From the NCBI GenBank assembly GCA_964036045.1, contig OZ038378.1, positions 52,638,001 to 52,702,000 of the forward strand: DNA of 64,000 nucleotides, written 5' to 3'. The position numbers were made by a program, and so were the translations under genes. The notes under the pieces were generated by a model, which searched no databases, was not told the origin of the DNA, and saw only the letters and a program-made list of their open reading frames with translations. This document shows positions 1-64,000 of this stretch, one piece after another (positions within the stretch are counted from its first letter, which is position 1; each line of letters opens with the position of its first letter). The stretch is from Eutreptiella sp. 'Long Island Sound 2002'. Its lineage: Eukaryota; Protista; Euglenida.

Positions 1-2610
1 GACATGCAAGGCACATTGTTTAACCATAGTGCACCCATGGAACATGTCAAAGTCCGGGTGCAGGCATATTTACAACCGGCCAAAATGGGGGGGTTCCGCA
101 CCACGCCCTAGAACCGCGCATCCCAAAACCCCCGCCGATAACCATCGCGATAACTAGTTGGAGCGTGATAACCTAGTGCGTTAAAAGTTAGACCACTCGG
201 TAAGAGCGCGATAACCGCCACGATAACTAGTCAGAGCAGGGGTTAGTGCGCACTATTCACACCTCATGACCTGGGCACATGCCTCTGCCTGGTTCGTTGT
301 TGAGGTCGTCTAGCGCGAGGTTCACCCTGCGTAGCCACATGAAGTCCGTCACGGGCACATACTCCTCCACCTGCCTCGCCGTGAGAGGACACAACCAGGG
401 TCAGCCCCTCGACCTCGGGAGGCACTATGGCCACCCATACATTCGCCTGCCCACCACCAAAATGATGGCCACCGGCACCTTCCTCCCAACATGCTCCTCC
501 ATGCTAGGCTAGGGCACTGCCTCCCCATGGACATGGCACACCTTGGCTAGCGGGCACTGGTCGGGGTGCCCTACCACCCCCCGCTTGGGGTGTCCCACAG
601 TAAGGAGGTGCATAGCAACCCCGCCTTACTGAGTTGGATGCTGACCACCGCCCCCATGCATGTGTCCCACTTGAATTTTTCCACTTTTGGTGATGCAATG
701 CACTATCCTACATCTACGCAAGGGGTGTATAACGCCCCCCCCCAAAACAAAACTCCATGACACCGCAATATGCCGAAACCGCCCAATACTGAGTAACCCC
801 CCTTATTTACCCCCTTACGAACCCAGTAACCCAACTCAATGAGGGGGTTTACCAACACCCTTACTACCTGCGTGTGCCGTGTTGTAAATGCCATTGTGAC
901 ATGGGTAGGTTGGATGGCTGAGGAGTGGGGTACAGCCGACCGCAGCAAGCGGCAAGCTATAAAAGAATTACATGCTCTTTGGGAAGTTGAGGCTATCCCA
1001 CTTGCAGAACGCTTGCAGCAAAAAAAAAACGAAGGAAGGCAAGTTTGGTTTGACCTCCAGTGCCATATCCTGGGGGAATCGCAAAAAGCAATAGAAGTTG
1101 GTTGCAATTTTGAGCAACCACTTCCCGTTGGAAGTGGTCGCCCCAAGTGTCAATGCGTGCCCACATTGCCATTTAGCTATTGATGCGGTCTTTTGCATCT
1201 ATGTACAGCTTGTGGCAGGAAAAGGATTACTTAACCCCCACTCAAGTTGCTCAAGCTCCAGACCACGCCGGTCAGGTTGGCGAGTGCATGTTGGACTGCC
1301 TTGGGCTGGAAGCCCACACCACGAGCCCATTGGCCCGCATGTCATAGTGGGAATATTTTGGGGATGTATTGTGTTTGTACATGTTCTCAAGCATCCCCAT
1401 CGAGTAATACACGCAACCGGACCTTTAAGATTCGGTTGAAAAACTCTATGACAGGGTGGAGCCTAAAGAGGCCGAGAGGAACGCGCCGTGGCATGGCCCA
1501 CGTGATCAAAACGGATGCACTCGCATTAGCTGAACAAATGAGGAAGGCCAAGGAAGGACAAGGGCAGGCCTTGTTGGCACGCAAACGACGAAGCGCAGAG
1601 TTATACATATGATATTTGCTTGATTCTTTGTGCTCTGATGTTGCTTTGGTGGAAACTCAATAAGGGGGGTCAATAGGGGGGTTAATGAGGTAGTAAGGGG
1701 GGTCACTAAGGGAGGTTGCTATGGTAGTAAGGTGGTTCATGAGGTAGTAAGGGTGTCGGTAAACCCCCTCACTGAGTTGGGTTAGTGAGTTAGTAAGGGA
1801 GGTAAATTAGGGTGGTTGCTGAGTATTGGGCGATTTCGGCATATTTTGGTGTCATGGAATTTTGGGGGGGGGATTATACACCCCTTGAGCGGATGTAGGG
1901 TGGTGTATTGTAGCACCAAAAGTGGAAAAATTCTAGCAGGACACATGCATGGGGGGGGGTGGTCATTATCCAACTCAGTAAGTGGGGGTTACTATGCACC
2001 CCCTTACTGTGGGACACCCCATGGGGGGTGGGGGGGCACCCCGACTAGTGCCCCTTGGGTAGGGTGTGCCATGTCCATGGGGAGGCAGTCCCCTAGCCCA
2101 GCATTGAGGAGCATGTCGGGAGGAAGGTGCCGGCGGGCACCATTTTGGTGGTGAGGAGGGAAATGTATAGGTGGCCACAATGCCTCCGGAAGTTGAGGGG
2201 CCGGCCCAGATGGTGGAGTGTCAGGAGCAGGCAGGTGGAGGAGTGTGTGCATGTGCTAGACTTTACGTGCATGGCTACGGAGGGTGAACCTCGCGCTGGA
2301 CAACCTCAACGAGGAACCCGGCAAAGGCATGTGCCCATGTCACCAGGTGTGAACAGTGCGCACTTACCCCTGCGCTGGCTAGTCATCGTGGCGGTTATCC
2401 GGCTCTTACCAAGTGCTCTAACTATTAACACACTAGGTTATCGCGTTCCAACTAGTTGTCGCGGGGGTTATCGGCGGCGGTTATGGGATGCGTTGTTCTA
2501 GGGCGTGATGCGGAACCCCCCCAATTCGGGCCGGTTGTTAATATGGTTGGAACCCGGATTTTGACATGTTCCATGGGTGCACTATGGTGAAACAATGTGC
2601 CTTGCATGTC
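1..2610. mobile_element. Foldback-like element with ~870-bp imperfect inverted arms (1-870 vs ~1740-2610) and a decayed coding spacer; may extend left of the window
   Basis: 1-50 (gacatgcaaggcacattgtttaaccatagtgcacccatggaacatgtcaa) is the reverse complement of 2561-2610 with one mismatch; arm homology continues inward to ~870/~1740. The spacer holds only broken ORFs (839-1183, 1247-1612). Confidence 0.85.
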
Positions 2611-3519
2611 TCATTTGCTCAATATCGCCCGTTTTGCGGTTTTTTGCGTTTTCCTCTTTTTCTGCTCTAACTGGTTAGAATAGGGTGAGTGCATAGTTAC
2701 TGCGAGGGCTATCGTGCAATACCGTCGTTATCGCGTGGGTTATCGCAGTAGTTGTCGCGGAGGTTATCGCGTTTCGTTTGCTGTTGTTCCAGGGTCCCCC
2801 TCTTGGTATTAGACCTCGAAATTCTTGATCATGGTCCTTGCCGCCGCTCATGCTTGGTGCGATCCCCAACAAAAGCTCCTTGGTATTTGTCGCCTTGGCG
2901 GACCATAGGGGTTTATGATGGGCTGACACCTCGTCGAGCCGCCGTGTCACGGGTAATTTTGAGAAGGGTGTGGATTTTGGACTCACCATCCATAAGTCTG
3001 CCTTACTTACTGAAGACAAAGCCCGCATGCTTCTCAGCAACTACATCTTTGAGTTGTGGGAGGTAAATCCAGGGGATGCTAGATTTCGAATCCACGTCCA
3101 TCCGGAGGGTATGGAGGTGCTCGTGGAACATGTCACGGCCCAAGCCGGGAAGGGTGCAGGGACGAAGGTGCCCTGCATGTGGGCCATGAGAAGGAGGAGG
3201 ACGACGATGAAACGGAGGAGGAAGGTGAGGAGGAGGTGCGTGGGGGGGTGGGGGGGTGGGCAAGAGGAAGGACAAGCCCCACCACCCCGTCATGATTACT
3301 GTGCAAAAGGTAAGAATCAAGCCTCGTAAGGGGAAGGGGAAGGCTGATGGTTGGTTTCCTCAACCCCCAACCACAACACCCGCTGGGTCCTGGACCGAGG
3401 ACCCAGAAACCAAGCTCCCTATCCACTCGCTTTGCGCCACAAGGGAGTGGGAGCGTGAGTGGTATGGGGTCACCATTGCCAACATTTGTTCGGGGCAAGG
3501 GGGTGATTCCTTTCCCGGT

Positions 3520-4353
3520 TGAGGCCACACCTCCCCTTCTTGGAGAGGCCAACAAAGTGGTTGAGGCAGAGCCCAAACGGGCATTTAATAGGGATCCAAG
3601 AGATCTTGTGTTTTACACCAATGGGGATAGTTTGGGGGTGAAGAACTTGCTTGAGCACTATTTTCTGAGTCATGTGCAGCTCGAGAGTCTTTTGGAAGAC
3701 TTTGGGAAGGTTCCTCTCATAGAGAAGGCAGCCATTTTCAATGAGAACCCCCCCATTCTGGGCAGGCCCAAGCATTGAGGGGCCCGCTGCACTATTTTGT
3801 TTGTGGTGGCCGCAACCACCGCAAGCACCACCCCCATATATTTCACGATTTGCCAGTTCTCAAAAGGATCGCACATCGTGTCTATGCCATGGCGAAGAAG
3901 GGGGTGGGGGCTGGTGGTCCGGTGGAGCTGCACCATTCTGGACATGGACAAGTCGCGTGCTGTGACCACACCCCGCAGCACCTGCATCGTGATGTCCCCC
4001 GCTACACTGTGCTTGAGAGCACTTTGATTCTTCATTGTTTGATGATGCTTGCACATCATCATGAGGCCGAGGATGGCTTAGATTTTCGCTTTGTCCCTTC
4101 AAGTAGTTCCGGGCTCCCGGACCCTTGGGTGAAGAGGGCTGTAACCTTCAAAAGCGGCACTGCTTTTTTTTTCAATGCCCTTGATGTCCACCGAGGGTCG
4201 GGGATTCCAAAGGCCTCACCCACCGGTGAGGCCGATCCCCGACTCATGTCATTTTTTGCCATTCAGCTAACCCAAGCCCCTATTCTCGGGTTCCCCAACC
4301 TCCATGTCTGCGATGCCATCAAGCGGCCCACAAGGGGATGCATTAAGGCCTAG
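3520..4353 (+). pseudogene. PhyH-like 2OG-Fe(II) dioxygenase, one frameshift in a C-run near 3750
   Basis: ORF 3775-4353 has PQHLHRD (HxD), FRFVPSS, KSGTAFFFNALDVHRGSG (distal His) and PRL (Arg), the order expected for a double-stranded beta-helix 2OG oxygenase. Upstream ORF 3347-3778 (...AIFNENPP) joins it by a 1-nt shift. The 5' boundary is approximate. Confidence 0.7.
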
Positions 4354-4989
4354 GTGCCAAGGCGCCCGCGTGTCAGGGGGGGGTTAGCTGCAAGGGGAAG
4401 GTCGTAGCCAAGTGCTACGGTTGCGACCGGGTGGGTTGGTGCACGGCATACAATGATCGGCTGTGCGTGCCATGCCAAGAGGGGGAGCGCTTAGTGTGGG
4501 GGGAGGAGGAGATTTGGGGGGGAGGACCCCAATGGAGTTAGCATGGAGCAATGTACTCAATGCTTCCTCCTGGTTCGAACAACCACCGCGCATTGTTTGT
4601 TGAGGGGCTGGGTGGGAGGGTGGGGGTTGCCCGCCTCTCAACCCAGAAGGTGGAGAGGGTGGCAGGCCACCCCGACCAGTGCCCACCGGCCAAGGTGTGC
4701 CATGGGGCGGCACTGCCCTAGCGCAGCCTGCAAGAACATATTGGGAGTAAAATGCCGGGCACAATTTTTGTGCTGAGGGGGGAATGTATGGGGGATTGGC
4801 CAAGGTCCCTTCGCAGGTCGAGGGGCTGGCACGGGTGGTGGAGTGGAGTCGATCAAAGGAGCACGCGGCCGTGACACACTTCGTGTGGCTGCGGAGGATG
4901 AAGCTCATGCTCAAAGACCATAGGAAGGAGGGCAAATGCATGTGTCCATGTCAGCAATTGTGTGAATGGCGTCTGCTCTAACCGCCACT

Positions 4990-5345
4990 CTGGTTTTTTG
5001 TCAATTCCCTCCTCACCCACACGCCACAATCCTCCAACTGCCACACCTGTTCACGAAGGAGGTGGCCGAGGGAGCCGTAGCACTAGCAGCTGGAACAACA
5101 AAAGCAGCAGAAGCATGGGCCGCCACGCCGGTGGCAGCCCGTGAGGACCTGGAGGTCGAGGAGATCAAGAAGTTGGGGGAGGGGGCAGCGTGGAGGTGGG
5201 GGGAGTCGGCGGATGACGCTTGCCGGCAAGGGGGGACACAATGGTACCACCAGGGGACCATCGTGGCAAAGGAGGTGAGGTGGAGAAGAACATTAACCTC
5301 ACCCTCCCCTCCTATGTCTGGTCGCGTGGGGCGAAGCCTTTGGCC
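4990..5345 (+). repeat. Decayed coding-like segment, copy 1 (LEVEEIKKL..GAAWRWGE..DD.CRQGGTQWYHQGTIV)
   Basis: Homologous to 5760-6110 at both DNA and peptide level. Confidence 0.6.
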
Positions 5346-5759
5346 AAGTGTTTTGCCTTGTTTGTTCAATGAAGGAATGGGGTGCACAATAACTACCCGC
5401 GATAATTACGCGATGACCGAGTGGTAGCGCGATAACTACTGCTCTAACTAGTTAGAGCAAGGGGCTCTATATGTGCTCTAACTTTGCTCTAACTCAAAAG
5501 TGCACCTTGCCCCCCGAGAATCCACCCCTATGATGAGGGTACCTTGGGGAACAAGATTTGATAGGGGCTTTTTGAGGGTGCCGAATCCATTTTTTGGGGT
5601 GATTTGCCCCACAAATGAGGCTACGTGGGTGTTCTAGAAATTATGCGCTAACTAGGGGTTCCGCACCACGGTCTAGAGCAGTGCATCCCATATCGTGTTC
5701 GAACTGAGTTACGTGGAAGTTATGACGGGAGTTACTGCGTGTTTTTTTGAGTTTTTTTC

Positions 5760-6110
5760 GCAATTCTTGTCACCCACAGACCACTATCCTGCACCTGCGC
5801 ACGTGGATTCGAAGGACATGGGCGAGGCAGTCGCAGTAGCAGCACGAGAAGCAGCAAGAGCAGCAGGAGCAACAGGAGGACGGACCGCCAAGCCGGTGGC
5901 CGGCGGCGCAAAGTTGGAGGTGGAGGAGATTAAGAAGCTACTGCAGGGGGCAGCCTGGAAGTGGGGGGAGCGGTGGGATGAGGCGTACCGGTAGGGGGGT
6001 ACGGGATGGTACCACAAGGTAACCAACATGGAAAGGGGGGGGGTGGAGAGGAAGACAAACGTCATCCCCCCCCCTACGTTTGGGTGGGTGCGGGAAAGCC
6101 CTTGGCCAAT
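5760..6110 (+). repeat. Decayed coding-like segment, copy 2 (LEVEEIKKLLQGAAWKWGERWDEAYR*GGTGWYHKVT)
   Basis: Direct repeat of 4990-5345; a TAG replaces the CAA(Gln) of copy 1. Confidence 0.6.
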
Positions 6111-7799
6111 TGGCTAACAGTGCCGACGGACATGTAATTTGCTGGTTGTATGTCCCATTCATTAAGTACATGTAACTTGCTATTTTCTTTTTACAACAAT
6201 CATGGCTGATTTCCCACGTGTTAGACGTACAACGCTGGATGTACCGGGTGCCGGGTTCCGACATTCCTAAGAGTGAGAGGAAGGTGGCGAGCGTCTCCCT
6301 ACTTAATGAATGGGACATACAACCAGATAGTAAATATAATAACACTGCACAGTATGCACAAAGGTCAAGTACAATAGATTAGAGTACATTGCAAACAATT
6401 TGTACTCAAACTCTAATAGAGTCAGACACGCCACAACAATAGAAACATCACTTCACGAAGCTCCAACTACATATGCATGCAAACAGTCTAAGGCTTGTTC
6501 TACAATCCTCCTTCACGGTTGCCAATTGTGATACGTACATAATACCACGGTGGCACCACTGTACATCACGATACAAGAGCAACACAGCAGAAAGGCATAG
6601 AAAAATATATGAGCACATCACATGTAGAATAAGTCCCAATGTGTCATAGTGCTATTATGTCAAACAATACGGGCTCAAAATGGGACATTGTGAAGGTCTG
6701 GGCTGTGCAAAGCCCACCCAAGACAAAAACCCTAATCAGCACCCCTTAAGTACCAAGTATATGAATGCCAGGCTCTGCAGAGGGAGGGTTGTTGGAGAGT
6801 TCTAATATAGGCGTGATTCTGGCACTTCCATCTAGATGATGCAGTGCTTGGTGTGGCACTCGTCTTTGATCATTGCCTACCAGTGTTGTATGCAAGAGTG
6901 GTATACTTGAATCCTATTCCTGCTCACCGAATCGGGGACAATGTTTGGGCCGATTATGTTAGAGCATGTCACGTGGCCACTTGACCACTGTGTACACGAG
7001 CCAATTGTTGTAACAGGTGCGGGCAGAAAGGGAATAACTTGTAGCCTGGGCTCTACAGAGCCCGAAGTTCTGAAATGTGGAAAATTGGGGCCTAAAATGT
7101 CTTACAAAATTGGTATGGGCTTTGCGAAGCCCAACGTGATGCAGATATGCAAATTTGCTCCCCTAGTTTAGCACCTGCAAAAAACCATCTACCACCCTTT
7201 TTTTCGCTAAAACGATCAAACGATCGGGGGCACTATGGGCCTCCTAAGATATATACGCTACTTCCGAGTCCGCTTGGGGGCTTTCTCCTGCGACCCAGTG
7301 GCACACCTTGAGCCCTGCTTCTGCGTGCCATTAGAACCCTCCTCCCGGGGCCTTTTAGCGGGGACAAGCAAGGCAGCAACAAGGTACTTGTCAAGGGTCT
7401 GCTGCAATTCGTTCATAGTTTCAACCCTCCCCCCCAGGGTGATTGCCACATGGTGGCAGGTGCTGAGAGAACTGTGCATCTCAACGGTGGCCGCCTACAA
7501 ATACACCCTAATCGCACCATCACCAAACCCCCATTGTCCACCCCCTCCAACCCCTCGGGCCGGGCACGTTGAGGTTGTTGAGACATGGTGGGGTCTCGCC
7601 ACCGCGAACGGACAAGAGCAAGGGGCCAGCCTTGCTGCCGCAGCTTTGCTCTACTCAGCAGGTCTTTAGCCGGTTCCCGGTAGGCCACCCGCCACGCCGT
7701 GATGCTAGGCGCTAGAGCGATCGGGTCGAGGGCACGGGGGCTCTCTCCACGTACTGGCGATTTGGAGGTGGATAGCCCGTGTCCACCTCTGCTCAGCAA

Positions 7800-8255
7800 G
7801 CGGGAACACCGTCACCGTTCCTAGGCACTTGTGCTTCGCACCCTTTGCTCTTGTCTGTGAACCAGCGATTGGTGGGGCGGGCATGCTATGAATACCTATC
7901 CGGTGGGGACCCGCTTTGGCACACCATCTTTGCTTTGCCTGTTTTACTCTCTATCTACAAAGCGGATGGCGGGGGGGGGATCCCGTGAACACCTTTCCGG
8001 TGGGGACCCACTTTGGTACACCACCTGCGCTTTGCCCGTTTTGCTCTCTATCTACAAAGCGGATTGCGGGGTGAGCATCCCGTTATCAGCTATGCGGTGG
8101 GGACCCGCTTTGGTACACCACCTGCACTTTGCACGCTTCGCTCTTTATCAACAAGAGGGAGATGGGGTGGGCCTCCCATGAACACCTATTCGGTGGGGAC
8201 CCGCTTACGTACACCACCTGCGCATTGCGCGCTTCACTCCGCTTTGCACCACTCT
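7800..8255. repeat. Tandem repeat, ~97-bp unit, ~4-5 copies
   Basis: cggtggggacccrctttggtacaccacctgc...ctctmtatc recurs in units starting ~7890, 7987, 8083 and 8181, with a degenerate copy upstream. Confidence 0.85.
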
Positions 8256-9474
8256 AGTTGTCAGTAAGGTCCATGAATACCTGCCCTCGGCGTCCGACGA
8301 TGAAAGAAGTCGCTTGGAGATGTCATGCTCGGTGGGGGCCTCTATGCGTCCGCTCGACCACGATTCCAAGCCTAGGTTGGGTCTATCGCCGAGGTATCCC
8401 CGTTTAGCAGGGGCGTTGGTTTGGAGACTAGACCAGGCCCAATTCATCCTGCGCCCGGCATGGACGTGGCTATTAATAGTCTAGTCTGTGCACTTGCATC
8501 CCTATCCGTGTGGTGGAGACACGGGGAGTGGGAACCCTTTCCCGGCTATCCGCTGGCACGGGGCTCACGCGGATCACCGGCAGCTCGTCCTCCTGCTGCT
8601 CCTCCCCATGGTAGCTACACCTGCAATGGCGCCACCGGTGCCAGAGGTGCGATGTGCCTGATGCGGCACCCTTTCCGACTCCTCCCTCCTCTTGTCCCAA
8701 GCCTTCTCCCTCCTTTCTCATGTTGTCTCTCAGTCTTGAGATGCTCCTGCACATCCTCCCTTCCCTTCCTATCAACATCCAGTTGAGTTTCTCAAAGCTT
8801 GATTTGGGCCTGCATACGGAAAACTTCCGCCTGCTCCCACAAACTCCGCTCGGCCTGACCCTCAACGACCTTGCCCTCCTTGCCCTCCTTGCCCTTGCAC
8901 GGGGGTCGCTTCCCATAGCCACTCCCTGGACACCCTATCGTGACCGTTACTCTCAAACAAACCCCCCTCGGACGCATGGTCACCCCCTTTGAGGGTCTTC
9001 CGACCCTCGAGGAGTTTGCGGTAACGCAACACGAAGGCATCGGACGCGGCAGTCAACTACGGTGCCCCCCTCAGGGCCCGCACATCACTTCACTCCGCCT
9101 GTTTCTACGCCTGCAGTGGACCAAGCTGGTCAACATGGCACAAAATTAGGCGGTTTCTGGTGGAGGGGCGCTTCACCTGGATGAAGGGCATGGCAGCCAC
9201 CACAATTGGCTTCGGCCCCCCTCCTGGCACAACAGCCCTCTACAACTCAAGAAATGGAAAATTTTCAAAAAATTGGCTGGTAGGGGTTGAGAGATGATAG
9301 CTGGGACCGCCGAAAATGGCAAAAAATTCAGCCAAATCCGGAATTTCTCAAATATATTGTCAAACCAAGACTCGAGGACTTTAGAAATGGATTCTCCACC
9401 CTCAAAATAGTGGGGGTCCCCTCAACTCACAACACCTGAATCGCCTGCACCCCACACCGCTTGTGGGCGGTTTT

Positions 9475-10290
9475 GAGGAAAACGCCACATACGCCCCCAT
9501 TTTAGGTTTTTTTTTGGCCTACTCACGCTACCTACCCCAAGGGGTTGAATCGTTGGTTTAACCCCTCGTAAAATCGTTATTGTAGCCAAGAAAAGGGATC
9601 CCCCAATGCCTTTTTCGTATGAAAAAACTGAAGACACCCCCCCTAAGCACTTCAAACCCACTTTTTTGACGGGGGTGGGGGGGGAGGGCCAAAATATCTC
9701 AAAAATGACCCCCCCTTCTTGTCGGGTCCAAATCATTAATCTTTTCGTTTTTCTTTCAATTTTGAGCCGAAAAGGAGTGTGTGGGTCTTTGCTCCGTGGG
9801 CTTTGTATGGAGCGGATTTGGGCAGGCCCTAATGGACTTGATGTAGTTGTTAGTCGTTTTTGCTACTGGAGGGTGGAAAACACCAAATGCCACTGAACCA
9901 CTTACAAACAGCGATGTTGAGGCTTTTGGGGGGCCCACATCTCTGACTAGATGGGCCTAGTGGTCACTACGTCGGTCCCCATGGGTGTTCAAACATCATG
10001 ATGCCCAGCAAATGATCACCCCAACCCATCCTTGGGGGAAAAGAAGGGTTGTGGACATAATCAAAATTCTATTGCCTTCGGCAAGTCCACCTTGCAGAGA
10101 ATCTACCCCGAGCAACAGACACCCAAAATAGGGTAGAAACCACCTAAATACAGACTAAAATATGGTGTACACACCTTGGATGGTCATTTCAGTTGATCAC
10201 AATGTCAAAAGAAGAGTCTCGGAAACATCGATTTTGAAGCTGCCCACGGTGAAAGAGTGTATAACCAGGTTGTGTACCAATTCCCTTGGC
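9475..10290. repeat. Rearranged copy of the 51.8-55.0 kb repeat family
   Basis: 9475-9830 matches ~51850-52180 in direct orientation (aaaacgccacatac...ctaccccaaggggttgaat). 9860-10290 is the reverse complement of parts of 53400-53530 and 54740-54960 (ggtagattctctgc.aggtggacttgccgaaggcaatag). Confidence 0.8.
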
Positions 10291-10299
10291 GGACCCTAA

Positions 10300-10640
10300 A
10301 GGGGCAAGTGAGCACCATGGCCTCCACCTCCTCGTCGCACCACCTGCGACCGGTAGATCTTGGCGACCATTTGGCCTTCATCGTCCTCAAGCTCCACCAA
10401 CGTATCCTCCCGGCTGGTCACCTTCGAGTACTTGGCCTTCCCGTCTCAGTTCTCCTCAAAGGTTTCCGGCCACGGTACCTCCGAGAGTGCTCAGTCCACC
10501 TGTCCCGTTGGTGACCGCGGAGAGTTAGAGCCGCTGGACACAGCCAGCACATCCTTCAACAATTCCACGCCACTGGGGGGCACGACCGGCACGGCCTCAG
10601 TCTCCATCGCAAAGTTGATGTAGTGGATCCTCATCTGAGA
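10300..10640 (-). pseudogene. Decayed ORF of unknown function with two in-frame TGA stops
   Basis: Minus frame reads MRIHYINFAMETEAVPVVPPSGVELLKDVL...GQVD*ALSEVPWPETFEEN*DGKAKYSKVTSREDTLVELEDDEGQMVAKIYRSQVVRR in GC-rich, codon-like sequence. Confidence 0.4.
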
Positions 10641-12979
10641 AGGAAGATAGGGGGCACATGAATTGTTTATAGCTGGCACACATTTGAAAGCAAGGGGACG
10701 TGGATTAAGTCCTAACTTGGCACGTGCCAAGTCGGGGTTGGGACAAGATGGGCCACCCTGGCGCGCGCCCATTCTTGACTTCGGGGACACTATATTGAGG
10801 ATGGAGCATTTGGGGCAAGTCACGGAGCAAGGGGAAAACCTTAGGAGGCCAATAGTGCCCCCTATCGTTTTTTCGAACGAAAAAAAAAGCATGTTGTGCA
10901 CAAAGCCTAGCCTCTCTGCTGCATACTCAAGCGTAATGGAGGGGTGGTTCCCAGCCAGGGTGTATGAGAAGGAGCAGCGAAACACAATTTGGGAGTGCGA
11001 AGCAGCAAAAAGGCAGCATTTTGGGACCCCGCAGCATATGTGCGCAGCCATTGATTTTGCCCATTATGGAGGTATGAAATACGCAAAACAGAGCACCCAC
11101 GCCATAAAACTATGTTTCACAGTCTGGTGTGACAAATGGAGGTTGTTTTTGTCGCCGGCACGTGGTGCCATTGTCTTGGCAATTGCGGTATTGTGACGGT
11201 AATGACGCCCATACATCAACCGCCTGTGAAGAATGTGTACCCTAGAACAATAAGGAACAGCACCTCTATGAAAGGAGGGTGCAAAGTAGCATTTTCAAAG
11301 GCTCGGCTCTGCATAGCCCACGACCATGAAACTCATTAAAAACGAGGGTAATAATAGAGGATTCTACACCAGCATAACAATGTACAGGCAAACACGTAGT
11401 ACCGGTGCCTGAAATTGGGAATTTTTACCAGTTGGGTTCTGCAGAGCCTAGCTCAATAGAAACAACAGAAAGCACACATGAATTACGATAATGATAAACA
11501 CGCTCGACCACCAGTGTGGTACTGCATACCATAAGCGGCGCAGTGTCCAGCCCCCCCCCCCCAAAAAAATTTCAGACCCAACATAAGCCAAAGACCACCA
11601 CAGCACCAGTGATAGACAAGGCATGGCAGCTGCATACATACCAGTCGCCGAGTGTAAAGCGCAAACACATTGAGAACAAAGCACAAAAATTGTAAAAGCC
11701 TGCACGTGCGTTGTAGGAGGTCCGTCAGAAATGTGGAATTGGATGTTGTACTTACTACAGACTGATGTGCCCCCACATGTGGTGCATAAGCACCTACTAA
11801 CACCTGGAGGCAAAAAGTTTTTCCCCCCTTCTAAATCCCGAGCGAATGAGGAATTGTCAAAAGCTAGTCGACACCAACGAACACCGGTCACAAATGGCAC
11901 CAGAAAATGTATCATCACACAGTGGTCAGTGGCAAAGCAGTGTCCAACATATGCACTGTGAACCTCTGGATAAATAAAAAAAAGTTGGCCAAACAGATCA
12001 ATGAACTTGGGGCATACATGAAGGCGCGAAATGTAATTTGGCCCAGCGAATGGTGGCAAACCCATGACAAGCATACATACTGGAGATCGGACTCTGGGCA
12101 TACCTGAAAAACTCAAAATGACACACACATTCGCCTCAGCTCTGCAGGGCCTAGGCCCAGTTAACAAACCATGTCAGGAATCAATCGACGGTACATATTG
12201 CATTTGGGGTTTGTACTGCATGGGGTGTTGAAAAAATAGCACAGAAACAGAGCATTTGGGGCTCATGGACACAAACTTGGCCCCGTATTTGCACCAAAAT
12301 TGTGAACAAACTCGACAGTTCATACACTGTGTCGAGGGACGTACCAAAAGAAATGCTACAGCACAATGCTGTCTTCTTACCACCAAACTCATAGGGACTA
12401 CACCATGCTGTTGAGATGAGGGCAACATTGCAACCCTCTAGACAACATGCAAATTTCACCAACAAAGCTTGCTGGGCTCCGCAGAGCCCAGCAGTACAAC
12501 GTTCCTCATATTTTGGCGCCAATCACTCAAATCCGGAAGGATGGGCTCTGCAGGACCTAGCTCAGTGCAAACTGAAAAAATGATATTCAAATTCAGTCAC
12601 AAACACGTACAGTGACAAACAAGACACAATATCCATTGTCCCACAGCTGTTTGGGACTGCACAGGACATGCCCAGTCACATCAGGCCCTCCCAACTCCAG
12701 CACAGTTACGCAATTTGTGGTACTGGTGGTATGTCCGTTATGGTCCGGCGACAGTCATGACCCAGCGATATGTAGGGCTTTTTCTCCTTCTCCTTCTCCT
12801 CCTTTTTACATTGCCGCTCCCGTGCCTCCTCTTGGTTCCGCAACTCGCGCTCAGCCTTCTCCTGCTCCTTCTGTCGGGGTTAATCGGTCTTCCCCTTTGG
12901 TTTCGGAGTTTGCGGATCCGGTACCTCCTCGTTTTCTGACTCACTAGTGTTCGCGTCAGCTGCCTGGTTAGGGGACTCG

Positions 12980-13935
12980 TGCTACTGGAACAGCGTCTGG
13001 CCTGTGCTTGCCCGGTGCATGACACTCCGCCACTCAACATCCTCGTCCGTCTCCCCTTTCCGGACGCTTGTCTTCAGCATGTTCACCACATCAGCTGCAT
13101 TGTAGGGACCATTAGATAATAAACCCCATGCGAAGTTCAACAAGATAGGCAAGTGAATACAGCCCGAACTGATCCAGTCGGGGCGGCGGCCGTAGTATAG
13201 TGCCCACAGGCAGCGCGATGCATCAATATCCATGTGCGTGTCGTCCGTGTCGTCATTGCGGTCCTCCAACAAATTCACGAACCACAACCGGACCGCCAAA
13301 CCTAACCAGAGACCTGGAGTGAACGACTTTTGTGTGAGGAAGTGCGGCACGGCAGGGCCTAGACCATGGGTCTTCACAAGCAAAAAAGTTGACTGCTCCA
13401 ACAAATCAGGCTCTTCTCTGCGTCCTAGATGGCAGACAGCCATGCACAAAGCTGTTGGGTATAAATCTTCCAATTGCGAACGCAAGTGTTGTTCCGCGGC
13501 GATCAAATCCCCATGGTGTGCATCAGAGGCGCCAAGTACCCCTTGAGACAGTATCCGCACTAGGAATCCACCCTCCTCGCCAGGGGACTTCAACAATGAC
13601 GAGACTATACCTCAGCATTTTGATCTCATTGGGCAGTGCGGGCACGGATCGATCGTACGCCTAAATTTCTTCAAATTATGATCCCTTGCCGACAATGACC
13701 TTTGCCACATCGCCACCATACACCTCAATAGCCGGTTTCAACACTGGTCTCACAAGGACTCTGCGATGTGCTTCGACATTTTCTCGATCGCTAACGCATA
13801 GACGTGCCTTCAACAACGCCTAGAGCGGTGGCCACAGCGTAGACTCGCTGTACTCCCAGCTCCCTTGCCATGCACCAAAATTCGGGAGACGGTGATTACA
13901 ATTCTTCAAGATGCGACCCACCTCAGTCTTAGTAC
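12980..13935 (-). pseudogene. Decayed DNA amino-(N6A/N4C)-methyltransferase-like exon
   Basis: After a CAG acceptor (13937-13936) a long frame with scattered stops reads GTKTEVGRILKNC...KMLRYSLVIVEVPWRGGW (DPPW-like motif IV). Shifted frames downstream give FTPGLW, SGCGS and MDIDASRC, resembling the FxGxG SAM-binding region in beta-class order. Confidence 0.42.
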
Positions 13936-14029
13936 CTGTGTGCACAGGAGCCACAGACGAGAGCACGTTGCAATGATTCTAGCGATTCACCAATTAAAAG
14001 CGATGTGGCACAAAGTAAATTTGCATTTC

Positions 14030-15300
14030 TTGGGATTGTGGGCTCTGCTGAGCCGAGCACTCTCAAATTCTTAATATGACAGCTGAAATTGGTCAATGCG
14101 CTTGCCCTAGGCCTTGCACAGCCCAACATCGCCAAAAGGGTGAATTGGGGGTTGTCTGGGCGGGGGGCGGGGTCCTCGGACATCATCAAGCAAGGTTGCA
14201 CCGGTTAACTGCAGTGAAGTTGGGGAAGTTCCAACAAGCACAGCGTCTCTGTAGATCCGGTCGATCGGCATCCTCTGGGATCCTGGGGTCTGCAGAGCCT
14301 AGTACTCTCAAATTGGTAATATGTTGGCCGAAATTAATCAACGTGCCTGCTCTGGGCTATTCAAAGCCCGGCATGGCCAAAATGATGAATTGGGGGCTGT
14401 CTGGGGGAAGGGGGGGGGGCGTCCTCGGACATCATCACACAAGGTCGCACTACTCAACAACCGTGTAGTTGGGGAAGTTGCAACAGGCACAACATCTCTT
14501 TAGATCCAGTCAATGTGCATCCCATGGGATCCTGGGCTCTGCAGAGCCCAAAACTCTCAAATTGGTAATATGACGGCTCAAATTGGTCGATCTGCTTGCT
14601 GTGTGGTCTGCAGAGCCCAGCATGGCCAAAATGGTGAATTGTGGGGTTGTCTTGGGGGGGGGGGGGGTCCTCGGACATCATCAAGCAAGGTTGCACCGTC
14701 AACTGTAATGAAGTTGGGGAAATTCCAACAGGCACAGCTCCTCTGTAGATCCAGTCAATTGGCATCCTATGGGATCCGGGCCTTTGCAGAGCCCAGTACT
14801 CTCAAATTGGTAATATGACGGCTAAAATTGGTCAATGTGCGTGCTCTGCGCTCTGCAGAGACAAGCATGACCAAAATGGTGAATTAGGGGGCTGTCTAGG
14901 GGTGGGGGGGGCGTCCTCGGACATCATCAGGCCAGCTTGCACCAGTCAACAACAGTGAAGTTGCGGAAGTTCCAACAAGCACAGCTCCTGTGTAGATCCA
15001 GTCAGTTGGCATCCTGCGGGACCCTGGGCTCTGCAGAGCCTAGTGCTCTCCAATTGGTAACGTGACGGCTGAAATTGGTCATTGTGGAGGATCCAGAGCC
15101 CAGCACGGAAAATATGGTGAATTATGGGGTGTCTTGGCGGCGGGCGGGGGGGTTCTTTAAAAATCATCAGGCAAGATTGCACAAGGCAACATTAGTGAAG
15201 TTGCTGAAGTTCGAACAAGCAAAGCGTCTCTCCAGATCTAGTCCATCTGCATCCCATGGGATCTACGGCTCTCCAGAGCCCAGCAAACTCAAACTGCTTG
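14030..15300. repeat. Tandem array, ~246-bp unit, ~5.2 copies, two GGGCTCTGCAGAGCCC-like palindromes per unit
   Basis: Units start ~14030, 14276, 14525, 14770, 15017 and 15257, sharing tgggatcctgggctctgcagagccc, ctctcaaattggtaatatgac and gtcctcggacatcatc. Related monomers occur at ~6700-7170, 11435, 12140-12560, 17110-17200 and 21620. Confidence 0.92.
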
Positions 15301-15325
15301 GTGTCACATTAAAATCGGACATTAC

Positions 15326-16546
15326 GCTTGATCTACGCTCCTGTTGCAGCGGCGCAATGAATCCGATGTCTCACAACGACAGGCAGGGGGGTTTACAAGG
15401 CAACATGATACGTCTTGAAGGGTGGATGCGCTCAACCGGCATGTCGGGGTGACCAAAATGATACCACCAAAATTCCGCAGCGCGCAGCTTCTTTGCCAGC
15501 TTCTGGAAGCCCGATATTGTAACTTCGGCGAGGCCATGTAATTGCATACAGGCCACAAATTTTCGGGTTGCGTTCCAGCGGAGCATCGCATTGTATAAAG
15601 GGCAATCATCCGCTTGTGTTCCACCATCTTGCCGAGTGCGTCCGTGAAGGTGGTACCACACGCCAGGGTCATATGGGCAGCTGGCGTCATTCGCTTGAGG
15701 ATTGTCTTCGTGTTCCCGGATTTCGCAGTCAGCCCTGCCTCCTCAATTGCCTCACACATCAAGGTAACAAATGTCTTCTTACATTGTCTGTCCTCGGCCG
15801 CCATTTGTAGGAAATTGTTCAACAGTTGGGGTACACTGCTCTCACGTCCACTTTGTTGCGCCCTATTTTGTTGTCCCGCCCGCTTTCACCTGATCTTAAC
15901 GGATGTATCAAACTTAATGATGCGCACGTCAAAGTTGGTCATCCAACTCTCGACCTCGCCCATCCTTGCTGTCACATCCTTGCAAGTTTCATCACACGCC
16001 GCCATGCCGTGCCGGGCTCCAGTCACCCACAGGGCTCCCAATGAATACAGGAGCATGGCACATCACACAGAGCAAGCCAAGTAGCCGGTTACGTTGATTG
16101 AATTAGGACGCGACATTCCCATACCTTTGTCGTTTCCAGACCGGAAGCTGCAGTCGGCCATTAGGGGGGTTTGCAAGTAGATCCTCCTTCACCCCTACCA
16201 CGTGGTTCCAATCGATGAGCCTGTATTTTCCATACTCCATGCACCTGTCAATCTTCAATTTCTTGCGCGGCAGCTGCGTTCTGCTTACCTCCACGTAGTT
16301 TTGAATGGCCACTACGCTTGTGGAGTCCTTGATGCTATCCATGTTCCTTGCGACACGGCCCTTGTTCGCAACTTGCCAGGGGGATTGACTAGCCTGGCTG
16401 GCCCCAACAACAGTGCTGCCCTGTACAGCTTCCGCTACGGAGGCCTGTGGCTGCAGTGCATCCACCTTCTTGGTTTCCAGTGTGTCCATCGGTGGTGCCT
16501 CACCATCGTTGCGATCCATGGCAATGTCGTTGCGTATGTCACACAT
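15326..16546 (-). pseudogene. Decayed ParB/Srx-like N-terminal domain protein
   Basis: Frames read KYRLIDWNHVVGVKEDLLANPP..RLQLPVW, then after a shift LWVTGARHGMAAC (GxxH..AA motif), WMTNFDVRIIKFDT and AGQQNRAQQSG, continuing into ORF 15322-15822. Several stops and frameshifts. Confidence 0.48.
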
Positions 16547-17413
16547 GTCTCAGAAAGACACGGACTTTACAGGACAAATTTGGTCAGTAAAAAAAGCACG
16601 ACAAGCACACAGCTCACACCATCAATGATGGCAAATGGCACATTTGGACATCAAATTCGTCGGAACAAAGCATTCAATTCGGCACCCAAAGGGGTTGAAA
16701 CAGGCAAAATTGTCTTCAAAACAGGTTATCACCGCAAAGGCGTCTCAAATACAATGTCCACGGCACGCTGATGGTCACAGCATCAAACAGGCGCACCAAA
16801 GCGTCGCTCATTGACAGAGGTGTAGAGCAAGAGTAAAATTGGGCGTGTCCAAATGGCCTGCAACACCGGAGCCAAACTTTCTTGTGGCATTTTACCTTCA
16901 CACGTCGTAACAGCGTATCAGTGCAGTAGTGGCAGGCACATCTCTTCGAGGGTCATACACGCTGACGCAGCGGGTGCACACTGCAATACAAAAGCATGAA
17001 GATGTGTGCAGAGATCAAAGCATGGTGATGGCATGGTGCAAGATTGGTCTAGCCTTAGGAAAGTTACAGAAAATGACCAGATGGGGGTACATATCGGGTA
17101 ATGGTGACACGCTGGGCTCTGCAGGGCCCACAGTAACAAGAACCAGTAATACAACCCCTCAAAACTGCGTGTCGGTCAAAACTGGGCTCTCCGAACCCCA
17201 GACATTTGGGGGACAGCAATGATGGGGTTGTACGCATTAAAATGCTGATTGGGCTGTCTGGGGGGCGGGTCTACATTGCCACCCCCCTCGTGATCAGTCT
17301 GAATCTATCAAGTTGAATTCACGCACTCCTCACTGAGCACAACACATACAGTGCCATCAAAGGGGGCGTCAACATCTGCAGCATCCCTGGCCCGGATCAC
17401 AGGTACACCATCC

Positions 17414-18109
17414 TCAGGGGGGGGCACCCACATGATAAATGAACATTGCATTTGGTGCTGTGGGACCAATGTGCTGCATTGCAATTGGCATGACCCCAAT
17501 TGTTTCTACAGCTGACCGGGCCTCGCGGAGGTTCACAGTTGGCCTAAGTGGGATATGTTGCCGTATGTCATCCATGGCATCATCGCGGAACCCTTGTCCA
17601 CCTACCAGGGTGCACAAAAAGCGCTTTAGAATAGATTTCATAAACACAAAAGTTTGCGTACCACCGGTTCCCTTTCTGGGGAACACGTACGTTGTGTCCC
17701 TTTCTGCCTCAACGACACTGATTGGACCCGAGGACCATCGCACACTGGGATGCTCCTAACGTCCTACACCACGCATGGGTTCAACACCACCTCTACACAC
17801 ACACTTTTGGAGAGAGTCTCCGTTGCACGTCGCTGCTGATGGGGGGGGGCACGGTGCGGAAAGGGTCACGAGCCTCACCCGATGTGTGCTTGTCGGGGTG
17901 CTGCTTGCACCGTGCCCGCAATTTTGCGAGCAGGGCCTCACAGCATTGCTCCACATGGGCGGCACCGGGCGTGTCGTCGTGCCATTGCGTATGGTATAGA
18001 AATGCGCAGCATATGGTGCGGACACAGTCCATTTTCGTTGCAGCTGGACCGCGAAGGTCAACAAGTAGACCTGAACAACTTTGAAGTACACACGTGGCTA
18101 CTATACCCA
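17414..18109 (-). pseudogene. 3' half of a decayed DDE-type transposase-like gene
   Basis: Continues the 20304-21541 frame exactly once the insertion and one TSD copy are removed: ADGLGI|VATCVLQSCSGLLVDLRG...YHTQWHDDTPGAAHVEQCCEALL (candidate catalytic E). Confidence 0.6.
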
Positions 18110-19223
18110 GTTTTCCGTTGATGTACAAGGATCTCCCCGGGCTCCAAGTGCTAGTGCACTCTATACCGAGTTTTCCACTCTTGCGGATCTTGTCGAAGTT
18201 GTGCTACTTCCCGATGGTTTGGCACGGACGGCCACCTCACCCAATGAAGCCCAAGCATGCCGAATTTGGACAGTTACGGTTAGGGCCAAAATTTTGCTAG
18301 ACACAGTTGCCAAGGGCACACTTGGCCGTTGTACTGTTCAGGACATCCGTCGGAAGCTTACTGAGGATTGTGCAGTTATTACTCCAATGCTACAATCTGC
18401 ACATATCATCGCCACTCCTGCTGATGTGCATGAAGTGTTGCGCACCCTCGGCGTAGTGCAAATGCAACCAGTTGCGCCACCTACATTGCAAGCACCCATG
18501 CCCCCAAGTACTTGTTCGGATTCTTGTGCGCAAATAGTGCGGCCTGGCAACAATTTGCAAGAATACCAAAAGGCTTACAATGCTTCTACTGGTGACCATT
18601 GGTTTTGCTTGTGCGGGAAAAAGTTGTCCAGATCAGTGCGGCCAAGCAGTAGCACTTTTGAGCAACATTGCAAAACGAGCCAGCAACACTTGCGCTTCAT
18701 GCAAGAGAATCGCCCCCTTCAACCACGGGAACGCACATTGTTGACTTTTTTCCCGGCAAAACGGTCGAGTGGGAATCCCAGCCCGCAATCGACTCCTACC
18801 ATGCCTACGGCGACAAGCAACCCAATTCCCGAGCAATCCGTTGTGCCTGCAGAATTGCCACTCCCACCCCCACCATGTCCGAAAGTGCTGCCATTTGGAA
18901 TCAGAGATGCAAACCATTTACGCCGGGCATATCCACTACTACGCCACGGACATGAGAAGGCCTCATGGCGTCTAGTTGATGGCTTGGGCTTGGAATCGGT
19001 AGACCCGCCGTGTACAGGCGAAGGATCCTATGATTCCACGGGGTGCATTGTACCATGTTCCGCATGTGCTGGTGTGAGGGGTAGTGTGGTGCTGCATCAG
19101 TGGATGGTTGAGGCTAGAGAGCCAGACAAAGGTGTACAAGGTGTGAACCGGCTTTGGATCTCCATTGTGGGAACCGGCTTGGATGTCCATTGTGTGAACC
19201 GGCTTTGGATCTCCATTGTGTGA
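18110..19223 (+). CDS. 5'-truncated transposon ORF with a C2H2-like zinc finger and a second Cys cluster
   Basis: Open for ~370 codons; contains WFCLCGKKLS...STFEQHCKTSQQHL and a later PCTG...PCSAC; runs into the minisatellite at 19141. Confidence 0.55.
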
Positions 19224-19498
19224 ACCGGCTTTGGATCTCCATTGTGTGAACCGGCTTGGATCACCATTGTGGGAACCGGCTTTGGATCTCCATTGTGTGA
19301 ACCGGCTTTGGATCTCCATTGTGTGAACCGGCTTTGGATCTCCATTGTGTGAACCAGCTTGGATCTCCATTGTGTGAACCAGCTTTGGATCTCCATTGTG
19401 TGAACCGGCTTTGGATCTCCATTGTGTGAACCAGCTTGGATCTCCAATGTGTGAGCCGGCTTGGATCTCCATTGTGTGGCCCGGCTTGGATCTCCAAG
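19141..19498. repeat. Minisatellite, 25-26-bp unit x14 (gtgtgaaccggct(t)tggatctccatt)
   Basis: Fourteen contiguous, near-identical units counted directly. Confidence 0.97.
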
Positions 19499-20303
19499 GC
19501 AAGTAATTGTGGGGCAGGTGCCATACCTTGGCACCACGGCTGTGACGTGTCCATGGTTTGATGGTATGAAGTGAAACGGCCGGGTGGAAAGTTGGGCGTC
19601 GTGGGGTCCACAACGGACATGGGGCACCCGTTGAACGGCCAGGACGAGCCATCGAAACCACGCGGGGTCCATCACCTAGCACTGCAAGGTAATGGACACG
19701 TACACAGTGGCAAGGAAACCGGAACGGCCGGGTGGGAAGATTGACGTCGTGGGGTCCACAGTAGACTTGGAGCACCTACTGAACGGCCATGACGGGCGAT
19801 TGTACCCACGCGGGGTCCACCGGTTGCTTGCCCGGGTTCTCGCCCCATGCAGTGTGCATGGGGACTCTTACCGCCGACAAGAGGCCAGGGTGGGGCGCTA
19901 CGACACGATGCGTAGCCGGGAGTACTCGGGGGCCTTGGTGCCCTTAAACATAAATACCACCCGTGTCGGCGATGCATGTTGTTTGCTGGTTCATGACATT
20001 GTGCTGCGAAGCATGCCATGGAGAAGGGGCCACCGACGACTACATGTCGCAAATGCATGTTGGACATGGGCTAGTACCCCAAAGAGCCAAGCAGAGGAAT
20101 GCCAACGAGTAGCAAAGGCATGTTATGTGGTGGGAACACTGTGATTATGTGTGGTAGGTGCGACATGGGAAGAAAAAGTTTTTTCTGTAGGACCCACTTT
20201 TTTTCGTACCCCCCCCCCCCCCCTAGAGGGGGTCACCCCCGAAAAAAAATATCCCACCCGGTATCAAAAATTTTTTTCTTCCCCCCCCCCCTGACTATAC
20301 CCA

Positions 20304-21541
20304 ACCCGTCGGCGCGCCGAGCCCAAGTGCAATGACGTACCAAGTGTCCCAATACAAAGATGGCTGGGAGGTAATAATTCAGGAGGGATTCCTAGCCCCG
20401 AAGGATGCGCAACCCATCCTGTGTGCTTAGGGCTGCTTGGTCGGCACGTCCCTCAAACGGGGTAATTTTGTGCCAAATGTGTGCCCGCATGTCTTCTCAG
20501 GCTGCGAGAAGGAGCGCCGCGATAGTTTTCTCTGTGACAACCATTTTGGGGTGGTTACATATGCGCACATCGGCCCCAAACACGGGAGCGGTGATTTACC
20601 AAAACAAAGGAAAGAAGTTACGCCAGATGATATTGCAAACATGTTTGTAGGGCTGCCACACACCATAAATTAACGAGATACAACGCAACCAATCCGGATA
20701 ATTCCAGTCAATGGTTGCTCCAGAGTACAAAACCTGGAGCACCCGGTATTGGATGTTGCAGTCAACGAAATGCTATCGGGTTCTGACAATGCCGTTGGGT
20801 ACCGCGTAGCATATCGAGCAGATCCTAGAGCTCTTGGCTCTGACTTGTACGGGACTCATATATGCCAAATGGCTTCCAAAAGAGTTGCTATCTACCACCC
20901 TCCCCGGCAATATCGAGGGGGGCACGGATGGTCCTCCGAGAAATTGGTGCATTGCACATATCAGTGCACACCTTCAACATTTCTCTGTTATGGTACACAG
21001 CTGCCATGGCCTCTGTGTCTACCTAGTCCACTAGGTCATGCAAACTCAGATGACCAAGAAAAAGGCAAAGGGGGGTTGTGTGCAACACCGCCATTGCGGC
21101 GACATCTAGACAGACATTGGGTTTCGCTGAATCGGCCCGAAATTGGGCATGCCACCAGTTGTCCACCCGCACCACAATATCACGCCTAACAATGCTACGC
21201 CATAGTTTGCGGAACTGCAATGCCCTGTGGTCTGCAATAGACAACTGGGATGGCTTGGTGAGGTCAAGCGTCTTGCGCAACCGCTTGTTAACACGTCGAT
21301 CCGCATAGAATCGTATGAATTCCTCGGCCACACCATGGCGCACAGCCGATAATATCATTTGGCGACCAATGCACCATTCGTTCTTACAAAGAGATTGCAT
21401 GTAGCTGACATGCAACGCCATAGGAACCGGTGCCATAGTGCAAAGACAGTCTGGGTGGCACAACAAGAAAAGGCGGTAACTAGAGAAGAGGACTAGCAAT
21501 AGGTGTGGACATACCGTACATAGTGGAAGCTGATTTAACAC
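20304..21541 (-). pseudogene. 5' half of a decayed DDE-type transposase-like gene
   Basis: Motifs in order: IVVRVDNWW..FRAD (first D), FVDCNIQYRVL (second D), LIYGVWQPYKHVCN (GxW/FH-like), YLPAIFVLGHLVRHC. Several TAG/TGA stops and frameshifts. Confidence 0.55.
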
Positions 21542-22240
21542 GTGAGGTAACGCAAGTTAGGGCTTGAATTGCGGACAGTGTGCACAGAAGACATCAAATT
21601 AGATTGTTCCAAAAGGCCAAGCTGTGCAGAGCCTAGCATCGGGAAATTGGTAATGGCGGGTAGTGTAATAGACAGAGGGGACATAGGGAGCCACGAGCCA
21701 CGAGCAAGTAACTAAGAAGGGGTAACAGTAGCATTTGGCGCAGGCAGGGCGCTGTAGAGCCGAGAGACCCCAAAAGTGATAATTATGGGGTGCATAACAC
21801 ACATATGGGAACTAGGCCAAACACTTAATGGATCACATAGTTTTCCATATTTGGCTGATGGCACATCACGTAGTAATGACCACCGTGACCGATAGTGACC
21901 ATCTCGCTTTACCGGGACAGTAGATGGTTGTGGGGACACAGATTGAGCGACGGCCGGCGACAATGCTACATGCACATGTGGCAACAGTGAGTATCGCGGG
22001 GTCTGGTGCTTGTCCGCAGTAGCGGAAGTGGGCAATAGGCAAATGCGCTTGGGGAGGGGGGTGCAGGAGGGAAGCCCTTGGGGGTATCGCATTATCAAGC
22101 AGGGGCACCGGGGCACTAATGGAACGCCTACCACTGGAGGTAATTGAAGTGCGACTCAAGGCAGAGGGGGTGCTTCTATGTGGGAGGGTGGCCGCTATGT
22201 AGGAGTGTAAGGTGCAATACTCATGAACAACGACCATTGC

Positions 22241-22546
22241 AAGCTGGCCGACATTTCGGCCAGGTGTGTTGGAAGGGGAAACAATTGCTTACATTTGCAA
22301 AAATAGGAAAAGCTGGCCGAAATTACGGCAAACCAACAAAAAACCGGAATACGAGTGCTTGAAGAGTGAATAGACTAGAAACTTGGCCGAAATTTCCGCG
22401 AGCCGGAAGAAAAATGAAAATAACTATACCTATTCACTGAGAAACCAAAAAGCTGGCCGAAATTTCGGCCAGAAGGGACAAAAACCGCATATACACATAG
22501 TTGTTTGCAGTGTTACCCAAAAGTTGGCCTCAACTTCGGCCAGCTT
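22241..22546. repeat. Five palindromic motifs (consensus ctggccgaaatttcggccag) at ~70-bp spacing with divergent A-rich linkers
   Basis: Copies at ~22241, 22310, 22380, 22450 and 22521; 22453-22472 is a perfect 20-bp palindrome. Confidence 0.8.
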
Positions 22547-22569
22547 GAGAAAAACGTCAAATACAACAC

Positions 22570-23911
22570 ACTAGAAGAAGTGGATACATAAGGCTAACAC
22601 ATCAACACCTATTTCAATGGATGTCACACAGCGCTGGTAACAACATTGGTCACATATGTCAAATAGCATACTCAAATTAGACATGTACAATATGCTCACA
22701 TCGTGCATATACGGGGTCCTAGGGGGCGAGCAAGTTGTGACGCCTAAGAAGAAGTGGAAGTTTGTCACGATTGCCTTGTCGACACTTGTGCCAACAATCG
22801 ATATGGAGCTCACTCACGACAAGGTCGTTGTCCTCCTGAACACATGAACTGAGGCCACGAATGAGGACGACAATGATACACGGACAAAAATATTCATTGC
22901 ACCAGTCATTTAGCGCCATGGTGTGCTAGCTACCTTCGCAGCAAGACCTTACGCAGCGGTGTGTTCCATTCCTTGACCATTGTGCAGTCTATAGTCGGTT
23001 TCGTCCTCGAAACGCTCTGCAGAGGGTTCCTCCCCTGTTTTCGATTAAAATGGGTCTGTCTGAGTGTGTTTTGATTGTAGATATTTTGGGAACCGGGACA
23101 AGATGGTACAGAGGACATTCATCCCCTAAATGGCAAGTTGCTGATGACAGAAGTACCTATTTAGATTGTTGGCAAGCCTGTGGACGTGAAACACATTGGT
23201 CCCTCGCTGCAGGACCTGGACGGAACTCAAGAATGGCAGTGGACGCATATTTGGATATATGATCGATCAACAAGCCACAGTGCGTACCCATACTCCGAAC
23301 GGCTGGTAGTGATAGGCACATCAAACAAATTGACTGTGAAGGTCCCAAACTACATCAATATGGATTAGGGGTCGTGTGCATCTCAAATCACTATTGGTAT
23401 TGCTAGATGGTTGTTGCAAGTGCTTGGTATCGTGCCACCGCCACAGCGGGCCGCCGGTGAGGAGCCTTGGATTCTCTGCTGCGCCCCATATGATCAGTTG
23501 CTTGCCCGGTTGTGTAATGGACTGGTTATGAATATCAACATGGGTCTAGGATACATTGGAGAGCTTTCTGGTTTGCAGCAATTCATTTCTGATAGCCGGG
23601 AGACAATGCAAGTACTGGATGCCTTGTACACCATTGGCTGGGCTAGATGGATGAAGGATATTGTCAATGGGATGCCGGTCGGGGTGGAGAAAGTGAAATG
23701 CGAGGAGAGTGATGACGATGTGTATGAAATTGGCGAGGATGACGACAATAGCTTGGAGCCTCAAAAGAGAACCACACCAGCAAAAAGGAAAAGACAGAGC
23801 CAGCGGCAAGATGCCAGGGAGGACAGCGATGACCGCTCCAGTTCCAGTACTGGTGGAGGAAACAAGCCCTTCAAACCTCCACGGAGCCGGATGCGTTCCA
23901 CAACAGGGTGA
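22570..23911 (+). pseudogene. Decayed gene of unknown function with an acidic/basic low-complexity tail
   Basis: Chained protein-like fragments 22656-22847, 23180-23368 and 23411-23911 are separated by stops and shifts. Confidence 0.4.
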
Positions 23912-24383
23912 AGAGTGCAACAGCCGCCAAACTAAAGACCAAGGCGGCGAGTAAGAACAAGTAATGGGTGCTGTAGGCGACTGTTTCTATTAGTTTGGCT
24001 ATTTCGGCCCCCGCGTTCCAACAGGCAGTGGTTTGCGACATGGTATGCTTCTTTTTTAGTCTGCAATTGAAGAACGCTTTGCACAGCATTCTTGAGCGAA
24101 TTTGCATTTTTACATTGCTATATTGGTGCATTTTACTATGTTATGCCTCAGCAACAGTACACATAGGTGTGAGGTTTGACTATGTTTTCTTCAATATGTA
24201 TTCATTCACAAAGTTCATTATCTTTGTTACCGCACCCTGGTTGTTCAGTAATACAATACGCTTGAGCATACCTACTTGTATCAACGTATTATGTGTTGTC
24301 CACTGCTTGCCTGTTTTTGCTTGGTACCCTGCTCTTTTCATTTCCAGGTGATTCATAGGTTTCTATCTAATTTCTAATCTATT

Positions 24384-24426
24384 AATAAATAATAAATAAT
24401 AATAATAAATAATAATAAATAATAAA
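24384..24426. repeat. (AAT/AAAT)n microsatellite
   Basis: aataaataataaataataataataaataataataaataataaa. Confidence 0.85.
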
Positions 24427-24729
24427 GCAACCACACACCACCAACGCATGGATGCACCCTGCGTGAAGCAGCCGTTTGAATGGGAGATTCACGGTAGTGC
24501 ACATTTGGCTACTTTTTGCAGTGTTTTGCGCGGAACTTGGTGCCATCGTGTGCGTTTCTCATGCTATCTTCGCCAAAATCGTGGTACAATAAATGTGTGC
24601 AACTTTGAGGTTTTAACTAGCCACGTGGTTCAACATATTCGGTGGTTCGGTCGAATATGATATTCACACACCGTTATTCACACATATATTCACGCAAGAC
24701 TCTCACAATTCCGCGACTGTGCATTTTGT

Positions 24730-26745
24730 ACAAATTCCTACAAAATTGGTATGAATTTCGTACCAATTTCGCACGAATTCGCCCCACTTTCCACTGTTTC
24801 GCTCTCCTACAACTCTCACAGCCTTTCTTTGACAATGTCTCAAACTCTTTCCCATCTTACGTCCCTGCAATCCCATCCCGATGCTGCTGCTGACAGCCTG
24901 GCGCGGTATCAAGCCCTGCCAGTTGCCCATCACCATATGGAGGAGGCGACCTACCAGCCCAGCGCCCTCACAATGGACGATGTAGTGGCCTGGGCAGCAT
25001 CCCTGGTGCTACCTCGGAGGTAACTCACATTGATTTGTGCAGCCCCTCGCGCAAGTCTTATCTTGGGGGGAAGGCCTGGTCCACAAATTTGTGGAGGGAA
25101 CTCCGCTTCCGGGTTCCCTGCGTTCGTTTTTTTTACCCCCTACCCCAACCTTCCACCATGGACCAGTTGTTGAATGCCATGCGTACTAACCCGGTGGGGA
25201 AGCCCAAGGACGCCCACGTCCACGTGTACCCCAGCACTAACCTGGTGTATACCCCCCACCTGCATTGCGACATGGTGTGCCTTCAAGATCTTGCTACAGG
25301 GGCACCACTTGACGATTCTTTTGTTCCCTTCACTTGGCACCTTTAGGTGGTGGGAGGATTTGGGCTTGGCCCCTTTCCAACCCACCATCCAACCAAAGGT
25401 TGGGATGTCGGAGATCACCCACCCCACTTTCTACAGCACCACTTCTTTGCAATGGTTCCGGGGGTCCTCATGTGACCCTTGCTTCATTTCAAGTGAACCC
25501 CCCCAGCTGCTGTTCAACGCCGGGGTGAGTGAGGAGCAGTCAAGGGATTGTGAAATCCCCCGGCGTTCGCAAAGCAAAAGCTCGCTGGGGTAGGGGGTGG
25601 GGTGGGGGGCCTTTTCAAGAAGTCCCACCCCCCAAATCGTGGAAAGTGTCTTTGAGGTCGGGAAGCTGCACCCAATGACGCCGGGCATCATCGTTGTCGC
25701 AAGTATTGGGAGTGGGGCCTAGCTCCTCCACAATGAAGTTGCCACAGGTCCTAAGGTGCTTCCCCCTTACGACAGGAACATCTCGGGTTGTCACCGGAGT
25801 AGTTTCCTCTGCCTTTCGGAGGAGTACCAGGTGCAGGTGCAGACGGGGACGGCCCTGGGGGAGGCGGTGGAGGTTCGCTAGGATACCATTCACCTGCACA
25901 TGGGGGACATGCTGCTGATGGTGGCCACCAACCGCCACCGTGGGATGCCTGCCCTCCCGGGCGCCAAGGATGCGCTGCAGGGGGCCGGTTTTAACTTGTG
26001 GACCCCCGACGCCAAGCACCGTCACCAGCAGCCCAACACCACCCACCTGGACCCCACCCCCCCTCCTCGAGGCCCTGGGCGTCGCTGGGTGTTTGTCTAG
26101 CTGGGACTGCCCAAGCGTGGACCAGGTGTTGTGGGTGGGGAAGGGGGCGGTTGGGAGGGTGGGGTTGTGGGAGAGAGGGATGCTGCCCAGGCCCCCTTCG
26201 CCGACGCCCCCAAGGCGGTCCCGGCCGGCCCCCCCACCTGCCACTATCACCCCACCTTTCTCTCCCGCTCCGCCCCGGCCACCGACCTTGCCGTGATGGT
26301 GGCCGCGAAGCACTCGGTGCTCTTTTTGTGGGGCCCGTACACCAGATCGAGATCACCAAGGGGGACAACGTGGATGCGGAGTCGGAGATGCACTTCGCCA
26401 TCTCCGGCGTTACGCCCCCGCTGCGGCCGACCATGTTGTGGCGCCTGGGCAACACTGCCCTAGCGTGGCGGCCCCCCAAGTGCACGAAAGCTGAGGCGTG
26501 CTAAATCACCTGTCCGTGTGATTGCAAGGTGTGCCCCCTGTGCATTCGTGTGTGTTTGCTTGCTGTGTTGACAAATTGGACGAAATTCACACGACATTAG
26601 TACTAATTTCGTACGAACAAACGTCTGGGCAGGTGCACATGTGTGCAAATGTGTGCATATAGAAGTTTTTGTGAAATTGGTTTGAAATTCGTATGAAGTC
26701 CGTACAAAGAGGTGCGAATTTTGTCTAATTTGTGTACCGTTTGCG
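24730..26745. mobile_element. Putative non-autonomous unit bracketed by inverted gaaatt/gtacgaa motif clusters, carrying a second 2OG-Fe(II) dioxygenase relic
   Basis: The reverse complement of 24737-24775 (gtgcgaaattggtacgaaattcatacc...) matches 26671-26700 (gtgaaattggtttgaaattcgtatg). Confidence 0.45.
25620..26504 (+). pseudogene. PhyH-like 2OG-Fe(II) dioxygenase relic with a downstream extension
   Basis: A single frame from 25621 reads QIVESVFEVGKLHPMTPGIIVVASIGSGA*LLHNEV...CLSEEYQVQVQTG...R*DTIHLHMGDMLLMVATNRHRGMP...GAGFNLWTP, giving (Q)xLHxE, GDMLL and HRG motifs. Both stops are TAG, where CAG and TGG would fit. Confidence 0.62.
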
Positions 26746-26749
26746 TTCC

Positions 26750-28140
26750 GTTCAGGTGCAGGAGACCGGTGAGGAGAGCGAGCGGGGCAAGGGATCCGGC
26801 GTTGGACAGGCCCCAAGCGCAGCCTGAAGTGAACGGAGCGAGGGGTCCGCGCGCTCAGGACGCAATGCCGGGGGTCGAAGTGAGGCAAGCTCGGGTGCGG
26901 GGCGTGGGCAAGGGGCCGGATGGGAGGTGATGATCCCCATGCCGGCGCGTGAGGACTTGGGCACCGCCCACCTGGACCACCCCCTTGGCCCGGGTCACCC
27001 TGGCCGGCAGGCCGCCGGAGCATGGTTGGTAGCACAGGGTGGTGCCCGGGCCCGACGGGCGGTAGCGGCATCTTTCTGCCGTATGGGAGGTGACCGTGAG
27101 GGCCCGAGGGGTGCACGCGGACCTCCGCATCCGCTTCCCCTGCCACCTTGTGATCTGGGGGGGGTTCCAACCTGCCCGGGGCAGGAGCCGGTGGGCATTT
27201 TTGCCTACCGGCTGGTGAGCGGGCACTAGAAGGTGCAAACGGGGGTGGCGGGGATTCGGGAGCATGGGACGGTGACCACGGCCGGCATCATTGCGCCGGC
27301 CGCGGTTAGGAGTGGTTGGAGGTGGCATGGCTTGCCATGCGCGTCCATGTGGGGAGGATGCGGGGTCAAGGGGGGGGGGTGACGTCATTGACGTTGAGGG
27401 ACAGGAGGACGCCCCCTCTGCCCCCCGCGCCAGGAAGCGGAAAGCCCCCGCCCAGCAGACGCAGGTCTGTCCGCCTCCAAGGCCCCGCGTACAGCGGAGC
27501 GAGCGGCACGTGAGCGGACGAGAGGGGGTGTGGCTGAATGGGTGCAGGAGCAGCAGAAACACAAGACGCGGTGGGTCCGCGCGATGAGCGCGGAGACCGT
27601 GCAGCGCGACGTGGAGGCGCCAGTTGCTAAGGCGAACGAAGATAAGCGGGCTGCGGAGGTGGAGCGTGACGCTCTACGCCGGGACAAGGAGCGCCTCACT
27701 GCCAAGGTGAAGACCTTGGAGCGGGAGGCGGCACAGCGGGCGAGGGCCACGGGTGGCATGGCACCCGGACCGGCGGCAGAGGGGAAGGCCGAGGGCCCGA
27801 CGGCCGAGAGGGGGGGGGGAGGCCTGTCGGCCGTCGAGGGGCGCCCAACGCCGCCGGCAGTCGGTTCCTCTTGGCCGGAGCGCGAGCATGGCATGCACAG
27901 GCAAAGACGGCGGCTGGACAGATGTCGGCCGTCGCCAGGGGCTTGCGCATGGCCATGCTTCACAGCCAAGCGCAGGTCCGGGTCGCGACGGTGGCACCCG
28001 ACCTGGCCAAGGTCACTACTGCCCACGACCAGCTAGCGCAGCAGTAACCCCCCCCCGCCGCCGCCTCACGGCGGCGGCGATGGAGGCCGCCTTTGCGGCG
28101 GCCGAGGAGCAGAGCTCCCAGGGCTCCGCTGGCCAGAAAT
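26750..28140 (+). pseudogene. GC-rich decayed ORF(s) with a coiled-coil segment
   Basis: 27530-28036 has VQRDVEAPVAKANEDKRAAEVERDALRRDKERLTAKVKTLEREA. Neighbouring frames are broken at G/C runs. Confidence 0.3.
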
Positions 28141-28779
28141 CGGGGTGTAATGGCCAGCATAGGTGGTTGGAGGTGGGGGGTGGTCACGAGGCATTGCACC
28201 ACGATACAAATAAACATGCCAAATGTACCGGTCCTGAGCATCACACAGCAGATACAATTTTACCCCCGTGGTATGGGGTTTCCGAGGGAGAAATTGTCTA
28301 AATAAGAATAGGCCCTTGTGTGGGACGATAGATTCATCGCCACACACAATGTCACCTAATACCCACCCATTCTGCCATTGTTCGGTGCACAGCTCAATCA
28401 GGGCATCCACATCCGGATCCGCGAAGCGCTGCAACTTGTAGAACGCCCCACGGTCCGGGAAGAGGTACTCCATGTAGGGGTTGTAGTACATGCTATCCCT
28501 ATCCCATAGGTCATCAATGCGGCGGGGTTGTAGCATTCCGAGACCTAATCGGAAAAGGATGTAGTAGGGAAGCAAGGGGACTAAGTCGGCATGCCCCTTG
28601 GCGCGGAGGCAAATGTCCATGCACTCCATGATGGGCCGCATCATGTACTCATACACTGTGACTGGTGTGTCCGCGGCGCGTGTACCCTCCAATAGGCTGG
28701 TGCCTCGTGCAACACCTTGGGTGAAGTCATACAAAGCCTCATCAGGATCCAAGGGACGCGGTTCCCAATCCGATTGCAT
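28141..28779 (-). pseudogene. piggyBac-like (DDE_Tnp_1_7-type) transposase, 3'-truncated
   Basis: GDESIVPHKG..FRQFLPRKPHTTGVKLYLLCDAQDRYIWHVYLYRG is the typical piggyBac core. ATG at 28779 has a polypyrimidine tract plus CAG 10 nt upstream. Homology ends near YAGHYTP, before the later catalytic Asp residues. Confidence 0.88.
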
Positions 28780-28826
28780 AGTGATTTGACTGCAGAAGAG
28801 GGAAAAGGAAATTTGCTGCACAAGCT

Positions 28827-28969
28827 GCACAAACTGCACGAATTGGCCAGACCGCCCGGTTCGTTTCAGTTTACGAGAAGACCGGTACAGACCGGTCCGC
28901 ACCGGTCCTTGAACAAACTGCACCAATTCATCTAAACTGTCCGGTCCGAGCAGTTCATGCAGTTTATGC
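28827..28969. repeat. Hairpin/MITE-like intronic repeat upstream of the transposase acceptor
   Basis: Ends gcacaaactgcacgaa and ttcatgcagtttatgc are inverted repeats; a ~55-bp core is nearly identical to the core of 29528-29671. Confidence 0.8.
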
Positions 28970-29257
28970 TGGTTGTTGATTTTTCCTATTTTTTACCTCT
29001 TTTCTTTTTATTGTCCAATGATTTGCTACTTTCTATTTGTATTTCTATTTCTATTTCTTTGGGAGGGGGGGGGGAGGGCATGGAGGGGGGGGGTGGCCTC
29101 TTCCTCACAGACTGAGAAGGTCACATGCAATGGGCATTGTAGCAATCCGTTGAACAAACAACATGGGTCCCAATGTTTGAAGAAAGTGTTGTAGAAGCGA
29201 ACACCACCAACGGCATGGCTCACCACGGCAACACCAAGGAAAAGCGGTCCGGGGTGC

Positions 29258-30804
29258 TTTAAGCAGTGCCTGGGACACCAGAGCCAAGGCCAGCATCAAC
29301 ACCCGCATCACCACCACCCGGCCCGGAATCATCGGGATCATCGGGCTCATCATCCTCTTCTGAGCATCCAATTTAGCTTGCAATTGGGCCTCCATTTGCC
29401 TTTGCTTCAGCCGGAACATCGGGTTCACCTTGGTGTTCCCATTCTTCGTGTACCCGCGCACAGAGGCCACCTGCAGCTGCAACCCCTGAGTGCTTGTGTC
29501 CTCAGCCTGGAAAAAAATGCAACAAACTGCACAAACTGCACGAAACGCTCGGACCGCGCGGCTCGTTTCAGTTTACGAGAAGACCGGTACAGACCGGTCC
29601 GGACCGGTCCTTGAACAAACAGCGTAAAACGATCTAAACAGGTTGGTCCGATCATTTCGAGCAGTTTATGCACTTGATACAGTTAACACCTGTGGCTCGG
29701 GATCAATTTCCACGTTTTCCTCAATTTCCTCTTCTTGCTGGGCTTCTTTCTCCTCTTCTTTCTCCTCTTCTTTTATCTCCGTCTTTCCTCCATTGCCTGA
29801 GCTGGCGGCTCCCACTCGCACCTGCAGTGTTATGTTGTACAACGTTACGCTACCCCATGAAATGATAACCACAACCCCGCTACATGGCAACAAACCTTCG
29901 CACTCCGCAAGGCATCCAACTCTTCTTGGAGCCGTTGCTGCTCCCTCTTCTGCCCGGTCACGCATCAGCTGGTCCGCCTGCTCCTGCGCCTCGCGCGCCT
30001 CTTGCTCCTCGCGCGCCCGCTCCAGCTCCTGCCTCTCTCTTTCGGCCTGTGAGAAACAACGAAATGGGACAAACTGCACGAACTGCACGAAACGATCGGA
30101 CCGGAAAGTTCATTTGACTTGGCACAGAGACCGGTCTGGACCGGTCTTGTACAAACAGCATAAACCGATCGAACCGATTGGACCGGACAGTTCGTCTCAG
30201 TTGACACAAAGACCGGTCTGGACTGGTCTTCGAACAAACAGTGCAAACTGCGACAAACTGCAAAAACAGACCTCTTCCAAGGCCCATTGATGCTTTGCTT
30301 CCTCCATTCTTTCCCATTGCCGGGCGAACCAAGGGATCGACGGGATCTCCGCCAAGAGCTCTTCGGTGGTATGGGTGCTCTCCAACGGTTCCTCCCAGTT
30401 GGCATCCGGCAGCTCCCCTTGACGCACCTATGGGCATAAAGGGTTAAGAAAACGAAAGGAACAAGACAAGTCGAAGGGGTGGGGGGGACAATTGATTACC
30501 TGTGTAATCTCATGCTCCGTCCGACAAAGCTCACGGCGCAGCAACTTGTACCGGTTCCGCACGTCCGCAGTCGACACATCCTTCAGCGGGGGCGTGAGGA
30601 GGTCAAGCAACCGCTTCACTGGGGACTGATGGGGACGGGGGGCACCGGTTGCGCCGGTCACGGGGTTGCGGCGGGGGTTGGATCGCGATGAACGGGAGGG
30701 GCTGGGGTCGCGCGGCGGGGAGTAGGGGTCGTAGTCCCCGTGGTCCCGGTCTTCTTTCTTCACCCCACAGCCTCGGCACTTCCCGATGTTGCGCAAGAGG
30801 TCCT
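29258..30804 (-). CDS. Five-exon accessory gene co-oriented with the piggyBac transposase (exons 30804-30500, 30427-30272, 30046-29921, 29821-29690, 29506-~29258); Glu-rich, probably one frameshift in the last exon; 5' exon not found
   Basis: All four internal introns are GT..AG with pyrimidine tracts, and all four junctions are phase 0 and keep the frame open (...RTEHEITQ|VRQGELP...WALEE|AERERQE...APRR|VRVGAASS...PEPQ|AEDTSTQG...). Confidence 0.7.
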
Positions 30805-31894
30805 CTGCAGAAAAACAACACAAAAGCGTATAAACGGGTCGAACCGGTCGGACCGCGCAGTTTAGCGCGTTTTATGCAGTTTGTTCAGCTCAACATGAGA
30901 TAATGTCGCCCTTGACGACACTTGTCTAGTTGCTACAGTAGACTATGACAAAAATAATGACAATTAGAATCAGGGTTGGCCCATCACATGGCCATGGCAC
31001 ACTCAGGTTACCAGCCAGATGGGTGTATTTCTGTACTGTACTGTATTCTGTGTTCAGTTCCATTGCTGCCCATTCACCTATTTCATGGTTGTCTTCTACT
31101 TGATGTGCTGAGGTGCCATTTCCGTGGAGCTCATGGAGAACAGCACGCACTGATTTACCAGTCAGGTCCAGTTCAATTTCCGTTCCCTTCCATTTTGCTC
31201 TGTTGCAGTCCATTGCTGTTTTTGTGTGGTGTGTCCAGGTGGTTACACTTAGGACAGTTTTCCCAGCCAAAGTTGCCAGTTGCGTCCTTCATATTATGCC
31301 TGCCACAACCTGCCGTGCAGAGAGACAAAAATGGTGCAGGCAAAATGACAGCTTGCAGTTCTTTGGCCGGATGTGGGTGCCTACACTGATACACTGCCTG
31401 CGCTGTGTTTAGCCAGTGGCAGACAATGATAGCATACATCCACAGATCAAAGGCACTTGTGCATTGTACTGTTCCGACCTCTGCCCTACCCTCCCTCCCA
31501 TACCCATACCCCTCCTCCCCTTTGTCCATCCCCCTCCCCTGATGGGGGGGGGGGGCGTCACCTGCTAGTTCCCGAAAAGAACACATCAGTGTCATGTTGC
31601 ACAGGACTACGCAGCTGTGAGACGTTCCCAAACATTGCCAGACGTGCACCCAAAGGTGGAAAGCAGCCTGCAGCAAAGCTCGCTGTAGCCAGCTCGTCCA
31701 TCCCTGTTGCTGATGGGCAGAATGTACCGCAGTTCAAGACTATGTTGGACCGTACTAGGGCGTTTTGCACTGTCCCTGTTCAGCAGTAGGGACAGGCAGA
31801 CAACTGATGAATGGATGCAGTGCATTGTGAATTTTGCTTTTTTGCATCATGTGCATGGCGCCATCAGCATCTATGCATGTCAGCGTGTATCACA

Positions 31895-32259
31895 GAGCCT
31901 TGGGCGACGTATAGCAAGCAACTGACCGGCCATGAATTCTGCATAGTATGCACGCGTAAGTGGTTGGTCGGCAGTGGTGTCCATCTCCCCCCTGGGGGGG
32001 GGACCATCAATTTTCGCCAGCCCCCCCTCCCCGGGATGGGGGGGAACCCTTCGTCCCTGGGGGGGGGAGGATGGACAATTGGGGGGATGGTATGCGTGGT
32101 GTGTTTGTGTGTATGTGCATGTGTGTATGCGTGTGTGCATCTGTGGTATGTGTTTCTAAGTGTTTTTTTTTTTAAAGGTGCCTGGTTGTATCCACGACAC
32201 CATGGTGACAAACATGTTTTCACTGGGTACTGGCAGCGGCCTGACGAGACGTCGGACAT
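31895..32259 (-). CDS. Candidate 5' exon(s) of a gene divergent from the TPR gene; weak resemblance to PTPDC1-type phosphatase N-termini
   Basis: MSDVSSGRCQYPVKTCLSPWCRGYNQ and GEMDTTADQPLTRAYYAEFMAGQLLAIRRPRL (LAxxRP-like). Splice sites are not well supported. Confidence 0.2.
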
Positions 32260-32561
32260 TCAGTGAGTTGCTGCATCGCCCCCTCCTTGTCACCCTTTCA
32301 CGCTTTGTTGGGGGGCATGGTGTCACAGAACTGCTTCATTTTGTGCTTTTTACGCCTTTTTTGCTTCTCCAGGATGTCACGATACGAGTATACGCTGACC
32401 GAGTCCCTTGACCCTACTTGGCCAGACAAATGAGACAAGAAAATGCAATGTCTCGTGCGGATTGATTGTCCTTGCCACAGACATCCCACTGGGAGGCCAG
32501 TGCTCCTACTATCTCTTTTCTGACGTGTTTTCAGTGCTTTTTGCTCGGCTGTTGCAGCACA

Positions 32562-32771
32562 ATGGCGCGGACCGTGGCACGAAGGTTGCGCAGGCAGGAG
32601 GTGCGGGAGCAAGCGCGCCCCACACTGCCTGAGCATGAAGAGGCCAACAACTTGTTCAGGGCAGGCAAACACAAGGCGGCTTTGAAGAGGTACAACGAGG
32701 CGATTGAAAAGGATCCTACTGACGCGCGGCTGTTCACCAACCGAGCAGCATGCTTGCTTATCATGGACCGA
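32562..32771 (+). CDS. TPR-repeat protein, exon 1
   Basis: MARTVARRLRRQE...HEEANNLFRAGKHKAALKRYNEAIEKDPTDARLFTNRAACLLIMDR; phase-0 GTATGA donor at 32772; CAG 4 nt upstream of the ATG. Confidence 0.88.
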
Positions 32772-33174
32772 GTATGAGGCAGAGTGAGTTAAGTGTGACC
32801 TGCACAGTACTGTACAAGAGACCGACTCGCATGGTGCCGCAAATGCACATGTGTACTCCATTACTCTCAGTTGTGCTTAGAGAGGAAGGCTCAGCCTGAG
32901 GAGAGGGAAGGGCTGCCCAAAGAGGGGAGCACCCCTGGAGCCCTGGGACACCGGTGCGGAGCAGGGGAAGCAAGCAAGGAATGAGGCACACCCAATTGAG
33001 TGTTATCTGTAATAGACCAGATAATTGGATCTGGCCATGAACATGCTGACATGTTTGTTGGTTTATTTTCCGATTCCAATGTGGAGGTGGCTGATGCTTT
33101 CAGAGTCACCATCAACTTGCAGCCGACCACAATAATTCATTACATACTCCGTCCCCTGGAAGCCACCCATCCAA

Positions 33175-33728
33175 TAACCCCCCCCCCCCAAATAATATTC
33201 ACATCGGTTTAGGATTCAACACCCATTCAATATTCACACCCCCATTTGATATTCACAGCAGAATTACTATTCACGAGCAACAGATTTCAGGCCAGCAGCT
33301 TTGGCTTTGGCTATGCGATCTTCCCTCTTTTGGACACCCTGTTGGATTCCTTATCTGCCTAGAATGGGCACAACAAATTTATATTCAGGTGCACACCGCA
33401 AGGAAGCAAGGGAGGGATTCAAGTATCCCAAGCTGGCAAAAGAATTCAAAACATTCACCCCAGACATGGTTTTTGAGCAGACCTGTAGTGCTGCATTTGC
33501 AAGAAATGCACATTTTTGCTTGGCTGTCTTGGCTTTGTGATAGAAGCTCAATTTCTGACTCTGCAGTACCAATTGACCACCTGTTGTCATCCAGGCTGTG
33601 CACAAAAGCCAAGTGCACGACAATCCCATGTGAATCTTGAACCAACGCGCATTTAATATTCACACCCCCATTTATTATTCGCGGCACTTTAATTCTCACA
33701 TGTGAATATTATTTGGGCGGGGGGCTTA
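33175..33728. mobile_element. MITE in intron 1 of the TPR gene
   Basis: ccccccccaaataatattcacat (33183-33204) is inverted at atgtgaatattatttgggcggggg (33700-33724); TA dinucleotides flank both ends; internal tattcac repeats. Confidence 0.7.
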
Positions 33729-35066
33729 TGCATGCAGCAACAAGACACAGAACTAGCCCCCTCCCCCATTTTGCCCCGCTTTTTCTGGCTCTCAAGCTCA
33801 TGTGGGAAGTCATGTGTCACGTTGATGCAATCATGCATTGTGATGTGCCGCAATGTGATAAATTTATAAGGGTGTCAAACAGGGTGCAGGGCAACTTCCG
33901 CCCGCTGGGCGCGACTGAAAACGAAAACTGCAGGTGGTTGATGGGTTGCATCAGGGCCTCCTGAGTGAATAACGGTAGAGGAGTCAGTGCCAAACTGCAC
34001 TGTGCATGGCATATGAGTGGGACATGCACCTGCTAAGGGAATGCCGTGCACACAATGCGCACGTAGTGCGCATGCCGTGCAAATTTTTGTATGCCGGCAA
34101 CTACTTGAACCCTAGTTTTGGCCCTTTTTCACAAGTTGATTGTTCCATAACAGGTTTTTTTACGCTTCTTGTGCATGGAGGATATGGCACATTTGAATTG
34201 CCACCTATTTTCACCCATTTTCAGCCATTTTAGCCCATTTTCACCCGGTTTTGCTGCACATTCTTTGTTATAGGTGGATGGCGGATAATGATGATGGCGA
34301 ATCACCGGACGTCGTGCATATTTACAATGCAACAAATCGGCAAGTGGGTTGCGACACACTCCTAAGCAAAGTCCAACCTTCATGGCCATTGCCTTGCTAT
34401 CTCTCAGAAGCGATGTCATTTGTGTACTCTCTTTATGAGCTAGCACTTGAACCCCACATCCGCACTCGAATCATCGCAAATCAATAGCATGGCTTATCTA
34501 TAACGGCCCACAAAGTGCTGCATATTGCTACAAGTTGGGCCCCAATCGGGTCAAGGCAGAATGCCTATGTCCCCAGAAGGCTGCCACCATCTTCCAACAC
34601 ACTCATGCAACAGCAGATTGCGCTTGGCCACGGCCACCAACCACCAAGGATATGAAGACCCTTGCGACGCCTGCATGATTTCCTCCCTTCCTCCCCAGCT
34701 AGGTTTTGTTGTGTGGGCATTGCACGCAGTGCCCACGCAGTGCGCATGCAGTGTCCACACAATGTGCACAGTGCGCACGCAGTGCAACAACTTGGCCTAA
34801 TGCAAGCATCCAGACCAGAGTCATTTATTGAAACACGGAACGCAGGGACTGTAGTTGTCACTGCAGCCAAAGATATGACTACGGGAAGCAGTAGGACAAC
34901 AGGAAGAGAAATGCAAATGGTAAAAGGGTTGAACATATTTACTGAGCCTTCAGTGTCTTGTCACATGAAAATGGGGATGGGGGGGATGTATTACCATGGA
35001 GGTTCACTGTAGCTCCGGCCAATCAAATCTGACACTCTTAGCCACCCCTCATCCATGTTTCTGCAG

Positions 35067-35279
35067 CCTTTGGAAGCCGCAGAGGACGCGGATAAAGCGA
35101 TCAAATTGAGGCCAAGGTTCCTCAAGGCCCATTACCGCAGAGCCTGTGCGATGGAGGCACTTGGGAATTTACGCGAGGCCCGAACTTCCCTACGCAATGC
35201 TGAGCAGTGCACTGGCCACAAGCCTGAGTTTAGGCCAATGCTAGAGGCTCTGCGGGAAAAGTGGCTGGTGGACAAAGAG
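35067..35279 (+). CDS. TPR-repeat protein, exon 2 (frame stays open and may extend to ~35382 or 35415)
   Basis: The ctgcag acceptor is phase 0 and joins exon 1 to complete the TPRs: PLEAAEDADKAIKLRPRFLKAHYRRACAMEALGNLREARTSL. GTATGC donor at 35280. Confidence 0.88.
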
Positions 35280-35768
35280 GTATGCGAGTGGGCTGGTGCA
35301 GCCAATCATGCACAGATACTGTTGCACGAAATCCGCAAATTGATGGGGCAGGAAAGGGTTGGGAGGCCACAGCAAATGAAAGGTGCTCATGAAATCAGGG
35401 CAGGGCTTGTAATAGGTCAACTTCAGCACAGGATGGCGATGACGTGGTCCCATGCAGCGCCAAAAGCCACCCCCTTTCAATGCACTGCAGTTGAGAGCCA
35501 AAGATTCTGCTGTAGGGGTCATGGAGGATATGAATGCAAAGCCCACTCTGCCTTTCATCCACAACAACGCACATCCTCCACTCTCCCCAGTCCCCACTTT
35601 TCCGTTCCTCAAGTAGATTCATGTATTGGGTGTGCTTCATAACGCATTTGAAATCCACTCCAATAAGAAGGAGTCGGTACTGCCTGTTGGCATGGGCTGG
35701 TTGGGAGCCTGGTGCACGAGACGAGACAAGATGATGGTCACCTGTGTTACCTGCATTACGCATCACAG

Positions 35769-35813
35769 GTGTGAGAGATGAGTTTGAGACAATTCAGGTC
35801 CTCAGCAACGCGG
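35769..35813 (+). CDS. Candidate micro-exon of the TPR gene (GVRDEFETIQVLSNA)
   Basis: cacag acceptor and GTCAGT donor; phase 1-1, compatible with the next exon. Confidence 0.35.
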
Positions 35814-36062
35814 GTCAGTTTGGGTACACTGTGTGCGCATTGGTGTGGTGTGTTGGCCCATGGCCTTTGGGACCTATTTGCCATGGAGGATCCAAAATTG
35901 GCCAAACTTCAGGCAACCCCATAGCTTCGTATCTAGAATCCTCGTCAATAAGCAGTGCAACGGAAAGCACCGTCTTTCCGTTTTCTTCCCATCTTCTGCC
36001 CCCCCCCCCCCCCCAAAGCCACAATAATAACAATAATAATGGTTGCTTGCTGTTTTTGGCAG

Positions 36063-36201
36063 GGGATAATTATGTTAGAGACCAGCTGTTGGCTAATCCG
36101 AGAGGCCACCAGCATTTGCTGCTTGCAAAGGCATCCAAAAGTGATTTCGTGTGCTTTCAACTATGCCAATGGCTTGATTTGCTTCAGGAAAACCTGGAGA
36201 G
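36063..36201 (+). CDS. Candidate exon of the TPR gene (DNYVRDQLLANPRGHQHLLLAKASKSDFVCFQLCQWLDLLQENLE)
   Basis: tttttggcag acceptor (phase 1); GT donor at 36202 (phase 2), compatible with the exon at 37752. Confidence 0.55.
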
Positions 36202-37751
36202 GTGGCATCGTTTTCTTCTGCTGCCTCTTTCTTGCCTCTCTGTTTTTTGCATGCTGCTTGCCTGCCTGACCGCCGGCTTGTCTGCCCATACTCTCTGCAT
36301 TGCCGTCCATGTCATCCCTAGCTTGTCGTGGGAGAGGCATACCCTGGTGCAGCTAATATCCTACTTCCAGTCAGTGCCCCCATTAGTGCTTTATGTGGTT
36401 AATAATTTGAGCTGGATTGCACACACTACCCTGCACCACGAGATGAGGCGCAGGGGAGAGAGCGTGCGTGAAAGAGAATCACGCAGAAGATCAGAAGGTG
36501 GAGATTCACAGTGACCAGAAGCAGTGCAGCAGCAGATAGCAAGTTGTTAGATACATGGCAGAGGCAAACACAAAACCGTGGATGGTCATGAGGCAGCTTG
36601 AACGTGTAAGCAGGGGGCAGGGTAGAGCATGCAACGAGAGATGGCGACAAAGACAAAGTGGTCAACCACAATTGGCATTTCTTTGTTTTCTGCTGCTTTT
36701 GATCTTTCTTGCCCTGTGCTTCTTTCTTTGCTTCCTCTCTTCCCCACCCTCTGCCTTGCTGCATTTCGCCTGCCTATTTCTTGCCTTGTCTATGAGAACA
36801 CTTTTCCTGCTGCACTTACGGTGTGCCCTGCGACGCATGTGAAAGAGAGTCATCAACAACAGTTAATGGTAGTGTTTTGGTTCTCTTGTCATCACAATTG
36901 CATCACATGGTAATGTCTTGTTTGGGTGCGGATCCCGGACCCCAAAACCACCCACCCACCTTTTTTCGTTTTCTTTTCTCCCTGATTTGTCTTGTGGTTT
37001 GTGTACATGCAAGTGAAAAGGGCACCCCAAGCTTGGTATGGTCATGCCACATCTTTGGGTTGCTCTCTGCAAGGCTTCTACGTTGCTCCTCCATCTAGAC
37101 ACACATTTATTGGCAGTTTTGTATGGGGTGATTGTCACCAAAACCACTGGGTGATGAGGGGCAAAAGGAGACAAAGGCCACAAAGGCAAATTAAAGACTG
37201 GAAGTAACGTTACACGTCAAGTTCTTGTCTTTCTTTGGCTTGGGTAGACACTTTCCAAAAGCTTTAGTTGCACTACTGTACTGTCAGCACAAGGTTTGAG
37301 ATAATTTTGTGACCATCCCGGTCCACTTAAGGCTCTGAGTATCAACATTTTCCGCAAGCAAGCCCCACGTAGTGATGAAATGCCTAGCAATGTCCTTCCA
37401 CTCAATTCACAGCAGGTAAATGCTTGGACTCTGCAATAACCAATGGCTTCGGAAACTAGCAATTGGTTTGGGGAGAAAGACAAGTGGCAACAAACAACGG
37501 CATGGCAGGGCCTCATGGGTACGTTGGAATAACCAACAATCTCGTTTCATGTAGTTCAAGGTTAGGAAACAGTGTGGAGGAAAATAGTGAAACTCAAGTC
37601 CTGCAGCATCATGCAGTGTGCTTGCAGGCACCTGTAAGCGTTGTTTATCTCCTCCCAATACCTCCTCAATCCCCTTCGTCCAAGTTGTCCCTGTATCCCC
37701 TCCCTCTCTTGGATGTTGTCTTTCATGCCAGAAACCTCAAGGTCCTTACAG

Positions 37752-37942
37752 TAAAATGATCCCTGATAAGAAGAGGCCCCGCGAGGAAGAGCAAGCCATT
37801 AAGCAGTCAGTGAAAAAGCAGCGGCCCAACGCCTTGGGGGGTCATGTTTTGATGGAGGGCCAAGATGTGTACAGCTGTACTATGGTCAGCAATGATTCGC
37901 AACATGTCGTTGAACTGCATGTGCAGACAGTTGGGACCACAG
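37752..37942 (+). CDS. Candidate exon of the TPR gene (KMIPDKKRPREEEQAIKQSVKKQRP...VELHVQTVGTT), NLS-like
   Basis: cttacag acceptor (phase 2); GTATGG donor at 37943 (phase 1), matching the other donors and the phase-1 acceptor at 47601-47602. Confidence 0.58.
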
Positions 37943-38270
37943 GTATGGACTGACCAGCGCTACGGTTTGCCCTTGCCCACCCCAATTCCCCCACTCCCAC
38001 ACTCCTCGCTTGCTGGCTCCATCTGCTCCAGCCTTCCTCACTCTTTCCCCTCCCCCTTCCTTCTCCTTCGCAACCTTTCCCGCTTCCTGGTGAAAGGCTT
38101 AGCCCCAATACACCACCCCACACCAGGTAACTTCTCACCACATGCTGCTTACTGCGGCTGTCCTCCACTGCTTTTTGCTGGTGCCTTTCCTGATACAATA
38201 CTGCCCACCTTGCTACTTTCCATATGCCTCTTTCCTCCATGCTGTGATGTTCCCATAAGCTGGTCCCTAC

Positions 38271-38858
38271 CATGCCGTGCTACACCCTGTGTGCTCCCAT
38301 GCCATGCCATACACTGCCCGCAACCATGCCATGCCATATACTGCCCACTACTGTCTTGTGCCATACACTGCCCAGAAACATGTTGTGCCGGACACTGCCC
38401 GCTACCATGCGGTGCCATACACTGCCTCCTATCATGTGGTGCCATGCACTGCCTCCTATCATGCTGTGTGCCGTACAATGCCCACTGCCATGATGTGCCA
38501 TACACTGCTGGCTGCCATGCTTTGGTACACGATGTCCACTGCCATGCTGTGCCATACACTGCCTGCTACCACGGTGTGCCACACACTGCCCACTGCCATG
38601 CTTTGCCATACAACTCTGCTACCATGCTGTCCCATACACTATCTACTACCATGGCATGCCAGACACTGCCCACTACCATATGCTGTGCCACGCAACCCCT
38701 GCTATCATGCTGTGCCATACATTGCCTGGTGCCATGCCATGCCGTATACTCCATCACCATGTTGTCCCTTACACTGCCAACCACCATGCTGTGCCATAAA
38801 CACATCGCCCACTGCAAGGCTGTGCCATACACAGCCTGCTATCACGGTGTGCCATGCC
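38271..38858. repeat. Degenerate minisatellite, ~27-bp unit (ccatgctgtgccatacactgcc...), ~20 copies
   Basis: The motif recurs contiguously; a remnant is also present at ~46935-46985. Confidence 0.9.
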
Positions 38859-39222
38859 TTCACAGTTGCCCAGTAGCGCGCCACCTCGCCGTGGTGTGGG
38901 GCTGTAACGAGGGGCGGCTTCGAGTGTATGCCTCTAGGCTAACACGCAAACTGGGGGGAGGCTTTTCCGCAGCTTATAAGTGGCTTCCCCCCTGCCAGCC
39001 ATCATGGAGGGGGTCTCCGGCCTGCCATGATGGCGTGGGACAGGCTGCGCCTGGGGTGCGGCTCCCTGGATTTTTGGAGGTACTGGGCTCCACACGGCCC
39101 TTTGAGGGATTTTTCTTTGTATCTCCCTCTCCTGCTCCCTTCCCCGCTTGTAGGGAGGTCTAGGGTGCTCTGTTTCCTGTTCCTCTGCACATATGACCCA
39201 GGGTCGCAGTGGAGGATATTGC

Positions 39223-41185
39223 GGGTTAGGGTTAGGGTCACCGAGCTGGTGGAACCAGTCTTGGTTTTATAACCCTATTCAGTGTCTAGGGTGGACCTAA
39301 CAGGTTTGGCAAGTAGCAAGCAAGAAGCAAGCAAGCACGGGCGAAATGGGGAAAATCACAGGTCCGTCGTGGTGCTTTGGATTCGTCCCAAATTTTGGTT
39401 GATGCTACCTATGGGTTTGAGGGACAACCACAAAAAGTATGAGCCAGAAACTCAACGGTGGCGGCTGGGAATGGGCATCGCGAGTGCCGGACCTCCATTT
39501 CAAAATCTGCTATTTAGGCCCAAAATCAGCCTTTTTTTGCTCAAAACCGCAATACAACCTACTGAAAACGGCCAAATGAAGGGAAATAGTGGCTACTCTA
39601 CACATGCAGCTAGAGTTCCCCGTGCCGAAGGGCCCCGTAGGGCCCTCTAACTCCACAATATGTCTGCGAACCGCGCCCAAAAGGCCCAAAATTTGTGCAC
39701 ATTGGCCGCTGATGGCCCCAAACCACTAACCGACCATATCTTGGGCTATGTGGCTCAAAACGTTATTTCGAGCACACGTAATCTACCCGCAACCACCTTG
39801 TTTTGGTCTTTTCCACCCCTCAAAATTGCCCTAATCGACGTCTAGACCCCCGTACCCAGGCCCAGTGGGCCGCGGCAAGCTGCAAGAGGTAGCCCAAAAA
39901 GGTGGGTGCCTAATTGGGTGAACAAGGTCCACCGGGGGCAACAAAATGATTGTTTTAAAAAATGATCTTGGACCACATAGAATGCCAAAACAAGTGTTTT
40001 TCGCGTGTTTTGAGCTCGTGTTGGCCCGTTTTGGCTCTCCTAAAATGCCGAAATGCCTTGAAAACGGGCTGTCTTTGGGACAACAAATGGTTCAAAAATG
40101 GGTCAAAAATGTGCTTTTTCACAAATTATCGCAGACCATTTGGGGTGCCTAAACAATTTAAATGAGCCCATTTTGAGCCCATTGCAACCCCATTTTGGCC
40201 CCTCCAACTTCACCAAATGCCTTGAAAATGGGGTTTTTTGCGACCAAAAATGGGTCCAAAATGGGTCACAAATGTGTTTTTCGAAAAGTGATCCTAGACC
40301 TTTGGGGTGCACAAACAAGTGAATTGACCTCCTTTTGAGCCCATTGCAAGCCATCTTGGCCCCTCTAGAGTCACACAATGCCTCGAAAATGGGTTGCTTT
40401 GGGACCAAAAAACAGTCAAAAATGGATCAAAAATGTGTTTTTCCAAAGATAATTTTGGACTATTGGGGGTGCACAAACAAGTGGAATGAGCCCATTTGCA
40501 GCCCATTTTGAACCTATTTTGAACAATTTTTGGCCTCTCTCCGGGCCGAAAGGGCCTTGAAAATGCGCCGATTTGGGACCAAAAATCAGTCAAAAATGGA
40601 TCAAAAATATGTTTTTTCAAAGATAATTTTGGACTATTGGGGGTGCACAAACAACTGGAATGAGCCCATTTTCAGCCTATTTTGAACCCAAGACAAGCCT
40701 TTTATGGCTTGTCTCAAGGCCGAAAGGGGCTTGCAAATGGGCCAATGTGGGACCACAAATGCCCGGAAACCGGCTACCTTGCTACCTAGTAGCTAGCCTA
40801 GCCTTAAACTTGCTACCTATGGGTGTGAAGGACAACCACACAAAGTATGAGCCAGAAACTCAACGGTGGCGGCTAGGAACGGGCATCGCAAGTGCCGGAC
40901 CTCCATTTCATAATCCGCAGTTCAAGGCCAAAATCAGCCTTTTTTTTTTTGCGCACAACCGCCCTAGAACCCGCTAAAAACGGCCAAATGAAGGGAGAGA
41001 GCAGAGAGCAAATTTTTGGCCAACCCCCGAAGCACTGACACGGAGCTGTGATTTTTTTTGCCCATTCCGCGTGTGCGTGCTTGCTTGCTTGCTTGCTTGC
41101 TAAACCTGTTAGGTCCACCCCAGGCACTAAAAGAGGTTATAAAACCAAGATTGGTTCCACCAGCTCGGTCAGCCCAACCCTAACC
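39223..41185. mobile_element. Non-autonomous TIR element (~165-bp TIRs) with telomere-like TTAGGG/CCCTAA termini and internal ~160-bp tandem repeats
   Basis: The left end gggttagggttagggtcaccgagctggtggaaccagtcttggttttataacc is inverted at ...ggttataaaaccaagattggttccaccagctcggtcagcccaaccctaacc. Tandem units lie at ~39990-40700. No credible ORF. Confidence 0.85.
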
Positions 41186-41751
41186 GGGATTGAATATAGG
41201 GACCCATCTTGTGGGGGAAGGAACGGTGTCTGGGAGACTTCAACAACAAATGAGGTGCGCACTGGAAAGTGGGTGACAGCGGCTCAAAAGGGGCTAAATA
41301 AATGAGCTATATTCATCCGTTTGGGCACCACTACTGCCTAACACTAAATTTCAATGACAAAATCACTTTGGGGGGGGGGGGGGGGGCACAACTACCCCCC
41401 GGACTAATTGTTGGCCGCAGGCCCTGTGGGAGAGGTGGGGGGGGGTTCAGGGAGGGGCGAATGGGGGGGAGAGTCGGCTGGGGGGGGGGGCGCGGGGGGG
41501 GGGCAAGTGGGGCAATCCGGGGTGGTGGTTGTGGTGGGGTACCAGGTGGGAGAGGGGGCACAAGCTGACCTTACCTGCCCTTGCCCTCCCTCTAAACATA
41601 CCACCACCATAAACCTAACCCTAACCTTTGCAGCAACCTGGTTTGGCCATGCCACCCATGTTAATTGAACTGAACAAGGTCCCCCAATTTTTGTTTATGG
41701 CTGCTTTTGCCACATGATTGCTCTCCATTTTGGACCCCAACACTCACTCGG

Positions 41752-42800
41752 ACCCTAGCCTAGGGTGAGAGCTAGGGCTAGGGTTAGGGCTAGGGTTACG
41801 GTGAGGGTCACCGAGCTGGTGGAACCAGTCTTGGTTTTATAACCCTTTTTAGTGTCTAGGGTGGACCTACCAGGTTTAGCAGCAAGCAGCAAGCAAGCAA
41901 GCCGCGCGCGCGAAATGGGGAAAAATCACAAATTCCGTCGTGGTGCTTCGGATTCGGCTGAAATTTTGGTGGATGATACCTATGGATGTGAAGTACCATC
42001 ACACAAAGTTTGAGCAAGAAACTCAACGGTGGCGGCCGGGAACAGGATTCGCAAGTGGCGGACCTCAGTTTCAAAAAATGCAGCTTAAGGTCAAAAAGAG
42101 CCATTTTTGGGCCAAAAAAGCCTTGGAACACATTCAAAACGGCCAAACGAAGGGAAACAGTGGGTACACTCCATGTGCGGCGTGACTTCCCCGTGTCAAC
42201 GAGCTCTTTGCGGCCCTCTAATTCCATGATATGTCCCGGAAACGGCCTAAACAGGCCCCCAAAAGCGCCAAATGCCGACATGAAAAAACCAAGAATAGGC
42301 CATATCTTTGGCTACATGGCTCAAAATGTGATTCCTAGGGCACCTACTGCACCCGCAACCCCCCACTTTTTGTGGTTTCCACCCCTCAGAATGGCCCAAA
42401 TGGACGCTTAGACCCCAATACCTAGGCCCACTAGGCTGCGGCAAGCTGCAAGCTCAAGCCCAAACAGGTGGGTGCCCAAATGGGTCAACAGGGTCCAGTA
42501 GGGGCAAAAAGATGACTTTTCTCAAAAATGATCCTAGACCATGTGCGACGCTAAAACAAGTGTTTTTGGACCGTTTTGAGCTTGTGGTGGCCCATTTTGG
42601 TCCTCCAAAAATCCCAAAATGGCTTGAAAATGGGCTGTTTTGGGACCAAAAATGGGTCAAAAATGGGTCAAAAACACATTTTTCCAAACCTCATCCTCGA
42701 CCATTTGGGGTGCACAAACGGGTGAAATGGGCCCATTTTGAGCCCATTTTGGGGCGTTTTGGCCCCTGTGAAGTCCAAAAAGCCTTGAAAGTGTGCCTCG
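41752..42800 (+). mobile_element. Second copy (left ~1 kb) of the telomere-capped TIR family
   Basis: A degenerate TTAGGG-like tract at ~41752-41808 is followed by tcaccgagctggtggaaccagtcttggttttataacc and ~1 kb colinear with 39238-40200. A 14-bp right-end remnant ccaccagctcggtc lies at ~42904-42917. Confidence 0.85.
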
Positions 42801-43129
42801 TGGTGATGGGGTTCACGTGCAAGCTGATTTCACTTTGTCAAGAGCCATCAATGTGTGAATCATTCTTGATGTTCCTCACCAGTCATAGCTGATGTTCCCT
42901 CCCCCACCAGCTCGGTCCCAATATTCAGTCTTGATTAGGTGTTCGGGTAGGAGTAGGCTGAGGGTTGGGGTTGGGCGTGATTCAAGGTTGGTTTTAAGGA
43001 TAGTGCTCGTGTGCAAATTGAACAAAACCTTCCTTAAGGCACCTTTGGTGTTCATGGAGCATGGAGGGCTTAGGCGCCCATGGATGCTTGAGGGCAACAC
43101 CTTTGGCAACTAACTGTTGACCGAAGGCC

Positions 43130-44070
43130 CCTAGTGGGGGGGAGTTGGCGTCCTACGACCCGCAGAGTCGCCCCTCTTTCCGGGGACAAAAAAATGTTAT
43201 GGCCATCGAATACTTGGGACTTTACATACAACCACTTGTTGTTCAACATGGAAATCATGGCCTTGTTGTGGGACCCAAGATTGAGCGCACACCAAATTGA
43301 ACGAAAAGCGGGTCGCGTGTGAGCCGGTAATTGGCAAATTACATAGAACCCCTACTTGTTGAAAACGGAAAAAGTGGGCCCTTGTTCAGGGGCTATTGGC
43401 CGAGCGCACTTTTGAGGGCCATTCATCTAAGCAGACATCACCAACTTGAATGAAAAAAATTATGGTGAGAGCGGCTACTTGGGGCTTTACGTGGAGAGCA
43501 ACACTGGGCCTGTGTTTTGGAGCGCATAGTGTAGCGCACTTTGAAGCACTACCAATTTCGATGAAAAATAGTTATGGTGAGAGCTAGTTCTTGGGTTCTG
43601 CATCGAAATCCCTACTCAATTAAACAAACACAGTGGGCCCCTTTTCGAGGGCACACATATGGCGAGGTCCGATGCTCTAAGTAGGCAACACCAATTGCAA
43701 TGAAAAAAGGCATGTGGTGCTTGAGGTTTTATATTGATACCGCAGTTTTAAAGACATGAAACAACCGGGCCCCTATTTTCCCGCGGATGCGACAACACAC
43801 TTTGGAGGACCAAGTATCCAAGTAGAAAACATAAATGTGAGTGAAAAAAATTTGGGTGTTGTCTGGGTTTTGCAACCGTACAAGCGGGCCCTACTTGTTA
43901 AAACGTAAAATAGTGGGCATGTGTTCTCAAGCCGATAGTCAAGCACATTTTGAAAGTGTAAGACTTTAAGTAGTGCGCCCGAATTTCAACGGCAAAACGA
44001 TATGGTGAGAGCTAGTATTTGGAGGTTCCCGTAGAACCCCTATTTGTGAAAAATGCAAATAGTGGGCCTA
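43130..44070. repeat. Highly diverged AT-rich tandem repeat (~140-280-bp periodicity)
   Basis: ccctacttgtt.aaaacg.aaa.agtgggc recurs near 43350, 43610, 43890 and 44040; tatggtgagagc recurs near 43460, 43575 and 44000. Confidence 0.6.
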
Positions 44071-44510
44071 ACACTGACACTAAGTTGGATGCTACCGTTG
44101 ACAACACGCCTAGACAAAAGGCAATGTAGCATCAGAAGGCAGGCAGGATGGCGGCTCACAAAGTCGTCCTGATGTAGGAAGGTGGAGTAGAGGGGGGCTA
44201 TAGCAAAAGCTACACTGCCGAAGTCACCCAAAAACTTGTCCCACCTCTTCTGCGCCCTTGCCTCAATGCCTTCTTGTTCGGCAATGAGGTTCACTATTGC
44301 CAACTCCTCGGTGTTTGCACCAGCTATGTACGGCTTGTTACACGCCGTACATACACGCCGTACATACAGCGGATCGAACACGAGGCACAAGAAAGTACGT
44401 GTTGGGGAAACCAACAACAAGCGCAGCACCCAATGTGAATTGCGCTTATTATATATCTGCGCCACGAGCAAGGGAGGCGCATCGATCATATCAATGGACG
44501 CTGCTTTCAA
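44040..44510 (-). pseudogene. Ulp1/C48-like cysteine protease fragment, probably inactive
   Basis: IYNKRNSHWVLRLLLV...LVFDPL and LHQDDFVSRHPAC give His, Asp and Gln in Ulp1 order; Arg sits where the catalytic Cys (SCG) is expected. Confidence 0.5.
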
Positions 44511-44535
44511 AGTACGCAGCGCCCATGACTCAGAG

Positions 44536-44922
44536 CGGGGGGAAGAATCAGAAGTGGCCCACTTGTGGGCAAGGTGGCTACTTAACCCCTGCCGCCTCGG
44601 GGGTCCCCACCGCTTCAGAGAGGGGGGCAGAATCAGAAGTGGCCCACTTGTGGGCAAGGTGGCTACGTAACCCCTGCCGCCTCGGGGATCCCCTCCGCTT
44701 CAAAGCGGGGGGCAGAATCAGAAGTGGCCCACTTGTGGGCAAGGTGGCTACTTAACCCCTGCCGCCTCGGGGATCCCCTCCGCTTCACAGCGGGGGGTAG
44801 AATCAGAAGTGGCCCACTTTTGGGCAAGATGGCTACTTCACCCCTGCCGCCTCGGGGGTCCCCACCGCTTCAGAGCAGGGGGAAAATCAGAAGTGGCCCA
44901 CAAGTGGGCAAGGTGGCTAACC
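44536..44922. repeat. Tandem repeat, 85-bp unit x4.5, each with a GCCCACTTGTGGGC-type hairpin
   Basis: Units start ~44536, 44622, 44707, 44792 and 44878 and are near-identical. Confidence 0.95.
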
Positions 44923-45178
44923 AGTAACCTAGTAAAAGAAAAAACTTTTGTTTTCACTAGGTTCTGAAACCTAGTAAAAACAAAAACTTTTTTTTACTAG
45001 GTTCCGAAACCTAGTAAAAACAAAAACTTTTTTTTACCTAGGTTTTGAAACCTTGTAAAAAAAACCTTTTTTTTTACTAGGTTCCCAATACCTAGTAAAA
45101 AACCAGTGAACCTAGTAAACTGTTATCTAGTAAAAAAATTTTTTTTAAAAAAATTTCTTTTTACTAGGTTTCACTGCA
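44922..45178. repeat. AT-rich array of AACCTAGTAAAA...TTTTACTAGGTT hairpins
   Basis: At least four stem-loop units; a related cluster lies at 46497-46676. Confidence 0.88.
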
Positions 45179-45620
45179 GACCCAATAGAGACACTTTCGT
45201 GCAGTCAAAGAACCACACTCACAAGGGTGTTGTGTCTCTTCACATTGAATCTTCTTGAGAATGTTAAACATGGGGTCGATAGAGGGCACATCTCCCCATA
45301 GGGCTCGCGGAATTCCACTGCAATCCCCTGAGCGGACAATGGAGTCCACTGGTAGGTCCTTAATGGTCCCTGCCAATGAAGCATAGAGATGAGACATAAT
45401 CCTTTTGCGACCTCGTTTTTGCGTGTGAAAATAATCCCCTTTTTTTTGGAAATACTTCAGCCACCCATAAACTGTGTGGTACCCCAACTTGTGCTCCCTC
45501 TCATCACCCCTTTGATGTCGCTGCAAAGCCACAGCAACACCATGTTGCCTTGCCCGATCAGTATTTTTTTTATGTACTCATCTTCCCAATTGTGTTGGGG
45601 AGCTGACAAACTAGGTCTCG
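45164..45620 (-). pseudogene. Transposase-type helix-turn-helix fragment
   Basis: HKLGYHTVYGWLKYFQKKGDYFHTQKRGRKRIMS resembles IS630/Tc1/pogo N-terminal HTHs; no catalytic domain follows. Confidence 0.4.
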
Positions 45621-45653
45621 CCTGGTACGCATCCACCACCACAGTCGGAACAC

Positions 45654-46247
45654 TTGGCACAAGACAGATTGTGGTTGTTGCGTGAGATTGCACAGGCGAG
45701 TTGGCACTATCGCAATTCTCCACATGCCCCCCCTATTGAGACCACACCCAGTTGGGCCTTGGCACGGATGTATGCTACGCCCTATTGTTCACCCAGCCGT
45801 TCGTCTTGCTTTTTTTGCGACGACACAGCCCACATCACGTGCCCTGAATGTGGAGTTTATCAGTGTCCCCTGCATGCTTCTGGTTTCTGTCCCTCGGAGA
45901 TATGTGTGGCATTGCACAAATGGAGAGTGCAATTTACTGCCACACTGGCATGCATTGTGTTGGCATTCGCCTTGGGTGACCGGCTTGTGGTTGACAAGCC
46001 GCCTTCTGTAGATGAGGTCCGTCCAAAGGTGGTGATCCGTGGTGAAGAATTTTTTGTTCCAGAGCATTACCCCAAAGATGCCTCTAGGAAATTGGAGTAT
46101 GACAAAAATCTAATCAAAGAGTTGGAAGAAAAGACCACGGGCGTGCTTCGCAACATGTGCAAGCACAACCCTCCCTCTGCACAACCCACATACAAAGATA
46201 AGAAGTCGGACCTCATCTACAAGCGCGTGTTTTGCGACTTCATATAA
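45654..46247 (+). CDS. Small ORF with a Cys/His zinc-binding motif, probably element-borne
   Basis: CFFCDDTAHITCPECGVYQCPLH lies within a 197-codon ORF between the two ACCTAGT clusters. Confidence 0.4.
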   Translation: MAQDRLWLLREIAQASWHYRNSPHAPPIETTPSWALARMYATPYCSPSRSSCFFCDDTAHITCPECGVYQCPLHASGFCPSEICVALHKWRVQFTATLACIVLAFALGDRLVVDKPPSVDEVRPKVVIRGEEFFVPEHYPKDASRKLEYDKNLIKELEEKTTGVLRNMCKHNPPSAQPTYKDKKSDLIYKRVFCDFI

Positions 46248-46496
46248 AGCACACGTGTGTGCACCTCATATATGTATATATATATTTATGATATAAAAGC
46301 TCCTTCTTTTCTTGAGCCTCATTTTATTTTTGCTGACCTTGCAATACACGGTTTGGCCCGGGTGGGGCGCCACTTACACAAGTGGCCTGGAATAGACCAG
46401 GGGGCACCATGCCCTTAAACATAAATACCACCTACCGTTGACCCCCCCCCCCCCCATAAACTTGGTGTTTTTTGTTCAAATTCAAGTCCAAATTTG

Positions 46497-46676
46497 TCAC
46501 TACCTAGTAACCTAGTAAGGGAAAATTTTTTAAACTTTTTGCTTTTTTTACCTAGTAAAAAAAAGTTTTTAAAATTTTTTTTTCCAAAAAAAATTTTTTT
46601 TTACTAGGTTTTGCTACATTTTACTAGGTTTTGCTACGTTTTACTAGGTTTTGCTACGTGCATACTAGGTTTCACC
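46497..46676. repeat. Second ACCTAGT/ACTAGGT motif cluster
   Basis: tacctagtaacctagtaa ... three to four ttttactaggttttgctac units. Confidence 0.85.
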
Positions 46677-46981
46677 AAATGCCCGTCTCTATTGCACCGA
46701 ATATGTGTGTGATGGTTGTTGGTTGGATCACGCCACAACCATTTGCCCCGCCGTTTAGTAAAAACCATGTATGGTGCGACTCACATGGGTTTCCCGTTGC
46801 TTTGTGTTGCATCGTGGCAGGGAAGGATGGCGTCCCCTTTGCTACGGTACCAAAATATTACCAAAAAAAATTAACCAAAAAATGGGCACCTTTTGCTAAT
46901 TTTGACCTTTGGTAATTTTTGCTTCAGGTGTACGCTGCCACGTACCATACTGTACATACACTGCCCACTGCTATGCTGTGC

Positions 46982-47536
46982 CATGTCCAAGCCTTTTTTT
47001 AGTGGGTTGGATACCCTCCCCCAGGGGGGGGGGTGCCTGCCTGCCTTTTTGGAAATTCTGGGTGCCCTCAGCGGAATCACCCCCCCCCCCCCGGTGGGGG
47101 TAGGCCAAGAGTGGGTTGGCGTTTTTTTGGGGAAAATATTTGTAAGCAAAATTTTCATTCTGTCCCTGAGCAGTGTGTTCCCAGATCCGGTCGGTACCCT
47201 AGCGGCACTACATTACACCTGCGGTCTAGAGGTCCTGGGTTCGAATCCTTGGCGCTAGGGTAATTAAGGCGCCAGCCGCAGCAGGTTGGGCCAGGCTGAG
47301 ATTTTGTGAGGGAATAGATTCAAAATGAAATATCTATTCCACCCCTGAGCTGGATGTACCAGAGGTGGGTAGGTACTATGGACAAGGCGGTGAGTGGGTG
47401 CCTGCCTCCTTGACTGGACCCCCCCCCCCTAGGGTAGGGGTAGGACAAAAGCAGTGCCTGCCCTGAAAAAGTGCCTGCCTCCTCCAAGATTTCACCCCCC
47501 CCCCTCCCCCCGTATCACAAAAAAGGCTTGGCCATG
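46982..47536. mobile_element. MITE with ~19-bp TIRs and an internal tRNA-like B-box
   Basis: catgtccaagcctttttt at 46982 is inverted at aaaaaaggcttggccatg ending 47536; ggtcctgggttcgaatcc lies near 47231-47248. Confidence 0.7.
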
Positions 47537-47602
47537 TCTTCTCCTAAAGCAAGTTCTGCTTCCACGTGCATGCCCTCAGTCACTACCTGCACATGTTTGC
47601 AG

Positions 47603-48459
47603 GCAGCTGTCTCTTGCAGGTCAATTGTGGCCATCGAATCGTTCTTGCTGGGGGTCGCCGTGAGGCATGGCAGGAAAGAAAACAAAAAAGGAAGGCCAAA
47701 CGGGAAAATATCAAGAAAGAAAGTCAGAAAGTCGCCAGAAAGCCGAGTTTAAAAGTTGAAGTGGATGCTTTTGATCCTAATGCAGAACTTGAGGTGAAAA
47801 ACAAGGCTGGGACTGAGGCGGGGGCGGAGGCACAGGCAGAGATGGATGCAGACGCTGAGGCTGAGGCTGTACATGAGCTGAAAAATCCGCGGGTCAATGG
47901 CAGGCAGAAAGGCAAGCGGAATGACATGAGTTTTGGTCAGAGCAGCAAGGCACTGAAGGAGGTTCCGGTGCCTGAGAGCCAGATTCAGAAAGGCCCAAAG
48001 TCTCTCTTGCAGAATTTCAAGACGAGTTTGAAGCGATCGCTTGTACAAAGGGTTCAAAAGAAGGCAAAGTTACACAAGGATAAGGAGGAAAAGCGGTTGA
48101 AGTTCAAGGAGAAGTTGATGGCGAAATTGAAACTGTCTAAGGATCAGGTGGTAGAGAAACTCCAGGAGAAAGCAGAACGGAGGAGGGCCAAGCATTTGGA
48201 GAAATCCTGGCTGACACAGGAGGAGTGGGCTGAATTGTCCAAAGAGAAAATCACAGGCAAAGTAGGAGAGGATCGGGAGTTCAAGTTCTACACGCCAAAG
48301 CAGTTGACGAAGCTCAAACAGGACAAATTGGCACGGGCAAAGCATCTGCATGCGGAGGGCAAGCATTTGAACTTCGAACAGAGGGTGCTGCTGGGAAAGA
48401 AAATTCCGCGCTGGGCAAAAGACAAAAAGGAATGGGCAAAGGAGAGAGCCCAAACACAG
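47603..48459 (+). CDS. Large Lys/Glu-rich exon, probably the C-terminal part of the TPR gene
   Basis: Open for ~285 codons with strong K/E bias. Phase-1 tttgcag acceptor (alternatives at 47619 and 47672); GTATGA donor at 48460. Confidence 0.68.
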
Positions 48460-48825
48460 GTATGAGGAAGAGTTCACTGCTTGGCATGGTTGCTTTTCTT
48501 TTGGTGCATCTCTCAGGGCTTTTGATCACAAGATTGCTCTCCACCCACTGCGGTGATCAATGAACAGCAATCGCCTTTTTTCTTTCAGTTCAGGTGATCC
48601 TGTTCGTCATCAGAGGCACAACAGAGCGCTGCTTGCCTCAGCCTCGGCGTTGCATTGGCATGCAAGTTTGGGAGTGAGAATATTTGCGGAGAGGGGTTTG
48701 TAGGCAGGGGGTAAGCGCAAACACAGCTTAGCCTGCCCACAGGCACGACACTCCATAGCATCGAAGCTTCAGTTCCAAATATGTGCACATGCAGGTTGTC
48801 CACTGTGCACACAAGGCAACTGCAG

Positions 48826-48900
48826 CAGGCTACAGGAGCCAAACAGGGCGATGGAACCCCTGCACATACGTCACAGGTCCAGAAATCGCTGTCAACATAG
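48826..48900 (+). CDS. Candidate terminal exon (QATGAKQGDGTPAHTSQVQKSLST*)
   Basis: ctgcag acceptor in phase 0, compatible with the 48460 donor; ends in TAG. Confidence 0.3.
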   Translation, partial: QATGAKQGDGTPAHTSQVQKSLST

Positions 48901-49724
48901 AAGACCACAACACATGGGTGGTGGTGATCCAAGGCTAGGTGTTGGCAGAGGCACGATTGAGATGGCTCTTAGCACCAGGTCCCAACGGGCTCCCACACAC
49001 AGCACAACATCCAACAGCTCACACTGCCATGCACAGAAAATGCTGTCGAGCTACACCAATAGCAGATACACCCCACAAAGCGTGCAATGGCTGTGTCATA
49101 AGCTGGGATAAAAGCTTGAACACCACTGTTGGACGCCCCAAACTGCTCAGCTGCAGTGTGATGACACTCTTGATGATAGGCGGGGCGCAGAGCTAAGCTG
49201 TAGTCACAGGGACCCATGGTAACAGAATCTGTTGCTATTAGCGTCGCATGTGCTGAGTGGCTTTCTACTGGAGCTCTGGAGCTCCTGTGCGTAACTCCTC
49301 CCCAAGCATGTATTAGAATGGCTAACAACGACATGAGGAGCTGGCCCCCTCCCCATGGACCCCTTCCCTGTGCCCCTGGGACCCCCCCCCCCCCCGCTCC
49401 TCTCTGCACGGAAAGCGAAACAATGTGGAATTCCTCAACACCCTCTTGCAATCTCTCCACACCCCATTCCAATACCAGTACCCCTTTTAGATTTTGTTTC
49501 CCAAATCCCATTGGTGACACTGCTAGAGCCCTCCTCCAACCTTGGAAGGTTCCCTCCGTGGCACCTCTTGGGAATGCTGTGCACGCAGTGCGCACACAGT
49601 GCGAAGTTTTGGATGCCGACAAATACTCAAAACCTTCGTTTGGCCCCTTTTGACAAGTTCTTGGTTCCATACCGGGTTTCTTTTTAGCTTCCTATACATT
49701 TGGGATGTGGCACATTTGAAGAAG

Positions 49725-49832
49725 GCAGGGGTGATGTAGCCATATTGATTTCTCCCCACTATGGGAACCCCGAGAAGGCAGCGGTGATGTAGCCATATTG
49801 ATTTCTCACCACTATGGGGACCCTGAGAAGGT
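49725..49832. repeat. Two-copy ~53-bp tandem duplication
   Basis: gtgatgtagccatattgatttctc.ccactatggg.accc.gagaagg occurs twice. Confidence 0.85.
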
Positions 49833-51789
49833 AGGGGTTTGCATGGCCATGTGCGTATTTTGCTCCACCTTACTCATTTTTGTATTCAGAGGCAGACTAG
49901 GTATCCACCCTATGGACTTTGGCCTCATGTGCCTGAGTCTGTGTGGGCACAGGAGGAGGCAACCATTGAGGAGGAGGAAAATGATGATGGTGTTTGTTGC
50001 CAATTGCGTGGCCACCGTCTTGGTGATATATCCGAGTGTGGCACTTGCCACTTGAACATGTATGCATCTTGCATGCCCCTGCATAGTTGTACTTTACAAA
50101 TCTAAGTGGGCCGTTCATAGGGACAATGGAGTACCAAGCTGAAGGCAGTTTCGTTGTTCTCATGTGGGCTTTGCTGCTTCGCCGTGCTACCACACAAGTG
50201 ACAGCTATTCTTGGGTGAGTATCCTCGCCTCTACGTGCGTCGTACACACACAATGCAACCACTTGGCTCTTTTGCTACGCCCCCACTCCGGTCGCAAATG
50301 GCAGTGCACCGCTTTGAGTTGGTCTCCGCGATTTCCCATGTACTACCACTATGTTAACCCCTTTCTAACTACCTATTGTACAATACCCTTTCCATCCCGT
50401 TGAATCCCAAACCCAACGCCGTGCCGATGTTATTATGAGTGGTTCCCCATTCCAGTTGGGCATCCTCGATATCACGTTTCATGAGCCAAAGACTTTAGTG
50501 CACCACATTCCATGCCCATTTCCCCTTGAGATGTGGCCACATCTCCCTCACCTAGTCTCATGAGGGTACTTAGTGAACCTCAATCAATTGAGTCACCTGC
50601 ACTTCAACATTTGAGGGTTTGATGACCTTGTGACAATCGCAGTGCACGGCGTAGATCGCATGTAGTGGATAAATTTGGAAAACGCAAAATTGGAATAACC
50701 TTGGTTGGATTGCCAAGGGATCCGGGCATGCGTGGTGAAACACACACACAAAAAAAAACACCACAAGCACGGGGGGGTCGGCTCCTGGTGTCGGGACACC
50801 ACTTACCCAACCCCACTAACCGTTGGCGGGAGGCCCCTGTAGGGAGTTGGGGTTTGGGAGGGGGGATTCACGTAGGGGTGATAGAGGGGGATCTTCAAAG
50901 AGCAGCAAACGGCATTTGTTCGGCCGCCCATCATGCACCATCTAGCCCTCAAAATATGGACGGTTTGATGAAACAAATTGGAGCACATTCAGAGCACAGT
51001 GTGTAATCATATGTGGTTTTGGTGCTTGTGGACCATCTGGTGCTTGTGGACTATGGACTCTTTATGCCGATACCTTTGACAATATATCTGTTAGCCAAAG
51101 GCCTCTTGGGTGGGTGGGTGGGGGGGGGGGTAGTTAGCATCCTAGGCCCTATGGAGTCCGCCCCCTCCCGTGGCCAAAGACCAATTGAAAAAGGGTGAAA
51201 ATTCTGAAAAACAAGCACAAAATGGCTTTTTTTGCCATATGATAGGTTACACTGCGGTCTTTTGCTCTCTTGGGGGTCCCCAAAGCTTGGATGGTGACAA
51301 AATTACAAGTGGGTTCTGAACCCCTACCGCCTCGGGTTTCCACAAGTCAGCAAAATGGCGACACAAGCGCTGCCGGGATAGATGTAAAATGGGGTACGCG
51401 CCACATAAAAAGCCTGCATGCACATAGGGGGACGTCCAATGCGCAAAGAATGGGATTTCAATTTGAGCCGCTAAGCACAACAAAAGCAATACACCACATA
51501 GGCTTTCCAGAACAAATCACCTCGGAGAGAGGTTGTTAGATCAAGCGCAGGCGCGAGCGTTGTATACCCTCCCTTTTTTGGGGTCGTTCGCGTAGCATAC
51601 CCCAATGTATGGTTTCTAACGTCTAACCCCCTGTAAAATCATCATTTTAGGACCAAAGATGATCCCCTAATGATTTTTTGGATTTTGACCCCCGTACCCC
51701 CCCCCCCCGCACCGGGGTACCCTTTTTTGAGGGGGGGGGTCAAAACTTCTTTGTGTATTGTGGCCGCTATGTGTGTATTTGGTCTTGGG

Positions 51790-54700
51790 TCCCGAAGAAT
51801 CACCTCGCAGAGGTTGTTAGATCAAAGCCAGGCAGGCGTATAAAGGGGAAAACGCCACATACCCCCCCATTTTGGCCTTTTTGGGCCTATTCGCGTACCC
51901 TACCCCAAGGGGTTGAATTGTTAGTTTAACCCCTTGTAAAATTATTATTTTGTCCAATAAACGCATCCCCCAATGAGTTTTTGGTGTGGACCCCCCAAGA
52001 CCCTCCCCACTTGAAACCCACTTTTTTCGGGTTTTGAGGGAGGGGGGTGGGGGGTGTCGAAAAAATGACCCCCCCTTTTTTTGGTCGAAAATCATGAATC
52101 TTTTGGTTTTTTTCGATTTTGAGCCGAAAAAGTGTTTCCGGGTCCCGACTCCATAGGGTTTTTATGGGGCGGAGTGGGATGAGCGCTTATGCAGTTTATG
52201 CACTTTTCAGCCATTTTTGGTATGTTGGGGGTTTAGGCGACCTCGGTGACCCCGTGGTACCCACTTTGAGGGGTGTGAGTGGGGATGTTGTGACAGCATA
52301 TGCCTACTAGGATACGGAAGGACATTTTTTTCCAGTCTGTAGCCTTGCTGAGAGCCGGTCACAACCCGTGCTAAAGACGCGAAATGGCTGTTTCCACCAG
52401 TACTGGCCTAGTGAATGGGCCAGCCCACAACATGCTTATGCAGTTTTTCACCCTACGCAGCTCAAAAATCGAAGTTTTGGAAACTTTTTTTTCTGATACC
52501 GCGACCACCTAAAATGACCACCGAAGGTATGTAAAGCATGTTTTAGGCCGTATTTACATGTTTTTCACCCTATTTGGGTATTAGGTCATGGGGGGGGGGG
52601 TCTCCCAAGGGATTGGTACACAACCTGCTAATGCAGTTTTTCACCCTAGGCAGCTCAAAAATCGAAGTTTTCGAAACCTGTTTTTTTTTAATATTGTGAC
52701 CACCTAAAATGACCATCCAAGGTATGTAAAGCATGTTTTAGGCCATATTTACGTGTTTTTCACCCTATTTGGCTATTAGGTCGGGGGGGGGGGGGGGGGG
52801 CTCCCAAGGGATTGGTACACCACCTGCTTATGCAGCTTTTCACCCTGGGCAGCTCAAAAATCGAAGTTTCCGAAACTTATGTTTTTGCTATTGTGATCAC
52901 CTAAAATGACCATCCAAGCTATGTAAAGCATATTTTAGCTTGTATTTATATAGTTTTTACCCCATTTAGGGTGTGTGTTGCCTGGGGTAGATTCTCTGCG
53001 AGGTGGAATTGCCGAAGGCAATAGAATTTTTTTCTTGTATATGGACCCTCTAACGTATGGCGGGGGTCCTGGCTCCCAACTCAAGGTACCCCCAGTCACC
53101 CCCCCCTATATGGCCCCTCGCCAATGAGGACTTAGCCGTTTTCACGCTAGATGGGATGTTTAGTGGCACATGAAGGTTTTTTGAATTTTTCGATTTTTCA
53201 TGACTACCTTCCGTTGCCCCTAGGAGTGGTTTGGGTGATCATTTGGTGACCATACAGGTACTTGAGCACCCATGGGGAGCCACGTAGTGGCTGCTAGGCC
53301 TATGTAGCCCGTGCCATGGGCCCTCCGAAAGCCCCAAAATTGATGTTGCGTAGGCTGTTTAGTGACACTTGAAAGTTTTTCACATTTCCACTTTTTCCGA
53401 AACCCTTCTGTTGCCCCTAGAATGGGTTTGGGTGATCATTTGGTGACAATGCCGGTGCTTGAGCACCCATGGGGGCCCACGTAATGGCCACAGGGCCCAT
53501 CTAGCCCGCGCCATAGGCCCTCCAAAAGCCCCTAAATCACCTCACAGAGGATTTTAGATCAAAGCCAGGCAGGCGTACAAAGGGGAAAATGCCACATACC
53601 TCCCCATTTTGGGCATTTTGGGGCTATTCGCGTGCCCTACCCCAAGGAGTTGAATGGTTAGTTCAACCCCTTGTAAAATCATTATTTTGTCCAATAAATG
53701 CATCCCCCAATGAGTTTTTGGTCCGGACCCCCCCCCAAACCCCCCCCACCTGAAACCCACTTTTTTGAGGTTTTGAAGGAGGGGCGGGGAGGGGGGGTAA
53801 ACAATGACCCCCCCCTTTTTTTGGGTCGAAAATCCCGAATCGTTTGGGTTTTTTTCGATTTTGAGGTGAAAAAGTGTTTCCGGGTCCCAACTCCATGGGG
53901 TTTGTATGGGGCGAAGTGGGATGAGCGCTTATGCAGTTTATGCACTTTTCAGCCATTTTGCTATGTTGGTGGTTTTGGCGACCTCGGTGACCCCGTGGTA
54001 CCCACTCCGAGGGATGCGAGTGGGGATGTTGTGACAGTATATGCCTACTAGGATACGAAAGGACATTTTTTGAAGTCTTTAGCCTTGCCGAGGGCCCTTC
54101 AATGTATGTGCTAACGACGCGAAATGGCTGTTTCCACCAGTACTGGCCTAGTGAATGGGCCGGCCCACAACCTGATTAAGCAGTTTTTCACTCTGGGCAG
54201 CTCAGAAATCGAAGTTTTCGAAACTTGTTTTTATGATATTGTGACCACACGATATGACCATCCAAGGTATCTAAAGCATGTTTCGGGCGGTATTTACATG
54301 TTTTTCACCCTATTTGGCTATTAGGTCGGGGGGGGGGGGGGGTCTCCCAAGGGATTGGTACACAACCTGCTAATGCAGTTTTTCGCTCTGGACAGCTCAA
54401 AAATCGAAGTTTTCGAAACTTGTTTTTTTGATATTGTCACCACTTATAAGGACCATCCAAGGTATGTAAAGCATTTTTTAGGCCATATTTACATGTTGTT
54501 CACCCTATTTGGGTATTAGGTCCGGGGGGGGGGGGGCTCCCAATGGATTGGTACACAACTTGCTAATGCAGTTTTTCACTCTGGACAGCTCCAAATCGAA
54601 GTTTTTGAGACTTGTTTTTTTGATATTGTCACCACTTAAAATGACCATCCAAGGTATGCAAAGCATGTTTTAGGCCGTATTTACATGTTTTTCACCCTAT

Positions 54701-54960
54701 TTGGGTATTAGGTGGGCGGGGGGGGGGGGGGGGGCTCCCAAGGGATTGGTACACAACCTGCTTATGCAGTTTTTCACTCTGGACAGCTCAAAAATCGAAG
54801 TTTTCGAAACTTTCTTTTTTATTTTGTCATCACCTAAAATGATCATCCAAGGTATGTAAACTATGTTTTAGGCCGTATTTATGTAGTTTCCACCCTATTT
54901 TGGGTGTGTGTTGCTCGCGGTAGATTCTCTGCGAGGTGGACTTGCCGAAGGCAATAGATT
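51790..54960. repeat. Composite repeat: two direct ~1.7-kb copies (from ~51795 and ~53535), each with a nested ~185-bp tandem array (about 3 and 4 units)
   Basis: aatcacctc.cagagg.t.ttagatcaaagccaggcaggcgta starts both copies. The inner unit ctcccaagggattggtacacaacctgct.atgcagtttttcac...aaaatcgaagttttcgaaac repeats at ~52420-52990 and ~54160-54930. Confidence 0.92.
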
Positions 54961-56389
54961 ACACTTTGTTGGCATAGATTTTTTCCCCAGGTTCCTCGTG
55001 GGGAACAATTGTAAATGTCCTTATTGTTTATTGGCCCACAACGCTTAGTCATTTCCGGAAATGGAGGCATGGAGGGAGAGATGTTGAGAGGGGGGACGGG
55101 AGGTTAGCTTCCGAGCAGGAAGGATTGCGGCCTAAGGTTATGTGCTAATTTGAACCGCTGCACCATGCTGCACCTTTGGCGGGCTCTTTTGGGGGCTACA
55201 TTTGACTTGGTTAATTGAGCCCCAAGCTTGCATCCCAATATCTTAGTTTTCCGTGGCTCTATTGACCCCCTTTCCCACCGCTTGCCGAAAAGACCACTAC
55301 CCCAGCCCAACCCCAACTGTTGCCACGCACAACGTGCTGTCAAGAAGGCAGGGCGGGGGGGGGGGGGGGCAAGGAAGAAAAGCGGGGTGCAAGGAGGTAT
55401 TAGAAATGAGTAGGGGGGGCGCGCTCTCTTCGTCTATGGTTGTCTATCTCGGAGGATCATGGATGTGTCCTCTTCCTCCTTGGCCTGATCCTAATATTTC
55501 CTGGGTGCTTGCAAATGATTACTGGTGGCTTGCAGTTAATACCCAGATGGTTTCCATTGATTATTAGATGCTTGGCGCAAATTGCTGGGTGGCTTGTGAA
55601 CACTGCCTTTTGGCTTTGCCGCTTGCACTTTCCGCTTGCTGACATTAGATGAGACTTACTTTTGATTAGTTTGTCCGTGGTAACACTCAGCAAAAACTTT
55701 GTGACGAGACAAAAATGATGCCCAGTGCCTGTAACACGAAGCAGCACCGAAATGTTTTCCCGACGTACGAATACTCCCCAATGCTTGCAATACGCAACAA
55801 AACAGCACATTACAAAATGCATAGTGTATGTGGCTTCAGGCCCAACACAACGTTTCTTGCCCGAGCAAAGCTTTAGAAGGGCACCCCCATTTTGTCACGC
55901 CCCACCACTACTGCCTCAATTTAGTGCAGGTACCGATGCCGAGGCATTTCTGAAAATTCAAGAGGGTCTCACCTTTACGGCACCAGGGTGACATGTGCTC
56001 TTGAAAAGCCAAAGGCAGGTCATTGGTCGGAATTCACGCACAAGGACCCAAAGGAAACCACCACTCTCTTCGTCAACACCATCTCACTTCAAGGCCACAC
56101 TATTGACAGCTTTCTTGGGTCTCGCCTTTGTTTGATGTGTTTGTTGCAATGGGAATTAGCATGATGCAATATTGAGATGCCAGGAACGCGAGGAAGACGT
56201 ACACGAGGTCTGTGTGGACAACGGACATGCGTAAGTTGCATTTACGGTATGTTGGACTCACCACATGCATCCGTTGTGCACATTCCCAAGAACTGCCACC
56301 AATGAGTGCACCAGCGATGTGTTGCCCCCATGTTAATGGAAGCAGTGTGCCACGTGCACTGTTCACCGAAGGGTGAACCACTGCCTTCA

Positions 56390-56684
56390 TAGCTTAACAA
56401 TTCACAGAGCAAGGGAGCTTCCATTGTCGCGCCTTGCGAATGGGTCAATGTGGTGTGTAGCATGCTCTTCGTACGCACTAGTGGGTATATGGTCATCCTG
56501 CGTAGATGGAACTCCAGCCTTACATATGTCCAAACCGAAGTGGCACACAAAAAATGGATTGCATACCAAGTCTTTGGCACTCTGAGGAGTGGTGTTGCTT
56601 CATCATCCGTAGTCGGTGCCTAGCGCCACAGGCTTCAATGTGCCATGTGTGGCGTATTCTCCACATTTTATCGTGTTGTGATCG
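56390..56684 (+). repeat. ~290-bp direct repeat, copy 1 (decayed coding-like)
   Basis: Colinear and highly similar to 58085-58375. Confidence 0.88.
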
Positions 56685-56689
56685 AATGA

Positions 56690-57555
56690 TGGGGTGAAAG
56701 CCAAACCCGTACCCAAACACGCACACCACAAACCCCAGCCAAGATTGGCGGGGAGAAGCCAAAACCGAAAACGGAACACACGCACCACGTACCCCAGCCA
56801 AGATTGGCGGGGTACAGGCAGGGCACACACACCCCAACATTCCAGCCAGGATTGGCGGGGTGAAAGCAAAACCCGTACCGAAAAACACAAACCACAAAAC
56901 CCAGCAAGGATTGGCGGGGAGAAGCCAAAACCCGCACCCGAACACACGCACCGCAGACCCCAGCCAGGATTGGCGGGGTAAGGGCGGGGTAAGAGCGCGC
57001 ACACAAACACACACACCCCAACAACCCAGTCACGATTGGCGAGGTGAAATCAAAACCCGTACCCAAACACACGCACCACAAACCCTAGCTAGGATTGGCG
57101 GGGTACGCACAGCCCAACCAAGAATGGCGGGGTGCAGCCTAAACCCGTACCCAAGACACACACCCATACCGCACACCCCAGCCAGCATTGGCGGGGTACA
57201 AACGGAGCGCGCACACAAACACAAACACCCCAACACCCGAGCCACGATTGGCGGGGTGAAAGCAAACCCCGTACCTAGACGCACACACCACAAACCGCAG
57301 CCACGATTGGCGGGGTGAAGCCAGAACCCGCACCTGAACACACACACTGCACACCAAAGCCAGGATTGGCGGGGTACAGGCGGAGCGCGCACGCAAACAC
57401 ACACACCCCAACACCCCAGCCAGGATTGGCGGGTTGCAAGCAAAAACCGAACCCAAACACACATACCACAAACCCCGGCCAGGATTGGCGGGGCGAAGCC
57501 AAAGCCCGTACCCAAACACACACACCGCAGACCCCAGCCAGGATTGGCGGGGTTA
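56690..57555. repeat. Tandem array, ~58-bp period, 15 copies of a GATTGGCGGG-like core with CA-rich linkers
   Basis: Cores counted from ~56742 to ~57550 (two are variants). Confidence 0.92.
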
Positions 57556-58084
57556 CCTTGAAACTCAAACCCGAACACAGGCGACACACAATAGTAGGAA
57601 ACCCAGTGTCCATAGCCCGGGCACTGAGGCAGCCTATGCCATGCAGGTGACCCGGCCAAACGTGACCCAGAGCCCGGGGGTAAGGTTGCATGCTAAGGCC
57701 TGCGCTTCTATGGGACTCGAGGCGGAGCGTGCGACACCCAAGCACCTCGGAACCCAAGTACCAAGACGGTGCCGCTGGTATGCCTCAGGAACGGGATACA
57801 CCAGGAAGTGCGGTGAACCCCAGCCTGGGGTTCCGCCCAAAGGAGGGGCCGTGGGCAAGCGCGGGGGCACACCCTCCCGGCGTGACACGTTCGTCACGGT
57901 GGCGGCGATAAGCCTTCCCGGTGTTGTCCGGGGCCGCTCTGCTGGGGGCCACCAATCAGGTACCGCGGGATTTAAGCCGCCTCCCCTCTTCATGCGCAAA
58001 ACCTCTTCCTGTACCGTCACAGGGGCGATGCCAGGGGGAGCCATGGGGCGCCTCTCCACGACCGAGTGCACCCACCCTGCCTAC

Positions 58085-58375
58085 CTTAACAATTCACAGG
58101 GCAAGGGAGGTTCCATTGTCGCGCCTTGCGAATGGGTTAATGTGGTGTGCAGCATGCTGTGAATATCCACAAGTGGGTATATGGTCATCATGCGTAGATC
58201 GAACTCCAACGTTACGTATTTCCAATGCGAAGTGGCACACAAAAAATGGATTGCACACCAAGTCTTTGGCACTCCGAGGAGTGGTGTTGCTTCATCATCC
58301 GTGGTCGGTGCCTAGCACCACCGGCTTCAATGTGCCATGTGTGGCGTATTCTGCGCATTTTATCGTGTTGTGAAT
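58085..58375 (+). repeat. ~290-bp direct repeat, copy 2; weak cysteine-protease-like translation
   Basis: Frame reads YLNNSQGKGGSIVAPCEWVNVVCSML*...EVAHKKWIAHQVF...LQCAMCGVFCAFY; CGVFC resembles the Ulp1 DCGVF motif. Confidence 0.8.
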
Positions 58376-59339
58376 CGCGGTTGTAGCCTTAATGATGTGT
58401 ACCGGGATGCCAAAACGGTCTCCGTGACCGGTGGCCTTGCTACTCTTTTTTACACCCGTAGGTTGTCGATTGTCACCATATGGTATCACATTGCCTCCCC
58501 AACCGCCCCTACAAGGATGCGGCCATACCTTAGACCCAGTTCTTTGTCTTGGCATCAGACTCTTGCACAGGTTGCAACGCATGCAGGAAGGAGTCAATAT
58601 ATCACGGCACCATCCGCATTGGGGAGGGGGCTACAAAAAGCCTAGTGTGCAAGGTGTTGACATAGCGATGCTAGTGCCATTGTAGTTACAGCCCTAGTTG
58701 ACCTATGGATATATCGCCCGTTCACATACTGCATGGATGGAGTTGATGTGATGCCGGGCAATGAGACTGGCCTCTTTGGCTCGCCGAAGGCAATTTAAGC
58801 GTACCACTTGGATTTAGGTGTTGCTGTGCCACCCATGCTGACAACCAGATACTAGACGTGGCATTTGACAACGCCTATGCTGGGCGGCGGCTATACTGGA
58901 TGCTTTGCGTGATACTCTACTGGTGGCACACGGTATCCAAGGCGCGCTACACCATTTTTGGTTCGTTGCCATGCCATGTGCATGGGCATCTAGGAAATAG
59001 CAACAACCATGCAGAACAACCATTGGACGCAAGGTGTGTGATCATACACCTTTCTTTCACAAGAGAGCTAACAGCTAACACGCGGTAAAAAAGCTCGATG
59101 CCCCCTATGTGTTCAATGCCTCTCTTATCCAACTAGCTTTACGCTAACACAAAGCTAGTCTCGTTGAAACCATACATGTATACAGTGCCTGTGTTGTCGA
59201 AAAACCGCAAATGCTGACATACTGTGAGTCCTTTGGATGCCGGATTTGCAGCTTGTAGGCAAGATACACACGGAATGCATGTGTAGTATAAAGTTGAGTC
59301 AAGGAGACCCATGTTGTGGGCGCTTCCGCGGTTTTTGAC

Positions 59340-61330
59340 ATACCGAAGCACTAGAGGTATTTAGGGCTCTAAACGGTCTCACATTGTGTGAGCATGTGGA
59401 GGTGGCACACAACGGAAGCAATCAATAGAGGTAGGGATTCAAGGGGATTGAGGGTGTGTTAGCATTCACAAGTTTTTATCCCTCAGAGCACCGAATACAT
59501 ATAGGGCAACAAGAGGCCTAAGACTCTCTGAGCATGTGCATTTCACCCTCAGCAGTGGTACCAAATCCATTTACAGCATGAGAGAGACTCAAATTTTATG
59601 ACCATGTGCAATTTTTTGGACAAGAGACACAACTATCACATGTACGACATCAAGGAGACTCCGGGCGTGTGAGGTTTCATGCTTTTTTGTCAACAGAACA
59701 ACCCATGCATAGAGGCCATCAAGAAGACTCCGGGTGTGTGCACGTTGGTGAGTATTTCACAATAGAAGAACCAAATACATGGACTGTATCAAGCGGAATC
59801 AAGGTGTGTGACTATGTGCAGCTTTTTGCGTGATGAACCACTATACATATGCAGAGAATCCATTGTATTCCAGGTGTGCGAGCATCCGCTACATTTGGAC
59901 AAGAGAAAAACCAAATGCATATGAGGGATGCACGGGACTCACATTCTGTAAGCATGTGCGGTTTTCCATAAAATGGAAGCACTAAATAATCATAGGGCAG
60001 CAACGGGATTGAAAGCATTTCAGCATGCACACTTCTTTGACAAGAGAAGTACCGAAGGCATTTGGGGCATCCAAGGGACCTCAAGGCTTGTGAGTGCGGC
60101 ATTTCTTTGACTACACAGGCACTAAAGGCATGTACGGCATCAAGGGCACTCAAGGTGTGTGAGCACCTACACCACACAATGGATGCAAGGGGACTCAAGT
60201 TATGAGTGTCGGTGGTTTTGTGACAGGGGACACAACCTCGATTTCTATATGCCCCTCTTCCGTTTTTGGGCAAGAGAAGCACCAACTGCATATAGGGCAT
60301 CAAGGGAATTCAAGGTGCATGAGCACATGCAGCTTTGTGATGGCAAAGGGACCGAAACCATGTAGGGCATCCATGGTACTCACATTATACCCGGAGATCC
60401 TTAGGTTTTTTTACAACAACCATTGAATACATGTAGGGCATCAAGGGGCCGCAAGGCGTGTGATTATATGCAGTTTTTTGATAAGAGAGGCATGGGGTAC
60501 ATATACGATATCAAGGACAATTAGGGTGTTTCACCACCCGCACATTTTTCTCAAGAAAACCACCGAATGCATGTTGGGCATCAAGGGGTTTCAGGGTGTG
60601 TGAACATTAGTAATGCTATTTGCGCCAAATACATGTACGGTGTCGAGGGGTCTCAAAGTTGGTGAGCTTTGGCTGTTCTTTGACGATAGAGGCGCATATT
60701 ACACATAGGCCATTAAGGGCAATCAAGGTGTGTGAACAGCCGCATGTTTTCGACAAAACAAGCACCTAGTACTTGTAGGGCAGTAGAAGAATTCAACGTG
60801 TGCGGGAACGCGCTGTTGTTTGACAAGAGGGACACCGAACACATGTACGGCATCAAGGAGACTTGGGGTGTTTCAACATCCGCACAATTTTCACACAATG
60901 AGCACCAAATACACGTAGGGGAGAAAGCGCCTGTAGGGTGCCAGAGCGTTTGTACCCTTTTGGTACAACAAGGCCACCAAATGCTTTTAAGGTGCAACGG
61001 GACTCAAGGTGCGTGGAATTTTGCGGTTTTTTGATGAGGGGGGCACGGAATACATGTAGGGCATCAAGAACACTCCTAGTGTGTGAGCATCCCCAACTTT
61101 TGGACAAGCAAAGCATCGAATATGTGGAGGAAATTAAGGGGCCTTAGGGAGTGTGCGCATCCGCAGCGTTTTTGCCACTGAACCACCAAATACATCTGGT
61201 GTATCCAGTAGACTCACAATGTGTGTGCATCTACAAGTCTTTGACAAGAGAGGCCCAAAATGTTTCAAGGAGCCCCGGGCGGTTGGATCATATACAAGCT
61301 TTACACAGTGGTAGCACCAAATATATGATA
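59340..61330. repeat. Highly diverged ~60-bp satellite
   Basis: Recurrent tttgacaagag...catgtagggcatcaaggg.ctcaaggtgtgtgagca over ~2 kb. Confidence 0.8.
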
Positions 61331-62329
61331 TATGTACACATCAAGCAGAAAGAGTGTGTGTATATGGGTGTTCTGCCGGGGGGGGGGGGGGGGGCTTGGG
61401 GTCAAACAGGCCCAGATGTTGCAAATGGAGGCAATTTTTCGCCGTTTTTGGATTTTGGTCTGAATTTCCTCACTCTCGCGCGGAAAAGATTGTTCTTCCC
61501 CTATTTCAGACACGCCGAATCCAAAAAAACAGAGGTTAGAGGTTGGGGTGACGGTGGTGATACTCTGTCAAAGCCCGAAGTCAGGCGATTTTGCTGTTTT
61601 TTGCCTGTTTTCTGCAGGGTGCCCGCAGCAGATATGGAAAAGCCCCCAACTCATGAAATTCCACTACTTCGAGCCTAATGTCTGGTTTTTTTTTTGCATT
61701 TTGGTTTCGTGCCCCCCTATTTTTGACGTGCCGGACTCAAAAAACCATGTGTTAGGGCTCAACTAGACAATGGGAAGGCACAACAGAGCAATTTGTTCCA
61801 CAGATGTGCTGCCGCAAAGCATGAGCATGAAAATGTACGAAGGTTCCGCTTCCTTATTGTTTTCTTCGGCTGTTATCACCTCTTTGGGGATACCAAATGT
61901 ATCCCCCCCTAATTTGAATTTGGAGAATCCAAAAAAAACAAGTGTTTGAGCTTGACGAGACAATGGGAAGGCATTGTACGGAGGCGACACATGGCTGGCT
62001 GCCTGAGATTTCCTGATTTTTGCAGGCCACCTACACCAAACATTATTGTCCTTTGTGTCCATCACTGTCCATTTTCTTCGCCATTATTGTTCCCATTTGG
62101 CCATTTGGTTCATGTACCCCCCCTATTTTGAACACGGAGAATCCAAAACTTCAGGGTTCAAGGCTGGATGAGACGACGGGAAAGAGTTGCGCTGCGTTCA
62201 AGTGCAGACACATGCTGCATGCAAATCAGGCCCACGGAGTTCCGTCCATCCATCCGTGAGTGCGGCTCCACCTCACCATCAACACCATGTAGAGCCTCAA
62301 TGACCCTACACAACAAAGGTTAGTTGGCC

Positions 62330-64000
62330 TTCACAATGACTTCTTGCCACGTTCCACAAAAATCATGATTGCATCACAAAGCCGGGTGACCGTTGCCGCA
62401 TGCATCACACATGCATGGATACTTGCGGCGGAGCAACTTCCCGGCGGGACGTCATTGGATAGCGTTGCTTCCAAAAGTTCTGCCCGTTCCTCGGCCGTGT
62501 ATGCCCCCGACAAAGCCCGCAAGTTCACACCAACACGGTGTCTTGGTGAACCGGGGCACGGACTAAGGGCACCGCTGCTGGCGGAACGGGCGATGGTGGG
62601 AGTAACGGAAAGAGAGCGTGGGCACTTTTTGGGGGGTCTTCTTTGGAGTTGACATAACACCAAAAGATTGCAAAAGAGGTCTAGGGCACAAGCGGCAAGG
62701 ACAGGGAGTAGGAAAGGGGAGGGGTTGGCACATTCTCGCACCCTACCAGGAAACACATGGCATCATAGCTCTCCTTTAGCGAAGTTGAGCAGATTCTCAA
62801 CCACTGAAATTGACAATAAATCCTAGATATCTTTAACATATCGTTGAGTTAGGACCTGGGATCAAAACCAATGGATTCGGCATGAGAAAACGCATCATTT
62901 GATCTTGCTTCACTTCTCGATTTTGTGACAATATGTTGGAGTAATGGACCCGACATGGTTGACCGTTACGTGTGCAGCAATACATCTGGGCAGACCGAAA
63001 TCCTGACCCGTCGACGATAAATGGCCCGTGGCGGCAACATATCGTTGGGTCGCGGTCCGAAACCATGATTTTTGACTTGACTTGACTTGACTTGACGAAA
63101 AAATTTGGTTCATGCACACCCATCACACAGGGGCGAGAGGAAACGAAATTCAAGAAATTATTGATCGCCTTCGTGTTGGGTGCCACTGAACTACCAGAAA
63201 TTTTTGAACACCAACAGCGGTCCCGCAAGAACCCCCAAAACCGGACGCTGTTTCAACCTTGGCTTTTTCTTTTTTCGCAATGCCGACCAACCCCAACTAA
63301 TAGGCTGACATTTACCCTACCGGGGAGAATACACCCCCCCCCCCCTCCCCGGGCAACCCCTTTTCAACAAGCTTGCTGTTTATCCTTGCTTCTCTAGCAA
63401 TCACCCAACATACAGGAAGGAGCATCCTTGTCCAAAGAACCTCACCATAGACACTCCAGTGAAGTGCACCACATGTTCTTATTTGGTTTGCATTTTTCCT
63501 TTGGGGTTGGAGTGAAGGCAGACTGCATTGTGCCCGTTATCTGTCATGTTTCGTGATTTTTGTTGAACCGGATGACTTTCGGCGAGTAAAAAATGAGATG
63601 GTGATGCATCAACTTACGAGAGAGAGTGTGTGTAGACTTCGCGGAATGTTCTCGTATACCTAGCCGCACAAGGAGTCATATCACAATTTGCGATTTTATC
63701 ATGGTCCGCAATACACAAGCATGTTGCCTACTGCAATTGAAGGGAGCTGTTATGTTCCGTTCATAGAGCGAAGTGGAGATGCCTTGCCGGCGATTCAACA
63801 TGAGCTTGAATAATTGACCACAGGTGGCACCGACTATCGAGGAAAATTTGACGATTTGGTCCGGGCGTATGAAGCCGATTGTGCAGAGGGAAAGAAAGAG
63901 TTGACCAGCTGGCAAAGGTGTGGAAGTGGAATTGCGATAACATTGCATCCCATTGGTGTCAGTGTGTCGTTGGGTGTATGATGGCACAATCTTTTGTCAC
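62330..64000 (-). pseudogene. Possible non-LTR reverse transcriptase relic
   Basis: Broken frames give, in RT order, FIRP..IV...LFKLMLNRR, VDAS, FGQGCSF, FIVDG and RYLGFIVNF. Spacing is imperfect and there are many stops. Confidence 0.3.

Follow-up and report, generated by a model that had tools for sequence, protein, structure and literature searches.

A decayed euglenid DNA transposon with a DDE-fold transposase, a conserved second gene of weak ParB/sulfiredoxin likeness and a family-specific palindrome

A truncated transposon copy and its family

The window, the whole 64,000-nucleotide stretch of Eutreptiella DNA analysed here, carries on its minus strand a decayed transposon copy that runs from 22183 to 10840 and matches positions ~1690–11825 of a full copy elsewhere in the genome (L040:7442-19265). 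The region is a dead, 5′-truncated and insertion-disrupted copy of an 11–12 kb euglenid cut-and-paste DNA transposon. An earlier note, made from the window's sequence, had proposed one multi-gene mobile element at 11430–21850; the single element is borne out by terminal inverted repeats (TIRs), 5-bp target-site duplications (TSDs) and a family of about 300 or more colinear copies, but it is larger than was proposed. More than 20 genomic copies are colinear with the window copy at 75–88% identity. About 1.7 kb of its 5′ end is missing, the 5′ TIR included; the window lacks 840 bp found upstream in other copies. The only TIR retained is the 3′ one, at 10840–10871 on the minus strand, which ends in ...GGCCTCCTAAG and was placed by a junction alignment of 15 copies and by sequence; from 10839 on, the flank is unique. 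Every gene of this copy is broken, and we regard it as a relic without likely function.

The intact form of the element is seen in the full copy L040, which is bounded by perfect 32-bp TIRs. Genome-wide, a 28-mer from the TIR occurs 594 times, compared with no occurrence in the control, and paired TIR ends lie 10.3–11.8 kb apart. All three complete copies are flanked by 5-bp TSDs (AGAAG, ATGTA and TATAG). With its TIRs, a TSD of fixed length and an RNase H-fold transposase bearing an acidic triad, the element belongs to the class II TIR/DDE transposons. A second, more diverged and 5′-terminal fragment of the same family lies at 6300–7248 on the minus strand; it corresponds to element positions 2–969 at 72% identity, retains an intact 5′ TIR at 7248–7217 and carries three further palindromes at 6700, 7048 and 7117.

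The three minus-strand gene relics of the window were placed correctly by the earlier note. In other copies, mismatches within the frames of ORF1, ORF2 and ORF3 show a ~1.6-fold excess at third codon positions that is not found in non-coding parts, indicating that all three frames were real genes. The genome that harbours the family also has 5,458 occurrences of the Euglena spliced-leader 24-mer.

ORF1 and the DDE transposase superfamilies

The transposase relic had been read as one stretch, 21541–17414. A relic with a predicted DDE fold does lie there, but 18108–20294 is not transposase: a younger, high-copy repeat of 2.2 kb is nested there and divides ORF1 in two. This repeat includes a 26-bp tandem array (19141–19496) and is 91–99% identical to its copies elsewhere. 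Other copies of the element run uninterrupted past the insertion point, with an overlap of 7–10 bp. What remains of ORF1 is an N-terminal part (20295–21541, minus strand; likely start near 21436) and a C-terminal part (17414–18107, minus strand) that matches the C-terminus of the homologue P0002. Relative to other copies, the window ORF1 has a 177-bp in-frame deletion at ~21260, and the 59 residues lost are kept both in another copy (L036) and in a distant homologue (P0015).

By its predicted fold, ORF1 is a DDE transposase. An AF2 model (pLDDT 84, pTM 0.82) returned DDE transposases as all of its top 43 structural matches, among them the P element (Z 9.9), Hermes (9.1), Transib (7.8), ISCth4 (7.5) and RAG1 (7.2). 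Across 48 relatives, D109, D243, W278-H279 and E448/449/452 are invariant, and one of the three Glu residues is probably catalytic. At E ≤0.001 the relatives number 1,179 clusters, and none of the 48 examined matches Pfam; ORF1 is thus a member of a large environmental family that has no Pfam model.

With the P element, hAT (Hermes) and Transib/RAG1 transposases, ORF1 has in common the RNase H-like DDE core, a large helical insertion that precedes the catalytic Glu and an aromatic-His motif that follows the second Asp, at a structural-alignment identity of ~10% or less. The P element superfamily was rejected because none of the 48 members has a THAP or Tnp_P_element domain and the TSD is 5 bp rather than 7–8 bp; hAT, because Pfam finds neither hATC nor a BED finger in the 48 members and the TSD is not 8 bp; and EnSpm/CACTA-Plavaka, because the TIR begins CTTAGG, the TSD is not 3 bp and there is no Transposase_21 or Plavaka match in Pfam. 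Transib duplicates 5 bp of target, as does this element, whose TIR (CTTAGGAGG...) is unlike that of Transib, being neither CACWRTG-like nor RSS-like.

Two further genes, ORF2 and ORF3

ORF2 (15326–16546, minus strand) is interrupted by an 84-nt GT-AG intron at 16124–16041. In the window the 3′ splice site has changed from AG to AT, the exon is frameshifted and a GGQH motif has become GARH. Among 32 copies, GT is kept in 27 and AG in 25, and read-through would meet an in-frame stop in 29. The position and phase of the intron are the same in the distant lineage L045. There, in three colinear pieces, as well as in L044 (where it is intact) and L046, a homologue of ORF2 adjoins ORF1. The earlier note had ORF2 as cargo; since it adjoins the transposase in relatives that are only 25–35% identical, it is instead a core partner.

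The likeness of ORF2 to ParB and sulfiredoxin (Srx), which the same note had suggested, is weakly supported. When a cross-lineage ORF2 profile (A5) was compared with the PDB, sulfiredoxin supplied the six top matches at marginal E-values of 0.06–0.12, with the next, unrelated match at E 1.1; the alignment spans 56 columns and covers the FGGCHR motif. Searched by itself, the L044 protein likewise matches sulfiredoxin best in the PDB (E 0.14), noise scoring about as well. Against these matches, ORF2 has no hit at E ≤10 in Pfam, NCBIfam or PADLOC, and none of the 10 places matched by a genome scan with PF02195 is a copy of the element. At the corresponding motif, three lineages have IGGQHG, ISGQHV and LSGQHF, so that the His of the (S/G)GQH motif is kept but the Arg with which ParB and Srx bind nucleotide is absent, which counts against a ParB/Srx assignment. 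An AF2 model of ORF2 (P0018), built on a shallow alignment, was unusable (pLDDT 42).

ORF3 (12779–13935, minus strand) encodes, when intact, 455 residues, comprising a globular part of ~335 residues followed by a Lys/Glu-rich tail, of which ~185 bp are deleted in the window at ~12778. Its third-codon-position excess shows that it was formerly under selection, and a possible counterpart in L045 (hhalign E 0.006) suggests that it may be conserved across lineages.

Palindromes and their possible reader

With up to 2 mismatches, the window has 13 sites of the palindrome GGGCTCTGCAGAGCCC, which forms the core of a 20-bp dyad, where 0.04 would be expected; allowing 3 mismatches raises the count to 18, compared with an expected 0.32. 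All 18 fall either within 11304–21762, where the 15 sites all lie in non-coding spacers, or in the family fragment at 6300–7248. Of the places to which the earlier note assigned the palindrome family (~11435, 12140–12560, 14030–15300, 17110 and 21620), the third is a 245-bp tandem array of 5.1 units (14031–15283). This array lies directly downstream of ORF2, starting within ~40 codons of its end, holds two palindromes per unit, 69 bp apart, and differs in unit number among copies. Pairs with the same 69-bp spacing in the window lie at 12474/12543, 14285/14354, 14534/14603 and 14779/14848.

That the palindrome belongs to the element, as the earlier note expected, holds genome-wide. The full copy L040 has 25 palindromes inside the element and none in ~10 kb of flanks. 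An exact 18-mer occurs 1,838 times in the genome, ~45 of the 50 listed occurrences sit in TIR-bounded elements, and 172 neighbour spacings measure 69–70 bp; outside this transposon family the 18-mer is all but absent. In five distant relatives the same genes are surrounded by palindromes too, of a different sequence in each, with pairs 67–69 bp apart in L045 and L039 and arrays adjoining the ORF2 homologues of L044 and L045. Conservation within the palindrome is slightly higher than in its flanks (0.90 compared with 0.85), an edge that could stem from the lack of CpG in the palindrome.

Confinement to one family, together with the separate palindromes of the five relatives, suggests that these are probably sites for an element-encoded protein. 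As the best explanation overall, and one to which we give somewhat better than even chances, we predict that the dyads are bound by a dimeric DNA-binding protein of the element, most probably ORF2. On this model, ORF1 (~700 residues, with its RNase H-like core and helical insertion domain) would cut at the 32-bp TIRs and insert with a 5-bp target duplication. ORF2 (~370 residues, one 84-nt intron) would have a centre resembling the ParB/sulfiredoxin N-domain, followed by a helical region, and ORF3 is the third gene of the intact element and is probably conserved as well. The sites would be the family's 18–20 bp palindromes, carried mostly as pairs 69–70 bp apart by every non-coding spacer and by the array after ORF2. 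Bound there, the protein may act as a mark on the element and control it, or take part in assembling its ends.

Two kinds of known system suggest how ORF2 might act. En/Spm (TnpA with TnpD) and PIF/Harbinger (transposase with a Myb-like protein) are two-component TIR transposons whose conserved second protein binds short repeated motifs, often inverted dimers, and ORF2 may act like TnpA or the Harbinger Myb-like protein; it differs from these proteins in its unrelated sequence, and the euglenid sites are not restricted to subterminal regions. Alternatively, ORF2 may resemble KorB, a ParB-family regulator that acts with dispersed OB operators on plasmid RK2. The euglenid system is like bacterial ParB–parS and KorB–OB in having a palindrome of 16–20 bp in many copies, both in tandem arrays and at intergenic or promoter sites, and a predicted ParB/Srx-type N-domain followed by a helical region. 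Unlike them, it resides in a eukaryotic transposon, lacks the nucleotide-binding Arg of the GxxR motif and has no ParA partner, no ORF of the element having any Pfam match by which such an ATPase would be recognized.

The transposase could equally read the dyads. Subterminal and internal copies alike would then serve it in recognizing the ends and in autoregulation, leaving another role for ORF2. ORF1 is the one protein present in all six palindrome-bearing lineages, and arrays lie immediately upstream and downstream of it in L044 and L047. Moreover, in L040 dyads lie ~110–560 bp from the 5′ end and ~480–610 bp from the 3′ end, and the transposase sites of P, Ac and En/Spm likewise lie near the element ends. 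However, most dyads lie well inside the element, in each of the spaces between its genes, the largest array adjoins ORF2 rather than the ends, and no DNA-binding domain was identified in the N-terminus of ORF1. ORF2, for its part, occurs in every lineage whose contig reaches far enough, those of L039 and L047 being too short to tell. We consider the transposase an unlikely reader of the dyads.

Nor need the dyads be read by a protein: dyad–spacer–dyad modules might act through structure, as hairpins, cruciforms or RNA pairing, serving as transcript-end, processing or intron-like signals and spreading within the element as small units. Such modules flank every ORF, and between lineages the sequence varies while the palindromic character and the 67–70 bp pairing are kept. 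In L045, one pair lies inside an intron 93 nt longer than its counterpart in the window's family, as if a module had been inserted. The nonconventional introns of Euglena, described as depending on paired ends (PMC12501133), offer a parallel. Structure alone, however, would not demand that the exact sequence be kept at 10–25 sites per family, and the 18-mer is found almost nowhere but in this element; we hold this explanation to be quite improbable.

A ParB-guided N6-adenine methyltransferase module, in which ORF2 and ORF3 would mark the DNA of their own element at the palindromes or close to them, is very improbable: ParB-like and DNA-methylase accessory proteins do exist in giant algal transposons (PMC12477816; bioRxiv 10.1101/2025.02.11.637652) and ORF3 does follow ORF2, with its possible counterpart in L045, but the methyltransferase-like relic that the earlier note saw at 13935–12980 gained no support in any test, and the proposed self-marking function is likewise unsupported. 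No methyltransferase model of Pfam, NCBIfam or PADLOC matched ORF3, nor did any PDB chain by sequence or profile; whole-genome scans with PF01555 (16 places) and PF05063 (7 places) included no copy of the element. Read by eye, ORF3 has neither a (D/N/S)PP(Y/F/W) motif IV nor an FxGxG motif I, and the NPPD of ORF2 falls within the Srx-like alignment. The sole outside lead for ORF3 is a weak 3′–5′ exonuclease look-alike (score 0.77). No methylase or SET domain was detected in the element, and neither ORF2 nor ORF3 has a Pfam or PDB match to a 2OG oxygenase.

Relation to other giant transposons

Work published in 2025 had already described algal transposons that combine ParB-like genes with arrays of inverted repeats. 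Giant Plavaka (EnSpm) transposons of red algae carry a PAG cassette in which PAG3 joins a ParB-like N-terminus (HHpred E 0.29) to a 2OG oxygenase, with tandem inverted-repeat arrays adjoining (bioRxiv 10.1101/2025.02.11.637652). Both these and the euglenid element are multi-gene TIR transposons of more than 10 kb in which an accessory protein with weak ParB similarity (E 0.06 to sulfiredoxin for ORF2) is encoded directly beside a tandem inverted-repeat array, and the same proposal, binding to its own element, has been made for it. Unlike Plavaka, the euglenid element has no Pfam match, a 5-bp TSD and no CACTA ends; unlike PAG3, ORF2 has no detected 2OG oxygenase and a euglenid host; and the palindromes occur in all spacers as 69–70 bp pairs, not only beside the gene as in the PAG arrays. 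Sola1-1_Ec32 of Ectocarpus carries a 1104-residue accessory protein that is ParB-like and an N4C/N6A DNA methyltransferase (PMC12477816). Both are DNA transposons of giant size with an accessory gene resembling ParB, and the Ectocarpus protein is proposed to bind and modify the transposon's own sequence. The euglenid element differs in having no detectable methyltransferase domain and a TSD of 5 bp, compared with 4 bp in Sola.

Beyond these reports, the comparison across lineages indicates that a ParB/Srx-like gene, palindromes and a transposase travel together over deep divergence, and that the palindromes differ in sequence between lineages but keep their paired spacing, with no DNA-modifying domain needed. 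Possibly, though we put this forward only tentatively, the element represents an unnamed and widespread superfamily of protist transposons built on a protein of ParB/Srx descent and its cognate site, a rapidly evolving palindrome in a conserved two-dyad geometry of ~68–70 bp. Self-recognition of the bacterial type, by a protein with dispersed operators, would then be a core part of the transposon rather than captured cargo, and would serve to regulate, bridge or shield the element.

For a host genome of ~2.3 Gb whose repeats are poorly described, the analysis yields one multi-copy transposon family defined by its ends, its target duplication, three genes and one intron. That the transposase belongs to an environmental family of 1,179 clusters matters for transposase classification. 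If binding of the dyads were shown, the element would offer a tractable eukaryotic analogue of site recognition of the ParB/KorB type.

The window copy and the intact element

The window contains a real but dead transposon copy, which lies on the minus strand from 22183 to 10840 and belongs to a TIR family with three genes: ORF1, the transposase; ORF2, its putatively ParB/Srx-like partner; and ORF3, once called methyltransferase-like. On comparison of the window with the 2.28-Gb eukaryotic assembly to which it belongs, positions 11430-17400 are colinear with dozens of genomic copies at 75-85% identity. On the 3' side, homology breaks off abruptly at 10840; the other way, it reaches up to 22183. 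Other copies run ~1.7 kb beyond the latter point, where the window copy ends, indicating that its 5' end has been lost. Relative to other copies, the window copy has deletions of 177 bp near 21260, in the coding sequence of ORF1, and of ~185 bp near 12778, in the tail of ORF3; the reading of these two ~180-bp gaps as lost introns was rejected, as both are deletions of coding sequence. The copy is also interrupted by a nested 2.2-kb repeat (18108-20294), at a place where other element copies are uninterrupted. With copies elsewhere that are 91-99% identical, this repeat is much younger than the element that hosts it. It contains a 26-bp tandem array at 19141-19496, and its halves (~1.15 kb and ~1.03 kb) are often found elsewhere with a variable number of tandem units between them.

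The family is represented a second time at 7248-6300, by a 5'-end fragment that is more diverged (72% identity) and retains an intact TIR at 7248-7217. Beside it lies a short segment in inverted orientation (6127-6254) that corresponds to element positions 929-1055, and a 97-bp tandem repeat (7870-8228; 3.7 copies, 81% identity) lies between the two transposon fragments. Elsewhere in the window, a 2-kb block at 26001-28000 has 66% G+C compared with ~50% in the rest, and 66 nt on the minus strand (34337-34402) match eukaryotic LSU rRNA with 50.2 bits, precisely the gathering score set by Rfam; this match could reflect a stray rRNA fragment or chance. A 24-mer corresponding to the E. gracilis spliced leader occurs 5,458 times in the host assembly, where it is scattered over both strands along chromosome 1, and 0 times in the control.

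Complete copies of the family (L040, L041 and L048) were taken from a separate assembly of this organism's genome at ENA. They measure 11.2-12.0 kb, carry perfect 32-bp TIRs starting CTTAGGAGGCCC and are flanked by a 5-bp target duplication in all three cases. When at most 3 mismatches are allowed, the genome contains 594 sites for the TIR 28-mer, many of them facing one another at distances of 10.3-11.8 kb, and the family should thus number some 300 copies or more. In each of ORF1, ORF2 and ORF3, third codon positions show a ~1.6-fold excess of the mismatches that separate copies, whereas the non-coding parts show none. This excess indicates that all three were selected genes during the spread of the family. 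An upstream 344-aa frame ('ORF0') was rejected as a gene because it lacks this codon-position signal.

The ORF1 transposase

Neither the window ORFs nor the long ORFs of other copies or of relatives gave a Pfam match for ORF1, and searches of the PDB by phmmer and with a profile from the host-genome sequences alone were likewise blank. A word search revealed an intact 701-aa homologue in a metagenome (35% identity), and when 1.84 billion representatives were searched with a profile, 1,179 relatives emerged at E <=0.001, 220 of them at E <=1e-30. With 48 of the 1,179 as the alignment, AlphaFold2 produced a confident model (pLDDT 84, pTM 0.82), whose best matches among solved structures belong without exception to DDE transposases that contain an insertion domain: the P element (Z 9.9, 276 residues aligned), Hermes (Z 9.1), Transib (7.8), ISCth4 (7.5) and RAG1 (7.2). 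D109, D243, W278-H279 and E448/449/452 are invariant. Taken together, the structural matches and invariant residues bear out the DDE-type assignment made in the earlier note. Features diagnostic of the superfamilies P, hAT and EnSpm were not found in ORF1 or the element, and ORF1 is therefore placed in none of these.

The partner genes ORF2 and ORF3

Starting from host-genome sequences alone, every search with ORF2 was blank (Pfam, PDB by phmmer and profile, NCBIfam and PADLOC), tblastn against phages gave no match, and the AlphaFold2 model was too poor to use (pLDDT 42). A protein atlas returned weak scores for ORF2 and ORF3 (0.77-0.79), with ParB_N only at rank 15 for ORF2. On contigs that carry distant ORF1 relatives, the neighbouring ORFs had no Pfam match; in one of these contigs, L045, the host-genome ORF2 HMM matched three pieces that follow ORF1 downstream in colinear order (E 3e-5, 4e-3 and 0.1 among 292 ORFs), and pointed to an intact 394-aa homologue adjoining ORF1 in another, L044. 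L046 yielded one further piece. Telomere-type CCCTAA repeats were also seen within L044, at 1402-1443.

The in-frame TGA common to host-genome copies of ORF2 sits inside an 84-nt GT-AG intron, of which GT is kept in 27 and AG in 25 of 32 copies, and read-through gives a stop in 29 of the 32. CpG decay was rejected as the origin of this TGA, given that its position is that of a real intron. In the L045 homologue, an intron interrupts the same codon in the same phase. This intron (L045:3670-3846, 177 nt; sediment metagenome) holds a complete palindrome pair, which gives it the appearance of having received a dyad module by insertion.

Spliced ORF2 was searched exon by exon. With a profile built from three lineages, the six best PDB sequences are all sulfiredoxin (E 0.06-0.12), the next unrelated match having E 1.1; the L044 protein as a single query also ranks sulfiredoxin first (E 0.14). 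The profile alignment runs from a helix before a PxxVxW strand to an (S/G)GQH motif, which is matched to FGGCHR of sulfiredoxin but lacks the nucleotide-binding Arg. The core of ORF2 is probably ParB/Srx-like, as predicted beforehand: the cross-lineage ranking of sulfiredoxin, marginal as it is, favours this reading, whereas the missing Arg and the blank Pfam, NCBIfam and PADLOC searches weigh against it.

ORF3 encodes 455 aa, comprising a globular part of ~335 aa and a Lys/Glu-rich tail, and was identified by none of Pfam, PDB (phmmer and profile), NCBIfam or PADLOC. Whole-genome scans with PF01555 and PF05063 matched no element copy, leaving the methyltransferase reading unsupported. A weak atlas match to a 3'-5' exonuclease family was dropped, as a PF01612 genome scan matched no copy and the ExoI and ExoII motifs are absent. 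In hhalign, ORF3 aligns with the ORF that follows the L045 ORF2 homologue (E 0.006, 132 columns), suggesting that ORF3 may also be ancestral, or even part of the ORF2 gene. Separately, a small contig of the host assembly (G000:C339:37334-38590) carries a single 552-aa open frame matching ParB_N (E 8e-6) and N6_N4_Mtase (E 5e-20); it is a true fusion of ParB and methylase that has no relation to the present element and may derive from a bacterium, a phage or a virus.

Palindromic sites and related systems

The complete copy L040 contains 25 palindrome sites within the element and 0 in ~10 kb of flanks; they occupy every spacer and form the tandem array of 245-bp units directly after ORF2. The sites are organized in modules of ~110 bp (dyad, spacer, dyad), and for the 545 sites of the fetched copies, a spacing of 69-70 bp between neighbours was seen 172 times. 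Exact copies of the palindromic 18-mer number 1,838 genome-wide, with ~45 of the 50 sites listed falling in TIR-bounded elements. Five distant relatives each have their own palindrome around the same genes: TTCGCTCCATGGAGCGAA in L045 (11 copies), TTCGTAACNGTTACGAA in L044 (21 copies), CTGGTCGCGATCGCGNCCAG in L039 (4-6 copies) and, from a script scan, CCGCGAANNTTCGCGG in L046 (6 copies) and TACGAACCCAGTTCGTA in L047 (2 copies). Chance expectation is zero for the L045, L044 and L039 motifs, the three tested, and the palindrome pairs of L045 and L039 are spaced by 67-69 bp. That the palindrome sequence varies by lineage while form and spacing persist points to putative recognition sites of an element-encoded protein.

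Of the element proposed in the earlier note, the transposon and its transposase hold, the ParB/Srx-like gene does so weakly, and the methyltransferase falls away. Elements of this kind have already been described recently. Giant red-algal Plavaka elements have a weakly ParB-like gene, PAG3, with adjacent inverted-repeat arrays (bioRxiv 10.1101/2025.02.11.637652), and Sola1-1 of Ectocarpus encodes a protein that combines ParB-like and methylase parts (PMC12477816). By comparison, the present family has a different transposase and no detected modifying domain, and its ParB/Srx-like gene is a conserved core partner.

Follow-up and report, generated by a model that had tools for sequence, protein, structure and literature searches.

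The window (the whole stretch of DNA analysed, 64,000 nt) carries on its minus strand a truncated and degenerate copy of a two-gene piggyBac-type transposon, which spans 28142-30887 and corresponds to positions 1840-4638 of a 5840-nt reference copy (L064:1836-7675). Aligned with more than 20 other copies it is 88-94% identical, and every alignment ends at 28142 and 30887. Its 5' break falls in the core of a repeat module in intron 0. With frameshifts in two exons, 4 and 6, this copy is a dead fragment. An Rfam scan of the window returned only a short LSU rRNA fragment, at 34337-34402. The parts of the copy, including the palindromic repeats that we call modules, are as follows.

28142-30887, minus strand: truncated, degenerate two-gene piggyBac-type transposon copy
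30805-30887, minus strand: 3' part of intron 0, with a half module (30824-30887) and acceptor AG at 30806-30805
30500-30804, minus strand: accessory gene exon 2, with an open frame and splice sites; dN/dS of 0.42 against a diverged subfamily
30428-30499, minus strand: intron 1, 72 nt, GT-AG, without a module
30272-30427, minus strand: accessory gene exon 3, 52 codons, phase 0 at both ends; dN/dS of 0.17
30047-30271, minus strand: intron A, GT-AG, 225 nt; two modules in tandem fill it, and their cores are 30129-30146 and 30211-30228
29896-30046, minus strand: exon 4, coiled-coil-like, frameshifted here (151 nt, versus 168 nt in intact copies)
29822-29895, minus strand: intron 3, 74 nt, GT-AG, without a module
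29690-29821, minus strand: exon 5, acidic and of low complexity
29507-29689, minus strand: intron B, GT-AG, 183 nt; apart from a pyrimidine tract and CAG it is essentially a single module
29259-29506, minus strand: exon 6, the last of the accessory gene, frameshifted here; in intact copies a stop follows ..VPGTA
28790-29258, minus strand: spacer between accessory gene and transposase gene, with one module (28820-28969), a pyrimidine tract and CAG (AG at 28791-28790)
28142-28779, minus strand: 5' part of the piggyBac-type transposase gene, beginning with ATG 28779-28777 and truncated within the DDE domain

Full copies of the element measure 5.5-5.8 kb, are bounded by a 12-bp TIR and ATAT flanks, and contain, beside the transposase gene, an accessory gene of six exons and five GT-AG introns. 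The association with piggyBac that had been proposed from the window was borne out by matches to PF13843 (DDE_Tnp_1_7) in a full copy (E = 2e-25) and in the window fragment (E = 1.3e-13). A Cys-rich tail at the C terminus of the transposase, short TIRs, and a 4-bp palindromic flank are further likenesses to the piggyBac superfamily; the second, six-exon gene and the internal palindromic modules set the element apart from it, as do the flanks. ATAT stood on both sides, as a duplication or a terminal palindrome, in nine of the 11 copies, full or MITE, whose flanks were readable on both sides, in place of the TTAA target-site duplication expected of piggyBac.

The modules of the window are imperfect palindromes of ~150 nt, homologous to one another, found on the minus strand just 5' of four acceptors. 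Units 28820-28969 and 29522-29671 align over 150 nt with 84% identity, and a tandem pair occupies 30062-30146 and 30144-30228; at 30824-30887 there is only half a unit because the transposon copy ends there, which is not a biological feature. Each core repeats the palindrome GACCGGTC two or three times, at 10 bp spacing, and these repeats are AGACCGG sites set back-to-back. This core pattern matched nine places in the window (0 expected), all within 28880-30228. The features that the original prediction had read from the letters, namely homologous, hairpin-forming, intronic repeats 5' of the acceptors and an exact 18-bp palindrome at 29592-29609 inside intron B, are all present in the sequence.

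The fourth acceptor calls for a different reading. AG 28791-28790 is followed after 10 nt by the transposase ATG (28779-28777), and since a stop codon ends the upstream gene before it in intact copies, it is probably not the acceptor of a cis intron. An "intron C" joining exon 6 to the transposase gene was not supported, given that stop; near the end of exon 6 there is no good phase-2 donor, and the ATG follows 10 nt past the acceptor, although exon 6 may hold an alternative donor. This AG is probably an outron or alternative acceptor. The repeat lies where it was said to lie at all four sites, and the fourth probably does not end a cis intron.

The exons of the accessory gene are real coding sequence, with a dN/dS of 0.35 in frame and about 1.4 off frame in a comparison of subfamilies. 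Subfamilies were used because divergence from copy to copy is the same in exons and introns (4-5%), as neutral decay would produce, and is uninformative about selection. Between subfamilies, introns diverge less than synonymous sites (0.18 versus 0.28); the introns are constrained. Across the junctions from exon 2 to exon 6 in 21 aligned copies, donors are GT in 21/21 and acceptors AG in 20-21/21 each, except for the intron-0 acceptor, which is AG in 16/21; the junction of exons 1 and 2 was examined in L064 and L045. Phases are compatible at all five junctions; intron 0 in full copies is 198 nt long, with a GT donor and a phase (1) that matches exon 2. In protein searches, run one exon at a time, exon 2 retrieved from 1.84 billion protein representatives no hits other than unspliced ORFs (P0001-P0003) and a single, unrelated repeat protein, a result that speaks neither for nor against splicing. 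Exons 2 and 4 were not detectable in a distant accessory-gene family, in which hits resembling exons 3 and 6 stand some 605 nt from each other, for example at C1:54866778-54867706 and C9:48731023-48731951; further relatives lie at C6:14600667-14612613.

Folding supported the claim that intron 29689-29507 (intron B) forms a long hairpin. With its GT and AG ends it reached -74 kcal/mol (z = -6.18), a value equaled by 0 of 200 shuffles, compared with -56.6 kcal/mol for the antisense strand; G-U accounts for 9 of 63 pairs, and the stem begins within 0-8 nt of the 5' splice site and stops 11-12 nt short of the 3' splice site. In L064, the intron A modules gave z scores of -4.3 and -5.6, while the module-free equivalents of introns 1 and 3 were without structure (z = +1.28 and +0.57). 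The z scores of the intragenic modules (-4.3 to -6.5) were clearly better than those of the subterminal modules (-0.5 to -3.6), which hints at an additional RNA-level constraint or a younger age and counts against the reading of the modules as protein docking sites that we develop below. The sense strand folded better than the antisense strand in four of the five intragenic modules; the fifth, in intron 0, is inverted, and there the antisense strand folds better.

These properties could mean that the hairpins have a function in RNA: the intragenic modules are the best folders, sense folding exceeds antisense folding in most of them, the intron B stem reaches close to both splice sites, and nonconventional introns of Euglena need pairing of the intron ends for splicing (PMC12501133). 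We nevertheless think such a function unlikely. The module also occurs outside introns, in both subterminal regions; two introns of the accessory gene are unstructured; canonical GT-AG ends with pyrimidine tracts make pairing unnecessary in principle; and in L064 the 5' splice site itself lies hidden within the stem. Strand asymmetry (G-U versus A-C) was rejected as proof of selection on RNA, since it tracks module orientation in eight of nine modules and is reversed in intron 0, as expected of one inherited trait rather than of repeated selection.

In descriptive terms, introns A and B answer to the definition of euglenid intermediate introns (GT/GC-AG ends plus a structure joining them), with GT-AG in 20-21 of 21 copies. 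Like the intermediate and nonconventional introns of euglenids, they have a stable RNA structure that can join the intron ends and reside in a genome that appears to be of Euglena type (PMC4770533, PMC3935182, PMC12501133). Nonconventional introns have noncanonical borders, lack a pyrimidine tract, and pair positions +4 to +6 with -8 to -6 (PMC11282704). The introns described here instead have canonical borders and pyrimidine tracts, no such pairing was seen, and +4 to +6 of intron B read TTA, not CAG. Their stems also differ from those of structured euglenid introns in extending over tens of base pairs and in being built from a transposon motif.

The original prediction had gone further and proposed a portable, introner-like unit. 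In one form of such an origin, introns 0, A, and B would have been created by copying of the module into a continuous exon, the splice signals coming from its terminal 9-mers (GT-starting on one arm, pyrimidine-rich and ending in GCAG on the other). The makeup of the introns offers some encouragement. The module of intron B extends from +1/+9 to -12, so that the intron is little more than module and pyrimidine tract, and its donor GT directly abuts the outermost 9-mer; the GTGTG at this donor fits the published 5' splice consensus of Euglena (PMC11170887). Non-module sequence in module-bearing introns amounts to ~12-45 nt, compared with the 72-74 nt of module-free introns; this remainder, smaller than a normal short intron, is unlike what insertion of a module into a preexisting intron of normal size would leave, and on this point the docking-site reading is at a disadvantage. 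An origin of structured euglenid introns from MITEs is, moreover, a standing hypothesis (PMC3935182, PMC12501133).

Other observations make an introner-like origin of these introns distinctly unlikely. Family TIRs and ATAT flanks are absent from all intron borders, which are ordinary AG/G; homology between introns stops short of the donors, and intron A holds two modules. Each of the 21 aligned copies has gaps of the size of introns A and B, and subfamilies still show them at protein identities as low as about 60%; the hairpin introns appear, from these alignments, to be old and stable. The presence/absence polymorphism that had been suggested as a check was not seen, as no copy or subfamily was found with an uninterrupted exon at an intron site. 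From coordinates alone, a single copy was judged to be without intron A; as 12 nt of exon are missing there too, it is read as a microhomology deletion rather than as an empty site.

Genome-wide searches bear on the same question. The core pattern matched 552 times (control, 0) and a pair of 9-mers 175 times (control, 1). We fetched ~29 places on C1 and C2, drawn from the first 100 places of each match list, and all ~29 proved, among the matches listed, to belong to the family, whether as full copies, deletion derivatives, truncated fragments, or MITEs; neither a solo module in unrelated DNA nor a module in an unrelated gene was found among them. A genome-wide introner family was likewise rejected: queries with the whole intron, the core pattern, and the 9-mer pattern led, among the matches listed, to the transposon family only, and hairpins 5' of AG acceptors in unrelated genes, a search for which had been suggested as a check, did not appear. 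The module is private to one two-gene piggyBac-type family. Because it is family-private, subterminal, and without TIR or ATAT borders, it is largely confined to the element in the manner of subterminal repeats; its presence in three of five accessory-gene introns is, however, not ordinary for such repeats. Introners and introner-like elements have been described in Micromonas, Aureococcus, dinoflagellates, Amoebophrya, and fungi (10.1101/2022.06.06.494994, PMC11282704). The module shares with them a repeat common to several introns, a unit nearly coextensive with the intron, and an inverted-repeat structure, but it is not dispersed among unrelated genes, lacks TIRs or target duplications at its borders, has no empty sites, and occurs outside introns in the same transposon.

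Within a full copy, 9-10 modules are found: three 5' of the accessory gene, five internal (one in intron 0, two in intron A, one in intron B, and one in the spacer that leads up to the ATG of the transposase), with one or two more at the 3' end. In the reference they lie at 188, 444, 677, 1826, 2504, 2586, 3180, 3866, 5664, and possibly 5795, so that about half are outside the accessory gene, in both subterminal regions. Their motif is shared with the element ends. L064 contains 28 AGACCGG sites where 1.26 would be expected (22-fold enrichment), in phase at 10-bp spacing and always inside the element, in clusters 30-55 bp inside both TIRs and in every module core; none was found in the exons or in 4 kb of flanks. 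Deletion junctions also fall at modules: 1839 is fused to 3094 in L077, the copy in the window begins at 1840, and the ~720-bp MITE, which joins 3218 to 5684, consists of reference segments 1-218, 1709-1912, 3088-3218, and 5684-5840, that is, both element ends plus two modules.

Such junctions could suggest that the modules have no function: excision followed by ectopic repair and template switching would have spread them inside the element, and they would have persisted where neutral, with the hairpins and the sharing of motifs with the ends as historical accidents. The equal decay of exons and introns among copies would suit this explanation too. We hold it to be very improbable, given the enrichment and regular phasing of the motif, the retention of modules in MITEs, and the slower change of introns than of synonymous sites between subfamilies.

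Because the core motif also lies inside both ends and the module is family-private, the modules look like docking sites of the element rather than a portable intron. We favor, with moderate confidence, the interpretation that they are arrays of cis-acting sites belonging to the element itself and are tolerated only in positions that splicing clears. The AGACCGG arrays, scattered over the whole element, would most likely be docking sites for the Cys-rich tail of the transposase or for the accessory protein. Within the transcribed region, modules would survive where they are harmless, in three of the five introns and in the spacer that precedes the start of the transposase, and those in introns would leave the transcript together with the spliced intron. 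Because of their palindromic layout, the pre-mRNA would form long hairpins in which the splice sites come near each other; this pairing would be a by-product and may also help splicing. The repeated modules further serve as breakpoints for the internal deletions that give rise to the ~720-bp MITEs.

Binding-site repeats near transposon ends are textbook knowledge. Cut-and-paste transposons carry subterminal repeats such as the 12-bp motifs of En/Spm, bound by TNPA, and the AAACGG hexamers of Ac/Ds, and piggyBac has internal repeats bound by its Cys-rich domain. As in those systems, the motif described here is short and family-private, occurs in direct and inverted orientation inside both ends, and is kept by nonautonomous derivatives. 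What differs is that arrays also lie deep inside the element, as ~150-nt palindromes that nearly fill three introns and occupy the spacer. Motif arrays in the form of long palindromes within introns of an element's own gene are not textbook, and they suggest that introns can serve a transposon as a safe place to store cis-acting DNA. Deletion between modules in turn explains how gene loss leads to MITEs in this family.

For euglenids, transposon-built GT-AG introns with the potential for end pairing are now placed in the lineage. Its structured introns have long been suspected to derive from MITE-like DNA of no known source element (PMC3935182, PMC12501133). If RNA data showed dependence on the stem or intron creation by modules, this link to MITEs would become directly testable. 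A more speculative idea, to which we give little credence, is that the modules are splice-competent cassettes: their terminal 9-mers would supply a GT donor and a pyrimidine-rich CAG acceptor, and a module inserted in an exon would be removed as a structured GT-AG intron. If so, transposons could plant their own binding sites inside their genes, and structured euglenid introns could be traced to a concrete source, MITEs that carry modules and land in host genes, in line with the long-standing hypothesis of a MITE origin.

The repeats, palindrome and hairpin intron of the window had been described accurately. On the minus strand of 28000-31000, successive open segments are separated by GT..AG gaps, and a repeat finder aligned 28820-28969 with 29522-29671 at 84% identity across 150 nt. 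It also returned further units of the same imperfect palindromic module:

30062-30146 and 30144-30228, tandem module units
30824-30887, half module unit

An exact palindrome was confirmed at 29592-29609, and the core pattern of the module occurred nine times in the 64-kb window, where none was expected, always inside 28880-30228. The intron at 29689-29507 (minus strand; intron B) had a predicted fold of -74 kcal/mol (z -6.18). Two other features of the window were recorded: a 66% G+C block (26000-28000), whose two strands both carry long, overlapping open frames and which directly adjoins the truncated end of the element copy, and a 66-nt match to eukaryotic LSU rRNA just at the Rfam gathering score (34337-34402, minus strand; 50.2 bits).

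With the whole of intron B as the query, the 2.28-Gb assembly gave >400 candidate matches, of which 40 were scored; these had 87 to 93% identity, and all of them lay within copies of the entire 28142-30887 stretch, none being an isolated intron. Longer loci revealed an element of 5.5 to 5.8 kb that ends in a 12-bp terminal inverted repeat (TIR), and one copy, the minus strand of L064:1836-7675 (5,840 nt), served as the reference. The last large open reading frame (ORF) encodes a transposase of the piggyBac type (PF13843, E 2e-25) that has a Cys-rich tail. A second gene, the accessory gene, is located upstream of this ORF; it has six exons, and its introns are named 0, 1, A, 3, and B in order. 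Exon 1 (L064:5952-6870, minus strand, ∼306 codons) contains an acidic low-complexity stretch and had no Pfam match at E 0.01. The window copy corresponds to reference 1840-4638, with both ends cut and frameshifts in exons 4 and 6. Of 11 copies, full or MITE, with both flanks readable, 9 have ATAT at either end, in contrast to the canonical TTAA flank of piggyBac; the ATAT-flanked loci include L060-L064 and the MITE loci L033, L034, L049, and L058. Beyond ATAT, the flanking sequence differs between copies; ATAT may be a target duplication or a terminal palindrome.

A full copy carries 9 to 10 homologous modules, at these reference positions:

188, 444, and 677, upstream of the accessory gene
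1826, in intron 0, inverted
2504 and 2586, in intron A
3180, in intron B
3866, in the spacer before the transposase ATG
5664, at the 3' end, plus a remnant at 5795

Introns 1 and 3 have neither module nor structure. Each module consists of outer 9-mer arrays, a GGTCCG/CGGACC pair, and, at its core, two to three GACCGGTC palindromes spaced by 10 bp; the 7-mer AGACCGG makes up this core. In L064 this 7-mer has 28 sites against 1.26 expected, all within the element, where they cluster in every module core and 30 to 55 bp from both element ends; the exons and the 4 kb of DNA flanking the element had none.

Exon 2, searched against 1.84 billion protein representatives, matched only genomic ORFs that are unspliced, which speaks neither for nor against splicing. 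Sequence comparisons give good, albeit indirect, support to the predicted accessory-gene introns. Across 21 aligned copies covering exon 2 to exon 6, donors were GT in all, and each acceptor was AG in 20 or 21, except that of intron 0 (AG in 16). The five junctions from E1/E2, checked in L064 and L045 only, to E5/E6 are all phase-compatible. Donors match the published Euglena consensus GTGTG, and acceptors match its pattern of a pyrimidine tract plus CAG (PMC11170887). When exon segments were compared with the diverged subfamily L045/L048 (∼80% DNA identity), dN/dS was 0.35 in the proposed frame; the two alternative frames gave 1.44 and 1.37.

Four acceptors had been claimed, and a homologous module does lie upstream of each, but the one at 28790 is set apart. 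In intact copies a stop closes exon 6 after ..VPGTA, no phase-2 donor of good quality was found near the exon 6 end, and an ATG lies 10 nt past the acceptor; we therefore read the stretch ending at 28790 as the spacer between two genes. Because Euglena outrons share the acceptor pattern of introns (PMC11170887), this AG may serve as a spliced-leader (outron) acceptor. A T-run and TAG likewise follow the module that precedes the ATG of the first gene.

The original prediction took the module for a portable, introner-like intron. Genome-wide, the core pattern had 552 matches (control, 0) and the 9-mer pair had 175 (control, 1). All of the ∼29 places fetched on two sequences of the genome, C1 and C2, were full copies, internal-deletion derivatives, truncated fragments, or an ∼720-bp MITE, with no solo module in unrelated sequence; single core-motif matches were mostly copies of this MITE. 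Among these places the module was thus largely confined to one element, the alternative named with the prediction itself. An introner-like origin would fit the sparse non-module sequence of module-bearing introns (∼12 to 45 nt, versus 72 to 74 nt in total for plain introns) and the intron B donor GT, which lies directly against the outermost 9-mer. Neither the family TIR nor ATAT was found at intron borders, however, and gaps of intron A and intron B size are kept in subfamilies down to ∼60% protein identity. With no solo module at the places fetched, no TIR or ATAT at intron borders, and gaps that persist across subfamilies, the dispersal among unrelated genes, insertion signature, and empty sites that define introners are not seen here.

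A distant accessory-gene family has exon-3-like (39 to 41% identity) and exon-6-like (36 to 37%) segments ∼605 nt apart, at the following loci and at least 7 more:

C1:54866778-54867706
C9:48731023-48731951
C11:21517204-21518132

The open frames that contain its exon-3-like part span 182 to 297 aa, so its gene structure differs. In one copy of the piggyBac-type family (C4:10839366-10839677), judged from match coordinates only, exon-3 and exon-4 matches abut in the same frame, and intron A is seemingly gone together with ∼12 nt of exon, a loss compatible with microhomology deletion of a palindromic intron.

Deletion junctions coincide with modules. L077 joins reference 1839 to 3094, and the window copy starts at reference 1840, within the core of the intron-0 module. 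The MITE consists of two ends and two modules (reference 1-218, 1709-1912, 3088-3218, and 5684-5840) and joins 3218 to 5684, equivalent points of two modules; its copies (L032-L034, L044, L049, L057, L058, and L066-L074, about 1140-1900 in each) are 88 to 96% identical to the parent segments. In L077 (2157-3590, minus strand), where the intron-0 module is joined to the intron-B module, exon 1, the chimeric module, and exon 6 form a 477-aa open frame. The window copy ends at reference 4638 (window 28142), and in an unrelated deletion derivative (L075:3197-3207) the sequence picks up again at 4642, where a short filler is duplicated; reference ∼4638-4642, inside the transposase gene, may be a recurrent breakpoint.

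Between subfamilies, introns differ by 0.18 versus 0.28 at synonymous sites, indicating some constraint on introns. We infer that a protein encoded by the element docks on the AGACCGG arrays, which would be kept wherever noncoding DNA permits and spliced out of the mRNA. An added role in RNA is possible: predicted folding is stronger in intragenic modules (z -4.3 to -6.5) than in subterminal ones (z -0.5 to -3.6), the intron B stem covers nearly the whole intron, and four of the five intragenic modules fold better as sense than as antisense strand. In 8 of 9 modules, however, this strand asymmetry goes with the orientation of the module, and intron 0 shows the reverse; the asymmetry therefore amounts to only one inherited trait.

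Cut-and-paste transposons carry subterminal binding-site repeats, which by analogy would be the closest counterparts of the putative docking arrays; what is new here is that the arrays form palindromic modules filling introns. Descriptively, the module-bearing introns fit euglenid "intermediate" introns, which combine canonical borders with end-pairing (PMC4770533), and do not fit nonconventional introns (criteria in PMC11282704). A MITE origin has been proposed for euglenid structured introns, with the source element still lacking (PMC3935182, PMC12501133); on present evidence, this piggyBac-type family does not supply it. The observation is real and the introner reading is unsupported: the repeat is a family-private module of an end-proximal motif, stored in introns.
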